This document shows, piece by piece, positions 1-16,969 of a stretch of DNA of 16,969 bases. The notes under the pieces are model-generated. The model had not been told where the DNA came from, did not search any database, and worked only from the letters and a program-made list of their open reading frames with translations. A program made the translations under genes and the position numbers. How positions within the stretch are numbered: position 1 is the stretch's first letter; the number at the start of each line of letters is the position of its first letter. Source of the stretch: a virus (taxonomy: Duplodnaviria > Heunggongvirae > Uroviricota > Caudoviricetes); the IMG/VR virus record IMGVR_UViG_2663763054_000010. The stretch is one strand, 5' to 3'.

Positions 1-81
1 CAGCCTTCAGGGAAAAATATCATCAGATGGCTGCTTAAAAAAAGAACAAATGGTAGTGTCCGCTATTGCCAGTACACCTCA
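1..81 (+). mobile_element. IS3-family (IS600-like) element, right end only, cut by window start; carries the last 11 codons of orfB (3-38, ...AFREKYHQMAA, stop 36-38)
   Basis: 1-77 is the reverse complement of 12692-12770; element ends ...CCTCA at 81 (IS3-family TG...CA terminus). Confidence 0.75.
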
Positions 82-280
82 TCCATCACCGAAAAAAATT
101 GGCTTTTACACCATTGGCGATAAAAGCATTTACCTGTATGACCTACGCCGCATGGATGAAATCATGGAGGCTCTTGATAATCGTTCGTCGATGGATTGGT
201 GTGTTGCTGTTCATGATATGAATGCAGGGTTTGATGAAAAGATTTTGTTCCCCTCATCAGTTGAAAGCACTGCGGGTTAA
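50..280 (+). CDS. hypothetical protein; start uncertain because the ORF begins inside the IS end, so possibly 5'-truncated by the IS
   Basis: 76-aa ORF in track; ends just before the SD of the next ORF. Confidence 0.25.
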   Translation: MVVSAIASTPHPSPKKIGFYTIGDKSIYLYDLRRMDEIMEALDNRSSMDWCVAVHDMNAGFDEKILFPSSVESTAG

Positions 281-290
281 GGAGTAACAC

Positions 291-458
291 ATGACCACTA
301 TTACCAAAGAACGTATTGAATTGTTCATTAAAAACCCGCTTGAAAACGGGCTTACCCGTGGTGAACAAATGGAACTGGCACGGATTGCGCTGGCATCGCT
401 GGAAGCAGAGCCGGTTGTGTTCTGGTTTGAAAAATATCAAGAAGGGGCTACGGCATGA
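291..458 (+). CDS. small hypothetical prophage protein (55 aa, [12 protein letters not shown]...)
   Basis: AAGGAG 7 nt upstream of ATG 291; stop overlaps next start (ATGA at 455-458); below the ORF-track length cutoff. Confidence 0.45.
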
Positions 459-799
459 CGACTTTTACCAGAGAGCAGTTAATAGCTCACGCAGAGGAGA
501 CTATTGAAGCACAGAGACTGTGCATACCGGGCACAATCGACCATGACATCATCCGCACATATAAGATGGATATTGCTGTTCTGGAAATCGCACTGGTATC
601 GCTGGCAGCAGAGCCAGCCGGTAAATTGCATGAATACAAACCAGTGGGATATCAGCGTCTGGTCGATGAGTTAACCATGCTGGTAAAGCAGTTAACCTGG
701 CAACTGAGGAAAGCGAAGCCAGACTGCAAATTACCGGATAAGGCGATGAGTTATCTGGAGCGGAACGGACTGATAAGCGTGGAGGATATTTTACGATGA
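455..799 (+). CDS. hypothetical prophage protein (114 aa)
   Basis: ATG start, translationally coupled on both sides (ATGA overlaps); N-terminus [13 protein letters not shown] resembles ORF 5473-5715. Confidence 0.55.
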
Positions 800-879
800 C
801 CTGGCCTGAAGCATTAACAACGGTAGGAATTGCGATGGCGGTGGCGCTGGTGGTGTATTCGATTTGCCGCTGGGGATAA
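796..879 (+). CDS. small hydrophobic peptide (27 aa, [27 protein letters not shown])
   Basis: ATGA overlap with upstream stop; single predicted TM-like stretch. Confidence 0.3.
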
Positions 880-1090
880 AAACGGTTTGCGGGAAAAGGA
901 GAGTTAAGTAGAATTGCAGCGGGTGCTTGAGGCTATCTGTCTCAGGCATGAACACCAAAAGGCAGATAGAGAAAAGCCCCAGTTAACATTACGCGTCCGG
1001 CAAGACGCTTAACATTAATCTGAGGCTCAATCTATGAACGGCAAATCTAGGTTAGCCTCTTACGTGCCGAAAGGCAAGGAGAAGCAGGCT

Positions 1091-1246
1091 ATGAAGCAGC
1101 AAAAGGCGATGTTAATCGCCCTGATCGTCATCTGTTTAACCGTCATAGTGACGGCACTGGTAACGAGGAAAGACCTCTGCGAGGTACGAATTCGAACCGG
1201 CCAGACGGAGGTCGCTGTCTTCACAGCTTACGAACCTGAGGAGTAA
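1091..1246 (+). CDS. hokD: Hok/Gef-family type I toxin (51 aa), HokD/RelF-like
   Basis: MKQQKAMLIALIVICLTVIVTALVTRKDLCEVRIRTGQTEVAVFTAYEPEE matches Hok family architecture (TM helix + conserved C..R..G..EV.AF..YE); internal ATG of track ORF 1034-1246. Confidence 0.8.
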   Translation: MKQQKAMLIALIVICLTVIVTALVTRKDLCEVRIRTGQTEVAVFTAYEPEE

Positions 1247-1316
1247 GAGACCAGGCGGGGGAGAAATCCCTCGCCACCTCTGATGGGTCAGGCATCCTCA
1301 ATGCACCCACACTTAA

Positions 1317-1340
1317 CCCGCTTCGGCGGGTTTTTGTTTT
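1317..1340 (+). terminator. rho-independent terminator after hok (stem CCGC-UUCG-GCGG + T-tract)
   Basis: GC stem with UUCG tetraloop followed by TTTTTGTTTTT. Confidence 0.5.
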
Positions 1341-1466
1341 TATTTTCAACGCGTTTGAAGTTTTAGATGGTGCCGGAATAGAATCAAAAATACTTAAGTA
1401 GCGCGCAGGGAGAAGAGGGATGGACCCCGAACAGGGGAGTGCTATTTATCTGGAAGGATTCTGTTG

Positions 1467-1748
1467 ATGAAAATCGAAGAATTACGTGAAATTTTTAGTG
1501 AAGATGGCCTCTATACTGTGCGCGTTGAGAATGGCGCTATTGTCAGCCACTGCCTTCCAGACTACACAATTCTGATAATTCAGCCGTCTTTGCCAGCAGG
1601 CACGGGCGGCGCTCTCACGCATTTAAATCTGATTGGTACCAGCATCCCCCATGCACTGAAGAACAGGCCGAATGGCTCATTCAGTGTTACCGCAGGCGCG
1701 GATGCGAGGTTAAAAAAGCCCTTAGCCTCGACTACCGTCACTGGATAA
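1467..1748 (+). CDS. small prophage protein (93 aa); by position possibly Rem-like (recollection of Qin order hokD-rem-ydfU, not verified)
   Basis: ORF with ATG at 1467 (track starts at TTG 1464); identical copy at 7722-8003. Confidence 0.5.
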   Translation: MKIEELREIFSEDGLYTVRVENGAIVSHCLPDYTILIIQPSLPAGTGGALTHLNLIGTSIPHALKNRPNGSFSVTAGADARLKKPLASTTVTG

Positions 1749-1823
1749 TCTCCGTCAGGCTCCCTTACTCCGAACGGCCAACGCGTCCGTCCCGCACATT
1801 CCAGCAACGGATCTGGAGGTAAT

Positions 1824-2882
1824 GTGCGGGTATTACTTCGACCTGTTCTGGTACCGGAACTCGGTCTGGTTATCGTTAAGCCAGGCCGTGAATCAATGTC
1901 AGCATTCCATAACGGCAGAATACTGGTGGAGCCGGAACCAAAAAGCATGCGTAATCTGCCGTCCGGGGTCGTTCCTGCCGCTCGCCAGCCGCTGGTGGAA
2001 GACAAAACATTGCTGCCGTTTTTCAGTAACGCACGGGTGATTCGTGCTGCTGGTGGTGCTGGTGCATTGTCTGACTGGCTGTTGCGCCATATTAAATCCT
2101 GCCAGTGGCCACACGGCGATTATCATCACAGCGAAACCGTCATTCACCGTTATGGTACCGGCGCAATGGTGTTGTGCTGGCACTGCGACAACCAGCTGCG
2201 TGACCAGACATCCGAATCACTCGAGCAACTTGCTCATCAAAACCTGTCAGCATGGATGATTGACGTCATCGGTCACGCAATAAGCGGTACGCAGGAGCGT
2301 GAATTATCTCTGGCTGAATTATCCTGGTGGGCGGTCCGCAATCAGGTGGCGGACGCGCTACCGGAAGCGGTATTACGTCGTTCGCTGGGGTTGCGTGCGG
2401 AAAAAATTCGCTCTGTGTACAGTGAAAGCGACATCATACCGGGAGAGCAGACAGCCACCAGCATACTGAAGCAGCGCACAAAAAATATTGCGTTACTGCC
2501 TCACGTCCACCAGCAACAGAACCCACCACAGGAAAAGACGGTGGTCAGCATTGCCGTTGATCCGGAGTCACCGGCTCAGTATCTCCAGCGCCAGAAATCA
2601 CAACGGGAAGAGATGCCTGTATACACGCGCTGGGTAAAAACGCAGAAATGCATGACGTGTGGCAATCAGGCAGATGATCCGCATCACATCATTGGTCATG
2701 GACTGGGAGGGATGGGAACAAAGGCTGATGATTTGTTTGTTATTCCGTTATGCCGTAAATGCCGTAACGAACTACATGCCGGAGTAAAAGATTTTGAAGA
2801 GAAACACGGCAGTCAGCTGTTGTTGCTGATTCGTTTTTTAATGCACGCGAGAAATTCGGGTGTTCTGAAGTGGAAAGCATAA
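1824..2882 (+). CDS. YdfU-like (DUF968-type) prophage protein with C-terminal HNH-like zinc-finger nuclease motif
   Basis: GTG start 4 nt after GGAGG; C-terminus CMTCGNQADDPHHIIGHGLGG...PLCRKCRNELH (CxxC...HH...CxxC...H). Confidence 0.65.
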   Translation: MRVLLRPVLVPELGLVIVKPGRESMSAFHNGRILVEPEPKSMRNLPSGVVPAARQPLVEDKTLLPFFSNARVIRAAGGAGALSDWLLRHIKSCQWPHGDYHHSETVIHRYGTGAMVLCWHCDNQLRDQTSESLEQLAHQNLSAWMIDVIGHAISGTQERELSLAELSWWAVRNQVADALPEAVLRRSLGLRAEKIRSVYSESDIIPGEQTATSILKQRTKNIALLPHVHQQQNPPQEKTVVSIAVDPESPAQYLQRQKSQREEMPVYTRWVKTQKCMTCGNQADDPHHIIGHGLGGMGTKADDLFVIPLCRKCRNELHAGVKDFEEKHGSQLLLLIRFLMHARNSGVLKWKA

Positions 2883-3263
2883 ATGACCGAGCGCATAGAA
2901 TTTGTTTTACCTTACCCGCCGACGGTGAACACTTACTGGCGTCGTCGTGGCAGCACATATTTTGTATCAAAAGCCGGGGAGCGTTATCGCCGGGCAGTGG
3001 CGCTTATTGTTCGCCAGCAGCGGCTGAAATTAAGCCTGTCCGGAAGGTTGGCAATAAAAATTATTGCAGAACCACCGGATAAGCGCCGCCGTGACCTGGA
3101 CAATATTCTGAAAGCGCCGCTGGATGCGCTGACGCATGCGGGGTTGCTAATGGACGATGAGCAGTTTGATGAAATCAATATCGTTCGTGCTCAGCCAGTA
3201 TCTGGTGGACGTCTGGGGGTGAAGATTTATCCCATAATGCTTGAAGGGCAGGTCAAAAAATGA
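2883..3263 (+). CDS. rusA: RusA-family Holliday junction resolvase (variant a)
   Basis: ATG immediately after upstream TAA; RusA signature ...PPDKRRRDLDNILKAPLDALTHAGLLMDDEQ... Confidence 0.85.
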   Translation: MTERIEFVLPYPPTVNTYWRRRGSTYFVSKAGERYRRAVALIVRQQRLKLSLSGRLAIKIIAEPPDKRRRDLDNILKAPLDALTHAGLLMDDEQFDEINIVRAQPVSGGRLGVKIYPIMLEGQVKK

Positions 3264-4006
3264 AACTGGAAGATTTACCGAAATACTACTCCCCAAAATC
3301 CCCCGGCCTGACTGATGCATCGGCCTCAACGTCGAAAGATGCGCTGAGTATCACTGATGTGATGGCCGCGCAGGGCATGACACAGAATCGGGCTGAGATG
3401 GGGGTTTCTGCGTTCCTTGGGAAAATGGGCATTAGTATGAATGACAGAGAGCGGGCAACAGAATTGCTGACAGAATATGCACTCAGTCGGTGTGATCGCG
3501 TGGCGGCGTTAAGAAAACTCCCGGCAGAAATAAAACCGGCAGTGATGCGTATTATGGCTTCGTATGCGTTTGAAGATTATGCCCGTAGCGCGGCGAGCAA
3601 AAAACAGTGCCCCTGCTGTCACGGAAAAAAATTTATTGAAAGCGAGGTTTTTACAAACAAGATCCAGTATCCGGATGGTAAGCCGCCGGTATGGGCAAAG
3701 TGTACGAAAGGTGTGTATCCGTCTTACTGGGAAGAATGGAAAAAAGTCAGGGAGGTGGTAAAAGTTGCCTGTCCGGAGTGTGGCGGAAAGGGTGAGGTTT
3801 CCACCGCCTGTAAGGATTGCCGTGGGCGTGGTGTCGCCATTCATCGTGAAGAGTCGGTAAAACGTGGTATGCCTGTTATCAGAGACTGCCAGCGTTGTGG
3901 TGGTCGTGGCTATGAAAGACTACCATCAACGGAGGCATTTAATGCTATATGCGAGGTGACAAACCAGATAACACGCGCGTCATGGGAAAAAACAGTTAAG
4001 AAATTA
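3260..4006 (+). pseudogene. Q-like late antiterminator (variant a), 3' end replaced by IS2 after codon ~249; track ORF 3260-4093 has an IS-derived tail
   Basis: Identical to 9515-10261 then diverges at the IS2 terminus TGGATTTGCCCC (4007). Confidence 0.7.
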
Positions 4007-4017
4007 TGGATTTGCCC

Positions 4018-4923
4018 CTATATTTCCAGACATCTGTTATCACTTAACCCATTACAAGCCCGCTGCCGCAGATATTCCCGTGGCGAGCGATAACCCAGCG
4101 CACTATGCGGATGCCATTCGTTATAATGCTCGAACGCCTCTGCAAGGTTCTTTGCTGCCGTTAACCCGTCTGGTTTGGGCATGATACTGATGTAGTCACG
4201 CTTTATCGTTTTCACGAAGCTCTCTGCTATTCCGTTACTCTCCGGACTCCGCACCGCCGTGTTCTTCGGTTCAAGTCCCAACATCCGGGCGAACTGGCGT
4301 GTTTCATTAGCCCGGTAGCATGAACCATTATCCGTCAGCCACTCCACTGGAGACGACGGAAGATCGTTGCCGAAGCGGCGTTCCACCGCTCCCAGCATGA
4401 CGTCCTGTACTGTTTCACTGTTGAAGCCGCCGGTAGTCACCGCCCAGTGCAGTGCCTCACGATCACAGCAGTCCAGCGCGAACGTGACACGCAGTCTCTC
4501 TCCGTTATCACAGCAGAACTCGAACCCGTCAGAGCACCATCGCTGATTGCTTTCTTTCACGGCCACTCTGCCTGTATGTGCCCGTTTCGATGGCGGTACA
4601 GCAGGTTTTCGCTCAAGCAACAGCGCATTCTGGCGCATGATCCGGTAAACACGTTTGGCATTGATCGCAGGCATACCATCAAGTTCTGCCTGTCTGCGAA
4701 GCAGCGCCCATACCCGACGATAACCATACGTGGGCAGCTCTCCGATAACATGGTGTATACGGAGAAGCACATCCGTATCATCAGTGTGACGACTGCGGCG
4801 GCCATCCATCCAGTCATCGGTTCGTCTGAGAATGACGTGCAACTGCGCACGCGACACCCGGAGACAACGGCTGACTAAGCTTACTCCCCATCCCCGGGCA
4901 ATAAGGGCGCGTGCGCTATCCAC
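4018..4923 (-). CDS. insD: IS2 transposase OrfB (InsD), 301 aa
   Basis: Protein [34 protein letters not shown]... matches recalled IS2 InsD. Confidence 0.9.
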
Positions 4924-5246
4924 TTTTTTGCCCGTCCATATTCAACGGCTTCTTTGAGGAGTTCATTTTCCATCGTTTTCTTGCCGAGCAGGCGCTGGAG
5001 TTCTTTAATCTGCTTCATGGCGGCAGCAAGTTCAGAGGCAGGAACAACCTGTTCTCCGGCGGCGACAGCAGTAAGACTTCCTTCCTGGTATTGCTTACGC
5101 CAGAGAAATAACTGGCTGGCTGCTACACCATGTTGCCGGGCAACGAGGGAGACCGTCATCCCCGGTTCAAAGCTCTGCTGAACAATTGCGATCTTTTCCT
5201 GTGTGGTACGCCGTCTGCGTTTCTCCGGCCCTAAGACATCAATCAT
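4881..5246 (-). CDS. insC: IS2 OrfA (InsC), 121 aa
   Basis: [24 protein letters not shown]... from internal ATG of track ORF 4881-5291. Confidence 0.85.
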
Positions 5247-5472
5247 CTGTACTCCAATGACTAGTCTAAAAACTAGTATTAAGACTATCACTTATTTAAG
5301 TGATACTGGTTGTCTGGAGATTCAGGGGGCCAGTCTACGGACATTTTCTGCCTGTGGACCAGGAAAGTGCACGGGTGCTTTCCACTCCCATGAAGCCCGG
5401 CAATCCGCGCAGATACAGTAATAAACGAACTGACAGCAGTAAGATGGAGCGTTTCTTTTGAACAACCAGACA

Positions 5473-5715
5473 ATGACTTTTACCTCTGAACAATTGCGTA
5501 AACACGCGCAGGAAATGCTGCGTCATGCTGAACAACTCGAAAAAACGGGCATAACAAAAGACGCTATCCGTAAAGATATGGTACCCGCGCTTCGGGAACT
5601 GATGCAGGCGAAGCATCGCGCACAGAAAGCAGTAGATGAGCTGGTGGACTGTGTGGCAGAGCTGGAAACCAGAGTCGGAAAGTTTGAAAAACTGGTGCAG
5701 GAGGTGCTGCGCTGA
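5473..5715 (+). CDS. hypothetical prophage protein (~80 aa, MTFTSEQLRKHAQEM...)
   Basis: ATG at 5473 (track begins at TTG 5458); stop overlaps rusA start; paralog-like N-terminus shared with 455-799. Confidence 0.5.
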   Translation: MTFTSEQLRKHAQEMLRHAEQLEKTGITKDAIRKDMVPALRELMQAKHRAQKAVDELVDCVAELETRVGKFEKLVQEVLR

Positions 5716-6089
5716 TGCGCCATGAGTTTATTTTACCTTATCCGCCGACGGTGAATACTTACTGGCGACGTCGTGACAACACATATTTTGTATCAAAAGC
5801 CGGTGAGCGTTATCGCCGGGATGTGGCGCTTATTGTCCGTCAGCAGCGACTGAAATTAAGCCTGTCCGGAAGACTGGCGATAAAGATTATTGCAGAGCCA
5901 CCGGATAAGCGCCGTCGTGACCTGGACAATATCCTGAAAGCACCACTGGATGCACTGACACATGCGGGAGTGTTAATGGACGATGAGCAGTTTGATGAAA
6001 TCAATATCGTTCGTGCTCAGCCAGTATCTGGTGGACGTCTGGGGGTGAAGATTTACCCCATAATGCATGAAGAGCAGGTCAAAAAATGA
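5715..6089 (+). CDS. rusA: RusA-family Holliday junction resolvase (variant b)
   Basis: 124 aa, same signature as 2883-3263 but divergent N-terminus (MRHEFILPYPP). Confidence 0.85.
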   Translation: MRHEFILPYPPTVNTYWRRRDNTYFVSKAGERYRRDVALIVRQQRLKLSLSGRLAIKIIAEPPDKRRRDLDNILKAPLDALTHAGVLMDDEQFDEINIVRAQPVSGGRLGVKIYPIMHEEQVKK

Positions 6090-6907
6090 AACTGGAAGAT
6101 TTACCGAAATACTACTCCCCAAAATCCCCTTGCCTGACCGATGCATCGGCCTCAACGTCAAAAGATGCGCTGAGTATCACTGATGTGATGGCCGCGCAGG
6201 GCATGACACAGAATCGGGCTGAGATGGGGTTTTCTGCGTTCCTGGGGAAAATGGGCATCAGTATGAATGACAGGGCGCGGGCAACAGAATTACTGGCAGA
6301 TTATGCACTCAGTCGGTGCGATCGTGTGGCGGCGTTGAGAAAACTTCCGGCAGAAATAAAACCGGTAGTGATGCGCATTATGGCTTCGTACGCTTTTGAG
6401 GATTATGCCCGCAGCGCAGCGAGTAAAAAGCAGTGCCCTTGTTGCTATGGGGAAAAATTTATTGAAAGCGTAGTTTTTACAAACAAGGTCCAGTATCCGG
6501 ATGGTAAGCCGCCGGTATGGGCAAAGTGTACGAAAGGTGTGTATCCGTCTTACTGGGAAGAATGGAAAAAAGTCAGGGAGGTGGTAAAAGTTGCCTGTCC
6601 GGAGTGTGGCGGAAAGGGTGAGGTTTCCACCGCCTGTAAGGATTGCCGTGGGCGTGGTGTCGCCATTCATCGTGAAGAGTCGGTAAAACGTGGTATGCCT
6701 GTTATCAGAGACTGCCAGCGTTGTGGTGGTCGTGGCTATGAAAGACTACCATCAACGGAGGCATTTAATGCTATATGCGAGGTGACAAACCAGATAACAC
6801 GCGCGTCATGGGAAAAAACAGTTAAGAAATTTTATGATGCGCTGGTGACCCGGTTTGATATTGAAGAAGCATGGGCTGAGCGGCAGTTAAAAAAGGTAAC
6901 TAGGTAA
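6086..6907 (+). CDS. Q-like late antiterminator (variant b), 273 aa with CxxC zinc-finger repeats
   Basis: ATGA overlap with rusA; CPCC..CPECGGKG..CKDCRGRG..CQRCGGRG motifs; followed by promoter + short terminator (PR'/tR' layout). Confidence 0.65.
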   Translation: MKLEDLPKYYSPKSPCLTDASASTSKDALSITDVMAAQGMTQNRAEMGFSAFLGKMGISMNDRARATELLADYALSRCDRVAALRKLPAEIKPVVMRIMASYAFEDYARSAASKKQCPCCYGEKFIESVVFTNKVQYPDGKPPVWAKCTKGVYPSYWEEWKKVREVVKVACPECGGKGEVSTACKDCRGRGVAIHREESVKRGMPVIRDCQRCGGRGYERLPSTEAFNAICEVTNQITRASWEKTVKKFYDALVTRFDIEEAWAERQLKKVTR

Positions 6908-6912
6908 CAAGG

Positions 6913-6940
6913 TTGATTTTTCCGGAATCTGTGGTAAATT
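6913..6940 (+). promoter_or_regulatory. candidate late promoter PR' (TTGATT-16 nt-TAAATT) just downstream of Q
   Basis: sigma70-like hexamers; position matches lambdoid Q/qut/PR' organisation; copies at 10342-10369 and 14901-14928. Confidence 0.35.
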
Positions 6941-6989
6941 CGTCATAACGATGGGCGTTTTATGCCTGACGTTAGAAGAGTTTCTACAA

Positions 6990-7012
6990 CCCGCCGCCGA
7001 GCGGGTTTTTTA
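6990..7012 (+). terminator. tR'-like rho-independent terminator (CCCGC-loop-GCGGG + T6)
   Basis: GC-rich hairpin plus TTTTTT about 45-60 nt downstream of the candidate PR'. Confidence 0.6.
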
Positions 7013-7131
7013 TGACTGAAATCGCGTCAGTACAGTAAACGCGCTGGTGGCGGTGAATACCTGTCTTTCAGCTTGCTGGCTTTTTCGACAAGAGTTATTG
7101 GTGTGTCACGTTAACCGGAAAAGGAAAAGAC

Positions 7132-7329
7132 ATGCTAAAACAGCAGGATATGACAGAAACCGCCAGAGTGGTGTTTAATGAATTAAGCGTTACCGAACCG
7201 GCGACAGTCGGGGAGATAGCGCAGAATACTTACCTTTCACGCGAACGCTGCCAGTTAATACTGACCCAGCTGGTTATGGCGGGTCTGGCAGACTATCAGT
7301 TCGGTTGTTACAGACGCCTTCCGCAGTGA
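7132..7329 (+). CDS. small protein (65 aa), possibly helix-turn-helix-like (weak guess)
   Basis: AAAGGAAAAG RBS before ATG; stop inside terminator hairpin; identical copy at 10561-10758. Confidence 0.45.
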   Translation: MLKQQDMTETARVVFNELSVTEPATVGEIAQNTYLSRERCQLILTQLVMAGLADYQFGCYRRLPQ

Positions 7330-7340
7330 AGGCTTTTTTA
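7316..7340 (+). terminator. rho-independent terminator (GCCTTC-loop-GAAGGC + T6)
   Basis: Perfect 6-bp stem followed by TTTTTT; copy at 10745-10769. Confidence 0.55.
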
Positions 7341-7479
7341 TTTGTGGTAAATGGGCGGCTGGTGGGTGTTAGGGGCACCCACCAGCCATCTGCTCATGCG
7401 TTGGGTTCACAAGCAAACCTCAGGCCCACTGCTTTGCGCAAAAGCAGAATGAGCCTATCAGAGACAGGCTTAATGATCC

Positions 7480-7585
7480 ATGCTTAATACTGTAAAAATA
7501 TCCAGTTGTGAGTTAATCAACGCCGACTGCCTGGAATTTATCCGGTCGTTACCCGAAAATTCTGTTGACCTGATAGTCACGGACC
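7480..7585 (+). pseudogene. 5' fragment (first 35 codons) of the DPPY DNA methyltransferase, cut at a duplication junction
   Basis: Identical to 10909-11014 then switches at 7586 to sequence identical to 1332 onward. Confidence 0.75.
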
Positions 7586-7721
7586 ATTTTGTTTTTATTT
7601 TCAACGCGTTTGAAGTTTTAGATGGTGCCGGAATAGAATCAAAAATACTTAAGTAGCGCGCAGGGAGAAGAGGGATGGACCCCGAACAGGGGAGTGCTAT
7701 TTATCTGGAAGGATTCTGTTG

Positions 7722-8003
7722 ATGAAAATCGAAGAATTACGTGAAATTTTTAGTGAAGATGGCCTCTATACTGTGCGCGTTGAGAATGGCGCTATTGTCA
7801 GCCACTGCCTTCCAGACTACACAATTCTGATAATTCAGCCGTCTTTGCCAGCAGGCACGGGCGGCGCTCTCACGCATTTAAATCTGATTGGTACCAGCAT
7901 CCCCCATGCACTGAAGAACAGGCCGAATGGCTCATTCAGTGTTACCGCAGGCGCGGATGCGAGGTTAAAAAAGCCCTTAGCCTCGACTACCGTCACTGGA
8001 TAA
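7722..8003 (+). CDS. small prophage protein, copy of 1467-1748
   Basis: Identical protein. Confidence 0.5.
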   Translation: MKIEELREIFSEDGLYTVRVENGAIVSHCLPDYTILIIQPSLPAGTGGALTHLNLIGTSIPHALKNRPNGSFSVTAGADARLKKPLASTTVTG

Positions 8004-8078
8004 TCTCCGTCAGGCTCCCTTACTCCGAACGGCCAACGCGTCCGTCCCGCACATTCCAGCAACGGATCTGGAGGTAAT

Positions 8079-9137
8079 GTGCGGGTATTACTTCGACCTG
8101 TTCTGGTACCGGAACTCGGTCTGGTTATCGTTAAGCCAGGCCGTGAATCAATGTCAGCATTCCATAACGGCAGAATACTGGTGGAGCCGGAACCAAAAAG
8201 CATGCGTAATCTGCCGTCCGGGGTCGTTCCTGCCGCTCGCCAGCCGCTGGTGGAAGACAAAACATTGCTGCCGTTTTTCAGTAACGCACGGGTGATTCGT
8301 GCTGCTGGTGGTGCTGGTGCATTGTCTGACTGGCTGTTGCGCCATATTAAATCCTGCCAGTGGCCACACGGCGATTATCATCACAGCGAAACCGTCATTC
8401 ACCGTTATGGTACCGGCGCAATGGTGTTGTGCTGGCACTGCGACAACCAGCTGCGTGACCAGACATCCGAATCACTCGAGCAACTTGCTCATCAAAACCT
8501 GTCAGCATGGATGATTGACGTCATCGGTCACGCAATAAGCGGTACGCAGGAGCGTGAATTATCTCTGGCTGAATTATCCTGGTGGGCGGTCCGCAATCAG
8601 GTGGCGGACGCGCTACCGGAAGCGGTATTACGTCGTTCGCTGGGGTTGCGTGCGGAAAAAATTCGCTCTGTGTACAGTGAAAGCGACATCATACCGGGAG
8701 AGCAGACAGCCACCAGCATACTGAAGCAGCGCACAAAAAATATTGCGTTACTGCCTCACGTCCACCAGCAACAGAACCCACCACAGGAAAAGACGGTGGT
8801 CAGCATTGCCGTTGATCCGGAGTCACCGGCTCAGTATCTCCAGCGCCAGAAATCACAACGGGAAGAGATGCCTGTATACACGCGCTGGGTAAAAACGCAG
8901 AAATGCATGACGTGTGGCAATCAGGCAGATGATCCGCATCACATCATTGGTCATGGACTGGGAGGGATGGGAACAAAGGCTGATGATTTGTTTGTTATTC
9001 CGTTATGCCGTAAATGCCGTAACGAACTACATGCCGGAGTAAAAGATTTTGAAGAGAAACACGGCAGTCAGCTGTTGTTGCTGATTCGTTTTTTAATGCA
9101 CGCGAGAAATTCGGGTGTTCTGAAGTGGAAAGCATAA
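8079..9137 (+). CDS. YdfU-like protein with HNH-like motif, copy of 1824-2882
   Basis: Identical protein. Confidence 0.65.
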   Translation: MRVLLRPVLVPELGLVIVKPGRESMSAFHNGRILVEPEPKSMRNLPSGVVPAARQPLVEDKTLLPFFSNARVIRAAGGAGALSDWLLRHIKSCQWPHGDYHHSETVIHRYGTGAMVLCWHCDNQLRDQTSESLEQLAHQNLSAWMIDVIGHAISGTQERELSLAELSWWAVRNQVADALPEAVLRRSLGLRAEKIRSVYSESDIIPGEQTATSILKQRTKNIALLPHVHQQQNPPQEKTVVSIAVDPESPAQYLQRQKSQREEMPVYTRWVKTQKCMTCGNQADDPHHIIGHGLGGMGTKADDLFVIPLCRKCRNELHAGVKDFEEKHGSQLLLLIRFLMHARNSGVLKWKA

Positions 9138-9518
9138 ATGACCGAGCGCATAGAATTTGTTTTACCTTACCCGCCGACGGTGAACACTTACTGGCGTCGT
9201 CGTGGCAGCACATATTTTGTATCAAAAGCCGGGGAGCGTTATCGCCGGGCAGTGGCGCTTATTGTTCGCCAGCAGCGGCTGAAATTAAGCCTGTCCGGAA
9301 GGTTGGCAATAAAAATTATTGCAGAACCACCGGATAAGCGCCGCCGTGACCTGGACAATATTCTGAAAGCGCCGCTGGATGCGCTGACGCATGCGGGGTT
9401 GCTAATGGACGATGAGCAGTTTGATGAAATCAATATCGTTCGTGCTCAGCCAGTATCTGGTGGACGTCTGGGGGTGAAGATTTATCCCATAATGCTTGAA
9501 GGGCAGGTCAAAAAATGA
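9138..9518 (+). CDS. rusA: RusA-family resolvase (variant a), second copy
   Basis: Identical to 2883-3263. Confidence 0.85.
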   Translation: MTERIEFVLPYPPTVNTYWRRRGSTYFVSKAGERYRRAVALIVRQQRLKLSLSGRLAIKIIAEPPDKRRRDLDNILKAPLDALTHAGLLMDDEQFDEINIVRAQPVSGGRLGVKIYPIMLEGQVKK

Positions 9519-10336
9519 AACTGGAAGATTTACCGAAATACTACTCCCCAAAATCCCCCGGCCTGACTGATGCATCGGCCTCAACGTCGAAAGATGCGCT
9601 GAGTATCACTGATGTGATGGCCGCGCAGGGCATGACACAGAATCGGGCTGAGATGGGGGTTTCTGCGTTCCTTGGGAAAATGGGCATTAGTATGAATGAC
9701 AGAGAGCGGGCAACAGAATTGCTGACAGAATATGCACTCAGTCGGTGTGATCGCGTGGCGGCGTTAAGAAAACTCCCGGCAGAAATAAAACCGGCAGTGA
9801 TGCGTATTATGGCTTCGTATGCGTTTGAAGATTATGCCCGTAGCGCGGCGAGCAAAAAACAGTGCCCCTGCTGTCACGGAAAAAAATTTATTGAAAGCGA
9901 GGTTTTTACAAACAAGATCCAGTATCCGGATGGTAAGCCGCCGGTATGGGCAAAGTGTACGAAAGGTGTGTATCCGTCTTACTGGGAAGAATGGAAAAAA
10001 GTCAGGGAGGTGGTAAAAGTTGCCTGTCCGGAGTGTGGCGGAAAGGGTGAGGTTTCCACCGCCTGTAAGGATTGCCGTGGGCGTGGTGTCGCCATTCATC
10101 GTGAAGAGTCGGTAAAACGTGGTATGCCTGTTATCAGAGACTGCCAGCGTTGTGGTGGTCGTGGCTATGAAAGACTACCATCAACGGAGGCATTTAATGC
10201 TATATGCGAGGTGACAAACCAGATAACACGCGCGTCATGGGAAAAAACAGTTAAGAAATTTTATGATGCGCTGGTGACCCGGTTTGATATTGAAGAAGCA
10301 TGGGCTGAGCGGCAGTTAAAAAAGGTAACTAGGTAA
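9515..10336 (+). CDS. Q-like late antiterminator (variant a), intact 273 aa
   Basis: Same as 3260-4006 then continues with the native C-terminus ...KKFYDALVTRFDIEEAWAERQLKKVTR. Confidence 0.65.
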   Translation: MKLEDLPKYYSPKSPGLTDASASTSKDALSITDVMAAQGMTQNRAEMGVSAFLGKMGISMNDRERATELLTEYALSRCDRVAALRKLPAEIKPAVMRIMASYAFEDYARSAASKKQCPCCHGKKFIESEVFTNKIQYPDGKPPVWAKCTKGVYPSYWEEWKKVREVVKVACPECGGKGEVSTACKDCRGRGVAIHREESVKRGMPVIRDCQRCGGRGYERLPSTEAFNAICEVTNQITRASWEKTVKKFYDALVTRFDIEEAWAERQLKKVTR

Positions 10337-10418
10337 CAAGGTTGATTTTTCCGGAATCTGTGGTAAATTCGTCATAACGATGGGCGTTTTATGCCTGACG
10401 TTAGAAGAGTTTCTACAA

Positions 10419-10441
10419 CCCGCCGCCGAGCGGGTTTTTTA
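10419..10441 (+). terminator. tR'-like terminator (copy of 6990-7012)
   Basis: Same hairpin + T-tract. Confidence 0.6.
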
Positions 10442-10560
10442 TGACTGAAATCGCGTCAGTACAGTAAACGCGCTGGTGGCGGTGAATACCTGTCTTTCAG
10501 CTTGCTGGCTTTTTCGACAAGAGTTATTGGTGTGTCACGTTAACCGGAAAAGGAAAAGAC

Positions 10561-10758
10561 ATGCTAAAACAGCAGGATATGACAGAAACCGCCAGAGTGG
10601 TGTTTAATGAATTAAGCGTTACCGAACCGGCGACAGTCGGGGAGATAGCGCAGAATACTTACCTTTCACGCGAACGCTGCCAGTTAATACTGACCCAGCT
10701 GGTTATGGCGGGTCTGGCAGACTATCAGTTCGGTTGTTACAGACGCCTTCCGCAGTGA
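10561..10758 (+). CDS. small protein, copy of 7132-7329
   Basis: Identical protein. Confidence 0.45.
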   Translation: MLKQQDMTETARVVFNELSVTEPATVGEIAQNTYLSRERCQLILTQLVMAGLADYQFGCYRRLPQ

Positions 10759-10908
10759 AGGCTTTTTTATTTGTGGTAAATGGGCGGCTGGTGGGTGTTA
10801 GGGGCACCCACCAGCCATCTGCTCATGCGTTGGGTTCACAAGCAAACCTCAGGCCCACTGCTTTGCGCAAAAGCAGAATGAGCCTATCAGAGACAGGCTT
10901 AATGATCC

Positions 10909-11967
10909 ATGCTTAATACTGTAAAAATATCCAGTTGTGAGTTAATCAACGCCGACTGCCTGGAATTTATCCGGTCGTTACCCGAAAATTCTGTTGACCT
11001 GATAGTCACGGACCCGCCGTACTTTAAAGTGAAGCCTGAGGGCTGGGATAACCAGTGGAAGGGCGACGATGATTACCTGAAGTGGCTGGACCAGTGTCTG
11101 GCGCAGTTCTGGCGGGTGCTGAAACCTGCCGGAAGTCTTTACCTGTTCTGTGGTCATCGCCTGGCATCTGATATCGAAATCATGATGCGTGAACGCTTCA
11201 GTGTGCTGAACCATATTATCTGGGCGAAGCCGTCCGGACGCTGGAACGGATGCAACAAGGAAAGCCTGCGGGCGTATTTCCCCGCCACAGAGCGCATTCT
11301 GTTCGCGGAACATTATCAGGGGCCGTATCGTCCGAAAGATGCCGGGTATGCGGCGAAGGGCAGTGCACTGAAACAGCATGTGATGGCCCCGCTGATTTCT
11401 TACTTTCGTGATGCGCGAGCTGCCCTGGGGATAACGGCAAAACAGATTGCAGATGCCACAGGAAAGAAAAACATGGTGTCGCACTGGTTCAGTGCCGGTC
11501 AGTGGCAGTTGCCGAATGAAAGCGATTATCTGAAATTACAGGCGCTGTTTGCCCGGGTGGCAGAAGAGAAGCATCGGCGTGGTGAACTGGAAAAGCTCCA
11601 CCACCAGCTGGTGGATACGTATACCTCACTGAACCGGCAGTATGCGGAGCTGCTGAGTGAATATAAACATCTGCGGCGGTATTTTGGCGTGACGGTGCAG
11701 GTGCCGTATACCGATGTGTGGACGCATAAACCGGTGCAGTTCTATCCCGGGAAACATCCGTGCGAAAAACCGGCAGAAATGCTGCAGCAGATAATCAGCG
11801 CTAGCAGTCGTCCGGGTGACCTGATTGCAGATTTTTTCATGGGGTTGGGTTCGACAGTGAAAGCGGCACTGGCGCTCGGGCGTCGTGCAATTGGCGTTGA
11901 GCTGGAGACTGAACGTTTTGAGCAGACGGTTCGGGAAGTACAGGATTTAGTCAGCCAGAACGGATGA
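10909..11967 (+). CDS. DNA methyltransferase, DPPY (N6-adenine/N4-cytosine) type with beta-class motif order; no cognate endonuclease seen (orphan)
   Basis: Motif IV DLIVTDPPYF near N-terminus, motif I DLIADFFMGLGST near C-terminus. Confidence 0.8.
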   Translation: MLNTVKISSCELINADCLEFIRSLPENSVDLIVTDPPYFKVKPEGWDNQWKGDDDYLKWLDQCLAQFWRVLKPAGSLYLFCGHRLASDIEIMMRERFSVLNHIIWAKPSGRWNGCNKESLRAYFPATERILFAEHYQGPYRPKDAGYAAKGSALKQHVMAPLISYFRDARAALGITAKQIADATGKKNMVSHWFSAGQWQLPNESDYLKLQALFARVAEEKHRRGELEKLHHQLVDTYTSLNRQYAELLSEYKHLRRYFGVTVQVPYTDVWTHKPVQFYPGKHPCEKPAEMLQQIISASSRPGDLIADFFMGLGSTVKAALALGRRAIGVELETERFEQTVREVQDLVSQNG

Positions 11968-12007
11968 TATTGAAGAATTAATTACGCGTCGTTATTATGC
12001 GGCTCCC

Positions 12008-12083
12008 GGCCCTTTAGCTCAGTGGTGAGAGCGAGCGACTCATAATCGCCAGGTCGCTGGTTCAAATCCAGCAAGGGCCACCA
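12008..12083 (+). tRNA. tRNA with CAU anticodon, tRNA-Ile2 (lysidine) type, ileX/ileZ-like
   Basis: Cloverleaf: acceptor GGCCCTT/AAGGGCC, anticodon loop CTCATAA, T-loop TTCAAAT, CCA end. Confidence 0.85.
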
Positions 12084-12090
12084 TCACATA

Positions 12091-12167
12091 CCGCCATTAG
12101 CTCATCAGGAAAGAGCGCCAGCCTTCGAAGCTGGCTGCGCGGGGTTCAAGTCCCCGATGGCGGTCCA
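12091..12167 (+). tRNA. tRNA-Arg, anticodon UCG as read
   Basis: Acceptor CCGCCAT/ATGGCGG, anticodon stem CCAGC/GCTGG with loop CTTCGAA, T-loop TTCAAGT, CCA end. Confidence 0.75.
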
Positions 12168-12180
12168 TTATCTGCATCAT

Positions 12181-12257
12181 GCGTTGTTAGCTCAGCCGGA
12201 CAGAGCAATTGCCTTCTAAGCAATCGGTCACTGGTTCGAATCCAGTACAACGCGCCA
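12181..12257 (+). tRNA. tRNA-Arg, anticodon UCU (reads rare AGA)
   Basis: Acceptor GCGTTGT/ACAACGC, anticodon loop CTTCTAA, T-loop TTCGAAT, CCA end. Confidence 0.85.
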
Positions 12258-12271
12258 CACTTATTTTCCCA

Positions 12272-12300
12272 GGCTCGCTTTTGCGGGCCTTTTTTTTAAA
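12272..12300 (+). terminator. rho-independent terminator after tRNA cluster
   Basis: AGGCTCGC-TTTT-GCGGGCCT stem (one mismatch) followed by T8. Confidence 0.5.
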
Positions 12301-12514
12301 TGTCTCACAATTCAGACGGTTGACAGTTGTCTGTTTTGCGGGGAGTTTGTTAAAAGAAACTGGCATGGTGAATCCCCCTGTGCGGAGGGGCAATCAGCGA
12401 GTAGGTATATGGGATAATCGCGGATTCAGGTGCTGGTACTGAATTCACCGGGAGGCACCCGGCATCATGCAATGGCACATAGCGCCACTCTCCAGCCCTC
12501 TCCGGAGGGGCTTT
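12293..12514 (+). other. conserved ~215-bp structured non-coding element, copy 1; candidate sRNA or leader ending in a hairpin
   Basis: Near-identical to 15947-16170; several GC stems; no ORF conserved between copies. Confidence 0.3.
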
Positions 12515-12744
12515 TCTGTGCCGGATACATCACAGTTTCTGGAACCTTAGGTACTACAGTATCAGTCAGGGTGCTATATTTTCAGATGTGATGAAAGCCT
12601 GTCAGCAGGCAGGGCGTATCGGAAATGACCCAGTAGAGAAAACGTTGACTCAGATACCGGTGCTGAGTTACCGGGAAACCGGCATCACATGACCGCTATC
12701 CTGAGGTGTACTGGCAATAGCGGACACTACCATTTGTTCTTTTT

Positions 12745-13563
12745 TTAAGCAGCCATCTGATGATATTTTTCCCTGAAGGCTGCCGGGGAGATATTCCCCA
12801 GACGAGAGTGACGACGCTGACGATTGTAGAAAATCTCAATGTATTCCCGTATTACTGAGATGGCTTCATCCCGGTTATTAAAACGATAGTGGCTCAGGCT
12901 CTCATTTTTCAGCGTTCCCCAGAAGCTTTCCATCGGAGCGTTGTCGTAACAGTTACCTTTACGCGACATTGATGTTTTCAGACCAGACTGCTCCTGTATG
13001 ACCCGGTAATCGTATGCGCAGTACTGTGAACCTCGATCAGAGTGGTGGATTAGCCCGGCAGGTGGGCGCTGGCTCCTGAGCGCCATAAACAGGGCTTTAC
13101 CTGTCAGCTCTTTTGTCATGCGCTCTCCCATGGCGTAGCCGACAATTTCGCACGTATAAACATCTTTGATGCCAGCGAGGTACAACCATCCCTCCTGTGT
13201 GGCAACATACGTCAGGTCCGCCACCCAGACCTGATTTGGTGCTGTAGGAGCGAACGTCTGGTTCAGCAGATTTGGCGCAACTGGCAGATTGTGGTTCGAG
13301 TTCGTAGTCGCTCTGAACTTGCGTTTCTGCTTACAGCGTAGCCTTAGCTCCTTACGAAGACGTGCCAGTCGGTCACGACCAACGATGATGCCATTCTCTG
13401 CCAGCTCCGTCTGGAGCCGCCGGGTTCCATATGTTTCGCGAGTGCGGATATGTGCCACCTTAATCTCCAGTTTTAGCCGCTCATCACTTTGTTTTCTGTC
13501 TGAGGGTTCATGCTGTACCCAGTTGTAATAACCGCTCCTGGATACACCAAATACCTGACACAT
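12745..13563 (-). CDS. IS3-family transposase OrfB (DDE integrase-like), 272 aa from first in-frame Met
   Basis: Recalled IS3-family OrfB features; normally expressed as an OrfAB frameshift fusion. Confidence 0.85.
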   Translation of the reverse strand: MCQVFGVSRSGYYNWVQHEPSDRKQSDERLKLEIKVAHIRTRETYGTRRLQTELAENGIIVGRDRLARLRKELRLRCKQKRKFRATTNSNHNLPVAPNLLNQTFAPTAPNQVWVADLTYVATQEGWLYLAGIKDVYTCEIVGYAMGERMTKELTGKALFMALRSQRPPAGLIHHSDRGSQYCAYDYRVIQEQSGLKTSMSRKGNCYDNAPMESFWGTLKNESLSHYRFNNRDEAISVIREYIEIFYNRQRRHSRLGNISPAAFREKYHQMAA

Positions 13564-13598
13564 CGCTTCAATGGGAAATTGTTGTCGCCATTGTTCGA

Positions 13599-13842
13599 TT
13601 AACGCGTATTTTTCAGCGACTCCTGTGCAAAATACGCTGTTGCTTTTTTTAATATATCTCGCTCAAGGCGAGCTTCATTTAACGCCTTACGCAGTTGCAG
13701 AATTTCAGATTCCAGTTCAGCCACCGTGCGGGAACCAGGAGTACCGAGCCCTTTTCTGGCGGCGGTAACCCATTGTCCTAAAGTGCCTTCAGGAAGAGAT
13801 AATCGGGAAGCGCCTTCACTGATCGAAAGTTGATTTTCAAAG
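13599..13842 (-). pseudogene. IS3-family OrfA, C-terminal part only (...ENQLSISEGASRLSLPEG...ILKKATAYFAQESLKNTR)
   Basis: Track ORF 13599-14000 is chimeric: 3' part is orfA, 5' part is antisense rusA. Confidence 0.7.
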
Positions 13843-14084
13843 CGACTGAAATTAAGCCTGTCCGGAAGACTGGCGATAAAGATTATTGCAGAGCCACCGG
13901 ATAAGCGCCGTCGTGACCTGGACAATATCCTGAAAGCACCACTGGATGCACTGACACATGCGGGAGTGTTAATGGACGATGAGCAGTTTGATGAAATCAA
14001 TATCGTTCGTGGTCAGCCAGTATCTGGTGGACGTCTGGGGGTGAAGATTTACCCCATAATGCATGAAGAGCAGGTCAAAAAATG
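13843..14084 (+). pseudogene. rusA: rusA (variant b) 3' fragment, lacking about the first 44 codons
   Basis: Matches 5848-6089 with one substitution (RAQPV to RGQPV); upstream replaced by the IS. Confidence 0.8.
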
Positions 14085-14936
14085 AAACTGGAAGATTTAC
14101 CGAAATACTACTCCCCAAAATCCCCTTGCCTGACCGATGCATCGGCCTCAACGTCAAAAGATGCGCTGAGTATCACTGATGTGATGGCCGCGCAGGGCAT
14201 GACACAGAATCGGGCTGAGATGGGGTTTTCTGCGTTCCTGGGGAAAATGGGCATCAGTATGAATGACAGGGCGCGGGCAACAGAATTACTGGCAGATTAT
14301 GCACTCAGTCGGTGCGATCGTGTGGCGGCGTTGAGAAAACTTCCGGCAGAAATAAAACCGGTAGTGATGCGCATTATGGCTTCGTACGCTTTTGAGGATT
14401 ATGCCCGCAGCGCAGCGAGTAAAAAGCAGTGCCCTTGTTGCTATGGGGAAAAATTTATTGAAAGCGTAGTTTTTACAAACAAGGTCCAGTATCCGGATGG
14501 TAAGCCGCCGGTATGGGCAAAGTGTACGAAAGGTGTGTATCCGTCTTACTGGGAAGAATGGAAAAAAGTCAGGGAGGTGGTAAAAGTTGCCTGTCCGGAG
14601 TGTGGCGGAAAGGGTGAGGTTTCCACCGCCTGTAAGGATTGCCGTGGGCGTGGTGTCGCCATTCATCGTGAAGAGTCGGTAAAACGTGGTATGCCTGTTA
14701 TCAGAGACTGCCAGCGTTGTGGTGGTCGTGGCTATGAAAGACTACCATCAACGGAGGCATTTAATGCTATATGCGAGGTGACAAACCAGATAACACGCGC
14801 GTCATGGGAAAAAACAGTTAAGAAATTCTATGATGCGCTGGTGACTCGGTTTGATATTGAAGAAGCATGGGCTGAGCGGCAGTTAAAAAAGGTAACTAGG
14901 TTGATTTTTCCGGAATCTGTGGTAAATTCGTCATAA
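14082..14936 (+). CDS. Q-like late antiterminator (variant b), 284 aa; an 8-bp deletion removes the normal stop and adds an 11-aa tail
   Basis: Same as 6086-6907 apart from a few substitutions; ...AGGTAACTAGGTAACAAGGTTG becomes AGGTAACTAGGTTG; ORF runs through the PR' -35/-10. Confidence 0.6.
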   Translation: MKLEDLPKYYSPKSPCLTDASASTSKDALSITDVMAAQGMTQNRAEMGFSAFLGKMGISMNDRARATELLADYALSRCDRVAALRKLPAEIKPVVMRIMASYAFEDYARSAASKKQCPCCYGEKFIESVVFTNKVQYPDGKPPVWAKCTKGVYPSYWEEWKKVREVVKVACPECGGKGEVSTACKDCRGRGVAIHREESVKRGMPVIRDCQRCGGRGYERLPSTEAFNAICEVTNQITRASWEKTVKKFYDALVTRFDIEEAWAERQLKKVTRLIFPESVVNSS

Positions 14937-14977
14937 CTATGGGCGTTTTATGCCTGACGTTAGAAGAGTTTCTACAA

Positions 14978-15000
14978 CCCGCCGCCGAGCGGGTTTTTTA
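14978..15000 (+). terminator. tR'-like terminator (third copy)
   Basis: CCCGC-loop-GCGGG + T6. Confidence 0.6.
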
Positions 15001-15038
15001 TTGCGGAATTAATTACGGACCGTTATTATTCTGCTCCC

Positions 15039-15114
15039 GGCCCTTTAGCTCAGTGGTGAGAGCGAGCGACTCATAATCGCCAGGTCGCTGGTTCAAATCC
15101 AGCAAGGGCCACCA
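15039..15114 (+). tRNA. tRNA (CAU), Ile2-type, second copy
   Basis: Identical to 12008-12083. Confidence 0.85.
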
Positions 15115-15121
15115 TCACAAA

Positions 15122-15201
15122 CCGCCATTAGCTTATCAGGAAGAGCAGACGACACGATAACAGGGTTGTTGGTGCGGGGGCGGGTCCCCGATGGCGGTCC
15201 A
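15122..15201 (+). pseudogene. degenerate tRNA (tRNA-Arg-like ends, anticodon arm and T-loop disrupted)
   Basis: Acceptor and D-arm as in 12091-12167, but the middle has no anticodon stem and the T-loop is GCGGGT. Confidence 0.55.
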
Positions 15202-15214
15202 TTATCGGTATTCA

Positions 15215-15291
15215 GCGTTGTTAGCTCAGCCGGACAGAGCAATTGCCTTCTAAGCAATCGGTCACTGGTTCGAATCCAGTACAGCGCGCCA
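15215..15291 (+). tRNA. tRNA-Arg (UCU), second copy, with one acceptor-stem change giving a U-G pair
   Basis: Same as 12181-12257 except ACAGCGC for ACAACGC. Confidence 0.8.
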
Positions 15292-15401
15292 TATTCATTC
15301 TTCCAGATTCCTTCCGGCAGAGCCTTATACTGAAATATACCTGGCTCAGGATATTGTTGAAAATATTTTATGTTTGTCAAAAATAAAAGTTCTGTTAAGT
15401 A

Positions 15402-15755
15402 TTGATTGAGTGTTTGTTATACGGTCTAATGGTTTTTTCAGCATTAAATATTTATCATTCATATGGTGTGGGTAGAGTGAATATTGATGAGGCGTCGGGG
15501 TGTTTCATCCTTAGGCAGCGTATTGATATAGTCAATGCAGCACGAGCAAAGGCCTTCAGCCGTTTGACAGTTTTGTTCTGTACTCCTGATCGTCTTTCGG
15601 GAAGAGACGTTATTATTCTGAATAGTGATGCTATACAGAGGGTTTGCGATGAGTTCATGGTTGCTAATTCAGAATTATTTGCTCTTGTTCAGGAGTACAA
15701 CAGAATAGCCAGGACCTGTGGTATGGATGAACTTCGGATTACTCATCTGGGGTAG
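15402..15755 (+). CDS. hypothetical protein in AT-rich cargo region; start codon uncertain (track start is TTG)
   Basis: 117-aa ORF; no recognisable motif. Confidence 0.3.
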   Translation: MIECLLYGLMVFSALNIYHSYGVGRVNIDEASGCFILRQRIDIVNAARAKAFSRLTVLFCTPDRLSGRDVIILNSDAIQRVCDEFMVANSELFALVQEYNRIARTCGMDELRITHLG

Positions 15756-15946
15756 ATACATATCTGGATTATCACCTGTTACGGTAAAAAGTGATTGCTT
15801 ACTGTTTTTGTGAATGGCATTGCAGCAGCCGGATAATGTCAGTGCTGGCTGACGGTGTGCTGGTGGCGGGTGTGGTGGTTGTTGCTTTCCCGTTGCTGAA
15901 AAAGAAAACGCCAGACTGTTAGCCGGGTATCAGTTAGCGGGAGAAA

Positions 15947-16170
15947 TTTTTAAATACTTCACAATTCAGGCGGTTGACTGTTGTCTGGTTTGCGGGGAGT
16001 TTGTTAAAAGAAACTGGCATGGTGAATCCCCCTGTGCGGAGGGGCAATCAGCGAGTAGGTATATGGGATAATCGCGGATTCAGGTGCTGGTACTGAATTC
16101 ACCGGGAGGCACCCGGCACCATGCAATGGCACATAGCGCCACTCTCCAGCCCCTCTCCGGAGGGGCTGTT
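15947..16170 (+). other. conserved structured non-coding element, copy 2
   Basis: Aligns to 12293-12514 with scattered substitutions; ends in perfect hairpin AGCCCCTC-TCCG-GAGGGGCT. Confidence 0.3.
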
Positions 16171-16202
16171 TATATTGATTTTGTCAGATGTGAGTAAACT
16201 CC

Positions 16203-16538
16203 TTATGGACTTTGTTGTTTTAGTCCATAAGGACATATTTGCAGAGTGCAACGGTTATTAAAGCATTCATTCAATACGTTATCTGTATTTGTAGGGCATT
16301 CCTGGCTATTTTTGATTGAATTCCAGAATGTTTTATTGAATGGTACTACGTTGTAAATGGTTACAGGTAGCACTTTGTTATTGAGCATGATGCCTGTGTG
16401 AGTCAGTGTAAATATACTTTCAGGAGGTAAGAAAGCATCCGATTGATACCAGATTATTAATTTTATTTTACTCCATATGACTGAAAAAGATATTCCGCAT
16501 GATGGCTGGATAACTGTATCAATCACAATCCACTTCAT
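16203..16538 (-). CDS. hypothetical protein (111 aa) in AT-rich region
   Basis: ORF only; 3' end coincides with a perfect inverted repeat (about 16202-16232). Confidence 0.25.
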
Positions 16539-16797
16539 TTAGTTTCCTTGTTTATGCCTTGCTGGTGATGTTCTGAAAAGTATAAATGATATTTTTGAAT
16601 GTAAACCATAGAGCAGAATTATTTTTCTGATGTTGTTTATTGTTTATTTAAATGCAGGGTGGTTTATATCTCGTCTTGTAGTTTATCCATGCATATCTGC
16701 TTGATAATCAGGTTTTTATTTAAGGTATGGTTTTGTGTTTTTTCTGTATTACATGTCAGGTATTTTAAAGAATTATTTTTCAGATGGTGGAAAGAAC

Positions 16798-16925
16798 CAT
16801 GGCATTTAAACACTATGATGTTGTCAGGGCGGCGCCGCCGTCAGATCTTGCGGAAAAGCTGACACATAAACTGAAAGAGGGCTGGCAGCCGTTTGGTAGT
16901 CCGGTGGCCATAACCCCTTATACCC
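16798..16925 (+). pseudogene. 5' part of a small prophage gene (MAFKHYDVVRAAPPSDLAEKLTHKLKEGWQPFGSP...), interrupted by the IS end
   Basis: GGTGGAAAG RBS before ATG 16798; frame runs into the IS terminus at 16926; motif resembles recalled DUF1737-type proteins (uncertain). Confidence 0.4.
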
Positions 16926-16969
16926 TGAGGTGTACTGGCAATAGCGGACACTACCATTTGTTCTTTTTT
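16926..16969 (-). mobile_element. IS3-family (IS600-like) element, right end only, cut by window end
   Basis: TGAGGTGTACTGGCAATAGCGGACACTACCATTTGTTCTTTTTT identical to 12692-12735. Confidence 0.75.

Follow-up and report, generated by a model that had tools for sequence, protein, structure and literature searches.

Genes and features of the window

The window, by which we mean the whole 16,969-bp stretch that was analysed, is the complete contig CXFM01000154.1 of draft assembly GCA_001247155.1 (L033), and the gene layouts of the two are identical; a look-up of an 85-aa ORF with a private P10S change leads to this record. It holds lambdoid prophage late-regulatory sequence and is not plasmid-borne: a plasmid leading region, which the hok gene might suggest, is ruled out, the matches being lambdoid prophage genes on chromosomes. 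The source isolate is Shigella sonnei-like and its assembly a short-read draft. The window is a scaffold of four pieces (c1–c4) chained across unclosed gaps. Pieces c1 and c3 map to one interval of the lambdoid prophage remnant adjoining ompW (the a-locus), and c4 and the start of c2 to a second remnant, the b-locus, ∼670 kb away.

1–4005, plus strand: piece c1, left part of the a-locus remnant; identity to S. sonnei CP104423.1 (L023, 6742–10746) is 100% over 4005 bp
1–81: IS600 end, in c1, which also contains small phage ORFs
1034/1091–1246: hok-family toxin, in c1
1315–1345: terminator hairpin after the hok-family gene (terminator-like site 1315–1332 plus T-run), in c1
Between the terminator and DUF968: Rem-like ORF, in c1 and again in c3
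1332–4005, plus strand: copy A of the exact repeat, tail of c1; maps to L023 8073–10746
1824–2882 (c1) and 8079–9137 (c3): DUF968 (Pfam)
2883–3263 (c1) and 9138–9518 (c3): RusA
From 3260, truncated at 4005 (c1), and 9515–10336 (c3): Q antiterminator
4006: single-N scaffold gap, A in the window; fits neither parent (Q has T, the native IS2 flank C)
4007–7585, plus strand: piece c2, itself chimeric, with a b-locus start and an a-locus end
4007–5337, minus strand: IS2, 1331 bp, in c2
5458–5715: 85-aa ORF carrying a private P10S change, in c2, preceded by the helicase 3′ end
5715–6089: RusA b-allele, in c2
7132–7329: orf65, in c2; also in c3
7480–7585: methyltransferase, first 35 codons only, in c2
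7586: single-N scaffold gap at the supposed duplication junction, A in the window; differs from both the methyltransferase (C) and the hok-terminator context (T)
7587–13839, plus strand: piece c3, the a-locus again from the terminator T-tract; 99.95% identical to L023 8073–14325
7587–10260, plus strand: copy B of the exact repeat, head of c3; maps to the same L023 8073–10746
10909–11967: full DNA methyltransferase (Pfam PF01555), in c3
12008–12257: tRNAs, in c3
From 12702: IS600, 1138 bp, in c3
13840: single-N scaffold gap, likewise A in the window
13841–16969, plus strand: piece c4, from the right side of the b-locus; identity to S. sonnei CP019689.1 (L017, 9760–12888) is 100% over 3129 bp
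14082–14936: Q of 284 aa, in c4, preceded by the 3′ part of the RusA b-allele; tRNAs are also in c4
16203–16538, minus strand: iraM-like gene, in c4
16926–16969: IS600 start, in c4

An exact repeat whose junctions are single Ns

Pairwise comparison within the window aligns 1332–4005 with 7587–10260 over 2674 bp with zero mismatches, which bears out the exact ∼2.67-kb repeat described in an earlier note on this DNA; the ends given there, 4006 and 10261, each overshoot by one base, since the copies differ there (A at 4006, T at 10261). The surroundings of the copies had also been read correctly: copy B is flanked on its left by codon 35 of the methyltransferase (an N6/N4 DNA methyltransferase ORF starting at 7480), copy B itself opens in the hok-terminator T-tract (terminator-like site 1315–1332 and its T-run), and copy A is followed by the 1331-bp IS2.

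Across the 15,715 bases that we compared with the public record, the window differs at only three positions, 4006, 7586, and 13840. At each of these CXFM01000154.1 has N and the window has A, and the window contains no N at all. The three N positions are exactly the three non-homologous junctions of the window. Because the public record has N there, the A at each junction is a gap placeholder and not a determined base, and the idea of a template-switching signature, with A as an untemplated base at the three joints, is superseded. The repeat is thus real as text, while its two defining junctions are unclosed scaffold gaps. As to whether reads cross 7585/7586, which the earlier note had made its test, the deposited N in effect supplies the answer that none do, because the assembler could not join both sides.

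Searches for the joints agree in their outcome. No sequence spanning 7585/7587 was found in 5,426 complete E. coli genomes, PLSDB, the GTDB species representatives, or JGI metagenomes; neither IS2 joint had a match among the 5,426 complete E. coli genomes, nor did the Q/IS2 joint in the GTDB representatives. Exact-protein look-ups of the chimeric ORFs 7480–7656 and 3260–4093, and of variants of the IS600 orfA′, returned no match; the true products carry X wherever a codon contains N, and their TTG starts are rendered as L, which explains this outcome.

The IS2 copy gives a further view of the left joint. In its native b-locus setting, the helicase gene, IS2 has a CGGAC target duplication on both sides, but in the window the element has no 5-bp target-site duplication, its left flank being AAATT plus N and its right flank CGGAC. 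An insertion of IS2 into Q would call for such a duplication, and the CGGAC flank is native to the b-locus helicase gene. We also rejected the extra A at 4006 as the one-base spacer of an IS2 minicircle junction: such a spacer is a feature of the opposite end of IS2, and the target duplication around the native copy is clean.

Two prophage remnants in Shigella sonnei

The a-locus runs in the order IS600, hok, DUF968, RusA, Q, orf65, methyltransferase, tRNAs, IS600, and is single-copy in all ten complete S. sonnei chromosomes among the matches listed, out of 91 index blocks with a longest carrying contig of >1 Mb. Both repeat copies map to the same interval, 8073–10746, of one such chromosome, CP104423.1. 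The b-locus consists of IS2 in the helicase gene, the 85-aa ORF, RusA, a Q of 284 aa, tRNA, iraM, and IS600. Most likely, the real genome carries two lambdoid remnants that share a 94–100% identical rusA–Q segment. In gene order and sequence, this Stx-phage-like late-regulatory module agrees with intact E. coli prophages (96%, TUM10008) and with the ompW-adjacent S. sonnei remnant (100%), but the module occurs once per prophage in those genomes and twice here only through the scaffold.

Piece c2 joins the two remnants internally. Its segments 4007–5135 and 5179–7013 match the b-locus at L017 5904–7032 and 9093–10920, respectively; relative to the a-allele, all 68 differences of c2 fall within 5721–6488, and 6489–7585 is identical to 9918–11014. 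The Q gene in c2 switches from b-allele to a-allele inside a 343-bp identical stretch, 6489–6831, and c4 overlaps c2 at 5845–6831 with one mismatch. The resulting a/b hybrid Q is uninformative as a marker of real recombination, its 273-aa protein being a common allele (7,505 index blocks).

The window's layout also lends itself to description as a tandem array, 7587–11014 being exactly 1332–4005 plus 6832–7585. A real duplication would have as its unit 3,428 bp, running from the T-tract of the hok terminator as far as codon 35 of the methyltransferase, duplicated by illegitimate recombination; IS2 and recombination with the second remnant would then have reshaped its first copy, and one base at each joint would have gone unread. 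Such a layout is what RecA-mediated deletion between the identical 343-bp repeats 3663–4005 and 6489–6831 would be expected to leave, and S. sonnei is rich in recombining IS elements and prophage remnants. On paper, the window has in common with tandem duplications and IS-mediated adjacent rearrangements a duplication-type joint (7585/7587) and an IS2-terminus joint that lacks a target duplication. Both of these joints, however, are N, and the native IS2 has its normal CGGAC duplication in the true locus. The copies are not a head-to-tail pair free of foreign sequence, since IS2 and 1.5 kb from the distant remnant lie inside the supposed first copy, and a sequenced novel joint is absent, its base being N and the collections searched holding no match. 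All three non-homologous joints are N, where spanning reads would have closed a true joint. Starting from the arrangement in complete genomes, some five to seven separate events would be needed, including the uniting of loci 670 kb apart; we could set out a stepwise chain (translocation, unequal crossover in the 343-bp repeat, two deletions, tandem duplication, and repeat-mediated deletion) that is possible on paper, but no complete genome read holds an intermediate. We consider a real tandem duplication very unlikely.

We judge equally improbable a complex local rearrangement in the isolate that copied part of one remnant, IS2 included, into the other and added a 3.4-kb tandem duplication, with nothing but the joint bases escaping the assembler. 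Such a rearrangement, if true, could stem from a single replication accident with multiple template switches. In favour of both this and a real duplication, the chaining of the pieces implies that the scaffolder found read pairs connecting them.

Sister drafts

In a sister draft, L034 (GCA_001254135.1), the pieces follow one another as in the window, but the single Ns lie elsewhere, at window-equivalents 3651|4507 and 6831|8338, so that the overlap there amounts to a 1,569-bp ‘duplication’. The breakpoints are thus not reproduced between the two assemblies, which also argues against a real duplication. Three further sister drafts show no duplication: L037, of the same lineage, has a plain b-locus, and L035 and L036 have the b-to-a chimera, in a gap-free contig where b-type rusA is followed by the 3′ end of a-type Q, then by orf65 and the complete methyltransferase.

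These drafts bear on a reading in which the piece order is correct: a real b-locus segment would lie within the a-locus through an insertion or a template-switch rearrangement that was imperfectly assembled, and the repeat would reflect over-extension at true gaps. Two assemblies, L033 and L034, independently give a-left, IS2 with the b-segment, and a-right, and the gap-free contigs of L035 and L036 carry the b-to-a passage. Yet the switch falls inside the 343-bp stretch identical in both loci, a classic site for a short-read graph crossover; the plain b-locus of L037 comes from the same lineage; no joint is sequenced; and the same greedy pipeline would repeat a false join in sister isolates, given its description in PMC5320598. 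We regard this reading as extremely unlikely.

A scaffolding and gap-filling artefact

Both copies lie on one single-copy reference interval, the joints are Ns, and the gaps are shifted in the sister draft; we therefore conclude, with a probability of about 0.94, that the duplication is a scaffolding and gap-filling artefact of the short-read draft. The earlier note had offered either at least two events or a chimeric assembly; chimeric assembly is the half that stands, and ‘at least two events’ finds no support in the sequence.

What follows on the programs used and on the succession of their steps is our inference. Read pairs in the shared rusA–Q segment and in the IS copies would have led the scaffolder to place c2, from the b-locus, between c1 and c3 of the a-locus, and to chain another b-locus piece, c4, after c3. 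A gap filler would then have extended every piece end into the gaps one base at a time. Because c1 and c3 really adjoin, their extended ends would have regenerated the same 2,674 bp twice. The gaps would never have closed, leaving one N per joint (4006, 7586, and 13840), and these Ns would have been changed to A during preparation of the window. A gap that has been fully extended but not closed would be left as one N by programs of this kind.

The accession series and the single-N pattern suggest that Velvet, SSPACE, and GapFiller were used for this record. The pipeline behind 299 public S. sonnei assemblies (mean 405 contigs) is described as Velvet, SSPACE, and 120 rounds of GapFiller, tools that its own authors describe as greedy and liable to make false joins (PMC5320598). 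According to its description in PMC3446322, GapFiller grows both gap edges base by base, settles ambiguous bases by a majority-vote ratio of 0.7, and requires an overlap of at least 10 nt between the two extensions for closure. The window resembles artefacts of the SSPACE/GapFiller type in its single Ns between pieces, in piece ends at repeat boundaries and ambiguous bases, in unique sequence rebuilt on either side of a wrongly placed piece, and in gaps that shift in a sister assembly. It differs in the length of the extension, >2 kb (∼2.7 kb), which exceeds the usual paired-end gap estimate and needs many iterations.

Three of the piece ends, 4005, 4007, and 13839, lie at points where an extension by single bases would be expected to stop. 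The two Q alleles agree up to position 4005, after which the a-locus has T and the b-locus C; 4007 is the first IS2 base; and 13839 lies one base before a G/A site among IS600 copies. Biology does not predict this coincidence with ambiguous bases between repeat copies, a further point against a real duplication. The ends at 7585, 7587, and 13841 have no obvious ambiguous base, which counts against the gap-filling account.

Implications

The finding matters only as a lesson in quality control. Ns silently turned to A made unresolved joins resemble sequenced junctions with an untemplated base. When draft assemblies are scanned, Ns should be retained or marked, and an exact repeat of kilobase length with its end at an N should be read as overlapping contigs. 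The duplication is not a real feature, and knowledge of Shigella lambdoid remnants and IS elements is unchanged.

Repeats in the window and gaps in the deposited record

Pairwise comparison within the window showed that 1332-4005 and 7587-10260 are identical throughout their 2,674 bp, and chance cannot account for an exact repeat this long. The earlier note had delimited this block as 1332-4006 and 7587-10261; the description holds except at its right end, which was placed one base too far (A at 4006, T at 10261). Two additional repeat pairs are present: 5717-7585 with 9146-11014 (96.4% identity), in which all 68 differences fall within 5721-6488 whereas the stretch 6489-7585 matches 9918-11014 exactly, and 5845-7013 with 13841-15001 (99% identity).

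An exact look-up of the 85-aa protein with its private P10S change led to the deposited counterpart of the window, CXFM01000154.1 of GCA_001247155.1, which has an identical length (16,969) and arrangement of genes. It differs from the window at 3 of the 15,715 bases compared, namely 4006, 7586, and 13840; each of these is deposited as N but reads A in the window, where no N is found at all. It follows that the window is a scaffold in which single-N gaps separate four pieces (1-4005, 4007-7585, 7587-13839, and 13841-16969), and that its "duplication" is the 2,674 bp common to the tail of the first piece and the head of the third, not a real feature. It seems that A was substituted for these ambiguous bases during preparation of the window. 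Exact-protein look-ups of the chimeric ORFs of the window gave no match, because the recorded products contain an unknown residue.

Two prophage remnants of Shigella sonnei

On the evidence of Pfam and annotated relatives, the region is the late-regulatory part of lambdoid prophages, and a plasmid origin is ruled out on the same grounds. The gene order of the module is hok-family toxin and terminator, Rem-like ORF, DUF968, RusA, antiterminator Q, 65-aa ORF, N6/N4 DNA methyltransferase, and tRNAs. Insertion sequences occupy the following positions:

4007-5337: IS2, 1,331 bp
1-81, 12702-13839, and 16926-16969: IS600 sequence

Exact-protein look-ups assigned the two types of rusA-Q segment in the window to two distinct loci in complete Shigella sonnei chromosomes, ∼670 kb apart in CP104423.1. 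The first, here the a-locus, adjoins ompW and carries IS600, hok, DUF968, RusA (126 aa), Q (273 aa), orf65, the methyltransferase, and IS600; the b-locus carries, in order, an IS2 interrupted by an IS21-family element, a helicase 3' end, an 85-aa ORF, RusA (124 aa), Q (284 aa), iraM, and IS600.

Correspondence of window segments to the a-locus of CP104423.1 (L023) and the b-locus of CP019689.1 (L017), with identity
1-4005: a-locus, L023 6742-10746, 100%
4007-5135: b-locus, L017 5904-7032, 100%
5179-7013: b-locus, L017 9093-10920, 99.2%
7587-13840: a-locus, L023 8073-14325, 99.95%
13841-16969: b-locus, L017 9760-12888, 100%

From left to right the loci thus run a, b, a, a, b, and the tail of the first piece and the head of the third share one reference interval for the 2,674 bp. 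One locus switch falls in 6489-6831, 343 bp that are identical between the two loci; the other three (4006, 7586, and 13840) show no homology. The A at 4006 matches neither parent (T in Q, C in the native IS2 flank), nor does the A at 7586 (C in the methyltransferase, T in the terminator context). Because the native b-locus IS2 copy has a normal CGGAC target duplication, the Q/IS2 joint in the window is not an insertion site. Position 4005 is the final base preceding the first Q-allele difference after the shared stretch, and 13839 the final base preceding a site at which IS600 copies carry either G or A. Piece ends at such positions are expected from extension one base at a time that halts wherever the next base is ambiguous; biology does not predict them.

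Both remnants contain a tRNA cluster, at 12008-12257 (CAT, TCG, and TCT anticodons) and 15039-15291 (CAT and TCT). Stx-type phages likewise have a tRNA cluster downstream of Q, but in the window neither cluster is followed by toxin genes. The hairpin of the hok terminator (window 1316-1336) occurs twice in E. coli TUM10008, at L001 3517-3537 and 5352-5372, bracketing a 1.8-kb insert with two extra genes, an arrangement suggesting that modules of these phages recurrently have a boundary at this terminator. NZ_CP065613.1 (FDAARGOS_944), labelled E. coli, looks Shigella-like, since it has a b-type prophage (99.6% identity) with IS600 in the helicase gene.

Sister assemblies and origin of the joints

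The private allele of the window recurs in sister drafts of its accession series. One of them, GCA_001254135.1, has the piece order of the window with single Ns at window-equivalents 3651|4507 and 6831|8338, so that its "duplication" is 1,569 bp. Two others (L035 and L036) run in a gap-free contig from b-type rusA to the 3' end of an a-type Q, followed by orf65 and the entire methyltransferase gene, and another (L037) is a plain b-locus. Breakpoints that shift in this way between assemblies are a property of the assembly, not of the genome. A real insertion of a b-segment into the a-locus, with over-extension only at true gaps, would draw on the piece order common to two of these drafts; this supports it only weakly, since one and the same pipeline repeats its errors on near-identical genomes, and we regard such an insertion as extremely improbable. 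A real tandem duplication, remodelled afterwards, can be drawn on paper, 7587-11014 being exactly 1332-4005 plus 6832-7585, but from the complete-genome arrangement it requires ∼5-7 events and has neither a sequenced joint nor an observed intermediate, making it very unlikely.

Misassembly most likely proceeded as follows. Read pairs located in IS copies and in the rusA-Q segment common to both loci would have led to a b-locus piece being placed between two a-locus pieces. The edges of the pieces would then have grown into the gaps; being true neighbours, both a-locus edges would have rebuilt one sequence. Each gap would have ended as one N because none could be closed, these programs leaving an unclosed, fully extended gap as one N. 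Programs of this kind have been used on this species: as described in PMC5320598, 299 public S. sonnei assemblies (mean 405 contigs) passed from Velvet to SSPACE and then through 120 rounds of GapFiller, the pipeline's own authors noting there that SSPACE and GapFiller are greedy and that false joins are possible. GapFiller, in the account of its algorithm in PMC3446322, grows one base at a time from both gap edges, resolves ambiguous bases by a majority threshold of 0.7, and closes a gap only if the two extensions share at least 10 nt of overlap and agree with the size estimated for that gap.

Private bases and allelic variants

Two bases of the second piece, 5485 and 6016, differ from the native b-locus. 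The T at 5485 causes a private change, P10S, in the 85-aa ORF (5458-5715) that is common to the sister drafts. The C at 6016 yields G101A in RusA, an a-locus allele within b-type context that is also found in GCA_001254135.1 and absent from L035, L040, and L042; it may reflect mixing of a-locus and b-locus reads in the consensus, or a small gene conversion. Just past the tRNA cluster, 12271 is a private A, determined in the record rather than N, where 10 of 10 complete S. sonnei a-loci have T.

The b-locus Q (14082-14936) lacks 8 bp of the other allele (equivalent to 6902-6909), giving a 284-aa product with an altered C-terminus. This exact protein is listed for 1,407 index blocks, and for 90 of these the longest contig with it is over 1 Mb; the frameshifted antiterminator is thus fixed in S. 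sonnei. The IS600 T7 run at 13638-13644 (A7 on the coding strand) has seven residues in most copies among the fetched loci and six in a few, and appears to be the site of programmed frameshifting in this IS3-family element. The b-locus IS2 (5904-9252 in L013-L017) carries an IS21-family insert of ∼2 kb in each of the four complete S. sonnei loci that were aligned with the window. The IS2 of the window (4007-5337) is intact; in a short-read draft, this copy probably represents a consensus drawn from other IS2 copies.

Implications

The underlying loci are ordinary S. sonnei prophage remnants that have been sequenced before. The useful outcome is procedural: conversion of N to A in window preparation disguised scaffold gaps as junctions, and at other sites the same replacement can likewise produce spurious junctions and point differences.

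Follow-up and report, generated by a model that had tools for sequence, protein, structure and literature searches.

Does the late-control region of a lambdoid prophage carry four copies of its antiterminator gene? A fourfold Q array, if real, would be an unusual regulatory arrangement for a prophage, and the stretch of DNA analyzed here (16,969 bp in full, hereafter the window) reads as such an array. An initial annotation, made from the letters alone, listed four rusA–Q pairs within 12 kb in two variants (a and b) and offered two explanations: a real array of recombined late-control regions, whose several Q/PR' units could drive one downstream cargo, or an assembly artefact. We found that the window contains two ordinary, already sequenced prophage remnants and that it does not show a real array. 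With a probability that we put at roughly 0.93, the fourfold arrangement is a scaffolding and gap-filling artefact of a short-read Shigella sonnei draft assembly. The true content is two known, IS-eroded lambdoid late-control regions, each written out twice.

Results

The window is the entire draft record CXFM01000154.1 (assembly GCA_001247155.1), and both ends of this record lie inside IS600. Comparison of the record with the window text revealed three positions at which the record carries N (Table 1), and these coincide with three of the four junctions named in the initial annotation. The record, labelled a contig, is therefore made up of four pieces, and none of the joins between them is covered by sequence. 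It follows that the supposed truncations of Q by IS2 and of rusA by an IS600-like element do not stand: both are gap placeholders, the first of which sits between Q and the IS2 terminus. At 7585/7587, where a methylase fragment meets the second unit, there is likewise a gap. The sole real junction of the four is IS2/5338, the only sequenced joint tested; finished genomes and sister contigs read across it, and it is the normal left border of the second of the two loci described below (locus B).

The 7585/7587 join was absent from every other locus compared and from 5,426 complete E. coli genomes, the 13839/13841 join was seen only in CXFM01000154.1 among the loci compared, and the novel joints did not recur in 20 finished-genome loci, in sister drafts or in the 5,426 E. 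coli genomes. The IS2/5338 junction was also absent from these 5,426 genomes (junction-probe search; the collection is without Shigella), and in a search of the same collection with the whole window the best matches collapsed the repeats into one 9.5-kb prophage region. Neither of the fusion ORFs that run across false joins (Q-a::IS2, 277 aa; methylase'::rem-upstream, 58 aa) was on record. We also considered two structural events. A real IS2 insertion in Q-a was rejected because an N precedes the IS2 terminus, a second junction is missing and every finished genome has an intact Q-a; a tandem duplication joined illegitimately at 7585/7587 was dropped once the N at 7586 was found.

Table 1. Features of the window and the evidence for them (L001 and L032 are finished-genome copies of loci A and B, respectively).
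Feature	Position	Strand	Evidence or remark
IS600, terminal 81 bp, left end of record	1..81	+	reverse-complement match to 12702-12782, 100%
Piece 1, first image of locus A	82..4005	+	1-4005 vs L001 6742-10746, 100%
Piece 1 content: small ORFs, sok/hok, rem, ydfU (DUF968), rusA-a 2883-3263, Q-a 3260-4005 cut by gap		+	Pfam; Rfam (sok)
Gap placeholder	4006	.	N in public record, A in window
IS2, orfA and orfB	4007..5337	-	Pfam rve/HTH_Tnp_1
Locus B, left part	5338..6488	+	5179-7013 vs L032 9093-10920; homologous-region annotation of NZ_CP065613.1
Content of 5338..6488: replicative helicase 3' end, 85-aa ORF 5458-5715, rusA-b 5715-6089, 5' half of b-type Q from 6086		+	
343-bp Q stretch identical in loci A and B	6489..6831	+	also 3663-4005, 9918-10260, 14485-14827
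a-type continuation of piece 2: Q 3' end, terminator, 65-aa ORF, methylase N-terminus to DPPY codons	6832..7585	+	duplicates 10261-11014
Gap placeholder	7586	.	N in public record, A in window
Piece 3, second image of locus A	7587..12696	+	7587-13840 vs L001 8073-14325, 99.95%
Piece 3 genes: rem, ydfU 8079-9137, rusA-a 9138-9518, intact Q-a 9515-10336		+	Pfam
Piece 3 downstream: 65-aa ORF, N6/N4 DNA methylase 10909-11967, three tRNAs, STnc100		+	Pfam, tRNA calls, Rfam
IS600, right border of locus A	12697..13839	-	Pfam; same site in finished genomes
Gap placeholder	13840	.	N in public record, A in window
Piece 4, second image of locus B	13841..16920	+	13841-16969 vs L032 9760-12888, 99.97%, 1 mismatch
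Piece 4 content: rusA-b from codon 43, Q-b 14082-14936 (284 aa), two tRNAs, STnc100, IraM/PmrD-like gene (-)			
IS600, first 49 bp, right end of record	16921..16969	-	matches 12697-12745
rusA ORFs (PF05866)	2883-3263, 5715-6089, 9138-9518; 5'-truncated copy from 13841	+	Pfam
Q ORFs (PF03589)	3260-4005+, 6086-6907, 9515-10336, 14082-14936	+	Pfam

The four pieces derive from two loci. Locus A adjoins ompW in finished S. sonnei genomes and carries a single rusA-a/Q-a, with one rusA–Q in each of 10 finished chromosomes, including S. sonnei 53G (HE616528.1); a full IS600 forms its left border (L001 5624-6779). Locus B adjoins ipaH, carries rusA-b/Q-b, again with one rusA–Q in each of 10 finished chromosomes, and is bordered on the right by IS600 (L032 12888-14044). 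The two sets of chromosomes overlap in three (CP104423.1, HE616528.1 and CBDDMI010000001.1), and in these three the loci share one orientation and are separated by 665-782 kb. Thus the 20 finished-genome loci, drawn from outside the exact sublineage with the SNP at 5485, hold one module each, and each module type is single-copy, with a locus to itself, in the finished S. sonnei genomes. The SNP at 5485 is particular to the sublineage and results in a variant of the 85-aa ORF; as the finished loci all come from outside this sublineage, a rearrangement confined to it keeps a small probability.

What the initial annotation had read from the genes themselves was largely borne out. All four rusA–Q pairs are present in the window text; it is their continuity that fails, three of the joins being N. 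Q-a and Q-b differ at exactly 10 residues, spread over positions 16-135, where roughly ten had been counted, and the RusA variants differ mainly at the N-terminus, as stated. The two a copies are indeed identical (1332-4005 and 7587-10260, 0 mismatches in 2,674 bp), and a and b are distinct alleles rather than recent copies of each other, each belonging to a different prophage remnant.

The ends of the pieces fall into two classes. Position 4005, where piece 1 stops, is the last base of a 343-bp stretch common to a and b, and the IS2 terminal repeat begins at 4007; the other four breakpoints (7585, 7587, 13839 and 13841) are off repeat boundaries in all loci compared, with piece 3 stopping inside IS600 after 1,143 bp of the element. 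The 343-bp stretch is an unresolvable repeat at which pieces end or change locus, as is seen in piece 2. At the left of piece 2, IS2 (4007-5135) matches the IS2 beside locus B in finished genomes at 99.8-100%, and the left of the piece is 99.2% identical to locus B. A difference map showed that all 67 a/b differences lie within 5720-6488; the piece is b-type to 6488 and a-type from 6832, with an additional a-type base at 6016. Beyond the b-type part, 6489-7585 is identical to 9918-11014 and departs from true locus B at 6832, 6850, 6902-6909 and 6950. Piece 2 is thus a chimera, with locus B on the left of the 343-bp stretch and locus A on its right.

Sister assemblies vary at the same stretch. 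Among 24 sister contigs, chosen by an identical 85-aa protein, four run into the right part of locus B and two into that of locus A, and 16 are shorter than 2 kb, the five of these that were inspected (L027-L031) stopping 60-90 bp into the 343-bp stretch. L024 and L025 are N-free 4,071-bp contigs that follow the path from B-left to A-right. Two of the 24 are N-joined scaffolds with differing breakpoints; in one of them, L023, the Ns at 3498 and 5824 correspond to window 3651/4507 and 6831/8338, so that the same pieces are joined at other positions.

Discussion

The three N junctions, the single-copy loci in finished genomes and the variable joins of sister assemblies all favor the artefact explanation, and we propose the following course of events. 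The starting point would be two IS-eroded lambdoid remnants whose Q genes have 343 bp in common and whose borders are the multicopy elements IS600 and IS2. Read pairs in these shared sequences could have let the scaffolder chain contigs from A-left, B-left, A-right and B-right, after which the gap filler may have lengthened both edges of each false gap along their own genomic continuation. Where no overlap was found, each gap would have been reduced to one N and its flanks extended into duplicates of kilobase length, and the breakpoints 7585, 7587, 13839 and 13841 would be arbitrary extension stops. Such extension of edges within their own loci would leave each locus written twice and piece 2 chimeric. 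Gaps that GapFiller and SSPACE fail to close would be left as a single N, a behavior that no paper found in our literature search states.

SSPACE followed by 120 GapFiller rounds (the Sanger pipeline) is the probable producer of CXFM01000154.1, as the accession series suggests; PMC5447701 assigns the CXB* S. sonnei assemblies to Holt et al. 2012. [quoted passage not shown] 2016, PMC5320598). In GapFiller, each of the two gap edges grows one base at a time, closure requires an overlap of at least 10 nt and extension stops at ambiguous overhangs (PMC3446322). The window resembles false joins of this kind (PMC5320598, PMC3446322) in its gap characters at the joins, in edges extended within their own loci, in extension halting at ambiguous reads (the end of the 343-bp stretch and the IS2 terminus) and in sister assemblies that vary at the same repeat. 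It differs in the great length of the duplicated flanks, which reach 2.7 kb and require many extension rounds.

Could the array nevertheless be real, with IS2/IS600 transposition and homologous recombination having joined and duplicated loci A and B into four modules in 12 kb? IS-mediated rearrangements are abundant in Shigella genomes, and PMC7819885, where it cites McDonough & Butterton 1999, reports that in S. dysenteriae 1 a stx prophage segment flanked by IS600 is amplified in tandem. There, as here, a prophage late region is bounded by IS600, which would provide a natural precedent if the array were real; however, in S. dysenteriae 1 the whole IS-bounded unit is repeated with IS600 at each joint, whereas the window has unequal units and N gaps at non-IS positions. 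Some read pairs must have linked the pieces for the scaffolder (at least 5 in the pipeline of PMC5320598), but the IS copies and the 343 bp common to both loci should produce such pairs in any case. Crossing sequence is lacking at three of the four joins, the duplicated flanks are exactly what gap edges extended in their own loci would read, Q-a has no IS2 junction at its far side and there is no target duplication, the pieces are joined elsewhere in sister assembly L023, and the twenty finished-genome loci have one module each. We therefore regard a real array as extremely improbable: neither recombined late-control regions nor several Q/PR' units driving one downstream cargo have sequence support.

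A smaller claim is that only piece 2 is genuine, as a hybrid locus of this sublineage (helicase'–rusA-b–Q(b5'/a3')–methylase) beside intact A and B, which would make three modules at three loci, the rest being scaffolding. Piece 2 does pass through the 343-bp stretch without an N, as do the contigs L024 and L025 along the same path; a gap closed by GapFiller, however, carries no N, and an N-free contig consequently proves nothing. The hybrid would have arisen by unequal exchange between directly oriented Q genes, and the direct orientation of A and B in finished genomes is the geometry in which a duplication yields exactly such a hybrid. This implies a duplication of ~0.67 Mb or a translocation between the remnants at ompW and ipaH, but megabase-scale duplications are unstable and fixation in several isolates is unlikely. 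In addition, the 343-bp exact repeat is about the short-read insert size, which makes the path through it ambiguous; four sister assemblies resolve the repeat the opposite way, the five short contigs inspected (of the 16 below 2 kb) break inside it, and the a-type base at 6016 amid b-type sequence looks like consensus mixing. A hybrid locus is thus very unlikely, and we retain the artefact reading for piece 2 as for the other joins.

The window permits no biological conclusion on multiple Q/PR' units. Our results also call for caution with draft records labelled contigs, which may be scaffolds with single-N gaps: where the N has been replaced by a base, false joins mimic insertion junctions, truncated genes and gene arrays.

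The remnants themselves have known relatives. Locus A shares the Qin-like gene order hok–rem–ydfU–rusA–Q with the ompW-integrated lambdoid prophage (PPompW type), matches PPompW phage records at ~90% and adjoins ompW in finished S. sonnei. Compared with the PPompW prophage, the S. sonnei locus is reduced to a remnant; IS600 and IS1 border and interrupt it, and its Q is followed by a methylase and a tRNA cluster. All four Q copies are ordinary members of the PF03589 antiterminators (154-184 bits, E-values 1e-45 to 1e-55), a family that we take to be of the phage 82/QuuQ type, and rusA (PF05866, ~62 bits) stands directly upstream of them with a 4-bp overlap. A simple consensus scan for a late promoter downstream of Q revealed no sigma-70 consensus match in 10250-11000. 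At ~80 bp downstream of Q, a terminator-like hairpin is present together with a T-run (10417-10436), and in Q-b of locus B an 8-bp deletion over the stop codon lengthens the C-terminus by 11 residues.

Results

Three scaffold gaps beneath four rusA–Q copies

The initial annotation had described four rusA–Q pairs in two variants, a and b, within 12 kb. ORF listing, Pfam scans and self-BLAST confirmed that four copies are present in the letters of the window (see the table), and in the ORF listing each rusA overlaps the Q gene after it by 4 bp. As had been described, the a copies are identical, with no mismatch over 2,674 bp (1332-4005 and 7587-10260; self-BLAST), while the "roughly ten" residues said to separate Q-a from Q-b number exactly ten, all within positions 16-135, and RusA-a and RusA-b differ chiefly at the N-terminus. 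Self-BLAST also placed both window ends within further IS600 copies.

Features of the window
Feature	Coordinates	Strand	Basis	Remark
sok (hok/sok type I toxin-antitoxin)	921-1096		Rfam, 112 bits	
Hok/Gef ORF (hok/sok)	1034-1246			
rusA (RusA family)	2883-3263, 5715-6089, 9138-9518; from 13841		ORF listing, Pfam	last copy 5'-truncated
Q antiterminator (PF03589)	3260-, 6086-6907, 9515-10336, 14082-14936		ORF listing, Pfam	
IS2	4007-5337		Pfam/self-BLAST	
N6/N4 DNA methylase	10909-11967		Pfam	
tRNA cluster, locus A	12008-12257			CAT, Arg-TCG, Arg-TCT; downstream of Q
STnc100 sRNA homologue, locus A	12334-12523		124 bits	
IS600	12697-13839		Pfam/self-BLAST	
tRNA cluster, locus B	15039-15291			CAT, Arg-TCT only; downstream of Q
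STnc100 sRNA homologue, locus B	15988-16177		132 bits	
IraM/PmrD-like anti-adapter gene, 111 aa	16203-16538	(-)		downstream of Q-b

A look-up of the 85-aa ORF at 5458-5715 showed that the window is the entire 16,969-bp record CXFM01000154.1 of draft assembly GCA_001247155.1. This record has N at 4006, 7586 and 13840, where the window reads A, and three of the four junctions named by the initial annotation are these positions. It consists of four scaffolded pieces (1-4005, 4007-7585, 7587-13839 and 13841-16969), and no sequence crosses the joins. The proposed truncations of Q by IS2 (4006/4007) and of rusA by an IS600-like element (13842/13843) must be withdrawn, the joins being the N gaps at 4006 and 13840. 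An A in place of N hides the gaps and makes apparent fusion ORFs: a 277-aa Q::IS2 ORF (3260-4093) and a 58-aa ORF (7480-7656), the latter an artefactual fragment because the false join at 7585 cuts the DPPY-motif codons of the methylase (7574-7585 / 11003-11026). Sister record CXFS01000178.1 holds the same material with Ns elsewhere, one falling between the equivalents of window 3651 and 4507, the other between those of 6831 and 8338.

The pieces belong to two distant loci

Locus A, the ompW-adjacent prophage remnant with rusA-a and Q-a, was represented by the ten loci returned for the exact Q-a protein in finished chromosomes, among them HE616528.1 (S. sonnei 53G according to a published paper). 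One module per locus was found in all ten, with ompW a few kb upstream in eight; the order is IS600, small ORFs, hok, rem, ydfU, rusA, Q, a 65-aa ORF, methylase, tRNAs and IS600. Since window 1-4005 (100%) and 7587-13840 (99.95%) both match this one locus, locus A appears twice. Compared with the window, three of the finished genomes (L005, L008, L009) are 250 bp longer between hok and ydfU (around 8045-8296 of these loci; window equivalent 1554/1555) and have an 86-aa Rem ORF, and in 53G (L005) ydfU is split into ORFs of 208 aa and 113 aa.

Locus B, the ipaH-adjacent remnant with rusA-b and Q-b, has the same orientation as locus A and is 670 kb (CP104423.1), 782 kb (HE616528.1) or 665 kb (CBDDMI010000001.1) away from it. 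It runs from an ipaH-type effector through phage tail remnants, IS600, IS2 (split by IS21) and a helicase remnant to the 85-aa ORF, rusA-b, Q-b, tRNAs, an IraM-like gene, a truncated DUF1737 gene and IS600. In finished S. sonnei chromosomes the exact 284-aa Q-b protein occurs once each, and 1,407 blocks of the collection list it, such chromosomes among them. An 8-bp deletion spanning the stop codon of this Q gene (14898-14936; equivalent to 6902-6909 in piece 2) makes Q-b 284 instead of 273 aa, with an 11-residue tail. A locus-B-like region of NZ_CP065613.1 (labelled 'E. coli' FDAARGOS_944; 6467-10571, 99.6% to window 5337-7013) has IS600 within the helicase gene, a 273-aa Q and no 8-bp deletion.

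Over its 3,129 bp, piece 4 has one mismatch to locus B (99.97% identity). Piece 2 agrees with locus B from the IS2 end to 6831, bar two positions, 5485 (a lineage SNP) and 6016 (a-type base), and carries a-type differences from 6832 on. The IS2/5338 junction is real, because finished genomes and sister contigs span it, and forms the ordinary border of locus B on its left. This IS2 is broken in finished genomes by IS21 (istA/istB; 7033-9092 of the finished locus B) with 43 bp missing, and in the draft window it is unbroken across 5136-5178, reflecting either a lineage difference or consensus from other IS2 copies in gap filling.

A hybrid copy and a 343-bp common stretch

The second module (b1, 5717-7585) and the third (a2, 9146-11014) show 67 differences, every one in 5720-6488; 6489-7585 is identical to a2. 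The fourth (b2, from 13841) equals b1 through 6831 except at 6016, then departs at 6832, 6850, an 8-bp indel (6902-6909) and 6950, precisely the a2/b2 differences. Thus b1 is a hybrid, b-type on its left and a-type on its right. All copies share 343 bp (3663-4005, 6489-6831, 9918-10260 and 14485-14827). At 6016, piece 2 has an a-type C amid b-type rusA (RusA Gly to Ala), with G in finished locus B and piece 4, as if reads of both loci had been mixed in the consensus.

The same 85-aa variant is carried by 24 contigs. Sixteen are shorter than 2 kb, and five of the sixteen were read: they start in the IS2 end and halt 60-90 bp into the 343-bp stretch. Four contigs continue rightward in locus B, its true continuation, two (L024, L025) switch to the right-hand part of locus A, and two are the N-joined scaffolds. 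Such scatter is expected where short-read assembly meets an unresolvable repeat, and would not be expected of an inherited rearrangement.

Discussion

Taken together, these results argue strongly against a real array: it exists as window letters, with three joins that are N and loci that are single-copy in finished genomes. The artefact alternative, which the initial annotation had also raised, is the one that they support. Comparison with related genomes upheld the IS2/5338 junction, which is spanned, and not 7585/7587, which flanks an N in the record; the window arrangement, the 7585/7587 join and the IS2/5338 junction occurred in none of 5,426 complete E. coli genomes. A real local array of rusA–Q modules, with no sequenced joint in its favour, is very unlikely. 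A real hybrid locus, with the left of B joined to the right of A by unequal exchange between directly oriented Q genes, would account for piece 2 and for contigs L024 and L025, and would require that roughly 0.67 Mb had been duplicated; sister assemblies resolve the 343-bp repeat otherwise and closed gaps carry no N, and we consider it very unlikely.

How the artefact may have arisen is suggested by the accession series, which fits the Sanger bulk submissions of the Holt et al. 2012 S. sonnei isolates, to which CXB* records have been attributed (PMC5447701). In the Sanger pipeline, SSPACE scaffolds Velvet contigs, keeping N gaps at joins, and 120 GapFiller iterations follow; both programs are greedy and, according to the pipeline authors, can make false joins (PMC5320598). 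GapFiller grows both gap edges base by base, halting at ambiguous overhangs, and closure requires an overlap of at least 10 nt (PMC3446322). For two bacterial assemblies, the Pilon authors found a precision of 25% among the closures made by GapFiller v1.10, although the reference they give is to the other program called GapFiller (PMC4237348).

Read pairs in the common Q stretch and IS copies could have led to A-left, B-left, A-right and B-right being falsely chained in that order. A-left would grow across the 343-bp stretch until a and b reads part at 4005; B-left would grow left across IS2 until, at the IS2 terminus (4007), the many copies of the element no longer share a flank. At the other two gaps every edge would follow its own locus until extension ended, giving the 2.7-kb and 1-kb duplicates and a single N per gap. 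A gap filled but unclosed retains one N; a literature search found no published statement of this for GapFiller or SSPACE. A base substituted for N in draft records can yield false insertion junctions and gene arrays.

The real content is a pair of lambdoid late-control regions eroded by IS elements, each with a single rusA–Q pair; both loci are already in finished, published genomes, and the underlying elements are known. Q proteins of the PF03589 family modify RNA polymerase at the late promoter, allowing terminator read-through, and each Q here would be predicted to do so at its own late promoter. A terminator-like hairpin (10417-10436) lies about 80 bp 3' of Q-a, and a simple scan gave no consensus promoter. 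Q-a is followed by the methylase, tRNAs, an sRNA homologue and IS600, and Q-b by tRNAs, an sRNA homologue, the truncated DUF1737 gene and IS600, with the tRNA cluster preceding the STnc100 homologue in both loci. In NZ_CP065613.1 the annotation gives tRNA-Ile for the CAT tRNA and IraM for the IraM/PmrD-like gene; the latter matches PF11183 in finished genomes. Upstream of rem–ydfU, hok/sok has the same placement as in Qin-type prophages.

Follow-up and report, generated by a model that had tools for sequence, protein, structure and literature searches.

The window analysed here, that is, the whole stretch of 16,969 nucleotides in a record of a tailed virus (Caudoviricetes; IMGVR_UViG_2663763054_000010), carries genes for Q-type antiterminators, designated copies A to D. 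Copies B, C and D are each accompanied by a compact arrangement of a promoter (PR'), a pause element and a terminator (tR'). The features that concern us are the following.

3260-4005, + strand: Q gene, copy A, interrupted by IS2 at 4005/4006, with no PR'-tR' after it
6086-6907, + strand: Q gene, copy B, 273 aa, intact, with matches to PF03589 and 7ubm
6905-6907, + strand: stop codon (TAA) of Q copy B, 5 nt before the -35 hexamer
6913-6940, + strand: putative PR' of copy B, with -35 TTGATT at 6913-6918, a 16-nt spacer at 6919-6934, presumed to hold a Q-binding element, and -10 TAAATT at 6935-6940
T6932 and G6933, + strand: extended -10 of copy B, the spacer ending in TGG (TGn)
6947-6955, + strand: predicted start (A6947) and sigma70-dependent pause element AACGAT plus GGG of copy B, assigned by identity to lambda PR'
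6947-7012, + strand: predicted terminated PR' transcript of copy B, 65-67 nt, made up of a 5' hairpin (6947-6973), an unpaired A/G-rich segment (6974-6987) and the terminator
6988-7011, + strand: tR' of copy B, with the stem-loop AACCCGC-CGCCGA-GCGGGTT at 6988-7007 and a T run at 7006-7011
9515-10336, + strand: Q gene, copy C, 273 aa, intact
10342-10441, + strand: PR'-pause-tR' of copy C, with -35 at 10342-10347, -10 at 10364-10369, pause element at 10376-10381 and terminator at 10417-10436
14082-14936, + strand: Q gene, copy D, 284 aa, its original stop codon lost and 11 residues (LIFPESVVNSS) added at the C terminus
14901-15000, + strand: PR'-pause-tR' of copy D, with -35 at 14901-14906, -10 at 14923-14928, pause element AACTAT at 14935-14940 and terminator at 14976-14995

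Judged by their sequences, the Q proteins of the window belong to the lambda Q family. Copy B Q matches PF03589 (Pfam, E=6e-55), which has been assigned to the Q-lambda family (PMC9388147), as well as the Q-lambda loading complex in PDB 7ubm (E=1.5e-40, residues 1-113 and 182-273 aligned), and its gene is 99% identical at the nucleotide level to the Q gene of phage mEp460_ev081. The exact copy C protein occurs in Shigella sonnei assemblies, adjoining ompW in most among those listed. Relative to lambda Q, the copy B protein has an insertion of roughly 66 aa, encoded at 6425-6630 (residues about 114-181), with a DnaJ-like CXXCXGXG and extra CXXC zinc-finger motifs; it lies at the start of the DNA-contacting “arm” and is present in the other Q copies too. 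The QuuQ type of Q, 250 aa long and 44% identical to the 273-aa protein, has a shorter form of it. Given this zinc-finger insertion, Q loading may differ from that of lambda Q. Experiments on a Q type with this insertion were absent from the literature searched, and the literature on quuQ, ydfT, qO111 and the Stx pR' region held nothing specific to this promoter type.

A Q cassette has been defined as the Q gene, PR', a sigma-dependent pause element, a terminator and late genes (PMC9388147). The preliminary description placed a Q-proximal promoter and terminator in three copies at 6913-7012, 10342-10441 and 14901-15000, and both the sequence and a repeat finder bear these coordinates out: the copy C segment (10331-10449) is 100% identical to that of copy B (6902-7020), and the copy D segment (14890-15008) is 96% identical. 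The copy B terminator hairpin has a 7-bp stem with 5 G-C pairs, a 6-nt loop and a T6 tract (-11.2 kcal/mol), and it is among the top-ranking sites in a terminator scan of the window. A short terminated RNA is predicted, as had been proposed, but at 65-67 nt rather than about 60; the copy B transcript folds at -21.4 kcal/mol (z = -2.2).

The promoter hexamers agree with the consensus at 8 of 12 positions, and a generic scan omits the site because this falls short of its threshold of 9/12. That scan found 14 promoter-like sites in the window against 19 expected, with no enrichment, and the PR' hexamers taken alone are not significant. The composite of TAAATT-N6-AACGATGGG is far beyond chance, with three matches in the window, one of them carrying a mismatch, where 200 shuffles lead one to expect 0.00. 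This composite is also that of lambda. The lambda PR' reads TTGACT-17-TAAATT-TGACTC-AACGATGGGTTAATT and the window PR' reads TTGATT-16-TAAATT-CGTCAT-AACGATGGGCGTTTT, so that the two agree fully in the -10 TAAATT, in the length of the gap (6 nt) and in AACGATGGG at +1 to +9. The AACGAT of lambda is a -10-like element that holds sigma70, and it is at the promoter-proximal pause there that Q loads.

Each copy is thus very probably a lambda-type prophage late-gene cassette, comprising a constitutive sigma70 promoter PR', a pause element, a presumed Q-binding element in the spacer and tR'. The PR'/qut/tR' layout suggested earlier is borne out on several sides: a lambda-family Q lies upstream, the -10 and pause element, spaced alike, are those of lambda PR', the arrangement recurs behind two divergent Q subtypes, and a homologous terminator in K-12 coincides with an RNA 3' end. 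By analogy with lambda, RNA polymerase would start at A6947 (10376 and 14935 in copies C and D), and sigma70 would re-bind AACGAT on the non-template strand, holding the polymerase near +16/+17 (T17-G18; ~6962-6963). The terminator lies about 40 nt past the pause element at +1 to +6. When Q is lacking, the polymerase would escape, terminate at tR' and release the 65-67-nt RNA; when Q is present, it would load on the paused complex, perhaps by way of the spacer, and allow read-through of tR' into orf65, the methylase, the tRNAs and STnc100. Activity of PR' in the present host is likewise a prediction from this analogy.

Comparison across genomes and phages places the cassette in a family with two subtypes. 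Subtype I, to which the window belongs, follows the 273-aa Q and has TTGATT-16-TAAATT; subtype II follows the 250-aa Q and has TTGCAT-17 with TAAGAT, TAAAAT or TAGGAT. Of 5426 complete E. coli genomes, 2500 have the 121-nt element of subtype I, none in more than 4 copies, and 2424 have the subtype II cassette, about 45% for each subtype. Subtype I is also found in mEp460-like phages and the Stx2a phage Stx2_EH1910, and subtype II, after a QuuQ-type Q, in the Qin prophage of K-12, phage SfV, a Salmonella phage and others. A scan of genome contigs found the pause-to-terminator pattern in the species representatives of E. coli, E. albertii and S. flexneri only, and it was not found beyond Escherichia/Shigella among 185,579 species representatives. 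Four viral-contig matches to this pattern were set aside as GC-rich chance matches.

The 12 distinct variants that were aligned show which parts of the cassette are held constant. The core AACGATGGGC-TT-TAT----CGTT is nearly invariant, and the terminator hairpin is common to both subtypes; in the two variants of the pause element that were seen, AATGAT (mEp460) and AACTAT (copy D), A2 and T6, which are the key -10 positions, are retained. Spacers of one subtype are almost unchanging, and those of the two subtypes differ, whereas the 6 nt after the -10 vary freely, as do positions +28 to +41. Such spacer conservation is the pattern expected of a Q-binding element, as in lambda, and suggests that Q may bind there. 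The cassette is of an ordinary and known kind, very common in E. coli and Shigella, of which this member is new and uncharacterised, and recognising it is of use chiefly for annotation. Its PR', pause site and tR' are without annotation in the E. coli records inspected, and only in the phage SfV record is the homologous site marked, as a putative rho-independent terminator.

The terminator itself has a wider distribution than the promoter. A close version of the hairpin stands behind an unrelated 126-aa Q in the Stx2a phage EH2201, and it is from the hairpin onward that this phage is homologous to the window. In the same way, window positions 6988-7585 match 1501-2101 of locus L014, and other Stx2a phages with the 126-aa Q, at 94-96% identity from tR' through orf65 and the DNA methylase. 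This onset of homology at the tR' hairpin points to a mosaic joint between a Q-specific promoter and pause part and a generic module of tR' plus late region. Some Stx2a phages, Stx2_EH1910 for example, carry the Q/PR' type of the window and not the one linked to the small RNA StxS; toxin control in these phages, and any by-product RNA, would thus differ from the O157 Sakai model.

Evidence that the terminator is used in vivo comes from the Qin homologue in K-12. Its start, placed in the same way as A6947, is predicted at 1642422 on the minus strand. The Term-seq data of Adams et al. include an “orphan” 3' end at 1642356 (minus), within ...AAAACCCGCTGATGAGCGGGTTTTGTGC (PMC7815308, supplementary file 1), 67 nt from the predicted start (NC_000913.3; 5357-5423 in locus L004). 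The file, which covers three growth conditions, lists this end three times; two of the rows give average read counts of 103,591 and 55,368, comparable to sokC (PMC7815308). No annotated gene corresponds to the RNA ending there. A 3' end at the homologous site means that the terminator works and that an abundant RNA ends there in uninduced cells; 5'-end data for any member of the cassette were not found in the supplements of the Cappable-seq paper and Kim 2012. The relic late promoter of Qin, through its tR' product, can account for the orphan end at 1642356, which offers a testable candidate in the best-studied bacterium.

What the short RNA might do is a separate question, and one that is compatible with the cassette function. 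The preliminary description had suggested that the terminated transcript can act as a regulatory sRNA, with StxS as a precedent, and the reference to StxS is accurate: it is a PR' transcript, ended at tR' in lysogeny and encoded directly after Q, of 258 nt, processed by RNase E to 74 nt, whose 74-nt 3' fragment holds the seed that activates rpoS (PMC7547250). StxS binds Hfq, targets rpoS and stx1B, and tracks a 144-aa Q (PMC7547250). A dose effect from several copies, as also proposed, would be reasonable, because the two StxS gene copies contribute roughly equally (PMC7547250). The 6S RNA of lambda is likewise Hfq-associated and present in lysogens. With these two precedents, the 65-nt RNA could be a trans-acting, Hfq-dependent regulator or a sponge for host sRNAs. 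The RNA has a U6 terminator after an unpaired AGAAGAG (AAGAAAAAGUAGAAAA in K-12) that resembles the ARN motifs bound at the distal face of Hfq, the 3' end of its K-12 homologue is abundant across the growth conditions sampled, and the table derived from RIL-seq by Bar et al. (2021) has an entry, cspF.ydfT.IGR, with 70 chimeric fragments and 2 partners on Hfq.

Other evidence weighs against such a role. For the RIL-seq entry the sRNA score is 0.0024, and the entry takes the first place in every chimera, as a target would; it is also strand-ambiguous, in an intergenic region that holds ynfS as well. The only plausible seed, the unpaired and ARN-like A/G-rich segment at +28 to +41, shows the lowest conservation in the family, whereas the conserved part, +1 to +27, is paired and accounted for by the pause element. 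RNAalifold gives a consensus of the 5' hairpin (+1 to +27) and the terminator for the 12 variants, with 0 compensatory changes in 16 pairs, and covariation thus neither backs nor contradicts the structure. No Rfam match reached the gathering score over 6900-7020, 10330-10450 or 14890-15010, or at homologous sites in four other loci. A blastn-short comparison with the Q-to-tRNA region of Sakai Sp5 gave only a 24-nt match to a hairpin in the 5' part (E=0.007), and against lambda 6S the 9-nt pause element was the sole match, with nothing beyond +9. ArcZ and the uhpT 3'UTR were considered as the two partners, on the numbers in Bar 2021, and pairing with ArcZ was rejected: duplexfold, a crude method, gave z from 0.07 to 2.2, in the wrong direction and no better than shuffles.

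The claim that the terminated transcript is a regulatory sRNA is therefore left unsupported, with no StxS homology, Rfam family or covariation and with the most variable segment being the unpaired one, and we consider a trans-acting role for it unlikely. Most likely, the late-gene switch yields the short RNA as a by-product. A bolder proposal, that PR'-tR' RNAs form a widespread, unannotated family of constitutive 65-67-nt prophage RNAs acting in trans as Hfq-associated regulators or host-sRNA sponges, is decidedly doubtful as well. If it were true, target sets would differ between prophage lineages on account of the variable unpaired middle, and the dose would be greater in multi-copy hosts such as the present one.

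Less probable again, and in our judgment quite improbable, is that the hairpin simply terminates the Q (early-right) transcript, with fortuitous hexamers and no separate short transcript. Such a reading would sit well with hexamers that reach 8/12 and fail the generic scan, with the lack of TSS evidence in the sources searched, and with a terminator module that is common to phages with unrelated Q genes and hence not specific to this promoter. It would leave unexplained why lambda PR' and the window agree in -10, spacing and 9-nt pause element, and why these are conserved behind Q subtypes only 44% identical; moreover, the abundant K-12 3' end in ordinary culture, where Qin is cryptic, fits a constitutive promoter nearby better. 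A leaderless micropeptide of 22 codons (MGVLCLTLEEFLQPAAERVFYD) from the ATG at 6951 hardly merits consideration: although this ATG lies at +5 and its frame stays open through the terminator to a TGA at 7017-7019, it belongs to the pause element AACGATGGG, lacks a Shine-Dalgarno sequence and opens a frame that crosses the terminator stem, and indels among variants change the frame and length (18 codons in N32, 38 in K-12, 2 in lambda), such that coding potential was rejected for an ORF conserved in neither.

The late-gene cassette thus remains the preferred reading for all three copies, and within it copy D presents a variation. Relative to copy B, the copy D segment has an 8-bp deletion (AGGTAACA), which sits between AGGT repeats and removes the Q stop, and one G-to-T change. 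The Q frame is thereby extended through the -35 and -10 to a stop at 14934-14936, on the predicted start site (14935), and the 284-aa protein ends in ...VTR-LIFPESVVNSS. It had been noted that the fourth-module copy lies partly inside an extended Q frame; this is so for the promoter, which is within the ORF at 14082-14936, but not for the RNA itself. The exact 284-aa Q was found in 1407 index blocks of a public collection, with S. sonnei 53G among the places listed, and is thus not private to the window but widespread in S. sonnei assemblies. In lambda, the C-terminal residues of Q refold onto the nozzle of the RNA exit channel, and substitutions there abolish antitermination; since the lambda Q C terminus is essential in this way, the extension may impair copy D Q.

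Most of the window maps almost perfectly onto two separate prophage loci of S. sonnei, as follows.

1-4005: 100% identity to the S. sonnei locus with the copy C Q allele, beside ompW in most of the assemblies listed
7587-13840: 99.95% identity to the same S. sonnei locus of the copy C Q allele
13841-16969: 99.97% identity to a second S. sonnei prophage locus, near an ipaH-type effector gene

Positions 5179-7585 are a third, E. coli-like copy; IS2 begins at 4007, and IS600 lies at 12687-13840 and at both ends of the window. Neither joint, 7585/7586 or 13840/13841, coincides with an IS end, and homology is lacking at both. Exact-protein searches with the two junction ORFs had no match. Joint 7585/7586 is found in 0 of 5426 complete E. 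coli genomes, and the tandem three-copy layout was not seen in any S. sonnei assembly or other assembly examined. Positions 1332-4005 are repeated at 7587-10260 (2674 bp at 100% identity), and the offsets from 1332 to 7587 (6255 bp) and from 7587 to 13841 (6254 bp) are nearly equal, an observation for which we offer no explanation. The window, as a patchwork of two S. sonnei prophage loci and a third copy, may reflect a genuine rearrangement or an artefact of assembly. More than one copy in a genome is normal, with as many as 4 in E. coli and two loci in S. sonnei; three within 8 kb are uncorroborated.

Several neighbours of the cassettes deserve mention in their own right. From 6947 to 10336 all genes are on the + strand, and polymerase modified by Q at the copy B PR' would pass through orf65, a truncated methylase, DUF968 and RusA to copy C Q; such an order would in principle allow a positive feedback loop from Q to PR' to Q. 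Phage tRNA clusters follow tR' at 12008-12257 (+; Met(cat), Arg(tcg) and Arg(tct), after copy C) and 15039-15291 (+; Met(cat) and Arg(tct), after copy D), the same tRNA set that precedes stx2 in Stx2 phages, and the window has no stx gene. Beyond the tRNAs, at the “moron” site of the late region, the Rfam sRNA STnc100 occurs twice, at 12334-12523 and 15988-16177 (+; 132 and 124 bits), and in the loci compared it lies at 4415-4605 (L012) and 3268-3434 (L002). Tree et al. 2014 reportedly placed anti-sRNAs of the AsxR/AgvB type at this late-region site. The sRNA-17 of E. coli K1 (193 nt, from an mEp460-like prophage) was considered and is not the cassette element; it is probably the downstream STnc100. 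A hok/sok type I toxin-antitoxin locus lies at 921-1096 and 1034-1246 (+; Rfam sok 112 bits, with a Hok-family ORF), and an IraM/PmrD-like anti-adaptor gene at 16203-16538 (-).

Comparison with systems already described helps to place the cassette. With StxS it shares the kind of product predicted, a PR'-to-tR' transcript directly after Q, and the occurrence of more than one prophage copy per genome. StxS is linked to a 144-aa Q, whereas the window has lambda-family Q proteins of 273 or 284 aa, and the one sequence resemblance is between this tR' and a terminator-like hairpin that the Sp5 transcript has close to its 5' end (21/24 nt). K-12 Qin and phage SfV are members of the cassette family itself and have in common with the window both AACGATGGGC-TT-TAT----CGTT and the AACCCGC...GCGGGTT terminator, in subtype II form. 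They differ in a Q of 250 aa (44% identical), in TTGCAT-17-TAAAAT or TAAGAT, and in the middle of the RNA; the order of Q, terminator, 65-aa ORF and DNA methylase in SfV is that of window copies B and C.

The differences from lambda are several. Lambda has TTGACT with a 17-nt spacer, the window TTGATT with a 16-nt spacer and a true TGn extended -10; the spacer is unlike that of lambda, with no clear similarity to the lambda Q-binding element, and the zinc-finger insertion of the window Q is absent from lambda Q. The lambda 6S RNA is 194 nt long, the RNA predicted here 65-67 nt, and the two lack similarity past +9. The downstream orf65 was considered as a homologue of lambda orf-64 and rejected for want of homology; the two are unrelated. 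Set beside these differences is a common plan: a PF03589 Q, a cassette directly after the Q gene, a -10 and pause element at the same spacing, and an intrinsic terminator ahead of the late genes.

Follow-up and report, generated by a model that had tools for sequence, protein, structure and literature searches.

The late control region of this viral DNA raised a simple question: what lies between the terminator tR' and the tRNA genes in one of its modules, and what would it do for the phage that carries it? A preliminary description of the window, i.e., the whole stretch of 16,969 nucleotides that was analyzed, had proposed that in module 3 this gap holds a discrete insertion with a small ORF and an orphan methyltransferase lacking a restriction partner, placed for late transcription and possibly protecting progeny DNA.

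The block between tR' and the tRNA genes

Self-BLAST and pairwise alignment showed a 1,525-bp block between tR' and the tRNA leader of module 3 (10443-11967, plus strand), with no counterpart in module 4. The module 4 region 13841-15001 was collinear with 9274-10442 of module 3 up to the tR' T-run, and the homology restarted at 14999 (14999-15306 corresponding to 11968-12272); therefore, both points abut in module 4. This empty site (14978-15039, plus strand), found by tRNA scan, self-BLAST and alignment, contained the tR' hairpin and T-run (14978-15000) followed directly by the tRNA leader, with a tRNA(CAT) gene from 15039. Behind the block of module 3, ARAGORN and Rfam detected a plus-strand tRNA cluster at 12008-12257, composed of CAT (ileZ-type), Arg-TCG and Arg-TCT; the CAT tRNA is named tRNA-Ile in the RefSeq annotation. 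The cassette edges are the tR' T-run on the left and the methyltransferase stop codon on the right, and the junctions showed only microhomology of the 'AT/TGAA' type. The difference between both modules may reflect an insertion in one lineage or a deletion in the other; the junctions alone fit both.

The 65-aa ORF, two hairpins and 352-aa methyltransferase expected from the preliminary description were all present at 10443-11967, and the cassette consists of a winged-helix ORF of 65 aa and a beta-class methyltransferase of 352 aa, separated by an intrinsic terminator and a leader of 130 nt. The range originally given, 7022-11967, included the full cassette but also took in a partial second copy at 7014-7585.

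Upstream, the gene for the 273-aa antiterminator Q of module 3 was found at 9515-10336 on the plus strand (Pfam PF03589 Antiterm, E = 1.6e-53). The tandem 8-mers GGTAACTA and GGTAACAA (10324-10339) overlap its 3' end and, by comparison with phage 21 (PMC8022706), may represent a QBE-like element. They are followed on the plus strand by a putative pR'-like late promoter, TTGATT-N17-TAAATT (10341-10369), read from the sequence; this matches 8 of 12 consensus positions, is under the promoter-scan threshold, and is assigned on its placement between Q and tR'. The terminator scan located tR' at 10417-10442 (plus strand), where the homology with module 4 stops. The tR' region is repeated in the window, with 100% identity between 6902-7020 and 10331-10449, and 96% for 14890-15008. 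A second intrinsic terminator was detected on the same strand over the stop codon of the small ORF (10745-10768; hairpin 10745-10762 plus T-run), with the sequence GCCTTC-CGCAGT-GAAGGC followed by TTTTTT, and this position in other genera showed a hairpin with compensatory changes. Hence two terminators are upstream of the methyltransferase gene, which has none of its own before the tRNAs. Morons are recognized by their own promoter upstream and their own terminator downstream; here, a terminator follows the small ORF, and the promoter scan called no promoter within the cassette and nothing sigma-70-like in 10443-10560. This last stretch is conserved across genera. The late, Q-dependent placement was supported, with the cassette directly behind tR' in the Q-dependent late transcript.

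Of 5,426 complete E. coli genomes, at least 1,043 showed the order Q, small ORF, methylase and tRNAs, and the empty arrangement, with tR' followed by the tRNAs, was about equally common (1,083 genomes). The filled layout was also observed in references of Shigella sonnei, and in Stx2a phages it was located upstream of stx2AB. Moreover, in Klebsiella, Salmonella and Buttiauxella the unit was found behind three other Q families, unrelated to this one, and it was also present in a Stx2a phage. The cassette is portable between unrelated Q and lysis modules, and it is a well-known prophage gene pair with an M.EcoGII-type methyltransferase rather than a novel one.

Identity of the methyltransferase and state of this copy

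The methyltransferase gene (10909-11967, plus strand) encodes a beta-class N6-adenine DNA methyltransferase. The sole Pfam match of the 352-aa product was PF01555 (N6_N4_Mtase; E = 8e-42), spanning residues 29-340, and split matches to beta-class PDB chains were obtained. The motifs DPPY (aa 35-38; 11011-11022) and FMGLG (aa 310-314; 11836-11850) are arranged in the beta-class order, i.e., N-terminal DPPY, central target-recognition domain and C-terminal FxGxG. The MT-A70 fold with a DPPW active site, typical of the PNB-2 system (PMC10810198), was not found, the motif being DPPY and the single Pfam match PF01555.

When compared with M.EcoGII as given in the SUPREM supplement (a sequence with a few machine-reading errors), 324 of 349 residues were identical (93%), target-recognition domain included, and about 20 substitutions fell mostly in the central target-recognition region. 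The protein was also 95% identical to the enzyme of phage 1720a-02, named by the M.EcoGII authors as very similar to M.EcoGII (PMC5778455). The supposed unknown orphan is, therefore, an orthologue of a characterized enzyme, and likely has the same specificity. According to the M.EcoGII paper, this family methylates adenine in any context, M.EcoGII alone is fully active on DNA, and M.EcoGI, with 333 of 349 residues identical to M.EcoGII, is also non-specific, both being unexpressed in the lysogen (PMC5778455); this and a second report describe M.EcoGII as silent in the lysogen and harmful once expressed (PMC5778455; PMC12707154). Weak activity on RNA is reported in the SUPREM supplement. The earlier aim of finding a methylated motif is misplaced because the family methylates adenine regardless of context. 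The suggested protection of progeny DNA fared better, as an anti-restriction role was also inferred for the family by the M.EcoGII authors (PMC5778455), but the copy in this window may be inactive.

The copy analyzed here could be a non-functional relic of a lambdoid prophage that decayed in the S. sonnei lineage, with a methyltransferase ORF that is open but unexpressed, catalytically impaired, or both. The protein carries S313L in motif I, the SAM-binding motif, with the FxGxG spacing kept. Of the 154 homologues examined, 145 had Ser at position 313, as did 99% of 103 distinct sequences, and Leu was confined to S. sonnei loci and a single viral contig; the substitution could weaken SAM binding. 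The surrounding prophage is interrupted by IS2 and IS600, and in S. sonnei references it has no early, lysis or structural regions; there, IS600 and IS1 flank the region, with no immunity or replication genes upstream. In the window itself, the module 1 Q gene is split by IS2, and one copy of IS600 is incomplete, being truncated at 13840. A truncated second cassette copy (7014-7585, plus strand) was identical to 10443-11014 at 572 of 572 positions, and contains the small ORF (7132-7329), the leader, matched by the leader covariance model at 7338-7491, and methyltransferase codons 1-35 (7480-7585); its break at 7585/7587 falls within the DPPY codons, and the following 7587-10260 duplicates 1332-4005 with 100% identity. 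It may be that no Q is ever produced in this prophage. Given S313L and the defective, IS-disrupted prophage, this copy is perhaps inactive and may be a relic. However, the methyltransferase ORF (352 codons), its leader, the two terminators, the tRNAs and the module 3 Q gene remain intact, only 3 positions of the methyltransferase depart from the family consensus at the 95% level or above, and the exact protein was found without frameshift in thousands of collection blocks, in S. sonnei genomes among the matches listed. We regard decay as a serious possibility, and lean somewhat against it; it overlaps with our preferred explanation, the late anti-restriction module, because it is about this copy and not about the family.

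A sequence-specific orphan methyltransferase, acting epigenetically in the lysogen as Dam or CcrM do, or guarding against one restriction system, would be compatible with a generic beta-class enzyme distantly similar to CcrM and YhdJ-type models, and with the central clustering of the substitutions relative to M.EcoGII. The 93% identity to M.EcoGII, the non-specific and lysogen-silent behavior described for both M.EcoGII and M.EcoGI (PMC5778455), and a gene located behind two terminators with neither its own promoter nor a Shine-Dalgarno sequence make this improbable.

Small winged-helix protein, structured leader and gene neighborhood

The small ORF (10561-10758, plus strand) encodes a 65-aa winged-helix protein, as indicated by profile and structure matches. 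It belongs to phrog_331 (E = 1.4e-37), annotated as 'TrmB family regulator', and had a weak TrmB match (E = 0.0026); 334 homologues were found across Enterobacterales. The AlphaFold2 model (pLDDT 90.5) showed three helices and a beta wing, with only two conserved Cys residues in the protein, and Foldseek retrieved generic winged-helix domains with TM values of 0.7-0.82. Some RNA-binding SelB winged helices were among these matches. About one third of the leader-methyltransferase loci have no winged-helix gene; therefore, this protein is a non-obligate partner.

Between the second terminator and the methyltransferase ATG, conservation and covariation revealed a structured leader RNA (10776-10908, plus strand). 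Helix P0 (10781-10785/10853-10857) closes a junction holding P1 (10786-10797/10805-10816) and P2 (10820-10823/10841-10844), and is followed by P3 (10858-10864/10870-10876); P1 corresponds to a 12-bp hairpin at 10786-10816. Nucleotide identity of the leader across Enterobacterales was 80-85%, higher than in the coding sequence beside it; the small ORF there was 68-77% identical or absent. Double changes were observed at 8 pairs, versus 2.4 in shuffles, and when distant members were added they were found in 23 of 28 pairs, with 97% of the cells paired. The single-sequence fold gave z = -4.6. Of 118 assessable IMG/VR instances, 114 had the methyltransferase ATG 128-131 nt downstream of the conserved 20-mer. 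The junction nucleotides are very conserved, and mutually exclusive alternative pairings can be drawn, UGGGC with GCCCA or GCUCA, and GCUCAU with RUGAGC. No Shine-Dalgarno sequence was seen in the leader. The Rfam 15 search of 10776-10908 retrieved no family at gathering thresholds, and at E ≤ 10 the best weak overlap was P26, on the opposite strand, with 24 bits versus a 36-bit cut-off. The leader may be the only new feature of the cassette. We tentatively propose, being close to evenly divided on it, that it is a cis-regulatory RNA not described before and specific to methyltransferase genes of the M.EcoGII family, which could control translation of the toxic enzyme by way of a metabolite (e.g., SAM or SAH) or of the winged-helix protein, the latter in a com/mom-like manner.

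A small winged-helix gene immediately upstream and co-oriented could also suggest a two-subunit RNA methyltransferase, in which the small protein gives the methyltransferase an rRNA or mRNA target, in the manner of PNB-2 with the Stx-phage enzyme M.EcoPA8orf6770P. Such a partnership is described for Stx phages (Gong et al., PMC10810198), and the weak RNA activity of M.EcoGII and the SelB matches point the same way. We consider this very improbable: the published enzyme is of the MT-A70 DPPW type and encoded elsewhere in the phage, at gp5 (PMC10810198), whereas the cassette enzyme is a PF01555 protein with DPPY; M.EcoGII by itself is fully active on DNA (PMC5778455); the winged-helix gene is missing from about a third of the loci; and a terminator separates the two genes.

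The neighbors of the methyltransferase gene were Q, the winged-helix ORF, tRNAs, holin or HicAB genes, or stx2. No endonuclease gene adjoined it here, in intact relatives and phages, or in any context examined (more than 25 genera), and this upheld the earlier statement that the enzyme has no restriction partner. The idea that it is what remains of a Type II restriction-modification system with a lost endonuclease, to which the best PADLOC match, the 'Type II methyltransferase' model PDLC03265, would lend itself, is hardly credible with this neighborhood, a unit of fixed boundaries and no spare space, and only methyltransferase models matched by PADLOC.

Proposed control and comparison with known systems

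Collectively, we consider with good confidence that 10443-11967 is a portable, late-operon, two-gene module of many lambdoid prophages, in which a winged-helix gene, a terminator and a leader precede an orphan M.EcoGII-family methyltransferase that would act in late anti-restriction. Most likely, the enzyme would be expressed late, under Q, and would methylate progeny DNA as a protection from host restriction. In the lysogen, transcription from pR' would halt at tR' and stray transcripts at the second terminator behind the small ORF, and both terminators would keep the toxic, non-specific enzyme off. Upon induction, Q-modified RNA polymerase would pass both terminators, and the methyltransferase would be made along with the tRNAs, lysis and virion genes. 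Adenines of the replicating phage DNA would then be methylated whatever the sequence, and the progeny would resist many adenine-sensitive restriction systems of the next host. The folded leader probably adds a check on translation or mRNA stability, possibly with the winged-helix protein.

The cassette itself re-discovers a characterized, widely annotated phage gene and adds little. Its anatomy, however, with the methyltransferase gene behind tR' and the second terminator in a Q-dependent transcript and without a ribosome-binding site, would explain the silence of M.EcoGII-type enzymes in lysogens, and offers a concrete, testable account of an observation that the M.EcoGII authors left without explanation (PMC5778455). 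If the leader controls translation of the toxic methyltransferase, it would be a new class of regulatory RNA, associated with an enzyme in wide use as a reagent. The late transcript of Stx2a phages carries the leader just ahead of stx2.

Com of phage Mu is a zinc-finger translational activator. The com-mom pair also involves a toxic, broad DNA-modifying enzyme silent in lysogens, a parallel drawn in PMC12707154. There, too, the gene of a small protein directly precedes the enzyme gene, whose start codon follows a structured mRNA leader. Here, in contrast, the small protein has a winged-helix fold and no more than two conserved Cys residues, and its gene is missing from about a third of the loci; the parallel is no more than an analogy. 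M.EcoPA8orf6770P-PNB-2 (Gong et al. 2023, PMC10810198) is likewise a Stx-type prophage methyltransferase, acting on rRNA, with a small winged-helix gene upstream, but it belongs to the MT-A70 DPPW family, lies at gp5-gp6 and is non-homologous to the cassette enzyme. M.EcoGII and M.EcoGI, from the E. coli O104:H4 C227-11 prophage (Murray et al. 2018, PMC5778455), are also beta-class enzymes with N-terminal DPPY and C-terminal FxGxG, of similar length (349-352 aa), prophage-borne and without endonuclease partner, with 93% identity between M.EcoGII and the cassette enzyme; the present copy differs in about 25 substitutions, S313L among them, and in its location in a defective S. sonnei-type prophage remnant. 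The Q-hypothetical-'DNA methylase'-tRNA-stx2AB region of Stx2a phages and phage 1720a-02 has stx genes behind the tRNAs, unlike the present cassette, and the Q of a Stx2a phage is 126 aa, versus the PF03589 Q of 273 aa here; order, spacing and sequence are otherwise alike, with about 94% nucleotide identity, 95% identity in the methyltransferase and 63 of 63 aligned residues in the small ORF.

The cassette between tR' and the tRNA genes

The window is made up of four partial modules of a lambdoid nin-Q-late-leader region (DUF968/HNH, RusA and Q genes), interleaved with insertion sequences. When the Q-distal ends were aligned, modules 2, 3 and 4 stayed collinear across the hairpin CCCGCCGCCGAGCGGG with its T-run, which together make up the late terminator tR' (module 3, 10417-10442; module 4, 14978-15000; located by terminator scan and alignment). 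In module 4, the bases of the tRNA leader directly follow tR', and a tRNA with anticodon CAT, annotated as tRNA-Ile in RefSeq, begins at 15039, whereas in module 3 the same tRNA leader resumes only at 11968, right behind the methyltransferase stop codon. The two modules thus differ by a 1,525-bp block at 10443-11967, whose junctions showed only short microhomology (…TTAT/GACTGAAAT… and …ATAT/TGAAGAAT…). This block was either gained by module 3 or lost by module 4, the junctions giving no direction. It contains a 65-aa ORF (10561-10758), an intrinsic terminator (10745-10762 plus a T-run) overlapping the stop codon of that ORF, a 12-bp hairpin (10786-10816), and a 352-aa ORF (10909-11967) with DPPY and FxGxG motifs. 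The preliminary description had placed a 65-aa ORF, two hairpins and a 352-aa methyltransferase in a gap of about 1.5 kb between tR' and the tRNA genes, and the module alignment, together with the ORF and motif data, showed this to be correct. The range it assigned, 7022-11967, covers the cassette but also takes in a truncated second copy in module 2. This copy (7014-7585, 572/572 identical to 10443-11014) breaks off within the codons for DPPY, and a 100% duplicate of 1332-4005 follows; its methyltransferase gene (7480-7585) ends after codon 35 and is fused to sequence normally found downstream of the terminator located upstream of the DUF968 gene.

Self-comparison of the window showed that 1332-4005 and 7587-10260 are 100% identical, and that 5724-7585 matches 9153-11014 at 96.5%, 13841-15001 matches 5845-7013 at 99%, and 11968-12272 matches 14999-15306 at 87%. 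A complete IS2 at about 4007-5337 interrupts the Q gene of module 1; its transposase matches NF006918 (728 bits), and the insertion point lies 76 nt before the end of that gene. Since its far flank is a different prophage locus, this IS2 is a joint between two loci and no simple insertion. IS3-family elements, which we take to be IS600-type, occur as an inverted copy that ends at 81 near the start of the window, as a truncated copy at 12697-13840, and as one running from 16921 on. Shigella sonnei genomes, 53G (HE616528) among them, encode an identical methyltransferase protein. In these references, window positions 1-4005 run straight into 10261-13840, and module 4 lies about 0.67 Mb distant, in another prophage remnant; the four-module layout was absent from the references examined. 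An exact search of one-genome-per-species contigs for the junction at 7586 gave no match, and neither did exact-protein look-ups in public data for the Q::IS2 fusion and the truncated methyltransferase ORF, so that no public assembly could be identified as the source of the arrangement. Because the window's own junctions were not found in public data, the layout is either an assembly chimera or a rearrangement specific to this strain, for which insertion sequences and homologous recombination would be responsible; the cassette itself is unaffected by this question. Two of the three junctions (4005/4006, 7585/7587 and 13840/13841) are not at insertion-sequence ends.

Two further elements were noted in the window. 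One is a hok/sok-type toxin-antitoxin locus at 921-1246, which comprises an Rfam sok match of 112 bits (921-1096) and an ORF (1034-1246) whose counterpart in the S. sonnei reference loci was assigned to the HOK_GEF family. The other is the STnc100 sRNA family (Rfam RF02076), of which one copy lies downstream of the module-3 tRNA cluster (12334-12523, 124 bits) and another downstream of that of module 4 (15988-16177, 132 bits).

The methyltransferase and its winged-helix companion

The methyltransferase matched Pfam PF01555 (N6_N4_Mtase) with E = 8e-42 and showed the beta-class motif order, with some 150 residues inserted centrally; among solved structures, nothing nearer than distant beta-class methyltransferases was found. 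Over 349 residues the protein shares 93% identity with M.EcoGII, the sequence used for comparison being a machine-read copy, with a few obvious errors, from the SUPREM paper (PMC11551740, Supplementary Table S1). The phage 1720a-02 methyltransferase, an enzyme that the M.EcoGII paper (PMC5778455) names 'very similar', shares 95% identity with the window protein. At this level of identity, the protein is classified as a member of the characterised M.EcoGII-type family. Passages of the same paper report that M.EcoGII methylates adenine in any sequence context, and that it is prophage-borne, unexpressed in the lysogen and slows growth upon expression; the authors propose that it serves to overcome host restriction (PMC5778455). 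The methyltransferase-PNB-2 system of Stx phages described by the Koudelka laboratory was ruled out as the identity of the cassette, as it belongs to the MT-A70 family (DPPW) and occupies a different locus.

Three substitutions, S197G, V306I and S313L, set the window protein apart from the family consensus (at least 95%). S313L (codon 313, 11845-11847) sits in the F-x-G-S-G SAM-binding motif, where 145 of the 154 homologues examined carry Ser; apart from one viral contig, only the S. sonnei loci carry Leu. This substitution may be inactivating, and the window's own copy may be inactive. Given S313L and a host prophage that is defective and cut by insertion sequences, the idea that the methyltransferase copy in this genome is a relic has to be taken seriously; we consider it somewhat short of an even chance, and it is compatible with the family-level explanation.

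The 65-aa protein corresponds to phrog_331, of unknown function, and has 334 homologues across Enterobacterales, often annotated as 'TrmB family regulator' or 'DprA-like winged helix'. Its AlphaFold2 model (23 sequences, mean pLDDT 90.5) showed three helices and a two-strand wing, and Foldseek against the PDB returned generic winged-helix domains only (TM 0.7-0.82), among them the N-termini of IclR and MarR, O-methyltransferase dimerisation domains and SelB. This answers the question of remote homology posed at the outset for this ORF with a generic winged helix and nothing more specific; the predicted fold is that of a winged-helix nucleic-acid binder, with no narrower assignment. The small ORF lies directly upstream in about 29 of some 45 Enterobacterales methyltransferase loci. 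Since it is missing in about 15 of them and M.EcoGII is active alone, the small protein is an accessory and not a methyltransferase subunit.

Probable late expression and distribution of the module

The methyltransferase gene follows directly behind tR', with a second canonical terminator between it and the small ORF, and the promoter scan called no promoter inside the cassette. Between Q (9515-10336, 273 aa) and tR' lie a putative pR'-like late promoter, TTGATT-N17-TAAATT (10341-10369), and a tandem 8-mer (10324-10339) that resembles a Q-binding element. In the absence of Q, transcripts would end at tR'; polymerase modified by Q would pass both terminators, and the methyltransferase would be made late along with the tRNAs, its activity being timed to phage DNA replication and packaging. 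Such Q-dependent read-through of both terminators would explain the reported silence in the lysogen. It also fits a remark in the phage L genome paper that intra-operon terminators may halt transcripts begun without antitermination (PMC8022706). The tandem 8-mer, GGTAACTA/GGTAACAA, overlaps the Q stop codon in modules 2 and 3 (6895-6910 and 10324-10339). In module 4 (14930-14940), an 8-bp deletion has removed one copy together with the stop codon, so that Q has 284 aa instead of 273; at this position, most module-4 relatives in E. coli are longer by 8 bp.

The segment of module 3 from Q to the tRNAs (9515-12600) was found at a coverage of at least 80% in 1,043 of 5,426 complete E. coli genomes, where the annotation reads antitermination protein, hypothetical protein, DNA-methyltransferase, tRNA-Ile and tRNA-Arg. 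The empty arrangement of module 4 was present, at the same coverage, in 1,083 genomes of this set. Many deposited Stx2a-converting phages carry the cassette upstream of the tRNAs and stx2AB. Beyond E. coli, the unit combines an ORF of 63-65 aa with a methyltransferase of 349-354 aa, the two being separated by about 150 bp, and it stands behind three other unrelated Q families: PF06323 (Klebsiella) and PF06530/DUF1133 (Salmonella and Buttiauxella). The downstream neighbours differ there, being HicAB plus a holin, or holins directly, and in Salmonella the similarity to the window begins right behind that phage's own terminator. As the unit recurs behind unrelated Q families and with varied downstream genes, the cassette is a portable module with fixed boundaries. 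No endonuclease gene adjoined the methyltransferase in any context examined (among them E. coli, Stx2a phages, Klebsiella, Salmonella and Buttiauxella), and PADLOC returned methyltransferase models only, in line with the enzyme having been described as lacking a restriction partner. The cassette is an M.EcoGII-type orphan methyltransferase in what is probably a Q-dependent late operon. The preliminary description was right in seeing a cassette between tR' and the tRNAs, and its interpretation as a late-expressed orphan methyltransferase was broadly right, but the cassette is a prophage module that has been characterised before and is very common.

The leader RNA upstream of the methyltransferase

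The sole element that may be new is the leader at 10776-10908, of which an identical copy is found at 7347-7479. Its conservation was assessed in about 45 loci from some 25 Enterobacterales genera, in which the 130 nt right before the methyltransferase ATG share 80-85% identity with the window, as compared with 70-80% for the methyltransferase protein and 68-77% for the small ORF, where present. The flanking genes are less conserved than the leader. Four helices were obtained with RNAalifold and in a hand-refined structure: P0 (UGGGC/GCCCA) closes a junction holding P1 and P2, and P3 follows after the junction. P1, the 12-bp helix that appeared as the second hairpin in the preliminary description, has an invariant 5' arm and a variable 3' arm. 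P2 has 4 bp, and covariation is seen at its closing pair, which is C-G in 22, A-U in 11, U-A in 9 and U-G in 4 sequences.

In the MAFFT alignment, 94% of cells were paired, and double changes occurred at 8 pairs, against 2.4 in shuffles, with 0/500 shuffles reaching the observed value; slid controls of the structure were 29-50% paired. A covariance model detected diverged leaders, with many compensatory changes, upstream of remoter methyltransferases in Pseudocitrobacter, a Vibrio plasmid and an unclassified gammaproteobacterium. In the model-fitted alignment, double changes were seen in 23/28 pairs, with 97% of cells paired, the caveat being that the structure itself guided this alignment. 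A tally of the per-pair tables gave G-U pairs over A-C mismatches at about 21 to 8, an excess that favours the sense strand, and single-sequence folds had z-scores of -3.1 to -4.6. In IMG/VR, the methyltransferase ATG lies 128-131 nt past the invariant P0/P1 20-mer in 114 of the 118 assessable instances. No Shine-Dalgarno sequence precedes the ATG. The UGGGC arm pairs with either GCCCA or GCUCA, indicating that alternative folds exist. A long-range helix, GCUCAU/RUGAGC, was 96% paired with covariation not above the shuffled control, and is possible as an alternative pairing only; a fourth-helix candidate (AGC/GCU) was weakly supported in the covariation analysis. A hairpin beside the start codon (ATCAG/CTGAT) was dropped on inspection of the alignment, about 10 loci having an uncompensated U-to-C change. 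The leader was also rejected as coding sequence: its indels are not multiples of three, and a 60-aa ORF (10734-10916) is not conserved. A 7-codon mini-ORF (MGGWWVL) is present in the leader of most genera and not in the E. coli/Shigella clade.

Some loci depart from this organisation. In Trabulsiella odontotermitis (locus L029, 2022-2181), a degenerate second leader, which scores 25.7 bits and has several broken pairs, stands before an unrelated ORF of 131-160 aa. This ORF is located between the upstream genes and an intact leader-methyltransferase unit, an arrangement that suggests gene insertion by recombination within the leader. Four IMG/VR viral contigs (L122, L160, L186 and L205) kept the P1 hairpin only, and unrelated AT-rich sequence takes the place of the remaining leader and the methyltransferase; the contigs are apparently recombinants in which the enzyme has been lost.

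No family in Rfam 15 matched the leader, and a literature search found no description of it or of late-operon regulation of this methyltransferase. The leader is probably a cis-regulatory RNA, and this is directly testable. The com/mom system of phage Mu may be compared with the leader-methyltransferase unit, as an analogy only.

Follow-up and report, generated by a model that had tools for sequence, protein, structure and literature searches.

A 16,969 nt stretch of DNA catalogued as sequence of a tailed phage (IMG/VR record IMGVR_UViG_2663763054_000010, Caudoviricetes), hereafter the window, carries three tRNA genes at 12008-12257. These were likened in a preliminary description to the tRNA island that Shiga toxin (Stx) phages carry in the same place, with the difference that no toxin genes accompanied them. 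The locus hence raises the question of what such a trio represents when it stands without a toxin: a relative of the Stx-phage locus that lacks its cargo, a landing pad for alternative cargo, the scar of an integration event or simply debris of a decaying prophage, and, if the genes are functional, what they might supply.

The tRNA operon and its late-region setting

Features are given on the plus strand of the window unless stated otherwise. ARAGORN found five tRNA genes in the whole window, three of them in this first island, and both this program and the Rfam tRNA model (RF00005, gathering score 29) returned the coordinates and anticodons originally described. The genes are ileZ, of the tRNA-Ile2 type with anticodon CAU, at 12008-12083 (72.5 bits); argN, encoding tRNA-Arg(UCG), at 12091-12167 (58.0 bits); and argO, encoding tRNA-Arg(UCU), at 12181-12257 (70.1 bits). 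ARAGORN also detects CAU, UCG and UCU in this order, within ~250 bp, in phages 933W and PhiR49_2 and in Escherichia coli ATCC 11775. When aligned with phage Stx2a_1447 (AP012536), ileZ and argO are each 100% identical to their namesakes and argN has four differences, all in the D-loop or T-loop. The minimum-free-energy fold of argN is a clean cloverleaf, and both A20 and C35 can be read from its sequence. The alignments and folds show three genes with the make-up of intact tRNAs and with homology to their Stx-phage equivalents, amounting to 100% identity for two of them.

The first gene is labelled Met by ARAGORN, because lysidine is invisible to that program. Its earlier assignment to Ile2 agrees with a match to K-12 ileX at 68 of 76 positions (89%), in which the anticodon arm is identical and the pairs C4-G69 and C5-G68, known TilS determinants, are both present. 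E. coli copies with 96-99% identity are annotated as tRNA-Ile by the NCBI pipeline PGAP, and the 933W record names the gene ileZ with the remark 'codon recognized: AUA'. The likeness to ileX and these two annotations point to an Ile2-type tRNA, for which lysidine modification and decoding of AUA are predicted. Relative to the host, ileZ would be a phage-borne extra copy, under its own promoter, for the codon served by K-12 ileX. Similarly, argO shares its anticodon loop, overall design and codons with K-12 argU, of which it is a paralogue, again as a phage-borne extra copy with a promoter of its own. By contrast, argN is without a K-12 counterpart: to our knowledge, the arginine anticodons of K-12 comprise only ACG (four copies), CCG, UCU and CCU, and the native E. 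coli complement does not include UCG.

Signals for independent expression flank the trio. A promoter scan located a sigma-70 promoter, pT (TTGAAG-17 nt-TATTAT with a G+C-rich discriminator behind it), at 11970-11998; this aligns with what the 933W record calls 'pT; putative tRNA promoter', and its -10 sequence TATTAT is unchanged across four aligned islands. Beyond argO, a terminator scan identified an intrinsic terminator with an 8-bp G+C-rich stem and a T8 run at 12271-12297, which aligns with the 933W 'possible rho-independent terminator upstream of the stx genes'. Across pT, tRNAs and terminator (11940-12300), the window is ~95% identical to 933W, so the proposed equivalence with the Stx-phage island was well founded in both sequence and late-region position, and the alignment shows pT and the terminator to be conserved as sequences. 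The ileZ-argN-argO operon is very probably a self-contained unit of ~330 bp (11968-12299), comprising pT, the three tRNA genes and the intrinsic terminator.

Further upstream, at 9515-10336, lies the gene for the late-gene antiterminator Q, a 273 aa homologue of lambda Q with an extra zinc-ribbon insert (full-length BLASTP alignment with 32% identity, E 4e-41; Pfam); an identical Q copy at 3260-4093 and paralogues match the Antiterm domain (PF03589) with E values of 1e-45 to 1e-55. Right after the Q stop codon, the sequence reads TTGATT-16-TAAATT-N6-AACGATGGG, compared with TTGACT-17-TAAATT-N6-AACGATGGG in lambda. This comprises a PR'-like late promoter (TTGATT-16 nt-TAAATT) at 10342-10369 and a lambda-like pause element, AACGATGGG, at 10376-10384, and a terminator scan placed a tR'-like intrinsic terminator at 10417-10444. 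We infer that 10342-10444 functions as PR', a sigma-70-dependent pause element and tR'. The trio had been placed downstream of Q, which is correct as to order; the two are not adjacent, being separated by two small ORFs and the gene for a 352 aa N6/N4 DNA methyltransferase (PF01555, E 8e-42) at 10909-11967, directly upstream of the tRNA operon. The succession of Q, methyltransferase and tRNAs is common to many Stx2a phages, although 933W retains only the 3' end of the methyltransferase gene. With Q, PR'/tR', methyltransferase, pT and tRNAs following one another, the tRNA operon lies inside the Q-dependent late unit. Its late-region location is defined by Q and PR' upstream and, in the uninterrupted locus of Shigella sonnei 53G, by esterase and holin genes downstream. 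In all likelihood, then, the trio is the ileZ-argN-argO operon of lambdoid (Stx-type) phages, situated within such a unit.

Nothing essential in this is new to the public record. The 933W entry (GenBank AF125520) lists pR', qut, two terminators, pT, ileZ (AUA), argN, argO and the pre-stx terminator, with the codon notes 'CGH; CGG?' for argN and 'AGA; AGG?' for argO. The operon parts and the suggested rare-codon role have been part of the annotation of phage 933W since 1999. The 933W annotation was used here, as full-text searches on ileZ, argN and argO among the papers available returned nothing informative. The discovery value of the trio itself is low, with PGAP routinely labelling such genes across thousands of genomes.

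The cargo slot behind the operon terminator

In both 933W and Stx2a_1447, stx2AB (~1.3 kb) fills exactly the interval from the argO terminator to an element of the STnc100 family, which directly follows stxB. Homology between the window and these Stx2 phages ends just past the T-run of the terminator and restarts at TCACAATTCAG...TTGACA, a sequence that in the phages is found 3' of stxB; therefore, the position of stx2AB in Stx2 phages corresponds here to a point of ~7 nt (12298-12304). Searches of the whole window for stx remnants, using tblastn with Stx2A and Stx2B and word-7 blastn with the 1.3-kb stx2 cassette, gave only chance-level matches, in agreement with the original statement that toxin genes are lacking. 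The stxA and stxB genes that separate tRNA island and lysis region in a Stx-converting prophage are thus both missing from the window. The alignments and searches show the window to represent, at sequence level, the empty state of the Stx2 cargo slot, with no stx remnant.

The same slot is empty in phage PhiR49_2, in S. sonnei 53G and in E. coli ATCC 11775, and is occupied by a TerB-family ORF together with a DUF3927 ORF in E. coli 03_3469 and TB4019 and in a second island of the window. We consider it highly probable that the site just past the operon terminator serves as a slot for variable ('moron') cargo, which may be empty or hold TerB/DUF3927 or stx. The suggestion of a stx-minus relative or landing pad is borne out, provided that 'stx-minus' is read, as it should be, as 'never loaded', or not detectably loaded, rather than as 'toxin lost'. 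Placing the Stx2 cargo slot at nucleotide resolution helps in scanning genomes for sites that are empty, stx-loaded or otherwise loaded.

The frequency of the two states among complete E. coli genomes bears on how the empty slot is to be viewed. The 333-bp operon is present at 7597 places in 3061 of the 5426 genomes, the maximum for one genome being 13, compared with 740 places in 599 genomes for stx2AB, the toxin type counted. The toxin-free island is therefore the ordinary state and the rule, being ~10 times commoner than the stx2-linked one. The unusualness that the preliminary description implied for an island of this kind is contradicted by these counts, as well as by the age of the annotation of its parts, and the toxin-free form is hereby documented as the common one.

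The non-coding element beyond the slot is an STnc100-family prophage sRNA element at 12334-12523 with its own terminator hairpin (RF02076, 123.6 bits; gathering score 47), preceded by a conserved TTGACA at 12320-12325. A second element of the family is found at 15988-16177 (132.4 bits), and both matches span model positions 1-206. The STnc100/PasD family has been described as lying upstream of a sialate esterase-holin block. The element has the same placement here, as judged from the uninterrupted S. sonnei 53G locus, in which two tandem STnc100 copies are followed by a NanS-p-type esterase and a holin. It forms part of the neighbourhood of the island and not of the tRNA operon. A permissive Rfam search between the tRNAs and the downstream insertion sequence (IS) detected STnc100 and the tRNAs, without AsxR, AgvB or other RNA families; in 933W, AsxR adjoins STnc100. 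The notion that STnc100 is the PR'-tR' leader of this type of Q was considered and rejected, a lambda-like PR'/pause/tR' being found directly after each Q, ~2 kb upstream of STnc100.

The prophage remnant and its second island

As first described, the non-coding element is followed by an IS. This is a copy of IS600 (IS3 family) on the minus strand at 12702-13840, of which 1139 of ~1264 bp are present; Pfam identifies the HTH_Tnp_1 and rve domains of the orfA/orfB transposase, and the corresponding element carries the PGAP label 'IS3-like element IS600 family transposase'. It starts 178 bp past STnc100 and 440 bp downstream of the tRNA island, and its far end is fused to the middle of a RusA gene from another prophage remnant. 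The copy is 99.9-100% identical to those of S. sonnei. Compared with S. sonnei 53G, which has no IS600 after the tRNAs, it is simply inserted; other S. sonnei genomes carry it at the same site, between the two STnc100 copies. The segment of the window that holds the trio (7587-13840) is 99.95% identical to the S. sonnei 53G locus (HE616528), the flanking DNA is 99.95-100% identical to S. sonnei chromosomes, and the exact methyltransferase protein encoded at 10909-11967 is also encoded in S. sonnei chromosomes, including that of 53G. Lysis and structural genes of the prophage are absent from the window. By these alignments, the trio is located in a defective, IS-riddled lambdoid prophage remnant of the S. 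sonnei kind.

As assembled, the window as a whole reads as a mosaic, possibly an assembly chimera, with junctions at 4005/4006, 7586/7587 and 13840/13841. The ORFs spanning the 4005/4006 and 7586/7587 junctions are not among recorded sequences, and the 39-mers across 13840/13841 and 7586/7587 were absent from the metagenome and genome collections searched.

ARAGORN also revealed a second, partly decayed island at 15039-15291, which had been overlooked in the preliminary description. It comprises an ileZ identical to that of the first island (15039-15114), a pseudo-tRNA at the argN position (15122-15201, from alignment and fold) and an argO that differs from the first by 1 nt (15215-15291). The DNA of the two islands has otherwise diverged by 13%, and the terminator distal to argO has been lost from the second. 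The middle unit was considered as a tRNA with an odd anticodon and rejected as such, having no U33, an 'anticodon' loop of 3 nt and a T-loop of 6 nt; an Rfam search detected no tRNA in it even at E<=0.1. The same decayed unit is carried by E. coli 03_3469, such that the middle tRNA is dispensable in nature. On one tRNA scaffold, the middle position is hence polymorphic, being Arg-UCG in the window, Lys-UUU in E. coli TB4019 and decayed in 03_3469. Between this island and the second STnc100 element are ~700 bp of cargo, consisting of a TerB-like ORF at 15402-15755 and a DUF3927 ORF, a gene content based on the homologous locus in S. sonnei and on relatives in E. coli. No Pfam domain was found in the 117-aa product of 15402-15755, for which the label 'TerB family' is the PGAP annotation of its relatives.

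Codon supply, rival explanations and known systems

A check of codon usage had been proposed for AUA, AGA and CGA. The prophage ORFs of the window contain, per 1000 codons, 15.3 ATA, 7.7 AGA, 5.4 AGG, 14.0 CGG and 3.2 CGA, the respective E. coli averages in established codon tables being ~4, ~2, ~1.5, ~5.5 and ~3.5. Similarly, stx2A has 15 ATA and 6 AGA among its 319 codons. Over-use is thus seen for AUA and AGA but not for CGA, which at 3.2-5.3 per 1000 in the window ORFs and in the late genes of S. sonnei 53G and PhiR49_2 is not enriched over the host value; therefore, any codon-supply argument for argN has to be made from CGG only. The codon counts support the classical view of ileZ and argO as suppliers for rare codons.

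In the mechanism proposed, pT would drive basal transcription of the operon in the lysogen and, on induction, readthrough from PR' by Q-modified RNA polymerase would reach it as well. TilS would convert the ileZ product to a lysidine-containing tRNA that reads AUA, while the argO tRNA would read AGA and possibly AGG, and the argN tRNA CGA by Watson-Crick pairing and CGG by wobble. The trio would thereby raise the supply of decoders for host-rare codons that are over-used 2.5- to 4-fold in phage genes and cargo. With IS600 only 440 bp downstream, the client late genes are mostly gone from the window, and hence any present-day benefit would fall to the host or to other prophages.

The least improbable rival reading is that the tRNA genes are unexpressed or useless and survive only until the decay of the prophage reaches them. 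The heavy degradation of the prophage, with IS600 so close and no lysis or structural genes in the window, speaks for such a reading, as does the sister island already devoid of its middle tRNA and terminator. We nevertheless regard it as rather unlikely, given that the genes of the first island keep canonical tRNA features (58-72 bits), that pT and the terminator are intact, and that the ileZ and argO sequences are those of inducible Stx2 phages; moreover, the identity of ileZ between two islands whose surroundings have diverged suggests purifying selection on the tRNA bodies. A functional trio might instead serve mainly as insurance against anticodon nucleases, through replacement tRNAs that escape cleavage or refill the pool. 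Colicin D targets tRNA-Arg and PrrC-type enzymes target tRNA-Lys, making these tRNAs the classical substrates of such enzymes, and it is precisely between Arg-UCG and Lys-UUU that the middle position alternates, while the lack of CGA enrichment in client genes weakens the codon-supply reading for argN. However, ileZ and argO correspond exactly to the two rarest host decoders, for codons over-used in phage genes and stx2A, and no anticodon-nuclease gene was seen nearby, such that protection as the principal function is distinctly improbable.

Two further readings concern the history of the site. In S. dysenteriae type 1, an IS600-flanked stx region is described as undergoing tandem amplification and deletion, and the presence of IS600 just downstream in the window makes it conceivable that this locus also once had stx and then lost it. 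A former toxin is nonetheless slightly less probable even than nuclease insurance: terminator and STnc100 meet in a clean junction free of stx-derived bases, the same empty junction recurs in unrelated hosts and phages, namely PhiR49_2, ATCC 11775 and, there lacking the IS, S. sonnei 53G, and islands that are empty or otherwise loaded outnumber stx2-loaded ones about tenfold. Many prophages integrate into tRNA genes, and the trio could on this precedent be host tRNA genes that acted as attB, with the prophage inserted alongside. Indeed, tRNA matches flanking PasA and PasC have been read as insertion hot spots in a 2026 preprint on Pas sRNAs (10.64898/2026.05.13.724894). Here, the trio lies well inside the late region, flanked by Q/methyltransferase on one side and the sRNA-esterase-holin block on the other, with neither a prophage end nor an adjacent integrase; packaged or complete phage genomes, 933W and PhiR49_2 among them, contain it, and it can occur at as many as 13 places in a single genome. 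UCG, moreover, is not regarded as a host anticodon. An integration site is accordingly rejected as extremely improbable, and tRNA matches beside prophage sRNAs are phage-borne genes rather than integration scars.

If the trio is taken as the phage operon described above, two extensions may be entertained, both of them speculative and rather unlikely: that the tRNA islands have been domesticated for the translation of Shigella virulence genes, or that the middle tRNA is a swappable anticodon cassette. The persistence of ileZ and argO, intact and identical or 1 nt apart, in two IS-wrecked prophage remnants of S. sonnei-type genomes could reflect domestication, which would mean selection for extra AUA and AGA decoders serving A+T-rich, rare-codon-rich virulence genes. 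A swappable cassette, holding Arg-UCG, Lys-UUU or no tRNA, would have been shaped by tRNA-targeting toxins.

Among known systems, the Stx2 phages 933W and Stx2a_1447 both agree with the window in the order and anticodons of the three genes and in their late position, which is preceded by Q/PR' and followed by STnc100, the NanS-p esterase and the lysis genes. They differ from it in carrying stx2AB between terminator and STnc100, and in that the window prophage is defective and cut by IS600. The Q of the window is of the long Q-lambda type, whereas 933W has another, 933W-type Q; the window and Stx2a_1447 share, unlike 933W, a complete methyltransferase gene between PR' and pT. The E. coli type strain ATCC 11775, with no toxin, is 96.7% identical to the window over 2.4 kb and has hokD, DUF968, RusA, Q, orf65, methyltransferase, tRNA-Ile, tRNA-Arg and tRNA-Arg in the order seen in the window. 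The same order, likewise free of toxin, is found in extraintestinal pathogenic E. coli (ExPEC) strains, S88, IHE3034 and UM146 among many. Whereas the late region of the window is interrupted by IS600 and rearranged, stx-free E. coli prophages keep the downstream holin and lysozyme genes, and the stx-free phage PhiR49_2 has the same combination of empty slot and STnc100 as the window.

Mosaic structure of the prophage DNA

Two S. sonnei prophage remnants, which are separated by ~0.66 Mb in reference genomes, are combined in the window (1-16969). Four RusA-Q modules are present, and the stretches at 1332-4005 and 7587-10260 are 100% identical to one another. The mosaic junctions fall at 4005/4006, 7586/7587 and 13840/13841, two of which are not accounted for by the ends of IS elements: at one of these, a methyltransferase gene is truncated after ~106 nt, while at the other IS600 stops at 1139 bp and is joined to the middle of a RusA gene. 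Neither the ORFs spanning the junctions nor the junction 39-mers had a match in the public collections searched. The mosaic reflects either a rearrangement particular to this strain or a chimeric assembly.

Elements associated with the Q genes

A hok/sok type I toxin-antitoxin module (921-1246), in which the sok RNA matches RF01794 at 112 bits and the Hok/Gef ORF spans 1034-1246, lies upstream of a DUF968-RusA-Q block, an arrangement shared with E. coli prophages of the Qin type. A 119-nt repeat (6902-7020, 10331-10449 and 14890-15008) is found downstream of three of the four Q genes. It contains a lambda-like PR' promoter with the -10 sequence TAAATT, a pause element, which reads AACGATGGG except in the third copy, where it is AACTATGGG, and a terminator. 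This repeat is predicted to give rise to a leader RNA of ~70 nt, which would be comparable to the short late transcripts of the 6S/StxS type.

The first Q copy is broken at 4005 by an IS3-family element (4006-5336), generating a chimeric ORF of 277 aa. Both ORFs of this insertion, orfA (136 aa) and orfB (301 aa), lie on the minus strand, and their sizes suggest an IS2-like element. The homologous copy in S. sonnei reference genomes is in turn split by an IS21-type element, which the window lacks.

Surroundings of the STnc100 copies

S. sonnei 53G harbours two tandem STnc100-family copies (11426-11615 and 11893-12102 of its locus, L005) between argO and the esterase gene. IS600 is situated between the tandem copies, at the same site in the window (12702) and in other S. 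sonnei genomes. In phage 933W, the anti-sRNA AsxR (RF02703; L017:3485-3537) is encoded on the opposite strand and abuts the 3' end of STnc100, whereas neither AsxR nor AgvB could be matched in the window, even with permissive thresholds. Between the second STnc100 element of the window and a truncated esterase start (16659-16862; DUF1737) is a minus strand ORF of 111 aa (16203-16538), very rich in ATA codons (6/111). Its exact S. sonnei homologue has a match to PmrD (PF11183) on record; our Pfam scan of the ORF itself identified no domain.

Variation among tRNA islands

Lys-UUU is the middle tRNA in some E. coli prophages, such as that of TB4019 (L020:2596-2672). This tRNA and the argN of the window (12091-12167) have their acceptor, D and T arms in common, as if the anticodon arm alone had been exchanged. 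Islands annotated by PGAP as Ile+Lys+Arg, Ile+Arg, Ile+Lys and Ile-only are also found.

A second island in the window (15039-15291) comprises ileZ, identical to that of the first island, a decayed argN position and an argO differing by 1 nt. At the argN position (15122-15201) the acceptor and D arms are retained and the anticodon and T arms are scrambled; this decayed unit is also present in E. coli 03_3469, with 1 nt different. The second island lies directly 3' of another Q/PR'/tR' and has no methyltransferase gene, resembling the layout of 933W.

Follow-up and report, generated by a model that had tools for sequence, protein, structure and literature searches.

The repeated element of the window (the whole 16,969-nucleotide stretch of caudovirus DNA analysed here) is already catalogued rather than new: it is STnc100, known in E. 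coli O157 as EcOnc05, and the membership of both window copies in this small RNA family is near certain. We establish the family to which the element belongs, its structure and its lack of coding function, the conserved geometry of its promoter and terminator, and where in the genome it lies, and we describe within its core a putative 6-bp pseudoknot that goes beyond the published secondary structures, is new here and is supported by covariation. The best explanation of the element, which we hold with moderate confidence, is an Hfq-dependent, trans-acting sRNA carried by prophages as a moron.

The earlier note on this DNA had described an element of about 215 bp that occurs twice with scattered substitutions, and sequence comparison bears this out. 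The copies at 12293-12514 and 15947-16170 can be aligned from 12293/15947 to about 12513/16168 and differ at 7 substituted positions and by one 1-nt indel, which falls in the terminator stem, for an identity of about 96% (MAFFT returns 92% because it leaves the 1-nt gap in the terminator stem unopened); their flanks are unrelated, at 43% identity upstream and 48% downstream. A 220-bp repeat at such identity lies beyond chance, and the repeat is therefore real. Over the structured core (12363-12470 versus 16017-16124) 106 of 107 bases are identical, and the single difference, T12465 versus C16119, makes a G-C pair of the closing stem a G-U pair. The placement of the copies was also described correctly: copy 1 lies directly 3' of the terminator-like hairpin (12271-12290) of the first tRNA cluster, which consists of Ile-CAU, Arg-UCG and Arg-UCU and whose tRNA-Arg ends at 12257, and copy 2, said to lie about 650 bp past the second tRNA cluster, starts 656 bp beyond it (tRNA-Arg end 15291). 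Copy 2 faces a convergent iraM-like ORF (16203-16538, minus strand), as is likewise the case in E. coli 042.

Copy 1 is followed by a degenerate tandem copy and then by IS600. This third, diverged copy, missed by the earlier note, scores below threshold with the Rfam model of the family (21.8 bits, E 0.019). An IS600 end is located at about 12702, 11 nt past the closing stem of the third copy, the linker and terminator of which have been removed by IS600. The intact three-unit array (copy, degenerate copy, copy) is found in three phage contigs (L170, L143 and L198), with spacings of about 224 and 244 nt.

Searched against Rfam 15, both copies match RF02076 (Gammaproteobacterial sRNA STnc100) over model positions 1-206 of 206, with scores of 123.6 bits for copy 1 (12334-12523) and 132.4 bits for copy 2 (15988-16177), the gathering score of the family being 47 bits. 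The window copies share with STnc100 the full-length match, the helices and the location in the prophage late region; the Rfam model, which begins some 30 nt before the likely +1, takes in the -10 region, and its structure line as printed by cmscan is without the pseudoknot. In Rfam searches at E up to 1 over 11950-12760 and 14900-16969, STnc100 was the sole family matched, with no riboswitch and no ribozyme, and no partner of the AgvB/AsxR type (RF02702, RF02703) was detected opposite either copy. The earlier note could not match the element to a known sRNA and, the element being already known, its novelty had been overrated.

The Northern and crosslinking data on E. coli O157 point to a particular member of the family. 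The 35-nt Northern probe for EcOnc05, taken from the supplement of PMC4104026, is the exact reverse complement of window positions 12392-12426, and the EcOnc06 probe (Sp17) is one base off the window sequence. The Sp4 locus of E. coli O157 Sakai is collinear with, and nearly identical to, window 12255-12513, from the last tRNA to the terminator, and the Hfq CRAC cluster reported for the Sakai RNA maps to about window 12395-12502. Judged by its sequence, the window variant is EcOnc05 of the O157 Sakai prophage Sp4. In Sakai, EcOnc05 lies downstream of ileZ-argN-argO in the moron site, the same position as that of the window copies; EcOnc05, EcOnc06 and EcOnc27 face there a convergent anti-sRNA of the AgvB or AsxR type, whereas the window copies are without such a partner. 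The earlier note had proposed a check in Hfq/ProQ CLIP datasets; Hfq CRAC and Northern results on the identical Sakai sequence are published (PMC4104026).

STnc100 was first listed in Salmonella Hfq co-immunoprecipitation studies. A survey counts it among the most abundantly annotated bacterial sRNAs, without an assigned function (PMC9029176). EcOnc05, EcOnc06 and EcOnc27 (also named sRNA103) are Hfq-CRAC clusters in E. coli O157:H7 (Tree et al., 2014, PMC4104026; review PMC7873438) with Northern bands of ~222 nt, ~177 nt and ~235/247 nt, respectively, and Tree et al. placed these RNAs at the moron site of eight Sakai prophages (PMC4104026). Strain EDL933 has 11 annotated STnc100 copies, all of them transcribed and one Northern-confirmed, with ribosome footprints that differ widely among copies (RCV 0.04 to 3.2; PMC5331693). 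A copy located 75 nt downstream of stx2B overlaps EcOnc27/sRNA103, overexpression of which raises fimZ and espA transcripts (PMC7873438, PMC12711010), and sequence variants of this copy are among the best predictors of haemolytic uraemic syndrome (PMC12711010). STnc100 has also been detected in the outer membrane vesicles of STEC (PMC12370729). PasD1 and PasD2 of EPEC, which show Hfq-dependent stability and have RIL-seq partners (Pearl Mizrahi et al., 2021, PMC8550237), were related to STnc100 in a preprint by Zhu et al. (2026, 10.64898/2026.05.13.724894) that makes no mention of a pseudoknot or of covariation. For identical or related sequences, published work has in this way shown that the RNA is transcribed, crosslinks to Hfq and depends on Hfq for its stability, and has given RIL-seq partners and the position of the seed.

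Homologues were gathered with an exact core 16-mer (ACCGGGAGGCACCCGG) in species-representative genomes and viral contigs, and confirmed by nhmmer and covariance models. Some 140 matches resulted, of which 121-133 are distinct; they span at least 14 genera (Escherichia, Salmonella, Kosakonia, Enterobacter, Klebsiella, Raoultella, Atlantibacter, Pluralibacter, Phytobacter, Cedecea, Superficieibacter, Trabulsiella, Scandinavium and Pantoea); a sample of these homologues, taken from distant genera and tandem arrays, scored 55-165 bits with Rfam's own model, and they are therefore members of the known family. Of 5426 complete E. coli genomes, 2719 carry the E. coli-type sequence, at up to 12 places per genome, and the element is matched by 354 of 50,697 phage records, many lambdoid phages being without it, lambda included so far as the phage search shows. 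Tandem arrays of 2-6 copies are common, with at least three copies in L144 and L160, four in L133, five in L203, and six within 1.4 kb on a Pantoea megaplasmid (L115).

Table 1. Coordinates of the features of the three element copies, numbered along the window
Feature	Copy	Position	Strand	Basis or remark
Candidate promoter	1	12327-12356	+	-35 TTGTCT 12327-12332, 18-nt spacer, extended -10 TGtTAAAAG
Extended -10	1	TG 12348-12349, hexamer 12351-12356	+	Read from sequence; predicted +1 about 12363
Structured core	1	12363-12470	+	RF02076 123.6 bits; own model R1 102.9 bits; MFE fold shows same helices
Closing stem P1	1	12363-12370 with 12463-12470	+	
Hairpin A	1	12375-12379 with 12386-12390	+	
Pseudoknot 5' strand, AUCAGC	1	12393-12398	+	Covariation and alignment-free test
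Pseudoknot 3' strand, GCUGGU, in loop of hairpin C	1	12432-12437	+	Covariation and alignment-free test
Hairpin C	1	12422-12429 with 12439-12446	+	
Hairpin D	1	12448-12452 with 12458-12462	+	
Variable linker AAUGGCACAUAGCGCCACUCUCC, mostly single-stranded	1	12471-12493	+	Candidate seed region; not conserved across lineages
Terminator hairpin and U-rich tail	1	12494-12518 (hairpin 12494-12512)	+	Terminator scan
-10 TATATT	3	12575-12580	+	
Diverged tandem copy	3	12576-12698	+	R1 31.8 bits; R2 50.9 bits, E about 4e-11
Closing stem P1	3	12586-12593 with 12683-12690	+	
Candidate promoter	2	15981-16010	+	TTGTCT 15981-15986, TG 16002-16003, TAAAAG 16005-16010; predicted +1 about 16017
Structured core	2	16017-16124	+	Rfam 132.4 bits; R1 106.9 bits; MFE fold
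Closing stem P1	2	16017-16024 with 16117-16124	+	
Hairpin A	2	16029-16033 with 16040-16044	+	
Pseudoknot	2	16047-16052 with 16086-16091	+	
Hairpin C	2	16076-16083 with 16093-16100	+	
Hairpin D	2	16102-16106 with 16112-16116	+	
Linker	2	16125-16146	+	
Terminator hairpin and weak U-tract	2	16147-16177 (hairpin 16147-16168)	+	Terminator scan

The helices of the Rfam consensus (closing stem, A, C, D and terminator) are all formed in both copies (Table 1), and the view of the element as a structured RNA with several stems is substantiated by covariation. In a model-based alignment (A4) of 121 distinct homologues, 7 of the 8 pairs of P1 and all 8 pairs of hairpin C have changed on both sides; about 90% of the cells in these two helices are paired, against 41-50% when the partners are slid by 1-3 columns, and none of 500 shuffles reaches the observed value. 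Minimum free energies of -56.5 kcal/mol (z 0.01) for copy 1 and -69.2 kcal/mol (z -2.5) for copy 2 are ordinary for the composition, and the case for structure therefore rests on the covariation. Hairpins A (CCCCU[nnGCGG]AGGGG) and D (CCGGG[AGGCA]CCCGG) are nearly unvarying among the homologues, an invariance that for hairpin D is partly an artefact of ascertainment because the search 16-mer lay in it; in diverged copies found via their neighbours, such as the third window copy and PasD1, both hairpins are altered in sequence and their pairing is kept. Across at least 14 genera the core segments GUGAAUCCCCCUnnGCGGnGGGGC and CACCGGGAGGCACCCGGCAC scarcely change, and the stems between them covary freely. 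The stretch GTGAATCCCC may resemble the ERIC repeat consensus, and the core junction may resemble a tRNA cloverleaf; no conclusion here draws on either likeness.

Among the homologues, the loop of hairpin C is complementary to 5-9 nt just 3' of hairpin A, and differing sequence pairs preserve this match: CCAGUC/GACUGG, AUCAGC/GCUGGU or GCUGAU, and CUGGUG/CACCGG, with CUAGAC/GUCUAG, UGCUGAU/AUCGGCA and AGGCUAC/GUAGCCU as further examples. In an alignment-free test, the mean best helix between the two segments measured 5.09 bp, versus 3.91 +/- 0.09 bp when partners were permuted among sequences, and none of 300 permutations reached the observed value; the S1 window is imprecisely parsed in some sequences, which can only weaken the signal. 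A model-fitted alignment (A5, built with a second model, R2, in which the pseudoknot is nested) shows all six pairs changed on both sides, 88.3% pairing and 5-6 pair types per pair, counts that lean towards the helix because the alignment is fitted to the structure and that are to be read alongside the alignment-free test. In the unfitted MAFFT alignment (A2) the pseudoknot is 53.8% paired at slide 0 versus 56.5% at +1, with subfamilies one column out of register, and one-column register shifts likewise blur the signal in A4. Hairpin C and the 6-bp helix cross, and the core should therefore be either a pseudoknot or a pair of mutually exclusive conformations.

Promoter and terminator signals flank this core at fixed positions. 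In the E. coli type, TGtTAAAAG occupies -15 to -7 relative to the predicted start, and TTGTCT precedes it by 18 nt. The extended -10 had been noticed in the earlier note and remains a candidate; the TTGACA/TTGACT proposed there as the -35 is 25 nt away from it, which is too far. A simple sigma-70 consensus scan called a promoter at neither copy, in copy 1 because the hexamer is without a T at position 6. Among 113 non-redundant homologues, 66 have a TAnnnT hexamer 8-14 nt before P1, with a peak of 39 at exactly -10, compared with 8-22 in equal-sized control windows further upstream, and many homologues also have a TTGACA-like -35 at 16-18 nt. On the 3' side, 65 of the 113 homologues have a terminator-like hairpin and T-run no more than 110 nt past P1 (median 26 nt), versus 20 on the reverse complement, and the terminal hairpin reported for the two window copies is in each case terminator-like. 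The sequences of promoter, linker and terminator vary by lineage and their positions are fixed, and the arrangement is therefore as expected of an independently transcribed gene.

The terminators of the window copies themselves are weak. The stem in copy 1 is weakened by the 1-nt deletion relative to copy 2 and Sakai Sp4, and the U-tracts are interrupted in both copies, that of copy 2 being poor. From P1 to the first terminator the predicted transcript measures ~155-160 nt, shorter than the published O157 bands of ~177-247 nt; either the RNA therefore begins further upstream or transcription runs past the weak terminators, and such read-through at the first terminator could explain the longer bands. 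The E. coli-type terminator hairpin (CCCCUCUCCGGAGGGGC) nearly duplicates hairpin A (CCCCUGUGCGGAGGGGC). The idea of a switch between the two was dropped, the terminators of other lineages being unrelated.

An experimentally mapped relative suggests where the window RNAs begin and where they might pair. PasD1 of EPEC E2348/69 is a 173-nt RNA placed by RNA-seq and Northern at NC_011601:1060260-1060432, and it begins with the first G of GCAUGGUG, that is, nucleotide 1 of the P1 stem. The pseudoknot is retained in PasD1 (AAUGAUC with GAUCAUU). RIL-seq points to a seed, UGUGAG, situated within the linker and 4-5 nt 5' of the terminator hairpin, and the PasD1 chimeras fall in linker and terminator. 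PasD1 and PasD2 share the architecture of the window copies, with the 5' end at P1, a pseudoknot between the segment after hairpin A and the loop of hairpin C, a linker and a terminator, as well as their neighbourhood, with a DUF3927 ORF upstream and a SASA esterase downstream, but their hairpins A and D and their linker differ in sequence from those of the window copies. With our core model PasD1 scores 34 bits, versus 103-107 for the window copies, and with the Rfam model it falls below threshold; the window copies are therefore relatives of PasD, and identity with PasD1/PasD2, in the sense of near-identity including the seed UGUGAG, was rejected on this score and on the differing linker sequences. 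By analogy with PasD1, transcription of the window RNAs would begin at about 12363 and 16017, and their seed would fall within 12471-12493 and 16125-16146. We infer a seed function for the linker of the window variant from this correspondence.

The genomic setting of the element was compared across 99 loci. The pattern is a position on the same strand between the Q antiterminator and the lysis cassette, whichever family of Q, holin or endolysin is present. The genes upstream include the Q families PF03589 (25), PF06530 (14) and DUF1133 (9), with RusA and DUF968, and those downstream include lysozyme PF00959 (27), a GH19-like endolysin (14), a DUF1737-SASA esterase (19) and the holins PF04971 (23), PF16931 (13) and PF05449 (13). 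With the families of Q, holin and endolysin varying, what stays the same is that the element falls between Q and the lysis cassette. A collinear locus in E. coli 042 has Q and tRNAs upstream and DUF1737, holin and lysozyme downstream; in Stx2 phages the element lies downstream of stx2B, with PR' upstream of stx. A riboswitch or other cis-regulatory leader was considered and found not to fit: the downstream neighbour is inconstant (a convergent iraM-like ORF, another copy, a SASA esterase or one of three holin families), and no known riboswitch model matches at E up to 1.

In the explanation that we favour, each copy would be a self-contained prophage moron gene for an STnc100-family sRNA. Transcription from a sigma-70 promoter would begin with the outermost 5' base of the 8-bp closing stem. 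The initial ~108 nt would fold into a multi-helix junction locked by the internal pseudoknot, and a lineage-variable linker of ~25 nt would follow, and then a Rho-independent terminator. The RNA, of ~155-180 nt, would be produced by lysogens without recourse to the late promoter, would be bound by Hfq and would pair its linker in trans with host or prophage mRNAs, and its structured 5' domain would bury the 5' end and probably confer stability. A comparable design is that of RydC, an Hfq-dependent sRNA of about 64 nt whose pseudoknotted body stabilises the RNA and presents a single-stranded seed; its sequence is unrelated and its seed is 5', whereas the candidate seed of the window RNAs lies 3' of the 108-nt junction. 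Our confidence in this mechanism is held only somewhat above even because about 40 nucleotides of the core are near-invariant across genera, a stricter conservation than a stability domain seems to need. Also weighing against it are the sigma-70 scan that called no promoter, the published bands longer than predicted, the weakened terminator stem of copy 1 and poor U-tract of copy 2, the ordinary z-scores and the uneven ribosome footprints on the EDL933 copies.

That conservation gives some weight to a second reading, possible but appreciably less probable than a trans-acting sRNA, in which the pseudoknotted core would be the functional module, binding a host or phage protein or a small ligand as a decoy, sponge, scaffold or sensor, and pairing of the linker via Hfq would be secondary or absent. 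The two nearly invariant core segments with covarying stems between them fit such a role, as do a junction and pseudoknot fold of the kind seen in ligand- or protein-binding RNAs and a position that stays fixed under any family of Q, holin or endolysin, and a titrating role would be consistent with the arrays of up to 6 copies. Part of the invariance, however, is the ascertainment effect in hairpin D; PasD and the third window copy differ in hairpins A and D, and PasD is nonetheless expressed and Hfq-bound; and the Rfam search at E up to 1 matched no riboswitch or ribozyme.

That the element invariably shares the strand of the late operon and falls between Q and the lysis cassette would also be compatible with a cis-acting element of the late operon. 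The units would then either terminate transcription, sparing the lysis genes from read-through in the lysogen, or serve the processing or stability of the Q-antiterminated late mRNA, with the short RNA as a by-product. Each unit does end in a terminator, and arrays would stack them. A terminator role, however, needs neither a conserved 108-nt core nor a promoter at fixed distance, the relatives make abundant, discrete, Hfq-bound RNAs with trans partners, and many lambdoid phages do without the element, so sparsely matched among phage records; we regard this reading as improbable.

Translation of the element is far less probable still. The small protein in question would be encoded by one of the short ORFs seen in the earlier note or by the (pseudo)gene annotated by PGAP as 'hypothetical protein' on the minus strand over the element in E. 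coli 042, E2348/69 and others, and ribosome footprints are known on some EDL933 copies (PMC5331693). Against it, the homologues have no conserved reading frame, the stop-free core frames being scattered over all six frames; an internal variable segment ranges from 14 to 57 nt among them with no bias towards multiples of 3 (length mod 3, 36/49/48); the substitutions are compensatory for RNA pairing; and the ORFs are not the same in the two window copies. The earlier note had likewise judged the element non-coding, and the PGAP annotation is spurious. In the helices, G-U pairs exceed A-C mismatches 3-5 fold (149:53 and 205:37), and the RNA strand is therefore the plus strand, which is that of the phage late operon.

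A counterpart of the lambda PR'-6S RNA-tR' leader acted on by Q, suggested by a size like that of the 194-nt lambda 6S RNA and by a location downstream of Q, is just as implausible, given that Q and the element are separated by the tRNA genes and by a separate terminator-like hairpin (14976-14995) that directly follows Q, that the element lies past those tRNA genes (by 656 bp in copy 2), in tandem arrays or downstream of stx2B, and that it is found with three unrelated Q families.

The finding is thus the rediscovery of a catalogued family rather than a novel type of element. The family deserves attention all the same: its annotations are abundant, it is present in half of the complete E. coli genomes, and one of its copies lies directly downstream of stx2B. 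What is added is a structural and positional map, comprising the predicted 5' end at P1, the proposed pseudoknot, the variable linker as probable seed and the terminator, which provides handles for mutagenesis, and the routine PGAP 'hypothetical protein' over the element is worth correcting. As for the role of the core, a further possibility, clearly less probable than the trans-acting sRNA alone, is that STnc100 may be a modular phage RNA whose near-invariant pseudoknotted core binds a conserved host or phage factor or a metabolite, either fused to a freely evolving seed linker or acting as the sole decoy or sensor. If this were true, the pseudoknot, the fixed position between Q and lysis genes under three Q families and several holin families, and the arrays of up to six copies would mark an unrecognised class of structured phage RNA, hidden under an sRNA label to which no function has been assigned since 2008.

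Directly beyond the first STnc100 copy, the window contains a third, diverged STnc100-like unit, which carries its own -10 element (TATATT) and in which hairpins A and D are altered in sequence with their pairing kept. The 3' portion of this unit has been lost to the end of an IS600 element at ~12702, and the three-unit array is intact in three phage contigs (L170, L143 and L198). The biggest arrays among the loci seen are those of L115, on the 400-kb plasmid pAPP145_2 of Pantoea sp. App145, with six STnc100 units in 1.4 kb (3108-4495), and of L203, a single viral contig with five units (4370-5467 and 8370-8523) and an isrI-like Hfq-binding RNA (60 bits, Rfam) between them.

In both copies, hairpin A (CCCCUGUGCGGAGGGGC) has a near-duplicate in the terminator hairpin of the E. 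coli type (CCCCUCUCCGGAGGGGC), so that pairing could occur between the 3' arm of hairpin A and the terminator's 5' arm. Since the STnc100 terminators of other lineages are unrelated to the E. coli type, this likeness may be a coincidence or a lineage-specific trait.

RefSeq/PGAP annotation places a minus-strand "hypothetical protein", frequently flagged as a pseudogene, over STnc100 and PasD RNA genes, an observation whose scope also takes in 2719 E. coli genomes. As no frame is conserved, these calls probably reflect a systematic mis-annotation. Coordinates for these and other features are collected in the table.

Features of the window and of homologous loci (L handles)
Feature	Position	Strand	Remark
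hok/sok type I toxin-antitoxin locus	921-1246		Rfam sok + Hok-like ORF
rusA + Q module copies	2891-4093; 5717-6907; 9146-10336; 13841-14936		
Two-ORF IS3-family element	4018-5291	minus	insertion truncates first Q gene
Copy 1 near-duplicate pair	terminator 12494-12512; hairpin A 12375-12390		
Third STnc100-like unit, diverged	12576-12698		directly 3' of copy 1
IS600	~12702-13865	minus	truncates sRNA array and one rusA gene
TTGATT-16-TAAATT promoter-like site	within 14895-14995		overlaps Q gene 3' end
117-aa ORF, function unassigned	15402-15755	plus	between tRNAs and copy 2
Copy 2 near-duplicate pair	terminator 16147-16168; hairpin A 16029-16044		
iraM-like anti-adaptor ORF	16203-16538	minus	convergent with copy 2
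Start of further IS600 copy	16926-end		DUF1737 ORF interrupted at window end
PGAP "hypothetical protein" over RNA gene	L001 8175-8300; L244 151-371; L245 148-371	minus	

Around the second copy, the stop codon of the iraM-like ORF lies 35 nt from the sRNA terminator, and E. coli 042 has a DUF3927 ORF at the place of the 117-aa ORF. The second tRNA cluster has lost its middle gene, tRNA-Arg(UCG), at 15115-15214, the ends of which are recognizable and the interior replaced or degenerate; the annotation of E. coli 042 likewise lists tRNA-Ile and tRNA-Arg alone. What ARAGORN calls tRNA-Met(CAT) is ileZ (tRNA-Ile) in the Sakai and E. coli 042 annotations. The promoter-like site at the 3' end of Q falls under the threshold of the consensus scan for promoters; a strong terminator-like hairpin (14976-14995) follows it by ~55 nt, and the pair looks like the actual late promoter together with the terminator that Q overrides. 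At the opposite end of the window, the sok match (112 bits) spans 921-1096 and is overlapped by the Hok-like ORF (1034-1246).

The window bears three IS insertions, one of them an IS3-family element that we take to be IS2-like; the name IS600 follows the PGAP annotation of a matching genome. The rusA and Q-antiterminator (PF03589-type) module occurs four times in 17 kb, its copies sharing 90-100% identity, and a segment of 2.6 kb is duplicated (~1332-4000 versus ~7587-10250). No complete E. coli genome contains the window contiguously, the best match collapsing it onto 9.5 kb with 81% coverage. The arrangement looks like prophage remnants that IS elements have rearranged or duplicated, perhaps in a genome resembling that of Shigella.

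Follow-up and report, generated by a model that had tools for sequence, protein, structure and literature searches.

A tRNA-derived element without an anticodon arm, probably a relic allele, in the middle slot of a lambdoid phage tRNA cluster

The viral sequence IMGVR_UViG_2663763054_000010 (16,969 nt, analyzed over its full length and referred to below as the window) contains two tRNA gene clusters, and in the second of them the space between two tRNA genes, at 15122-15201, is filled by an element, here called type A, that resembles a tRNA at its ends and not in its center. The question raised by this locus is what such an element is. The original prediction had offered two answers, namely the decay of a redundant cluster or a tRNA-derived element with another role, and both are weighed here together with other potential explanations. 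The features on which the argument draws are collected in Table 1.

Table 1. Features of the window and of two comparison loci, with position, strand and basis.
Feature	Position	Strand	Basis or remark
hok/sok-type antitoxin RNA	921-1096		Near left end of window; Rfam sok, 112.4 bits
Q gene, first copy	3260-4093		Truncated by IS2
IS2	4018-5291	minus	
Q gene, second copy	6086-6907		
119-nt unit	6902-7020		
Q gene, third copy	9515-10336		
119-nt unit	10331-10449		
DNA methylase gene	10909-11967		
Cluster 1 tRNA-Ile2 (CAU)	12008-12083	+	ARAGORN, Rfam, alignment
Cluster 1 tRNA-Arg (UCG), argN	12091-12167	+	ARAGORN; Rfam 58 bits; working middle gene
Cluster 1 tRNA-Arg (UCU)	12181-12257	+	ARAGORN, Rfam, alignment
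STnc100 sRNA, second copy	12334-12523	+	After cluster 1; Rfam RF02076, 123.6 bits
IS3-family element	12745-14000	minus	Annotated IS600-like in nearest genome
Q antiterminator gene, fourth copy	14082-14936	+	Directly 5' of cluster 2; Pfam Antiterm PF03589, E 7e-55
119-nt unit	14890-15008		Contains promoter-like motif
Putative late promoter (PR'-like)	14901-14928	+	By eye; TTGATT-16 nt-TGgTAAATT (extended -10)
Intrinsic terminator (tR'-like)	14976-15001 (also given as 14976-14995)	+	Terminator scan; between promoter and tRNAs
Cluster 2 tRNA-Ile2 (CAU), ileZ type	15039-15114	+	ARAGORN; Rfam 72.5 bits; identical to 12008-12083
Degenerate tRNA-like element, type A	15122-15201	+	argN homology, fold, population data; no ARAGORN or Rfam call
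Type A acceptor stem	15122-15128 with 15191-15197	+	CCGCCAU/AUGGCGG
Type A D arm	15131-15146	+	GCUU AUCAGGAA GAGC
Type A third-arm hairpin	15155-15171	+	ViennaRNA fold
Type A T-like hairpin	15175-15190	+	Fold; 6-nt loop GCGGGU
Type A U73	15198	+	
Type A CCA	15199-15201	+	
Cluster 2 tRNA-Arg (UCU), argO type	15215-15291	+	ARAGORN; Rfam 68.0 bits; 15284 G, giving U4.G69
STnc100-family prophage sRNA	15988-16177	+	3' of cluster 2; Rfam RF02076, 132.4 bits
iraM-like gene	16203-16538	minus	
Type B element (phiP27 allele)	L002 3006-3086		
Type C tRNA-like element, 81 nt	L001 2508-2588 = E. coli K-12 NZ_CP032667.1 3536888-3536968	minus	yahL-yahM intergenic

ARAGORN called five tRNAs in the window, and Rfam RF00005 scored the four outer genes of the two clusters at 68-72.5 bits and argN, the middle gene of cluster 1, at 58 bits. 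Alignment confirmed that the Ile2 tRNA is identical in both clusters (the same CAU gene is labelled tRNA-Ile by PGAP in records L002 and L136) and that the third tRNAs differ, as had been noticed, by one change only, 15284 A>G, which turns the acceptor pair U4-A69 into U4.G69 and lowers the Rfam score of argO from 70.1 to 68.0 bits. This G.U pair had been read as a sign of decay; however, among the matches listed, position 15284 was G in 38, A in 13 and C in 1 of the 52 haplotypes linked to a type A middle element. Since the variant is the majority allele and costs only 2 bits, it is a common allele that represents ordinary polymorphism.

Type A retains a considerable part of a tRNA, including a 7-bp acceptor stem, the discriminator, the 3' CCA and a D arm with A14, G18-G19 and A21. 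In the cluster alignment its 5' end (CCGCCATTAGCT.ATCAGGAA) and its 3' end (GTCCCCGATGGCGGTCCA) are common to argN, and the two genes are identical over the last 18 nt, made up of the 3' strands of T stem and acceptor together with U73 and CCA. The 21-nt scaffold motif of the 5' end occurs at exactly two sites in the window, compared to 0.01 expected by chance, and a motif search of the whole window found no further scaffold copies. The differences from argN begin in the D arm, where C13 is replaced by U (giving a G.U pair) and the D loop is 1 nt shorter, and they are most pronounced in the central ~28 nt, which are unrelated to argN in the alignment, and in the T loop, which is reduced to the 6 nt GCGGGU. 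There is neither an anticodon stem of 5 bp closed by a 7-nt loop (with U33, an anticodon and a purine at 37) nor a 7-nt T loop with U54-U55-C56 and A58. The alignment therefore agrees with the earlier description of retained acceptor and D arms, a replaced anticodon arm and a GCGGGT T loop, but the center is not the unpaired sequence it was said to be: ViennaRNA folds type A as a four-arm cloverleaf whose third arm is a predicted 7-bp hairpin (CGAUAAC/GUUGUUG) with a 3-nt loop, and an alternative fold of the center has a 5-bp stem, ACGAC/GUUGU, with an 11-nt loop. The predicted fold is not better than that of shuffled sequences (z of -1.29, compared to -2.85 for argN).

At 15122-15201, no tRNA was called by ARAGORN at default settings, at 80% thresholds or with introns allowed, and RF00005 had no match at the gathering threshold (29 bits), nor at E<=10 in a 321-nt search. 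Lenient Rfam searches of the window stretch, K-12 and L002 assigned no family to any element with the odd third arm. YrlA was considered as a family for type A and rejected, as its 16.2 bits (gathering threshold 69) came mostly from ileZ and represent noise. Lacking an anticodon stem-loop (and with it C35) as well as U54-U55-C56 and A58, type A should neither be charged by ArgRS nor decode. The view that it derives from a tRNA and cannot be a normal one is supported.

The setting of cluster 2 is that of a lambdoid late operon. The cluster starts 38 nt 3' of the terminator that ends a Q promoter-terminator module and lies 5' of late genes, and its order, Ile2(CAU), middle gene, Arg(UCU), with 7-13 nt between the genes, is that of the Stx/lambdoid ileZ-argN-argO cluster, which likewise stands behind Q and a terminator. 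The acceptor stem, D arm, U73 and CCA of the middle gene are also the same; the difference is that the middle gene is a working tRNA-Arg(UCG) in cluster 1 of the window but not in cluster 2, where the anticodon arm is missing, the T loop is 6 nt long and none of the detectors makes a call. The Stx phage layout of Q, methylase, tRNA genes and stx has been drawn previously (PMC3491183), three tRNAs, two Arg and one "Met", have been reported (PMC7946995), and the gene names ileZ, argN and argO appear in the annotation of Stx2a_WGPS8. The terminator has a 7-bp stem (AACCCGC/GCGGGTT, from 14976 onward) followed by TTTTATTG. The putative promoter, which was not called in a consensus scan (8/12 matches), is contained in the last copy of a 119-nt unit that is repeated behind three Q copies. 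Given the Q promoter-terminator module 38 nt upstream, cluster 2 would presumably be made as one precursor by Q-modified RNA polymerase, and its three genes most likely belong to a single late transcript from which they would be processed.

The middle slot of this cluster is occupied by a family of variants that combine one scaffold (acceptor stem, D arm, U73 and CCA) with differing centers: Arg(UCG) in cluster 1 of the window and in PhiR49_2, Lys(UUU) in phage Evi and the PPompW phages, and the odd center of the elements discussed here. The anticodon arms seen on this scaffold (L133 1507-1582, L134 1507-1583, L135 1508-1584 and window 12091-12167) vary in a manner that suggests cassette-like exchange of the anticodon arm. 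The data show the middle slot to be a swap site (Arg-UCG, Lys-UUU, odd arm), which bears on phage tuning or protection of translation.

Three elements have the odd center. Type C, which is chromosomal and located between yahL and yahM, has an extra GACG compared to the Lys type, a third arm of 7 bp (ACGACAA/UUGUUGU) with a 6-nt loop, CCAGGA, and a canonical T loop, UUCGAGG. In type B, the phiP27 allele, there is a further insertion of 5 nt, ACGAU, and the third-arm loop is shorter, while the T loop is again canonical. Type A has the center of type B together with C13>U and a ruined T loop, and the 3' half of its T arm (CGGGUCCCCGA) is that of the commonest argN allele. Types A and B share the scaffold and the odd center AGACGACACGATAACAGGGTTGTTGGTG (~92% identity over 90 nt), but type B keeps a canonical T arm (CGGGG UUCGAGU CCUCG) and C13 and is called by ARAGORN at relaxed thresholds only; the phiP27 records leave the middle element unannotated. 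Types A and C share the first 32 nt, the acceptor stem, U73 and CCA (~80% identity over 87 nt), and their third arms are related (CGAUAA/UUGUUG in type A, CGACAA/UUGUUG in type C). Type C differs in its canonical T loop, its third-arm loop, its own promoter-like motif and its invariance across Escherichia species.

Constraint on type A in populations was assessed from 52 haplotypes found in 112 IMG/VR loci among the matches listed, of which 45 remained after removal of truncated or rearranged copies. In these 45 haplotypes, again among the matches listed, variable sites numbered 6 of 76 in ileZ (all singletons), 11 of 77 in argO, 15 of 82 in the middle element (9 non-singleton) and 8 of 20 in the spacers. 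Twenty-six nucleotides of the middle element were fixed by the search pattern and were left out of the comparison, after which 14 of 56 sites were variable, compared to 17 of 153 in the flanking tRNAs (p=0.016); for non-singleton sites the figures were 9 of 56 and 5 of 153 (p=0.0026), both tests being confined to the matches listed and counting as independent haplotypes that share ancestry. Variability of the middle element did not differ significantly from that of the spacers among the same matches.

The nature of the variation is also informative. Among the matches listed, type A alleles break the acceptor pairs 1:72 (5 loci), 5:68 (3 loci) and 4:69, and G35C breaks a third-arm pair in 21 loci; positions 33 and 35 are the variable sites of the center. 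The G run varies (G5, G6 and G9), with changes in T-loop length through slippage, and no genuine compensatory change in type A was found among the haplotypes examined, while argO in the same loci shows a compensatory C-G to G-C swap in its T stem. Some type A copies are cut, ending after GTTGTTG (L032, L044 and L064), others are damaged by a cut in the T arm (L108) or a deletion (L019), and the copy in AR0374 has decayed further, with G9 and two acceptor mismatches. The population data thus support relaxed constraint on type A compared to its functional neighbors, bearing in mind that the haplotypes share ancestry. It is also important to note that genuine argN is variable as well (11 of 78 sites) and often imperfect, so that the contrast between argN and type A, which had been expected to be strong, is weak, and the whole middle slot seems loosely constrained.

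Two kinds of junction were observed in these loci. L032, L044 and L064 have a common breakpoint right after GTTGTTG, followed by unrelated DNA (CTTTCCCGTTGCTG...), and this may be a recurrent recombination junction. An identical foreign sequence (ATAAGCGCTAACT...) splits the T arm after GTCCC in both type A (L108) and argN(UCG) (L071), which suggests site-specific insertion into the T arm; this junction sequence is absent from the window. In addition, the commonest argN(UCG) allele in phage contigs (65/119, at loci such as L138, L139 and L140) has an A.C mismatch in the T stem, an A6xA67 mismatch in the acceptor and the T loop UUCGGGU, and 18 of its 65 copies end in UCA and not CCA, so that even a "good" argN may be impaired.

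The explanation that we consider probable is that the element at 15122-15201 is a relic, a non-decoding allele that occupies the middle ("argN") slot of a lambdoid late-operon ileZ-X-argO cluster and is carried as a passenger. The outer genes, ileZ and argO, would be intact tRNAs under selection, and type A, which keeps the acceptor stem, the D arm, a G/C-rich T-like hairpin, U73 and CCA, would descend from an older odd-arm lineage represented by type B, with the same center and a normal T loop. The T loop would then have been lost at the slippage-prone G run, and the allele would spread through mosaic phages as an 80-nt passenger with a selected gene on either side. RNase P cleavage and 3' trimming may still be possible at the acceptor/T minihelix that remains, with the neighboring tRNAs maturing normally. 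This reading follows from the lack of a detector call, the GCGGGU loop and the missing 7-nt anticodon loop; from variability greater than that of the flanking tRNAs, with pair-breaking alleles and G-run changes that are not compensated; from the existence of truncated and deleted copies; from the graded series running from the Arg(UCG)/Lys(UUU) scaffold through types C and B to type A; and from the loose constraint on the middle slot in general.

Like tRNA pseudogenes, type A combines homology to a working tRNA with the loss of essential elements and excess variation that includes pair-breaking changes. Unlike them, it is unusually widespread and often identical, because it is carried inside a 253-nt module with two selected ends. 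Several observations nevertheless count against a relic: the allele is very common and often identical (at least 99% identity in 1,025 genome records) and is found in complete phages, its predicted fold retains the four arms of a cloverleaf and the CCA, the strongly conserved type C shares the odd third arm, and the polymorphism sample is modest, with non-independent haplotypes and a similarly variable argN. If the relic reading is correct, type A taken alone is a dead tRNA gene that stays in circulation, flanked by two useful tRNAs, within a module passed as one block among mosaic phages, and an ordinary object in itself, that is, a tRNA-derived relic in a known phage tRNA cluster. It would also account for the many E. 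coli prophages in which annotation pipelines list two tRNAs instead of three.

The chromosomal relative behaves very differently from type A. Type C is identical at 81/81 positions in E. albertii, E. whittamii, E. sp. E1V33 and E. ruysiae, species in which its 150-nt upstream leader is only 79-84% identical and the DNA just after the CCA is variable or deleted. It is also identical in 113 of 118 metagenome copies, and the five variants have only changes in the CCA or a T-stem G.U to G-C replacement. A promoter-like motif (TTGACA-16-CATAAT) is conserved ~100 nt 5' of the element, the hairpins of the leader are conserved with a few compensatory changes, and the annotated yahM start codon lies inside the 3' acceptor strand. 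Type C has no Rfam match, the PGAP record examined for K-12 annotates no RNA there, and the metagenome scan returned the chromosomal element only, with no more distant relatives. Two papers mention yahL/yahM with no word of an RNA there (PMC12132413 and PMC5493296), and literature searches on the ileZ/argN/argO cluster, a tRNA-like yahM element and the element sequences found nothing relevant. Judged from sequence comparison, purifying selection on type C is evidently very strong; the promoter-like motif and leader that it has for itself, together with invariance across the Escherichia species sampled in an element that is unannotated in K-12, point to a functional RNA gene, and it looks like a selected, putative tRNA-like RNA gene. 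With no description of it found in the searchable literature, type C is a lead of more interest than type A.

It is possible, though we hold it to be doubtful, that type A itself is a functional, non-decoding tRNA-like RNA, freed by RNase P from the late transcript and acting via its third arm. Potential roles include a regulator, a decoy for a tRNA-targeting enzyme or a processing signal for its neighbors, and the element would then be the phage counterpart of the yahL-yahM element. Functional tRNA-like RNAs include tRNA-Other of Bacillus cereus and the Y-RNA-like modules of YrlA, and phage tRNAs can counter tRNA-cleaving defenses. Type A is like them in having a tRNA shape without decoding, and its slot can be taken by tRNAs that nucleases typically target, Lys(UUU) or Arg(UCG); it differs in having no sequence or structure match to them, no identified partner gene and no evidence of constraint on the allele. 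Consistent with a function are the cloverleaf-like fold with U73 and CCA retained, the prevalence of the allele and its presence in complete phages, and the fact that the variable positions 33 and 35 would sit in the loop of the alternative stem ACGAC/GUUGU. The strongest argument comes from type C: a third arm related to that of type A is invariant in four Escherichia species despite the diverged leader, and in metagenomes the element is nearly always identical and accompanied by its conserved promoter-like motif. Since the odd third arm is common to this perfectly conserved element, the arm is not random sequence.

However, the functional reading encounters several difficulties at the phage locus. 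The T-loop signature still present in types B and C is missing from type A, which has G-run slippage, acceptor-breaking alleles, truncations and no covariation; it is more variable than the flanking tRNAs, its fold energy is not better than that of shuffled sequences, and it matches no curated family (YrlA, tmRNA or others). The excess conservation expected of a functional RNA is strong in type C, which is a different locus, and is not seen in type A, nor is covariation. Two exact-match scans found neither type C nor further odd variants in phage contigs, so a function of type C need not transfer to the phage alleles, and its conservation supports type C itself and not a function of those alleles. 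The second of the original suggestions, a tRNA-derived element with another role, thus gains some support from the conserved chromosomal relative, but this support does not extend to the allele in the window.

A broader version of this idea, more speculative still, is that type A is an allele of an undescribed family of non-decoding tRNA-like RNAs, defined by the argN/Lys-type scaffold together with a third arm that is not canonical, its stem being CGAYAA/UUGUUG and its loop short and inclusive of CAGG. The phage alleles would then be not dead tRNAs but mobile copies still acting via this arm, for instance as mimics of the chromosomal RNA or by interference with it. If the functional reading were true, the best-studied bacterium would have a new small RNA gene, and relatives of that gene carried by phages would be expressed in lytic growth.

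The first of the original suggestions, that cluster 2 is a redundant duplicate of cluster 1 whose middle gene degenerated under its cover, is improbable and already largely refuted. It takes its appeal from the presence of two clusters 3 kb apart in the window, a pairing that is also found in L078 and L071; these, however, are the only 2 of ~120 IMG/VR loci in which the fetched stretches contained both type A and argN(UCG), and ~118/120 loci had no argN(UCG) pattern in the fetched stretch (among the matches listed). Among complete E. coli genome records, 1,025 have the 100 nt around type A at an identity of >=99%, 570 at 95-99% and 196 at 90-95%, and five phage records match at 100%, including the complete phage mEp460_ev081; an IMG/VR scan yielded at least 120 loci. 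In mEp460_ev081 the identical allele stands behind DUF968-RusA-Q and ahead of the lysis genes, in what is the sole cluster of the 6.5-kb stretch examined. Moreover, type A differs from argN by block replacement with indels and not by scattered point changes. The two clusters of the window lie behind different Q modules (with a methylase or none) and have an IS3-family element between them, which indicates that alleles of different phage lineages have been united here and that the clusters are not a duplicate pair. On these comparisons, the type A allele is old and widespread and in all probability did not decay inside the window, and it is mostly unannotated in well over a thousand public genomes.

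It is very unlikely that type A is a working decoder with an odd anticodon arm, such as an expanded loop, a four-base anticodon or a small intron. The idea derives from type B, which relaxed ARAGORN reads as tRNA-???(aaca), or as Cys(aca) with a 4-nt intron, and which PGAP labels tRNA-OTHER; the intron and four-base-anticodon readings were rejected, as ARAGORN gives them for type B only, at relaxed settings, and never calls type A at any setting. The absence of U54-U55-C56 and A58 from the T loop and the variation at the supposed anticodon-arm positions of type A also argue against decoding, and to our knowledge the removal of such small introns is not known in bacteria.

That type A is a sequencing or assembly artefact is scarcely credible. 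The window does have four Q copies and no collinear match in complete E. coli genomes, but the 100-nt stretch recurs in the independent genome and phage records described above, which refute an artefact for the element itself. The window, which also has DUF968 and RusA genes and for which no collinear complete E. coli genome was found, is a series of stacked late-regulatory modules from lambdoid prophages, and its layout resembles one scrambled by IS elements, of the kind found in Shigella-like genomes. Positions 1332-4005 are repeated at 7587-10260, with 100% identity where compared (1332-1631 and 1555-3465). Other observations within the window include the two STnc100 copies, for which a preprint on Pas sRNAs provides context for that family only, the hok/sok-type RNA near its left end, and the iraM-like gene on the minus strand.

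What the first reader, a model, noticed from the sequence alone, without database searches (positions are those of the whole stretch)
15300..16925. AT-rich cargo region at the stx-equivalent position with unassigned ORFs
Between the second tRNA cluster and the IS end, the sequence is visibly more AT-rich than the phage genes around it. It carries a 117-aa ORF (15402-15755), a 111-aa minus-strand ORF (16203-16538) and the start of a small gene (16798-) cut by the IS. This is where Stx phages keep their toxin moron, so these ORFs are candidates for new cargo. I recognise neither product, and the ORFs may not be real genes.
Basis: inference. Interest (0 to 1): 0.55.

Follow-up and report, generated by a model that had tools for sequence, protein, structure and literature searches.

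The report
Known iraL prophage cargo, one unannotated gene
The AT-rich stretch is the accessory-gene slot of a decayed lambda-like prophage and carries mostly known cargo: the stress-response regulator gene iraL, a known small RNA and a known small membrane-protein gene. It also holds one real 92-codon gene of unknown function that standard annotation misses.

Summary
Window 15300-16925 lies between prophage tRNAs and an IS600 end, is AT-rich in blocks, and sits where phage 933W carries stx2AB.

The cargo is not new. Bases 14997-16928 are 98.1% identical to the potB prophage of uropathogenic E. coli CFT073.

- **iraL:** the 111-aa minus-strand ORF (16203-16538) is iraL, the characterised RssB anti-adaptor that stabilises RpoS. 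It is 110/111 identical to CFT073 IraL, and the published transcription start and promoter are conserved.
- **Missed features:** It also missed an STnc100/EcOnc27-family small RNA (15988-16177).
- **Third ORF:** it starts at 16799. It is the DUF1737 5' end of the nanS-p-type gene, cut by IS600 at 16926.
- **The 117-aa ORF:** it is a real gene, but the conserved coding sequence is 92 codons from a GTG at 15477. Three lineages keep the same length, with dN/dS of about 0.26. It belongs to PHROG 2873 (unknown function) and is predicted to be a helical hairpin. RefSeq leaves its position unannotated in every close copy inspected.

Verdict: already known and ordinary, with one minor annotation gap. 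Interest is low.

The parts
14082..14936 (+). Antiterminator Q gene (284 aa). Context only: it defines the late operon upstream of the cargo.
   Evidence: Pfam PF03589 Antiterm, 183.6 bits. 98.4% identical to the CFT073 potB-prophage Q region.
14976..15003 (+). Terminator-like hairpin plus T-run just 3' of Q. Candidate tR' of the late promoter; this is inferred.
   Evidence: Consensus scan. 933W carries annotated pR'/qut/terminator features at the equivalent place.
15039..15114 (+). Prophage tRNA with CAT anticodon (ileZ-type; RefSeq annotates it as tRNA-Ile in CFT073 and 042).
   Evidence: ARAGORN; Rfam tRNA 72.5 bits; annotation in L001 and L016.
15215..15291 (+). Prophage tRNA-Arg(TCT), argO-type.
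   Evidence: ARAGORN; Rfam 68 bits.
15477..15755 (+). orf92: a real 92-codon gene with a GTG start, family phrog_2873, function unknown.
   Evidence: Three lineages at 67-72% nucleotide identity across the CDS keep 92 codons with no indels and the same stop. dN/dS is 0.26 at dS of about 1, with differences by codon position of 19/19/40. The upstream extension carries stops and indels in homologues. phrog_2873 scores 194.8 bits. The AlphaFold2 model has pLDDT 85.7 and is a helical hairpin.
15791..15922 (+). DUF3927 small hydrophobic protein gene (43 aa; PHROG label 'TciB-like').
   Evidence: Pfam PF13064, 95.6 bits against a cutoff of 25. phrog_1470. RefSeq WP_000562553.1 sits at the same place in E. 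coli 042 and CFT073.
15988..16177 (+). STnc100 (RF02076) / EcOnc27-family small RNA with its own intrinsic terminator at 16147-16177.
   Evidence: cmscan 132.4 bits against a gathering score of 47, full-length model. Terminator scan. 71% identical to the region 3' of stx2B in 933W.
16203..16538 (-). iraL, an RssB anti-adaptor (111 aa).
   Evidence: 110/111 identical to CFT073 IraL. NCBIfam NF007393, 162 bits against a cutoff of 121. PDB 8twd IraM, E = 6e-31. 61% identical to K-12 IraM.
16539..16605 (-). iraL 33-nt 5' UTR with the transcription start at 16571. Sigma-70-like promoter elements: TATACT at 16579-16584 and TTTACA at 16600-16605.
   Evidence: The published 5'-RACE sequence matches at 31 of 32 bases. 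The 75 bases upstream of the TSS match CFT073 except position -1, so both candidate hexamers are identical. Assignment of the hexamers is my own reading of the sequence.
16799..16925 (+). 5' part (42 codons) of a DUF1737 gene, homologous to the N-terminus of nanS-p in Stx phages. It is truncated by IS600.
   Evidence: Pfam PF08410, 57.2 bits. 84% identical to the nanS-p 5' end in 933W. Divergence from E. coli 042 begins at 16929.
16926..16969 (+). Terminal inverted repeat end of IS600.
   Evidence: 44-nt perfect inverted repeat with window 38-81 and a direct repeat with 12702-12745. The full copy at 12702 onward is annotated as IS600 in E. coli genomes.

Best explanation
The interval is the accessory-gene ('moron') insertion site of a defective, IS600-disrupted lambdoid prophage, downstream of antiterminator Q and the phage tRNAs. 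It is nearly the same DNA as in the potB prophage of uropathogenic E. coli CFT073. It holds four elements.

(1) A co-directional gene pair sits exactly in the slot where Stx phages carry stxAB. The pair is orf92, a 92-aa soluble helical-hairpin protein of unknown function, and a 43-aa DUF3927 hydrophobic protein. I infer that the pair is transcribed with the Q-dependent late operon, and possibly also from a promoter in the AT-rich spacer.

(2) An STnc100/EcOnc27-family small RNA follows, with its own terminator. Relatives of this RNA in EHEC bind Hfq.

(3) A very AT-rich cassette (32.5% GC) reads on the opposite strand and carries iraL with its own sigma-70 promoter. In CFT073 and Shigella sonnei, IraL binds the ClpXP adaptor RssB and so protects RpoS from degradation during logarithmic growth. 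That function was shown elsewhere and is inferred here from 110/111 identity and an intact promoter.

(4) The 5' end of the DUF1737/nanS-p-type gene is cut by IS600, which also removes the lysis genes from this copy.
For: Identity and frequency: bases 14997-16928 are 98.1% identical to CFT073. At least 80% of the region is present in 863 of 5,426 complete E. coli genomes.

iraL: 110/111 identity and an identical promoter. The published transcription start matches at 31/32 bases with a 33-nt UTR. NF007393 scores above its cutoff. IraM structure 8twd matches at E = 6e-31. Function is described in PMC4045071.

Small RNA: 132 bits. Its position 3' of the moron coding sequence agrees with PMC4104026, PMC7873438 and PMC12370729.

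Slot mapping against 933W and against an 'empty' copy in the same window.

orf92 coding evidence. A 39-44% identical relative in Citrobacter braakii lies between Q and the holin gene, and is again followed by a DUF3927 gene.

DUF3927 and DUF1737. IS600.
Against: Nothing here shows expression in this genome. The prophage is decayed: it has several IS600 copies and four Q modules. Late-operon transcription may therefore no longer occur.

The window's IraL carries S74 where CFT073 has L74, and the effect is unknown. Two bases also differ near the start (position -1 and position +31).

The functions of orf92 and DUF3927 are unknown. Fold searches returned only generic helical hairpins. No promoter for orf92 or STnc100 could be assigned with confidence.
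Confidence: 0.9

Rival explanations
1. One reading: the ORFs are new, unrecognised cargo, such as a toxin-like lysogenic-conversion factor, at the stx position.
For: The position is truly equivalent to stx. orf92 has no Pfam, NCBIfam or PADLOC match.
Against: The minus-strand ORF is the characterised iraL. orf92 is already a PHROG family. It is a 92-aa helical hairpin, and neither its sequence nor its predicted fold matched any protein of known function. The DNA is common in E. coli.
Confidence: 0.05
2. The plus-strand ORF is not a gene. It would be a chance open frame over regulatory or spacer DNA, which would explain why RefSeq never annotates it.
For: RefSeq lists no feature under the match in all 36 hits of 98% identity or more shown, nor in 042 or CFT073. 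The start is a GTG with a weak ribosome-binding site in this lineage.
Against: Three lineages at dS of about 1 keep exactly 92 codons, the same stop and no indels, with dN/dS of 0.26 and an excess of third-position changes. RefSeq does annotate the ETEC6333 orthologue WP_001017777.1 with the same GTG start. Relatives at 33-44% identity exist with the same length. The AlphaFold2 model is confident.
Confidence: 0.05
3. The gene is longer than 92 codons. It would start at ATG 15429 (108 aa) or TTG 15402 (117 aa), adding a hydrophobic N-terminal segment that could anchor the protein in the membrane.
For: Gene callers in other sources produce 108- to 118-aa products. The phrog_2873 profile is 108 positions long. 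A related variant, P0022, has a similar extension.
Against: In L004, L005 and L013 the in-frame upstream stretch contains stop codons and indels that are not multiples of three. Conservation begins at the GTG. Distant relatives are 91-95 aa.
Confidence: 0.12

Closest known systems
iraL locus of the E. coli CFT073 potB prophage (Hryckowian et al. 2014, PMC4045071)
   Same: The DNA is 98.1% identical from the tRNAs to the DUF1737 gene, with the same gene order. IraL is 110/111 identical. The candidate -35/-10 hexamers are identical, and so is the mapped transcription start.
   Different: The window copy has IraL S74 in place of L74 and two base changes around the transcription start. It lacks the middle tRNA-Arg, and IS600 cuts the DUF1737 gene and removes the lysis genes. 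CFT073 instead has an IS200C between Q and the tRNAs.
IraM of E. coli K-12 (anti-adaptor; structure 8twd)
   Same: Same protein family: 61% identity over 107 residues. It matches NF007393 above the cutoff.
   Different: The genomic context differs, since K-12 iraM lies next to prophage e14. According to PMC4045071, regulation also differs (low Mg2+ for IraM, logarithmic growth for IraL), and so does the mode of RssB interaction.
stx2AB moron site of Stx2 phage 933W / Sp5, with EcOnc27 (STnc100) 3' of stx2B
   Same: The order is the same: Q, tRNAs, cargo coding sequences, STnc100-family small RNA, DUF1737/nanS-p, then lysis genes.
   Different: The cargo is orf92 plus DUF3927 instead of stx2AB. 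An extra iraL cassette lies between the small RNA and DUF1737. No AsxR or AgvB anti-sRNA partner was detected by Rfam.
PHROG 2873 (phage protein family of unknown function)
   Same: orf92 matches over its whole length at 194.8 bits.
   Different: The PHROG profile carries 16 extra N-terminal positions that the comparison of lineages does not support as coding.

Membership tests
IraM/IraL RssB anti-adaptor family | Sequence match to the curated family model above its cutoff | tested here: met
   NCBIfam NF007393: 162 bits against a cutoff of 121, residues 1-110. PDB 8twd IraM: E = 6.3e-31.
IraM/IraL RssB anti-adaptor family | Belongs to the IraL branch rather than the IraM branch (at least 95% identity to CFT073 iraL; about 59% amino-acid identity to IraM) | tested here: met
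   110/111 identical to CFT073 IraL. 65/107 identical to K-12 IraM. The published criteria are in PMC4045071.
IraM/IraL RssB anti-adaptor family | The sigma-70 promoter and transcription start mapped by 5' RACE are present | tested here: met
   31/32 match to the published mRNA 5' end, with a 33-nt UTR. The 75 bases upstream of the TSS match CFT073 except position -1.
IraM/IraL RssB anti-adaptor family | Binds RssB and stabilises RpoS | not testable with these tools
   Shown for CFT073 and S. sonnei IraL in PMC4045071. It is inferred here by near-identity, and the S74 variant is untested.
STnc100 small RNA (Rfam RF02076) / EcOnc27 | Covariance-model score above the gathering threshold over the full model | tested here: met
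   132.4 bits against 47, model positions 1-206. A second copy at 12334-12523 scores 123.6 bits.
STnc100 small RNA (Rfam RF02076) / EcOnc27 | Lies between the moron coding sequence and the conserved downstream phage ORF in the late region, and ends in an intrinsic terminator | tested here: met
   Map against 933W. Terminator at 16147-16177. Literature context.
STnc100 small RNA (Rfam RF02076) / EcOnc27 | Expressed as a discrete Hfq-binding RNA | not testable with these tools
   Reported for EcOnc27/sRNA103 in EHEC (PMC7873438). It is not tested for this copy.
DUF3927 (PF13064) | Pfam match above the gathering score | tested here: met
   95.6 bits against 25.
DUF1737 (PF08410) / NanS-p N-terminus | Pfam match, and a full-length gene | tested here: inconclusive
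   The domain matches at 57.2 bits. However, only 42 codons remain before IS600, so no esterase domain can be present.
Stx-phage toxin moron (stxAB) | Encodes Shiga toxin A and B subunits at the site between the tRNAs and STnc100 | tested here: not met
   The site is equivalent, but it holds orf92 and DUF3927. Pfam gives no toxin-family match above threshold.
PHROG 2873 | Profile match over the whole protein | tested here: met
   E = 5.6e-58, 194.8 bits, residues 1-92.

The most novel reading that the evidence does not exclude
orf92 (phrog_2873) and the DUF3927 small membrane protein form a conserved two-gene late-region module that occupies the exact stx slot. The module would be systematically missing from RefSeq annotation of more than a thousand E. 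coli genomes, and it would have a real function. That function could be modulating lysis timing at the membrane just upstream of the holin gene, or altering host physiology in lysogens. Linkage of the two genes is seen in E. coli and, at 39-44% protein identity, in a Citrobacter braakii prophage.
Probability: 0.25. Interest if true: 0.4.

Novelty: already known. Interest (0 to 1): 0.15.

Why it matters
This finding mainly serves as a clean negative, because the 'mystery cargo' at the stx-equivalent site is the published iraL locus plus a known small-RNA family. Two small points may be useful.

First, iraL, described as lying on a 'potB genomic island', sits in the classical moron site of a lambdoid prophage, next to an STnc100/EcOnc27 small RNA. 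That places an RpoS-stabilising factor in the same slot that carries Shiga toxin in other phages.

Second, a 92-codon gene under purifying selection lies in this slot. RefSeq leaves its position unannotated in every close copy inspected, and at least 80% of the 499-bp query around it is present in 1,183 of 5,426 complete E. coli genomes. That is an annotation gap rather than a discovery.

Tried and rejected
- **Function of orf92 by sequence:** Pfam, NCBIfam and PADLOC gave nothing. Only phrog_2873, of unknown function, matched.
- **Function of orf92 by structure:** the AlphaFold2 model is confident. Foldseek against the PDB and BFVD gave only generic helical hairpins, all at E of 0.35 or worse.
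- **orf92 as a relative of IraP:** I tested the small coiled-coil anti-adaptor IraP. hhalign gave probability 0.1%, so this was rejected.
- **Exhaustive HMMER search:** 1.84 billion cluster representatives yielded only 19 relatives, none annotated.
- **One-genome-per-species scan:** it found only E. coli, one contig labelled as a Bacillota MAG, and Citrobacter braakii.
- **Anti-sRNA partner:** I looked for the convergent AsxR/AgvB partner described for EHEC moron sites. Rfam gave no hit at E of 0.1 or better.
- **Literature:** searches for DUF3927 and TciB gave nothing usable. No supplementary files are held for the IraL paper.
- **Promoters:** consensus scanning found no more promoter-like sites than in shuffled sequence (6 found, 5.7 expected). 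I therefore assign no promoter to orf92 or STnc100.

Full report
**1. What is in the interval**

The window is a lambdoid-prophage late-regulatory region broken up by insertion sequences. It contains four antiterminator Q genes, repeated DUF968-RusA-Q modules and several IS3-family elements. The finding lies between a tRNA pair (CAT anticodon at 15039-15114; Arg-TCT at 15215-15291) and the terminal repeat of an IS600 copy that starts at 16926.

The interval has 40.6% GC against 49.4% for the window, but the AT-richness sits in blocks:

| Block | GC |
|---|---|
| Spacer 15292-15476 | 31.4% |
| iraL | 34.5% |
| iraL-DUF1737 intergenic region | 29.6% |
| DUF3927 gene | 50.8% |
| STnc100 small RNA | 55.3% |

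The two long ORFs are at the stated coordinates. The third ORF starts at 16799, one base later than reported.

**2. This DNA is common and already annotated elsewhere**

At least 80% of the 1,678-bp region queried (15292-16969) is present in 863 of 5,426 complete E. coli genomes. The best hits are 99.4-99.6% identical. RefSeq labels the features under the match as 'anti-adapter protein IraM', 'DUF3927 family protein' and 'DUF1737 domain-containing protein'.

Bases 14997-16928 are 98.1% identical to the prophage inserted beside potC/potD in uropathogenic E. coli CFT073. That element is a complete lambdoid prophage running from integrase to tail fibres.

**3. The minus-strand 111-aa ORF is iraL**

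- It matches the curated IraM model NF007393 at 162 bits against a cutoff of 121.
- It matches the crystallised IraM fragment 8twd at E = 6e-31.
- It is 61% identical to K-12 IraM, which agrees with the 58.9% published for IraL against IraM.
- It differs from the CFT073 protein at one residue only, L74S.

Hryckowian et al. (PMC4045071) mapped the iraL mRNA 5' end by RACE. Their 32-nt sequence matches the minus strand at 31 of 32 bases. This places the transcription start at window 16571, with a 33-nt leader. The 75 bases upstream of the TSS match CFT073 except position -1, so both candidate hexamers (TTTACA and TATACT) are unchanged.

The same paper showed that IraL binds RssB and lengthens RpoS half-life in logarithmic phase in CFT073. 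It also showed that IraL affects RpoS levels in Shigella sonnei. The structural basis for the related IraM is in PMC10844676. Function in this window is therefore inferred from near-identity and was not tested.

**4.

A 43-aa ORF at 15791-15922 is a DUF3927 protein. It scores 95.6 bits in Pfam, carries the PHROG label 'TciB-like' and is RefSeq WP_000562553.1 in 042 and CFT073.

Bases 15988-16177 match the Rfam family STnc100 over the whole model, at 132 bits against a gathering score of 47. The match ends in an intrinsic terminator at 16147-16177.

In Stx2 phages an STnc100 copy lies 75 nt downstream of the stx2 operon (PMC12370729). It partly overlaps the Hfq-binding small RNA EcOnc27/sRNA103 (PMC12711010; PMC7873438). 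Tree et al. describe such small RNAs as a regular feature of the moron site downstream of PR' (PMC4104026). A 2026 preprint relates STnc100 to PasD.

RefSeq places a short 'hypothetical protein' pseudogene over this RNA on the opposite strand. That call is probably spurious.

**5. The position really is the stx position**

Alignment with phage 933W gives the following map:

| Window | Counterpart in 933W |
|---|---|
| 14999-15299 | tRNA cluster (87% identical) |
| 15300-15958 | no homology; 933W has its stx terminator, stx2A and stx2B here |
| 15959-16125 | region 3' of stx2B (71% identical) |
| 16171-16797 | no counterpart |
| 16798-16906 | start of the nanS-p esterase gene (84% identical) |

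The window also holds an internal control. A second copy of the tRNAs runs almost directly into a second STnc100 at 12334-12523, leaving an 'empty' slot. There are therefore two separate insertions: orf92 plus DUF3927 in the stx slot, and the very AT-rich iraL cassette between the small RNA and DUF1737.

**6. The 117-aa ORF is a real gene, but shorter**

RefSeq annotates nothing here in any close copy inspected. Diverged copies at 71-76% BLAST identity do exist. One of them, in ETEC6333, is annotated as a 92-aa protein that starts at the GTG corresponding to window 15477.

The window, ETEC6333 and isolate 07-4299 all have exactly 92 codons, no indels and the same stop. Differences by codon position are 19/19/40, 24/23/44 and 24/18/40. 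dN/dS is 0.26-0.27 at dS of 0.9-1.1.

Upstream of the GTG, the in-frame sequence carries stop codons and 2-nt and 7-nt indels in the other lineages. The extension to TTG 15402 or ATG 15429 is therefore not conserved as coding.

The protein matches phrog_2873, of unknown function, at 194.8 bits. It has no Pfam, NCBIfam or PADLOC match. An exhaustive search of 1.84 billion cluster representatives found only 19 relatives.

In a one-genome-per-species collection it appears in E. coli, in Citrobacter braakii and on one contig labelled as a Bacillota MAG. The Citrobacter relative is 39-44% identical. It lies between Q and the holin gene and is followed by a TerB-like gene and again by a DUF3927 gene.

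AlphaFold2 predicts a confident helical hairpin (pLDDT 85.7). The helices span residues 3-35 and 50-81, and a short beta tip carries the conserved TPDR motif. Fold searches returned only generic hairpins. A test against IraP was negative.

I cannot assign a function. My best guess is a late-operon accessory protein that acts together with the DUF3927 membrane peptide, and this guess is weakly supported.

**7. The third ORF**

Bases 16799-16925 encode the first 42 residues of a DUF1737 protein. The sequence diverges from E. coli 042 at 16929, where IS600 begins within a shared TGA. No complete E. coli genome in the collection covers this junction. Together with the IS600 load, this suggests a Shigella source, although I did not test that.

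**8. Verdict**

The cargo, however, is the published iraL locus with a known small-RNA family and a known DUF.

The only new point is that a conserved 92-codon gene in the stx slot is absent from RefSeq annotation. It is already catalogued in PHROGs. Novelty is 'already known', and interest is low.

Noticed in passing
window 12258-12523: A second tRNA cluster (Met-CAT, Arg-TCG, Arg-TCT at 12008-12257) runs almost directly into a second STnc100 copy at 12334-12523 (123.6 bits). This is an 'empty' version of the stx/moron slot inside the same window.
   Followed up: partly
window 15115-15214: The middle tRNA-Arg(TCG) of the usual ileZ-argN-argO trio is not called in this copy. E. coli 042 also shows two tRNAs here, whereas CFT073 has three. 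The spacer looks like a degenerate remnant.
   Followed up: no
window 16007-16132 (-) equivalent; L001 6716-6841 and L016 23270-23395: RefSeq annotates a partial 'hypothetical protein' pseudogene on the minus strand directly over the STnc100 small RNA. It is probably a spurious coding call.
   Followed up: partly
window 1-16969: The window holds four antiterminator Q genes (3260-4093, 6086-6907, 9515-10336, 14082-14936) and repeated DUF968-RusA-Q modules at 90-100% identity. This packing of prophage late-regulatory modules is unusual and is presumably produced by IS-mediated rearrangement.
   Followed up: partly
window 12702-13840: This IS600 copy matches E. coli IS600 only over about 1,139 bp. 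It then abuts sequence 100% identical to the RusA/Q junction at 5845-6144, so it looks truncated by recombination. A further IS600 end lies at window 1-81 on the minus strand.
   Followed up: partly
window 4018-5291 (-): A different IS3-family element (orfA with HTH_Tnp_1, orfB with rve) interrupts the 3' end of the first Q gene. I did not identify the element.
   Followed up: no
window 921-1096 (+) and 1255-1336 (+): A sok antitoxin RNA (112 bits) marks a hok/sok module. Nearby is a sub-threshold isrK-like match (25.7 bits against a gathering score of 50).
   Followed up: no
window 15400-15476; L005 about 2490-2570: DNA similarity to the diverged orf92 lineages begins about 75 nt upstream of the GTG start and includes a shared ATTGATTGA motif. 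It could be a conserved promoter or leader for orf92.
   Followed up: no
L016 (CFT073 NC_004431.1 1328014-1371058): The 'potB genomic island' that carries iraL is annotated as a full lambdoid prophage (integrase, Q, lysis, head and tail genes). An IS200C lies between Q and the tRNAs.
   Followed up: partly
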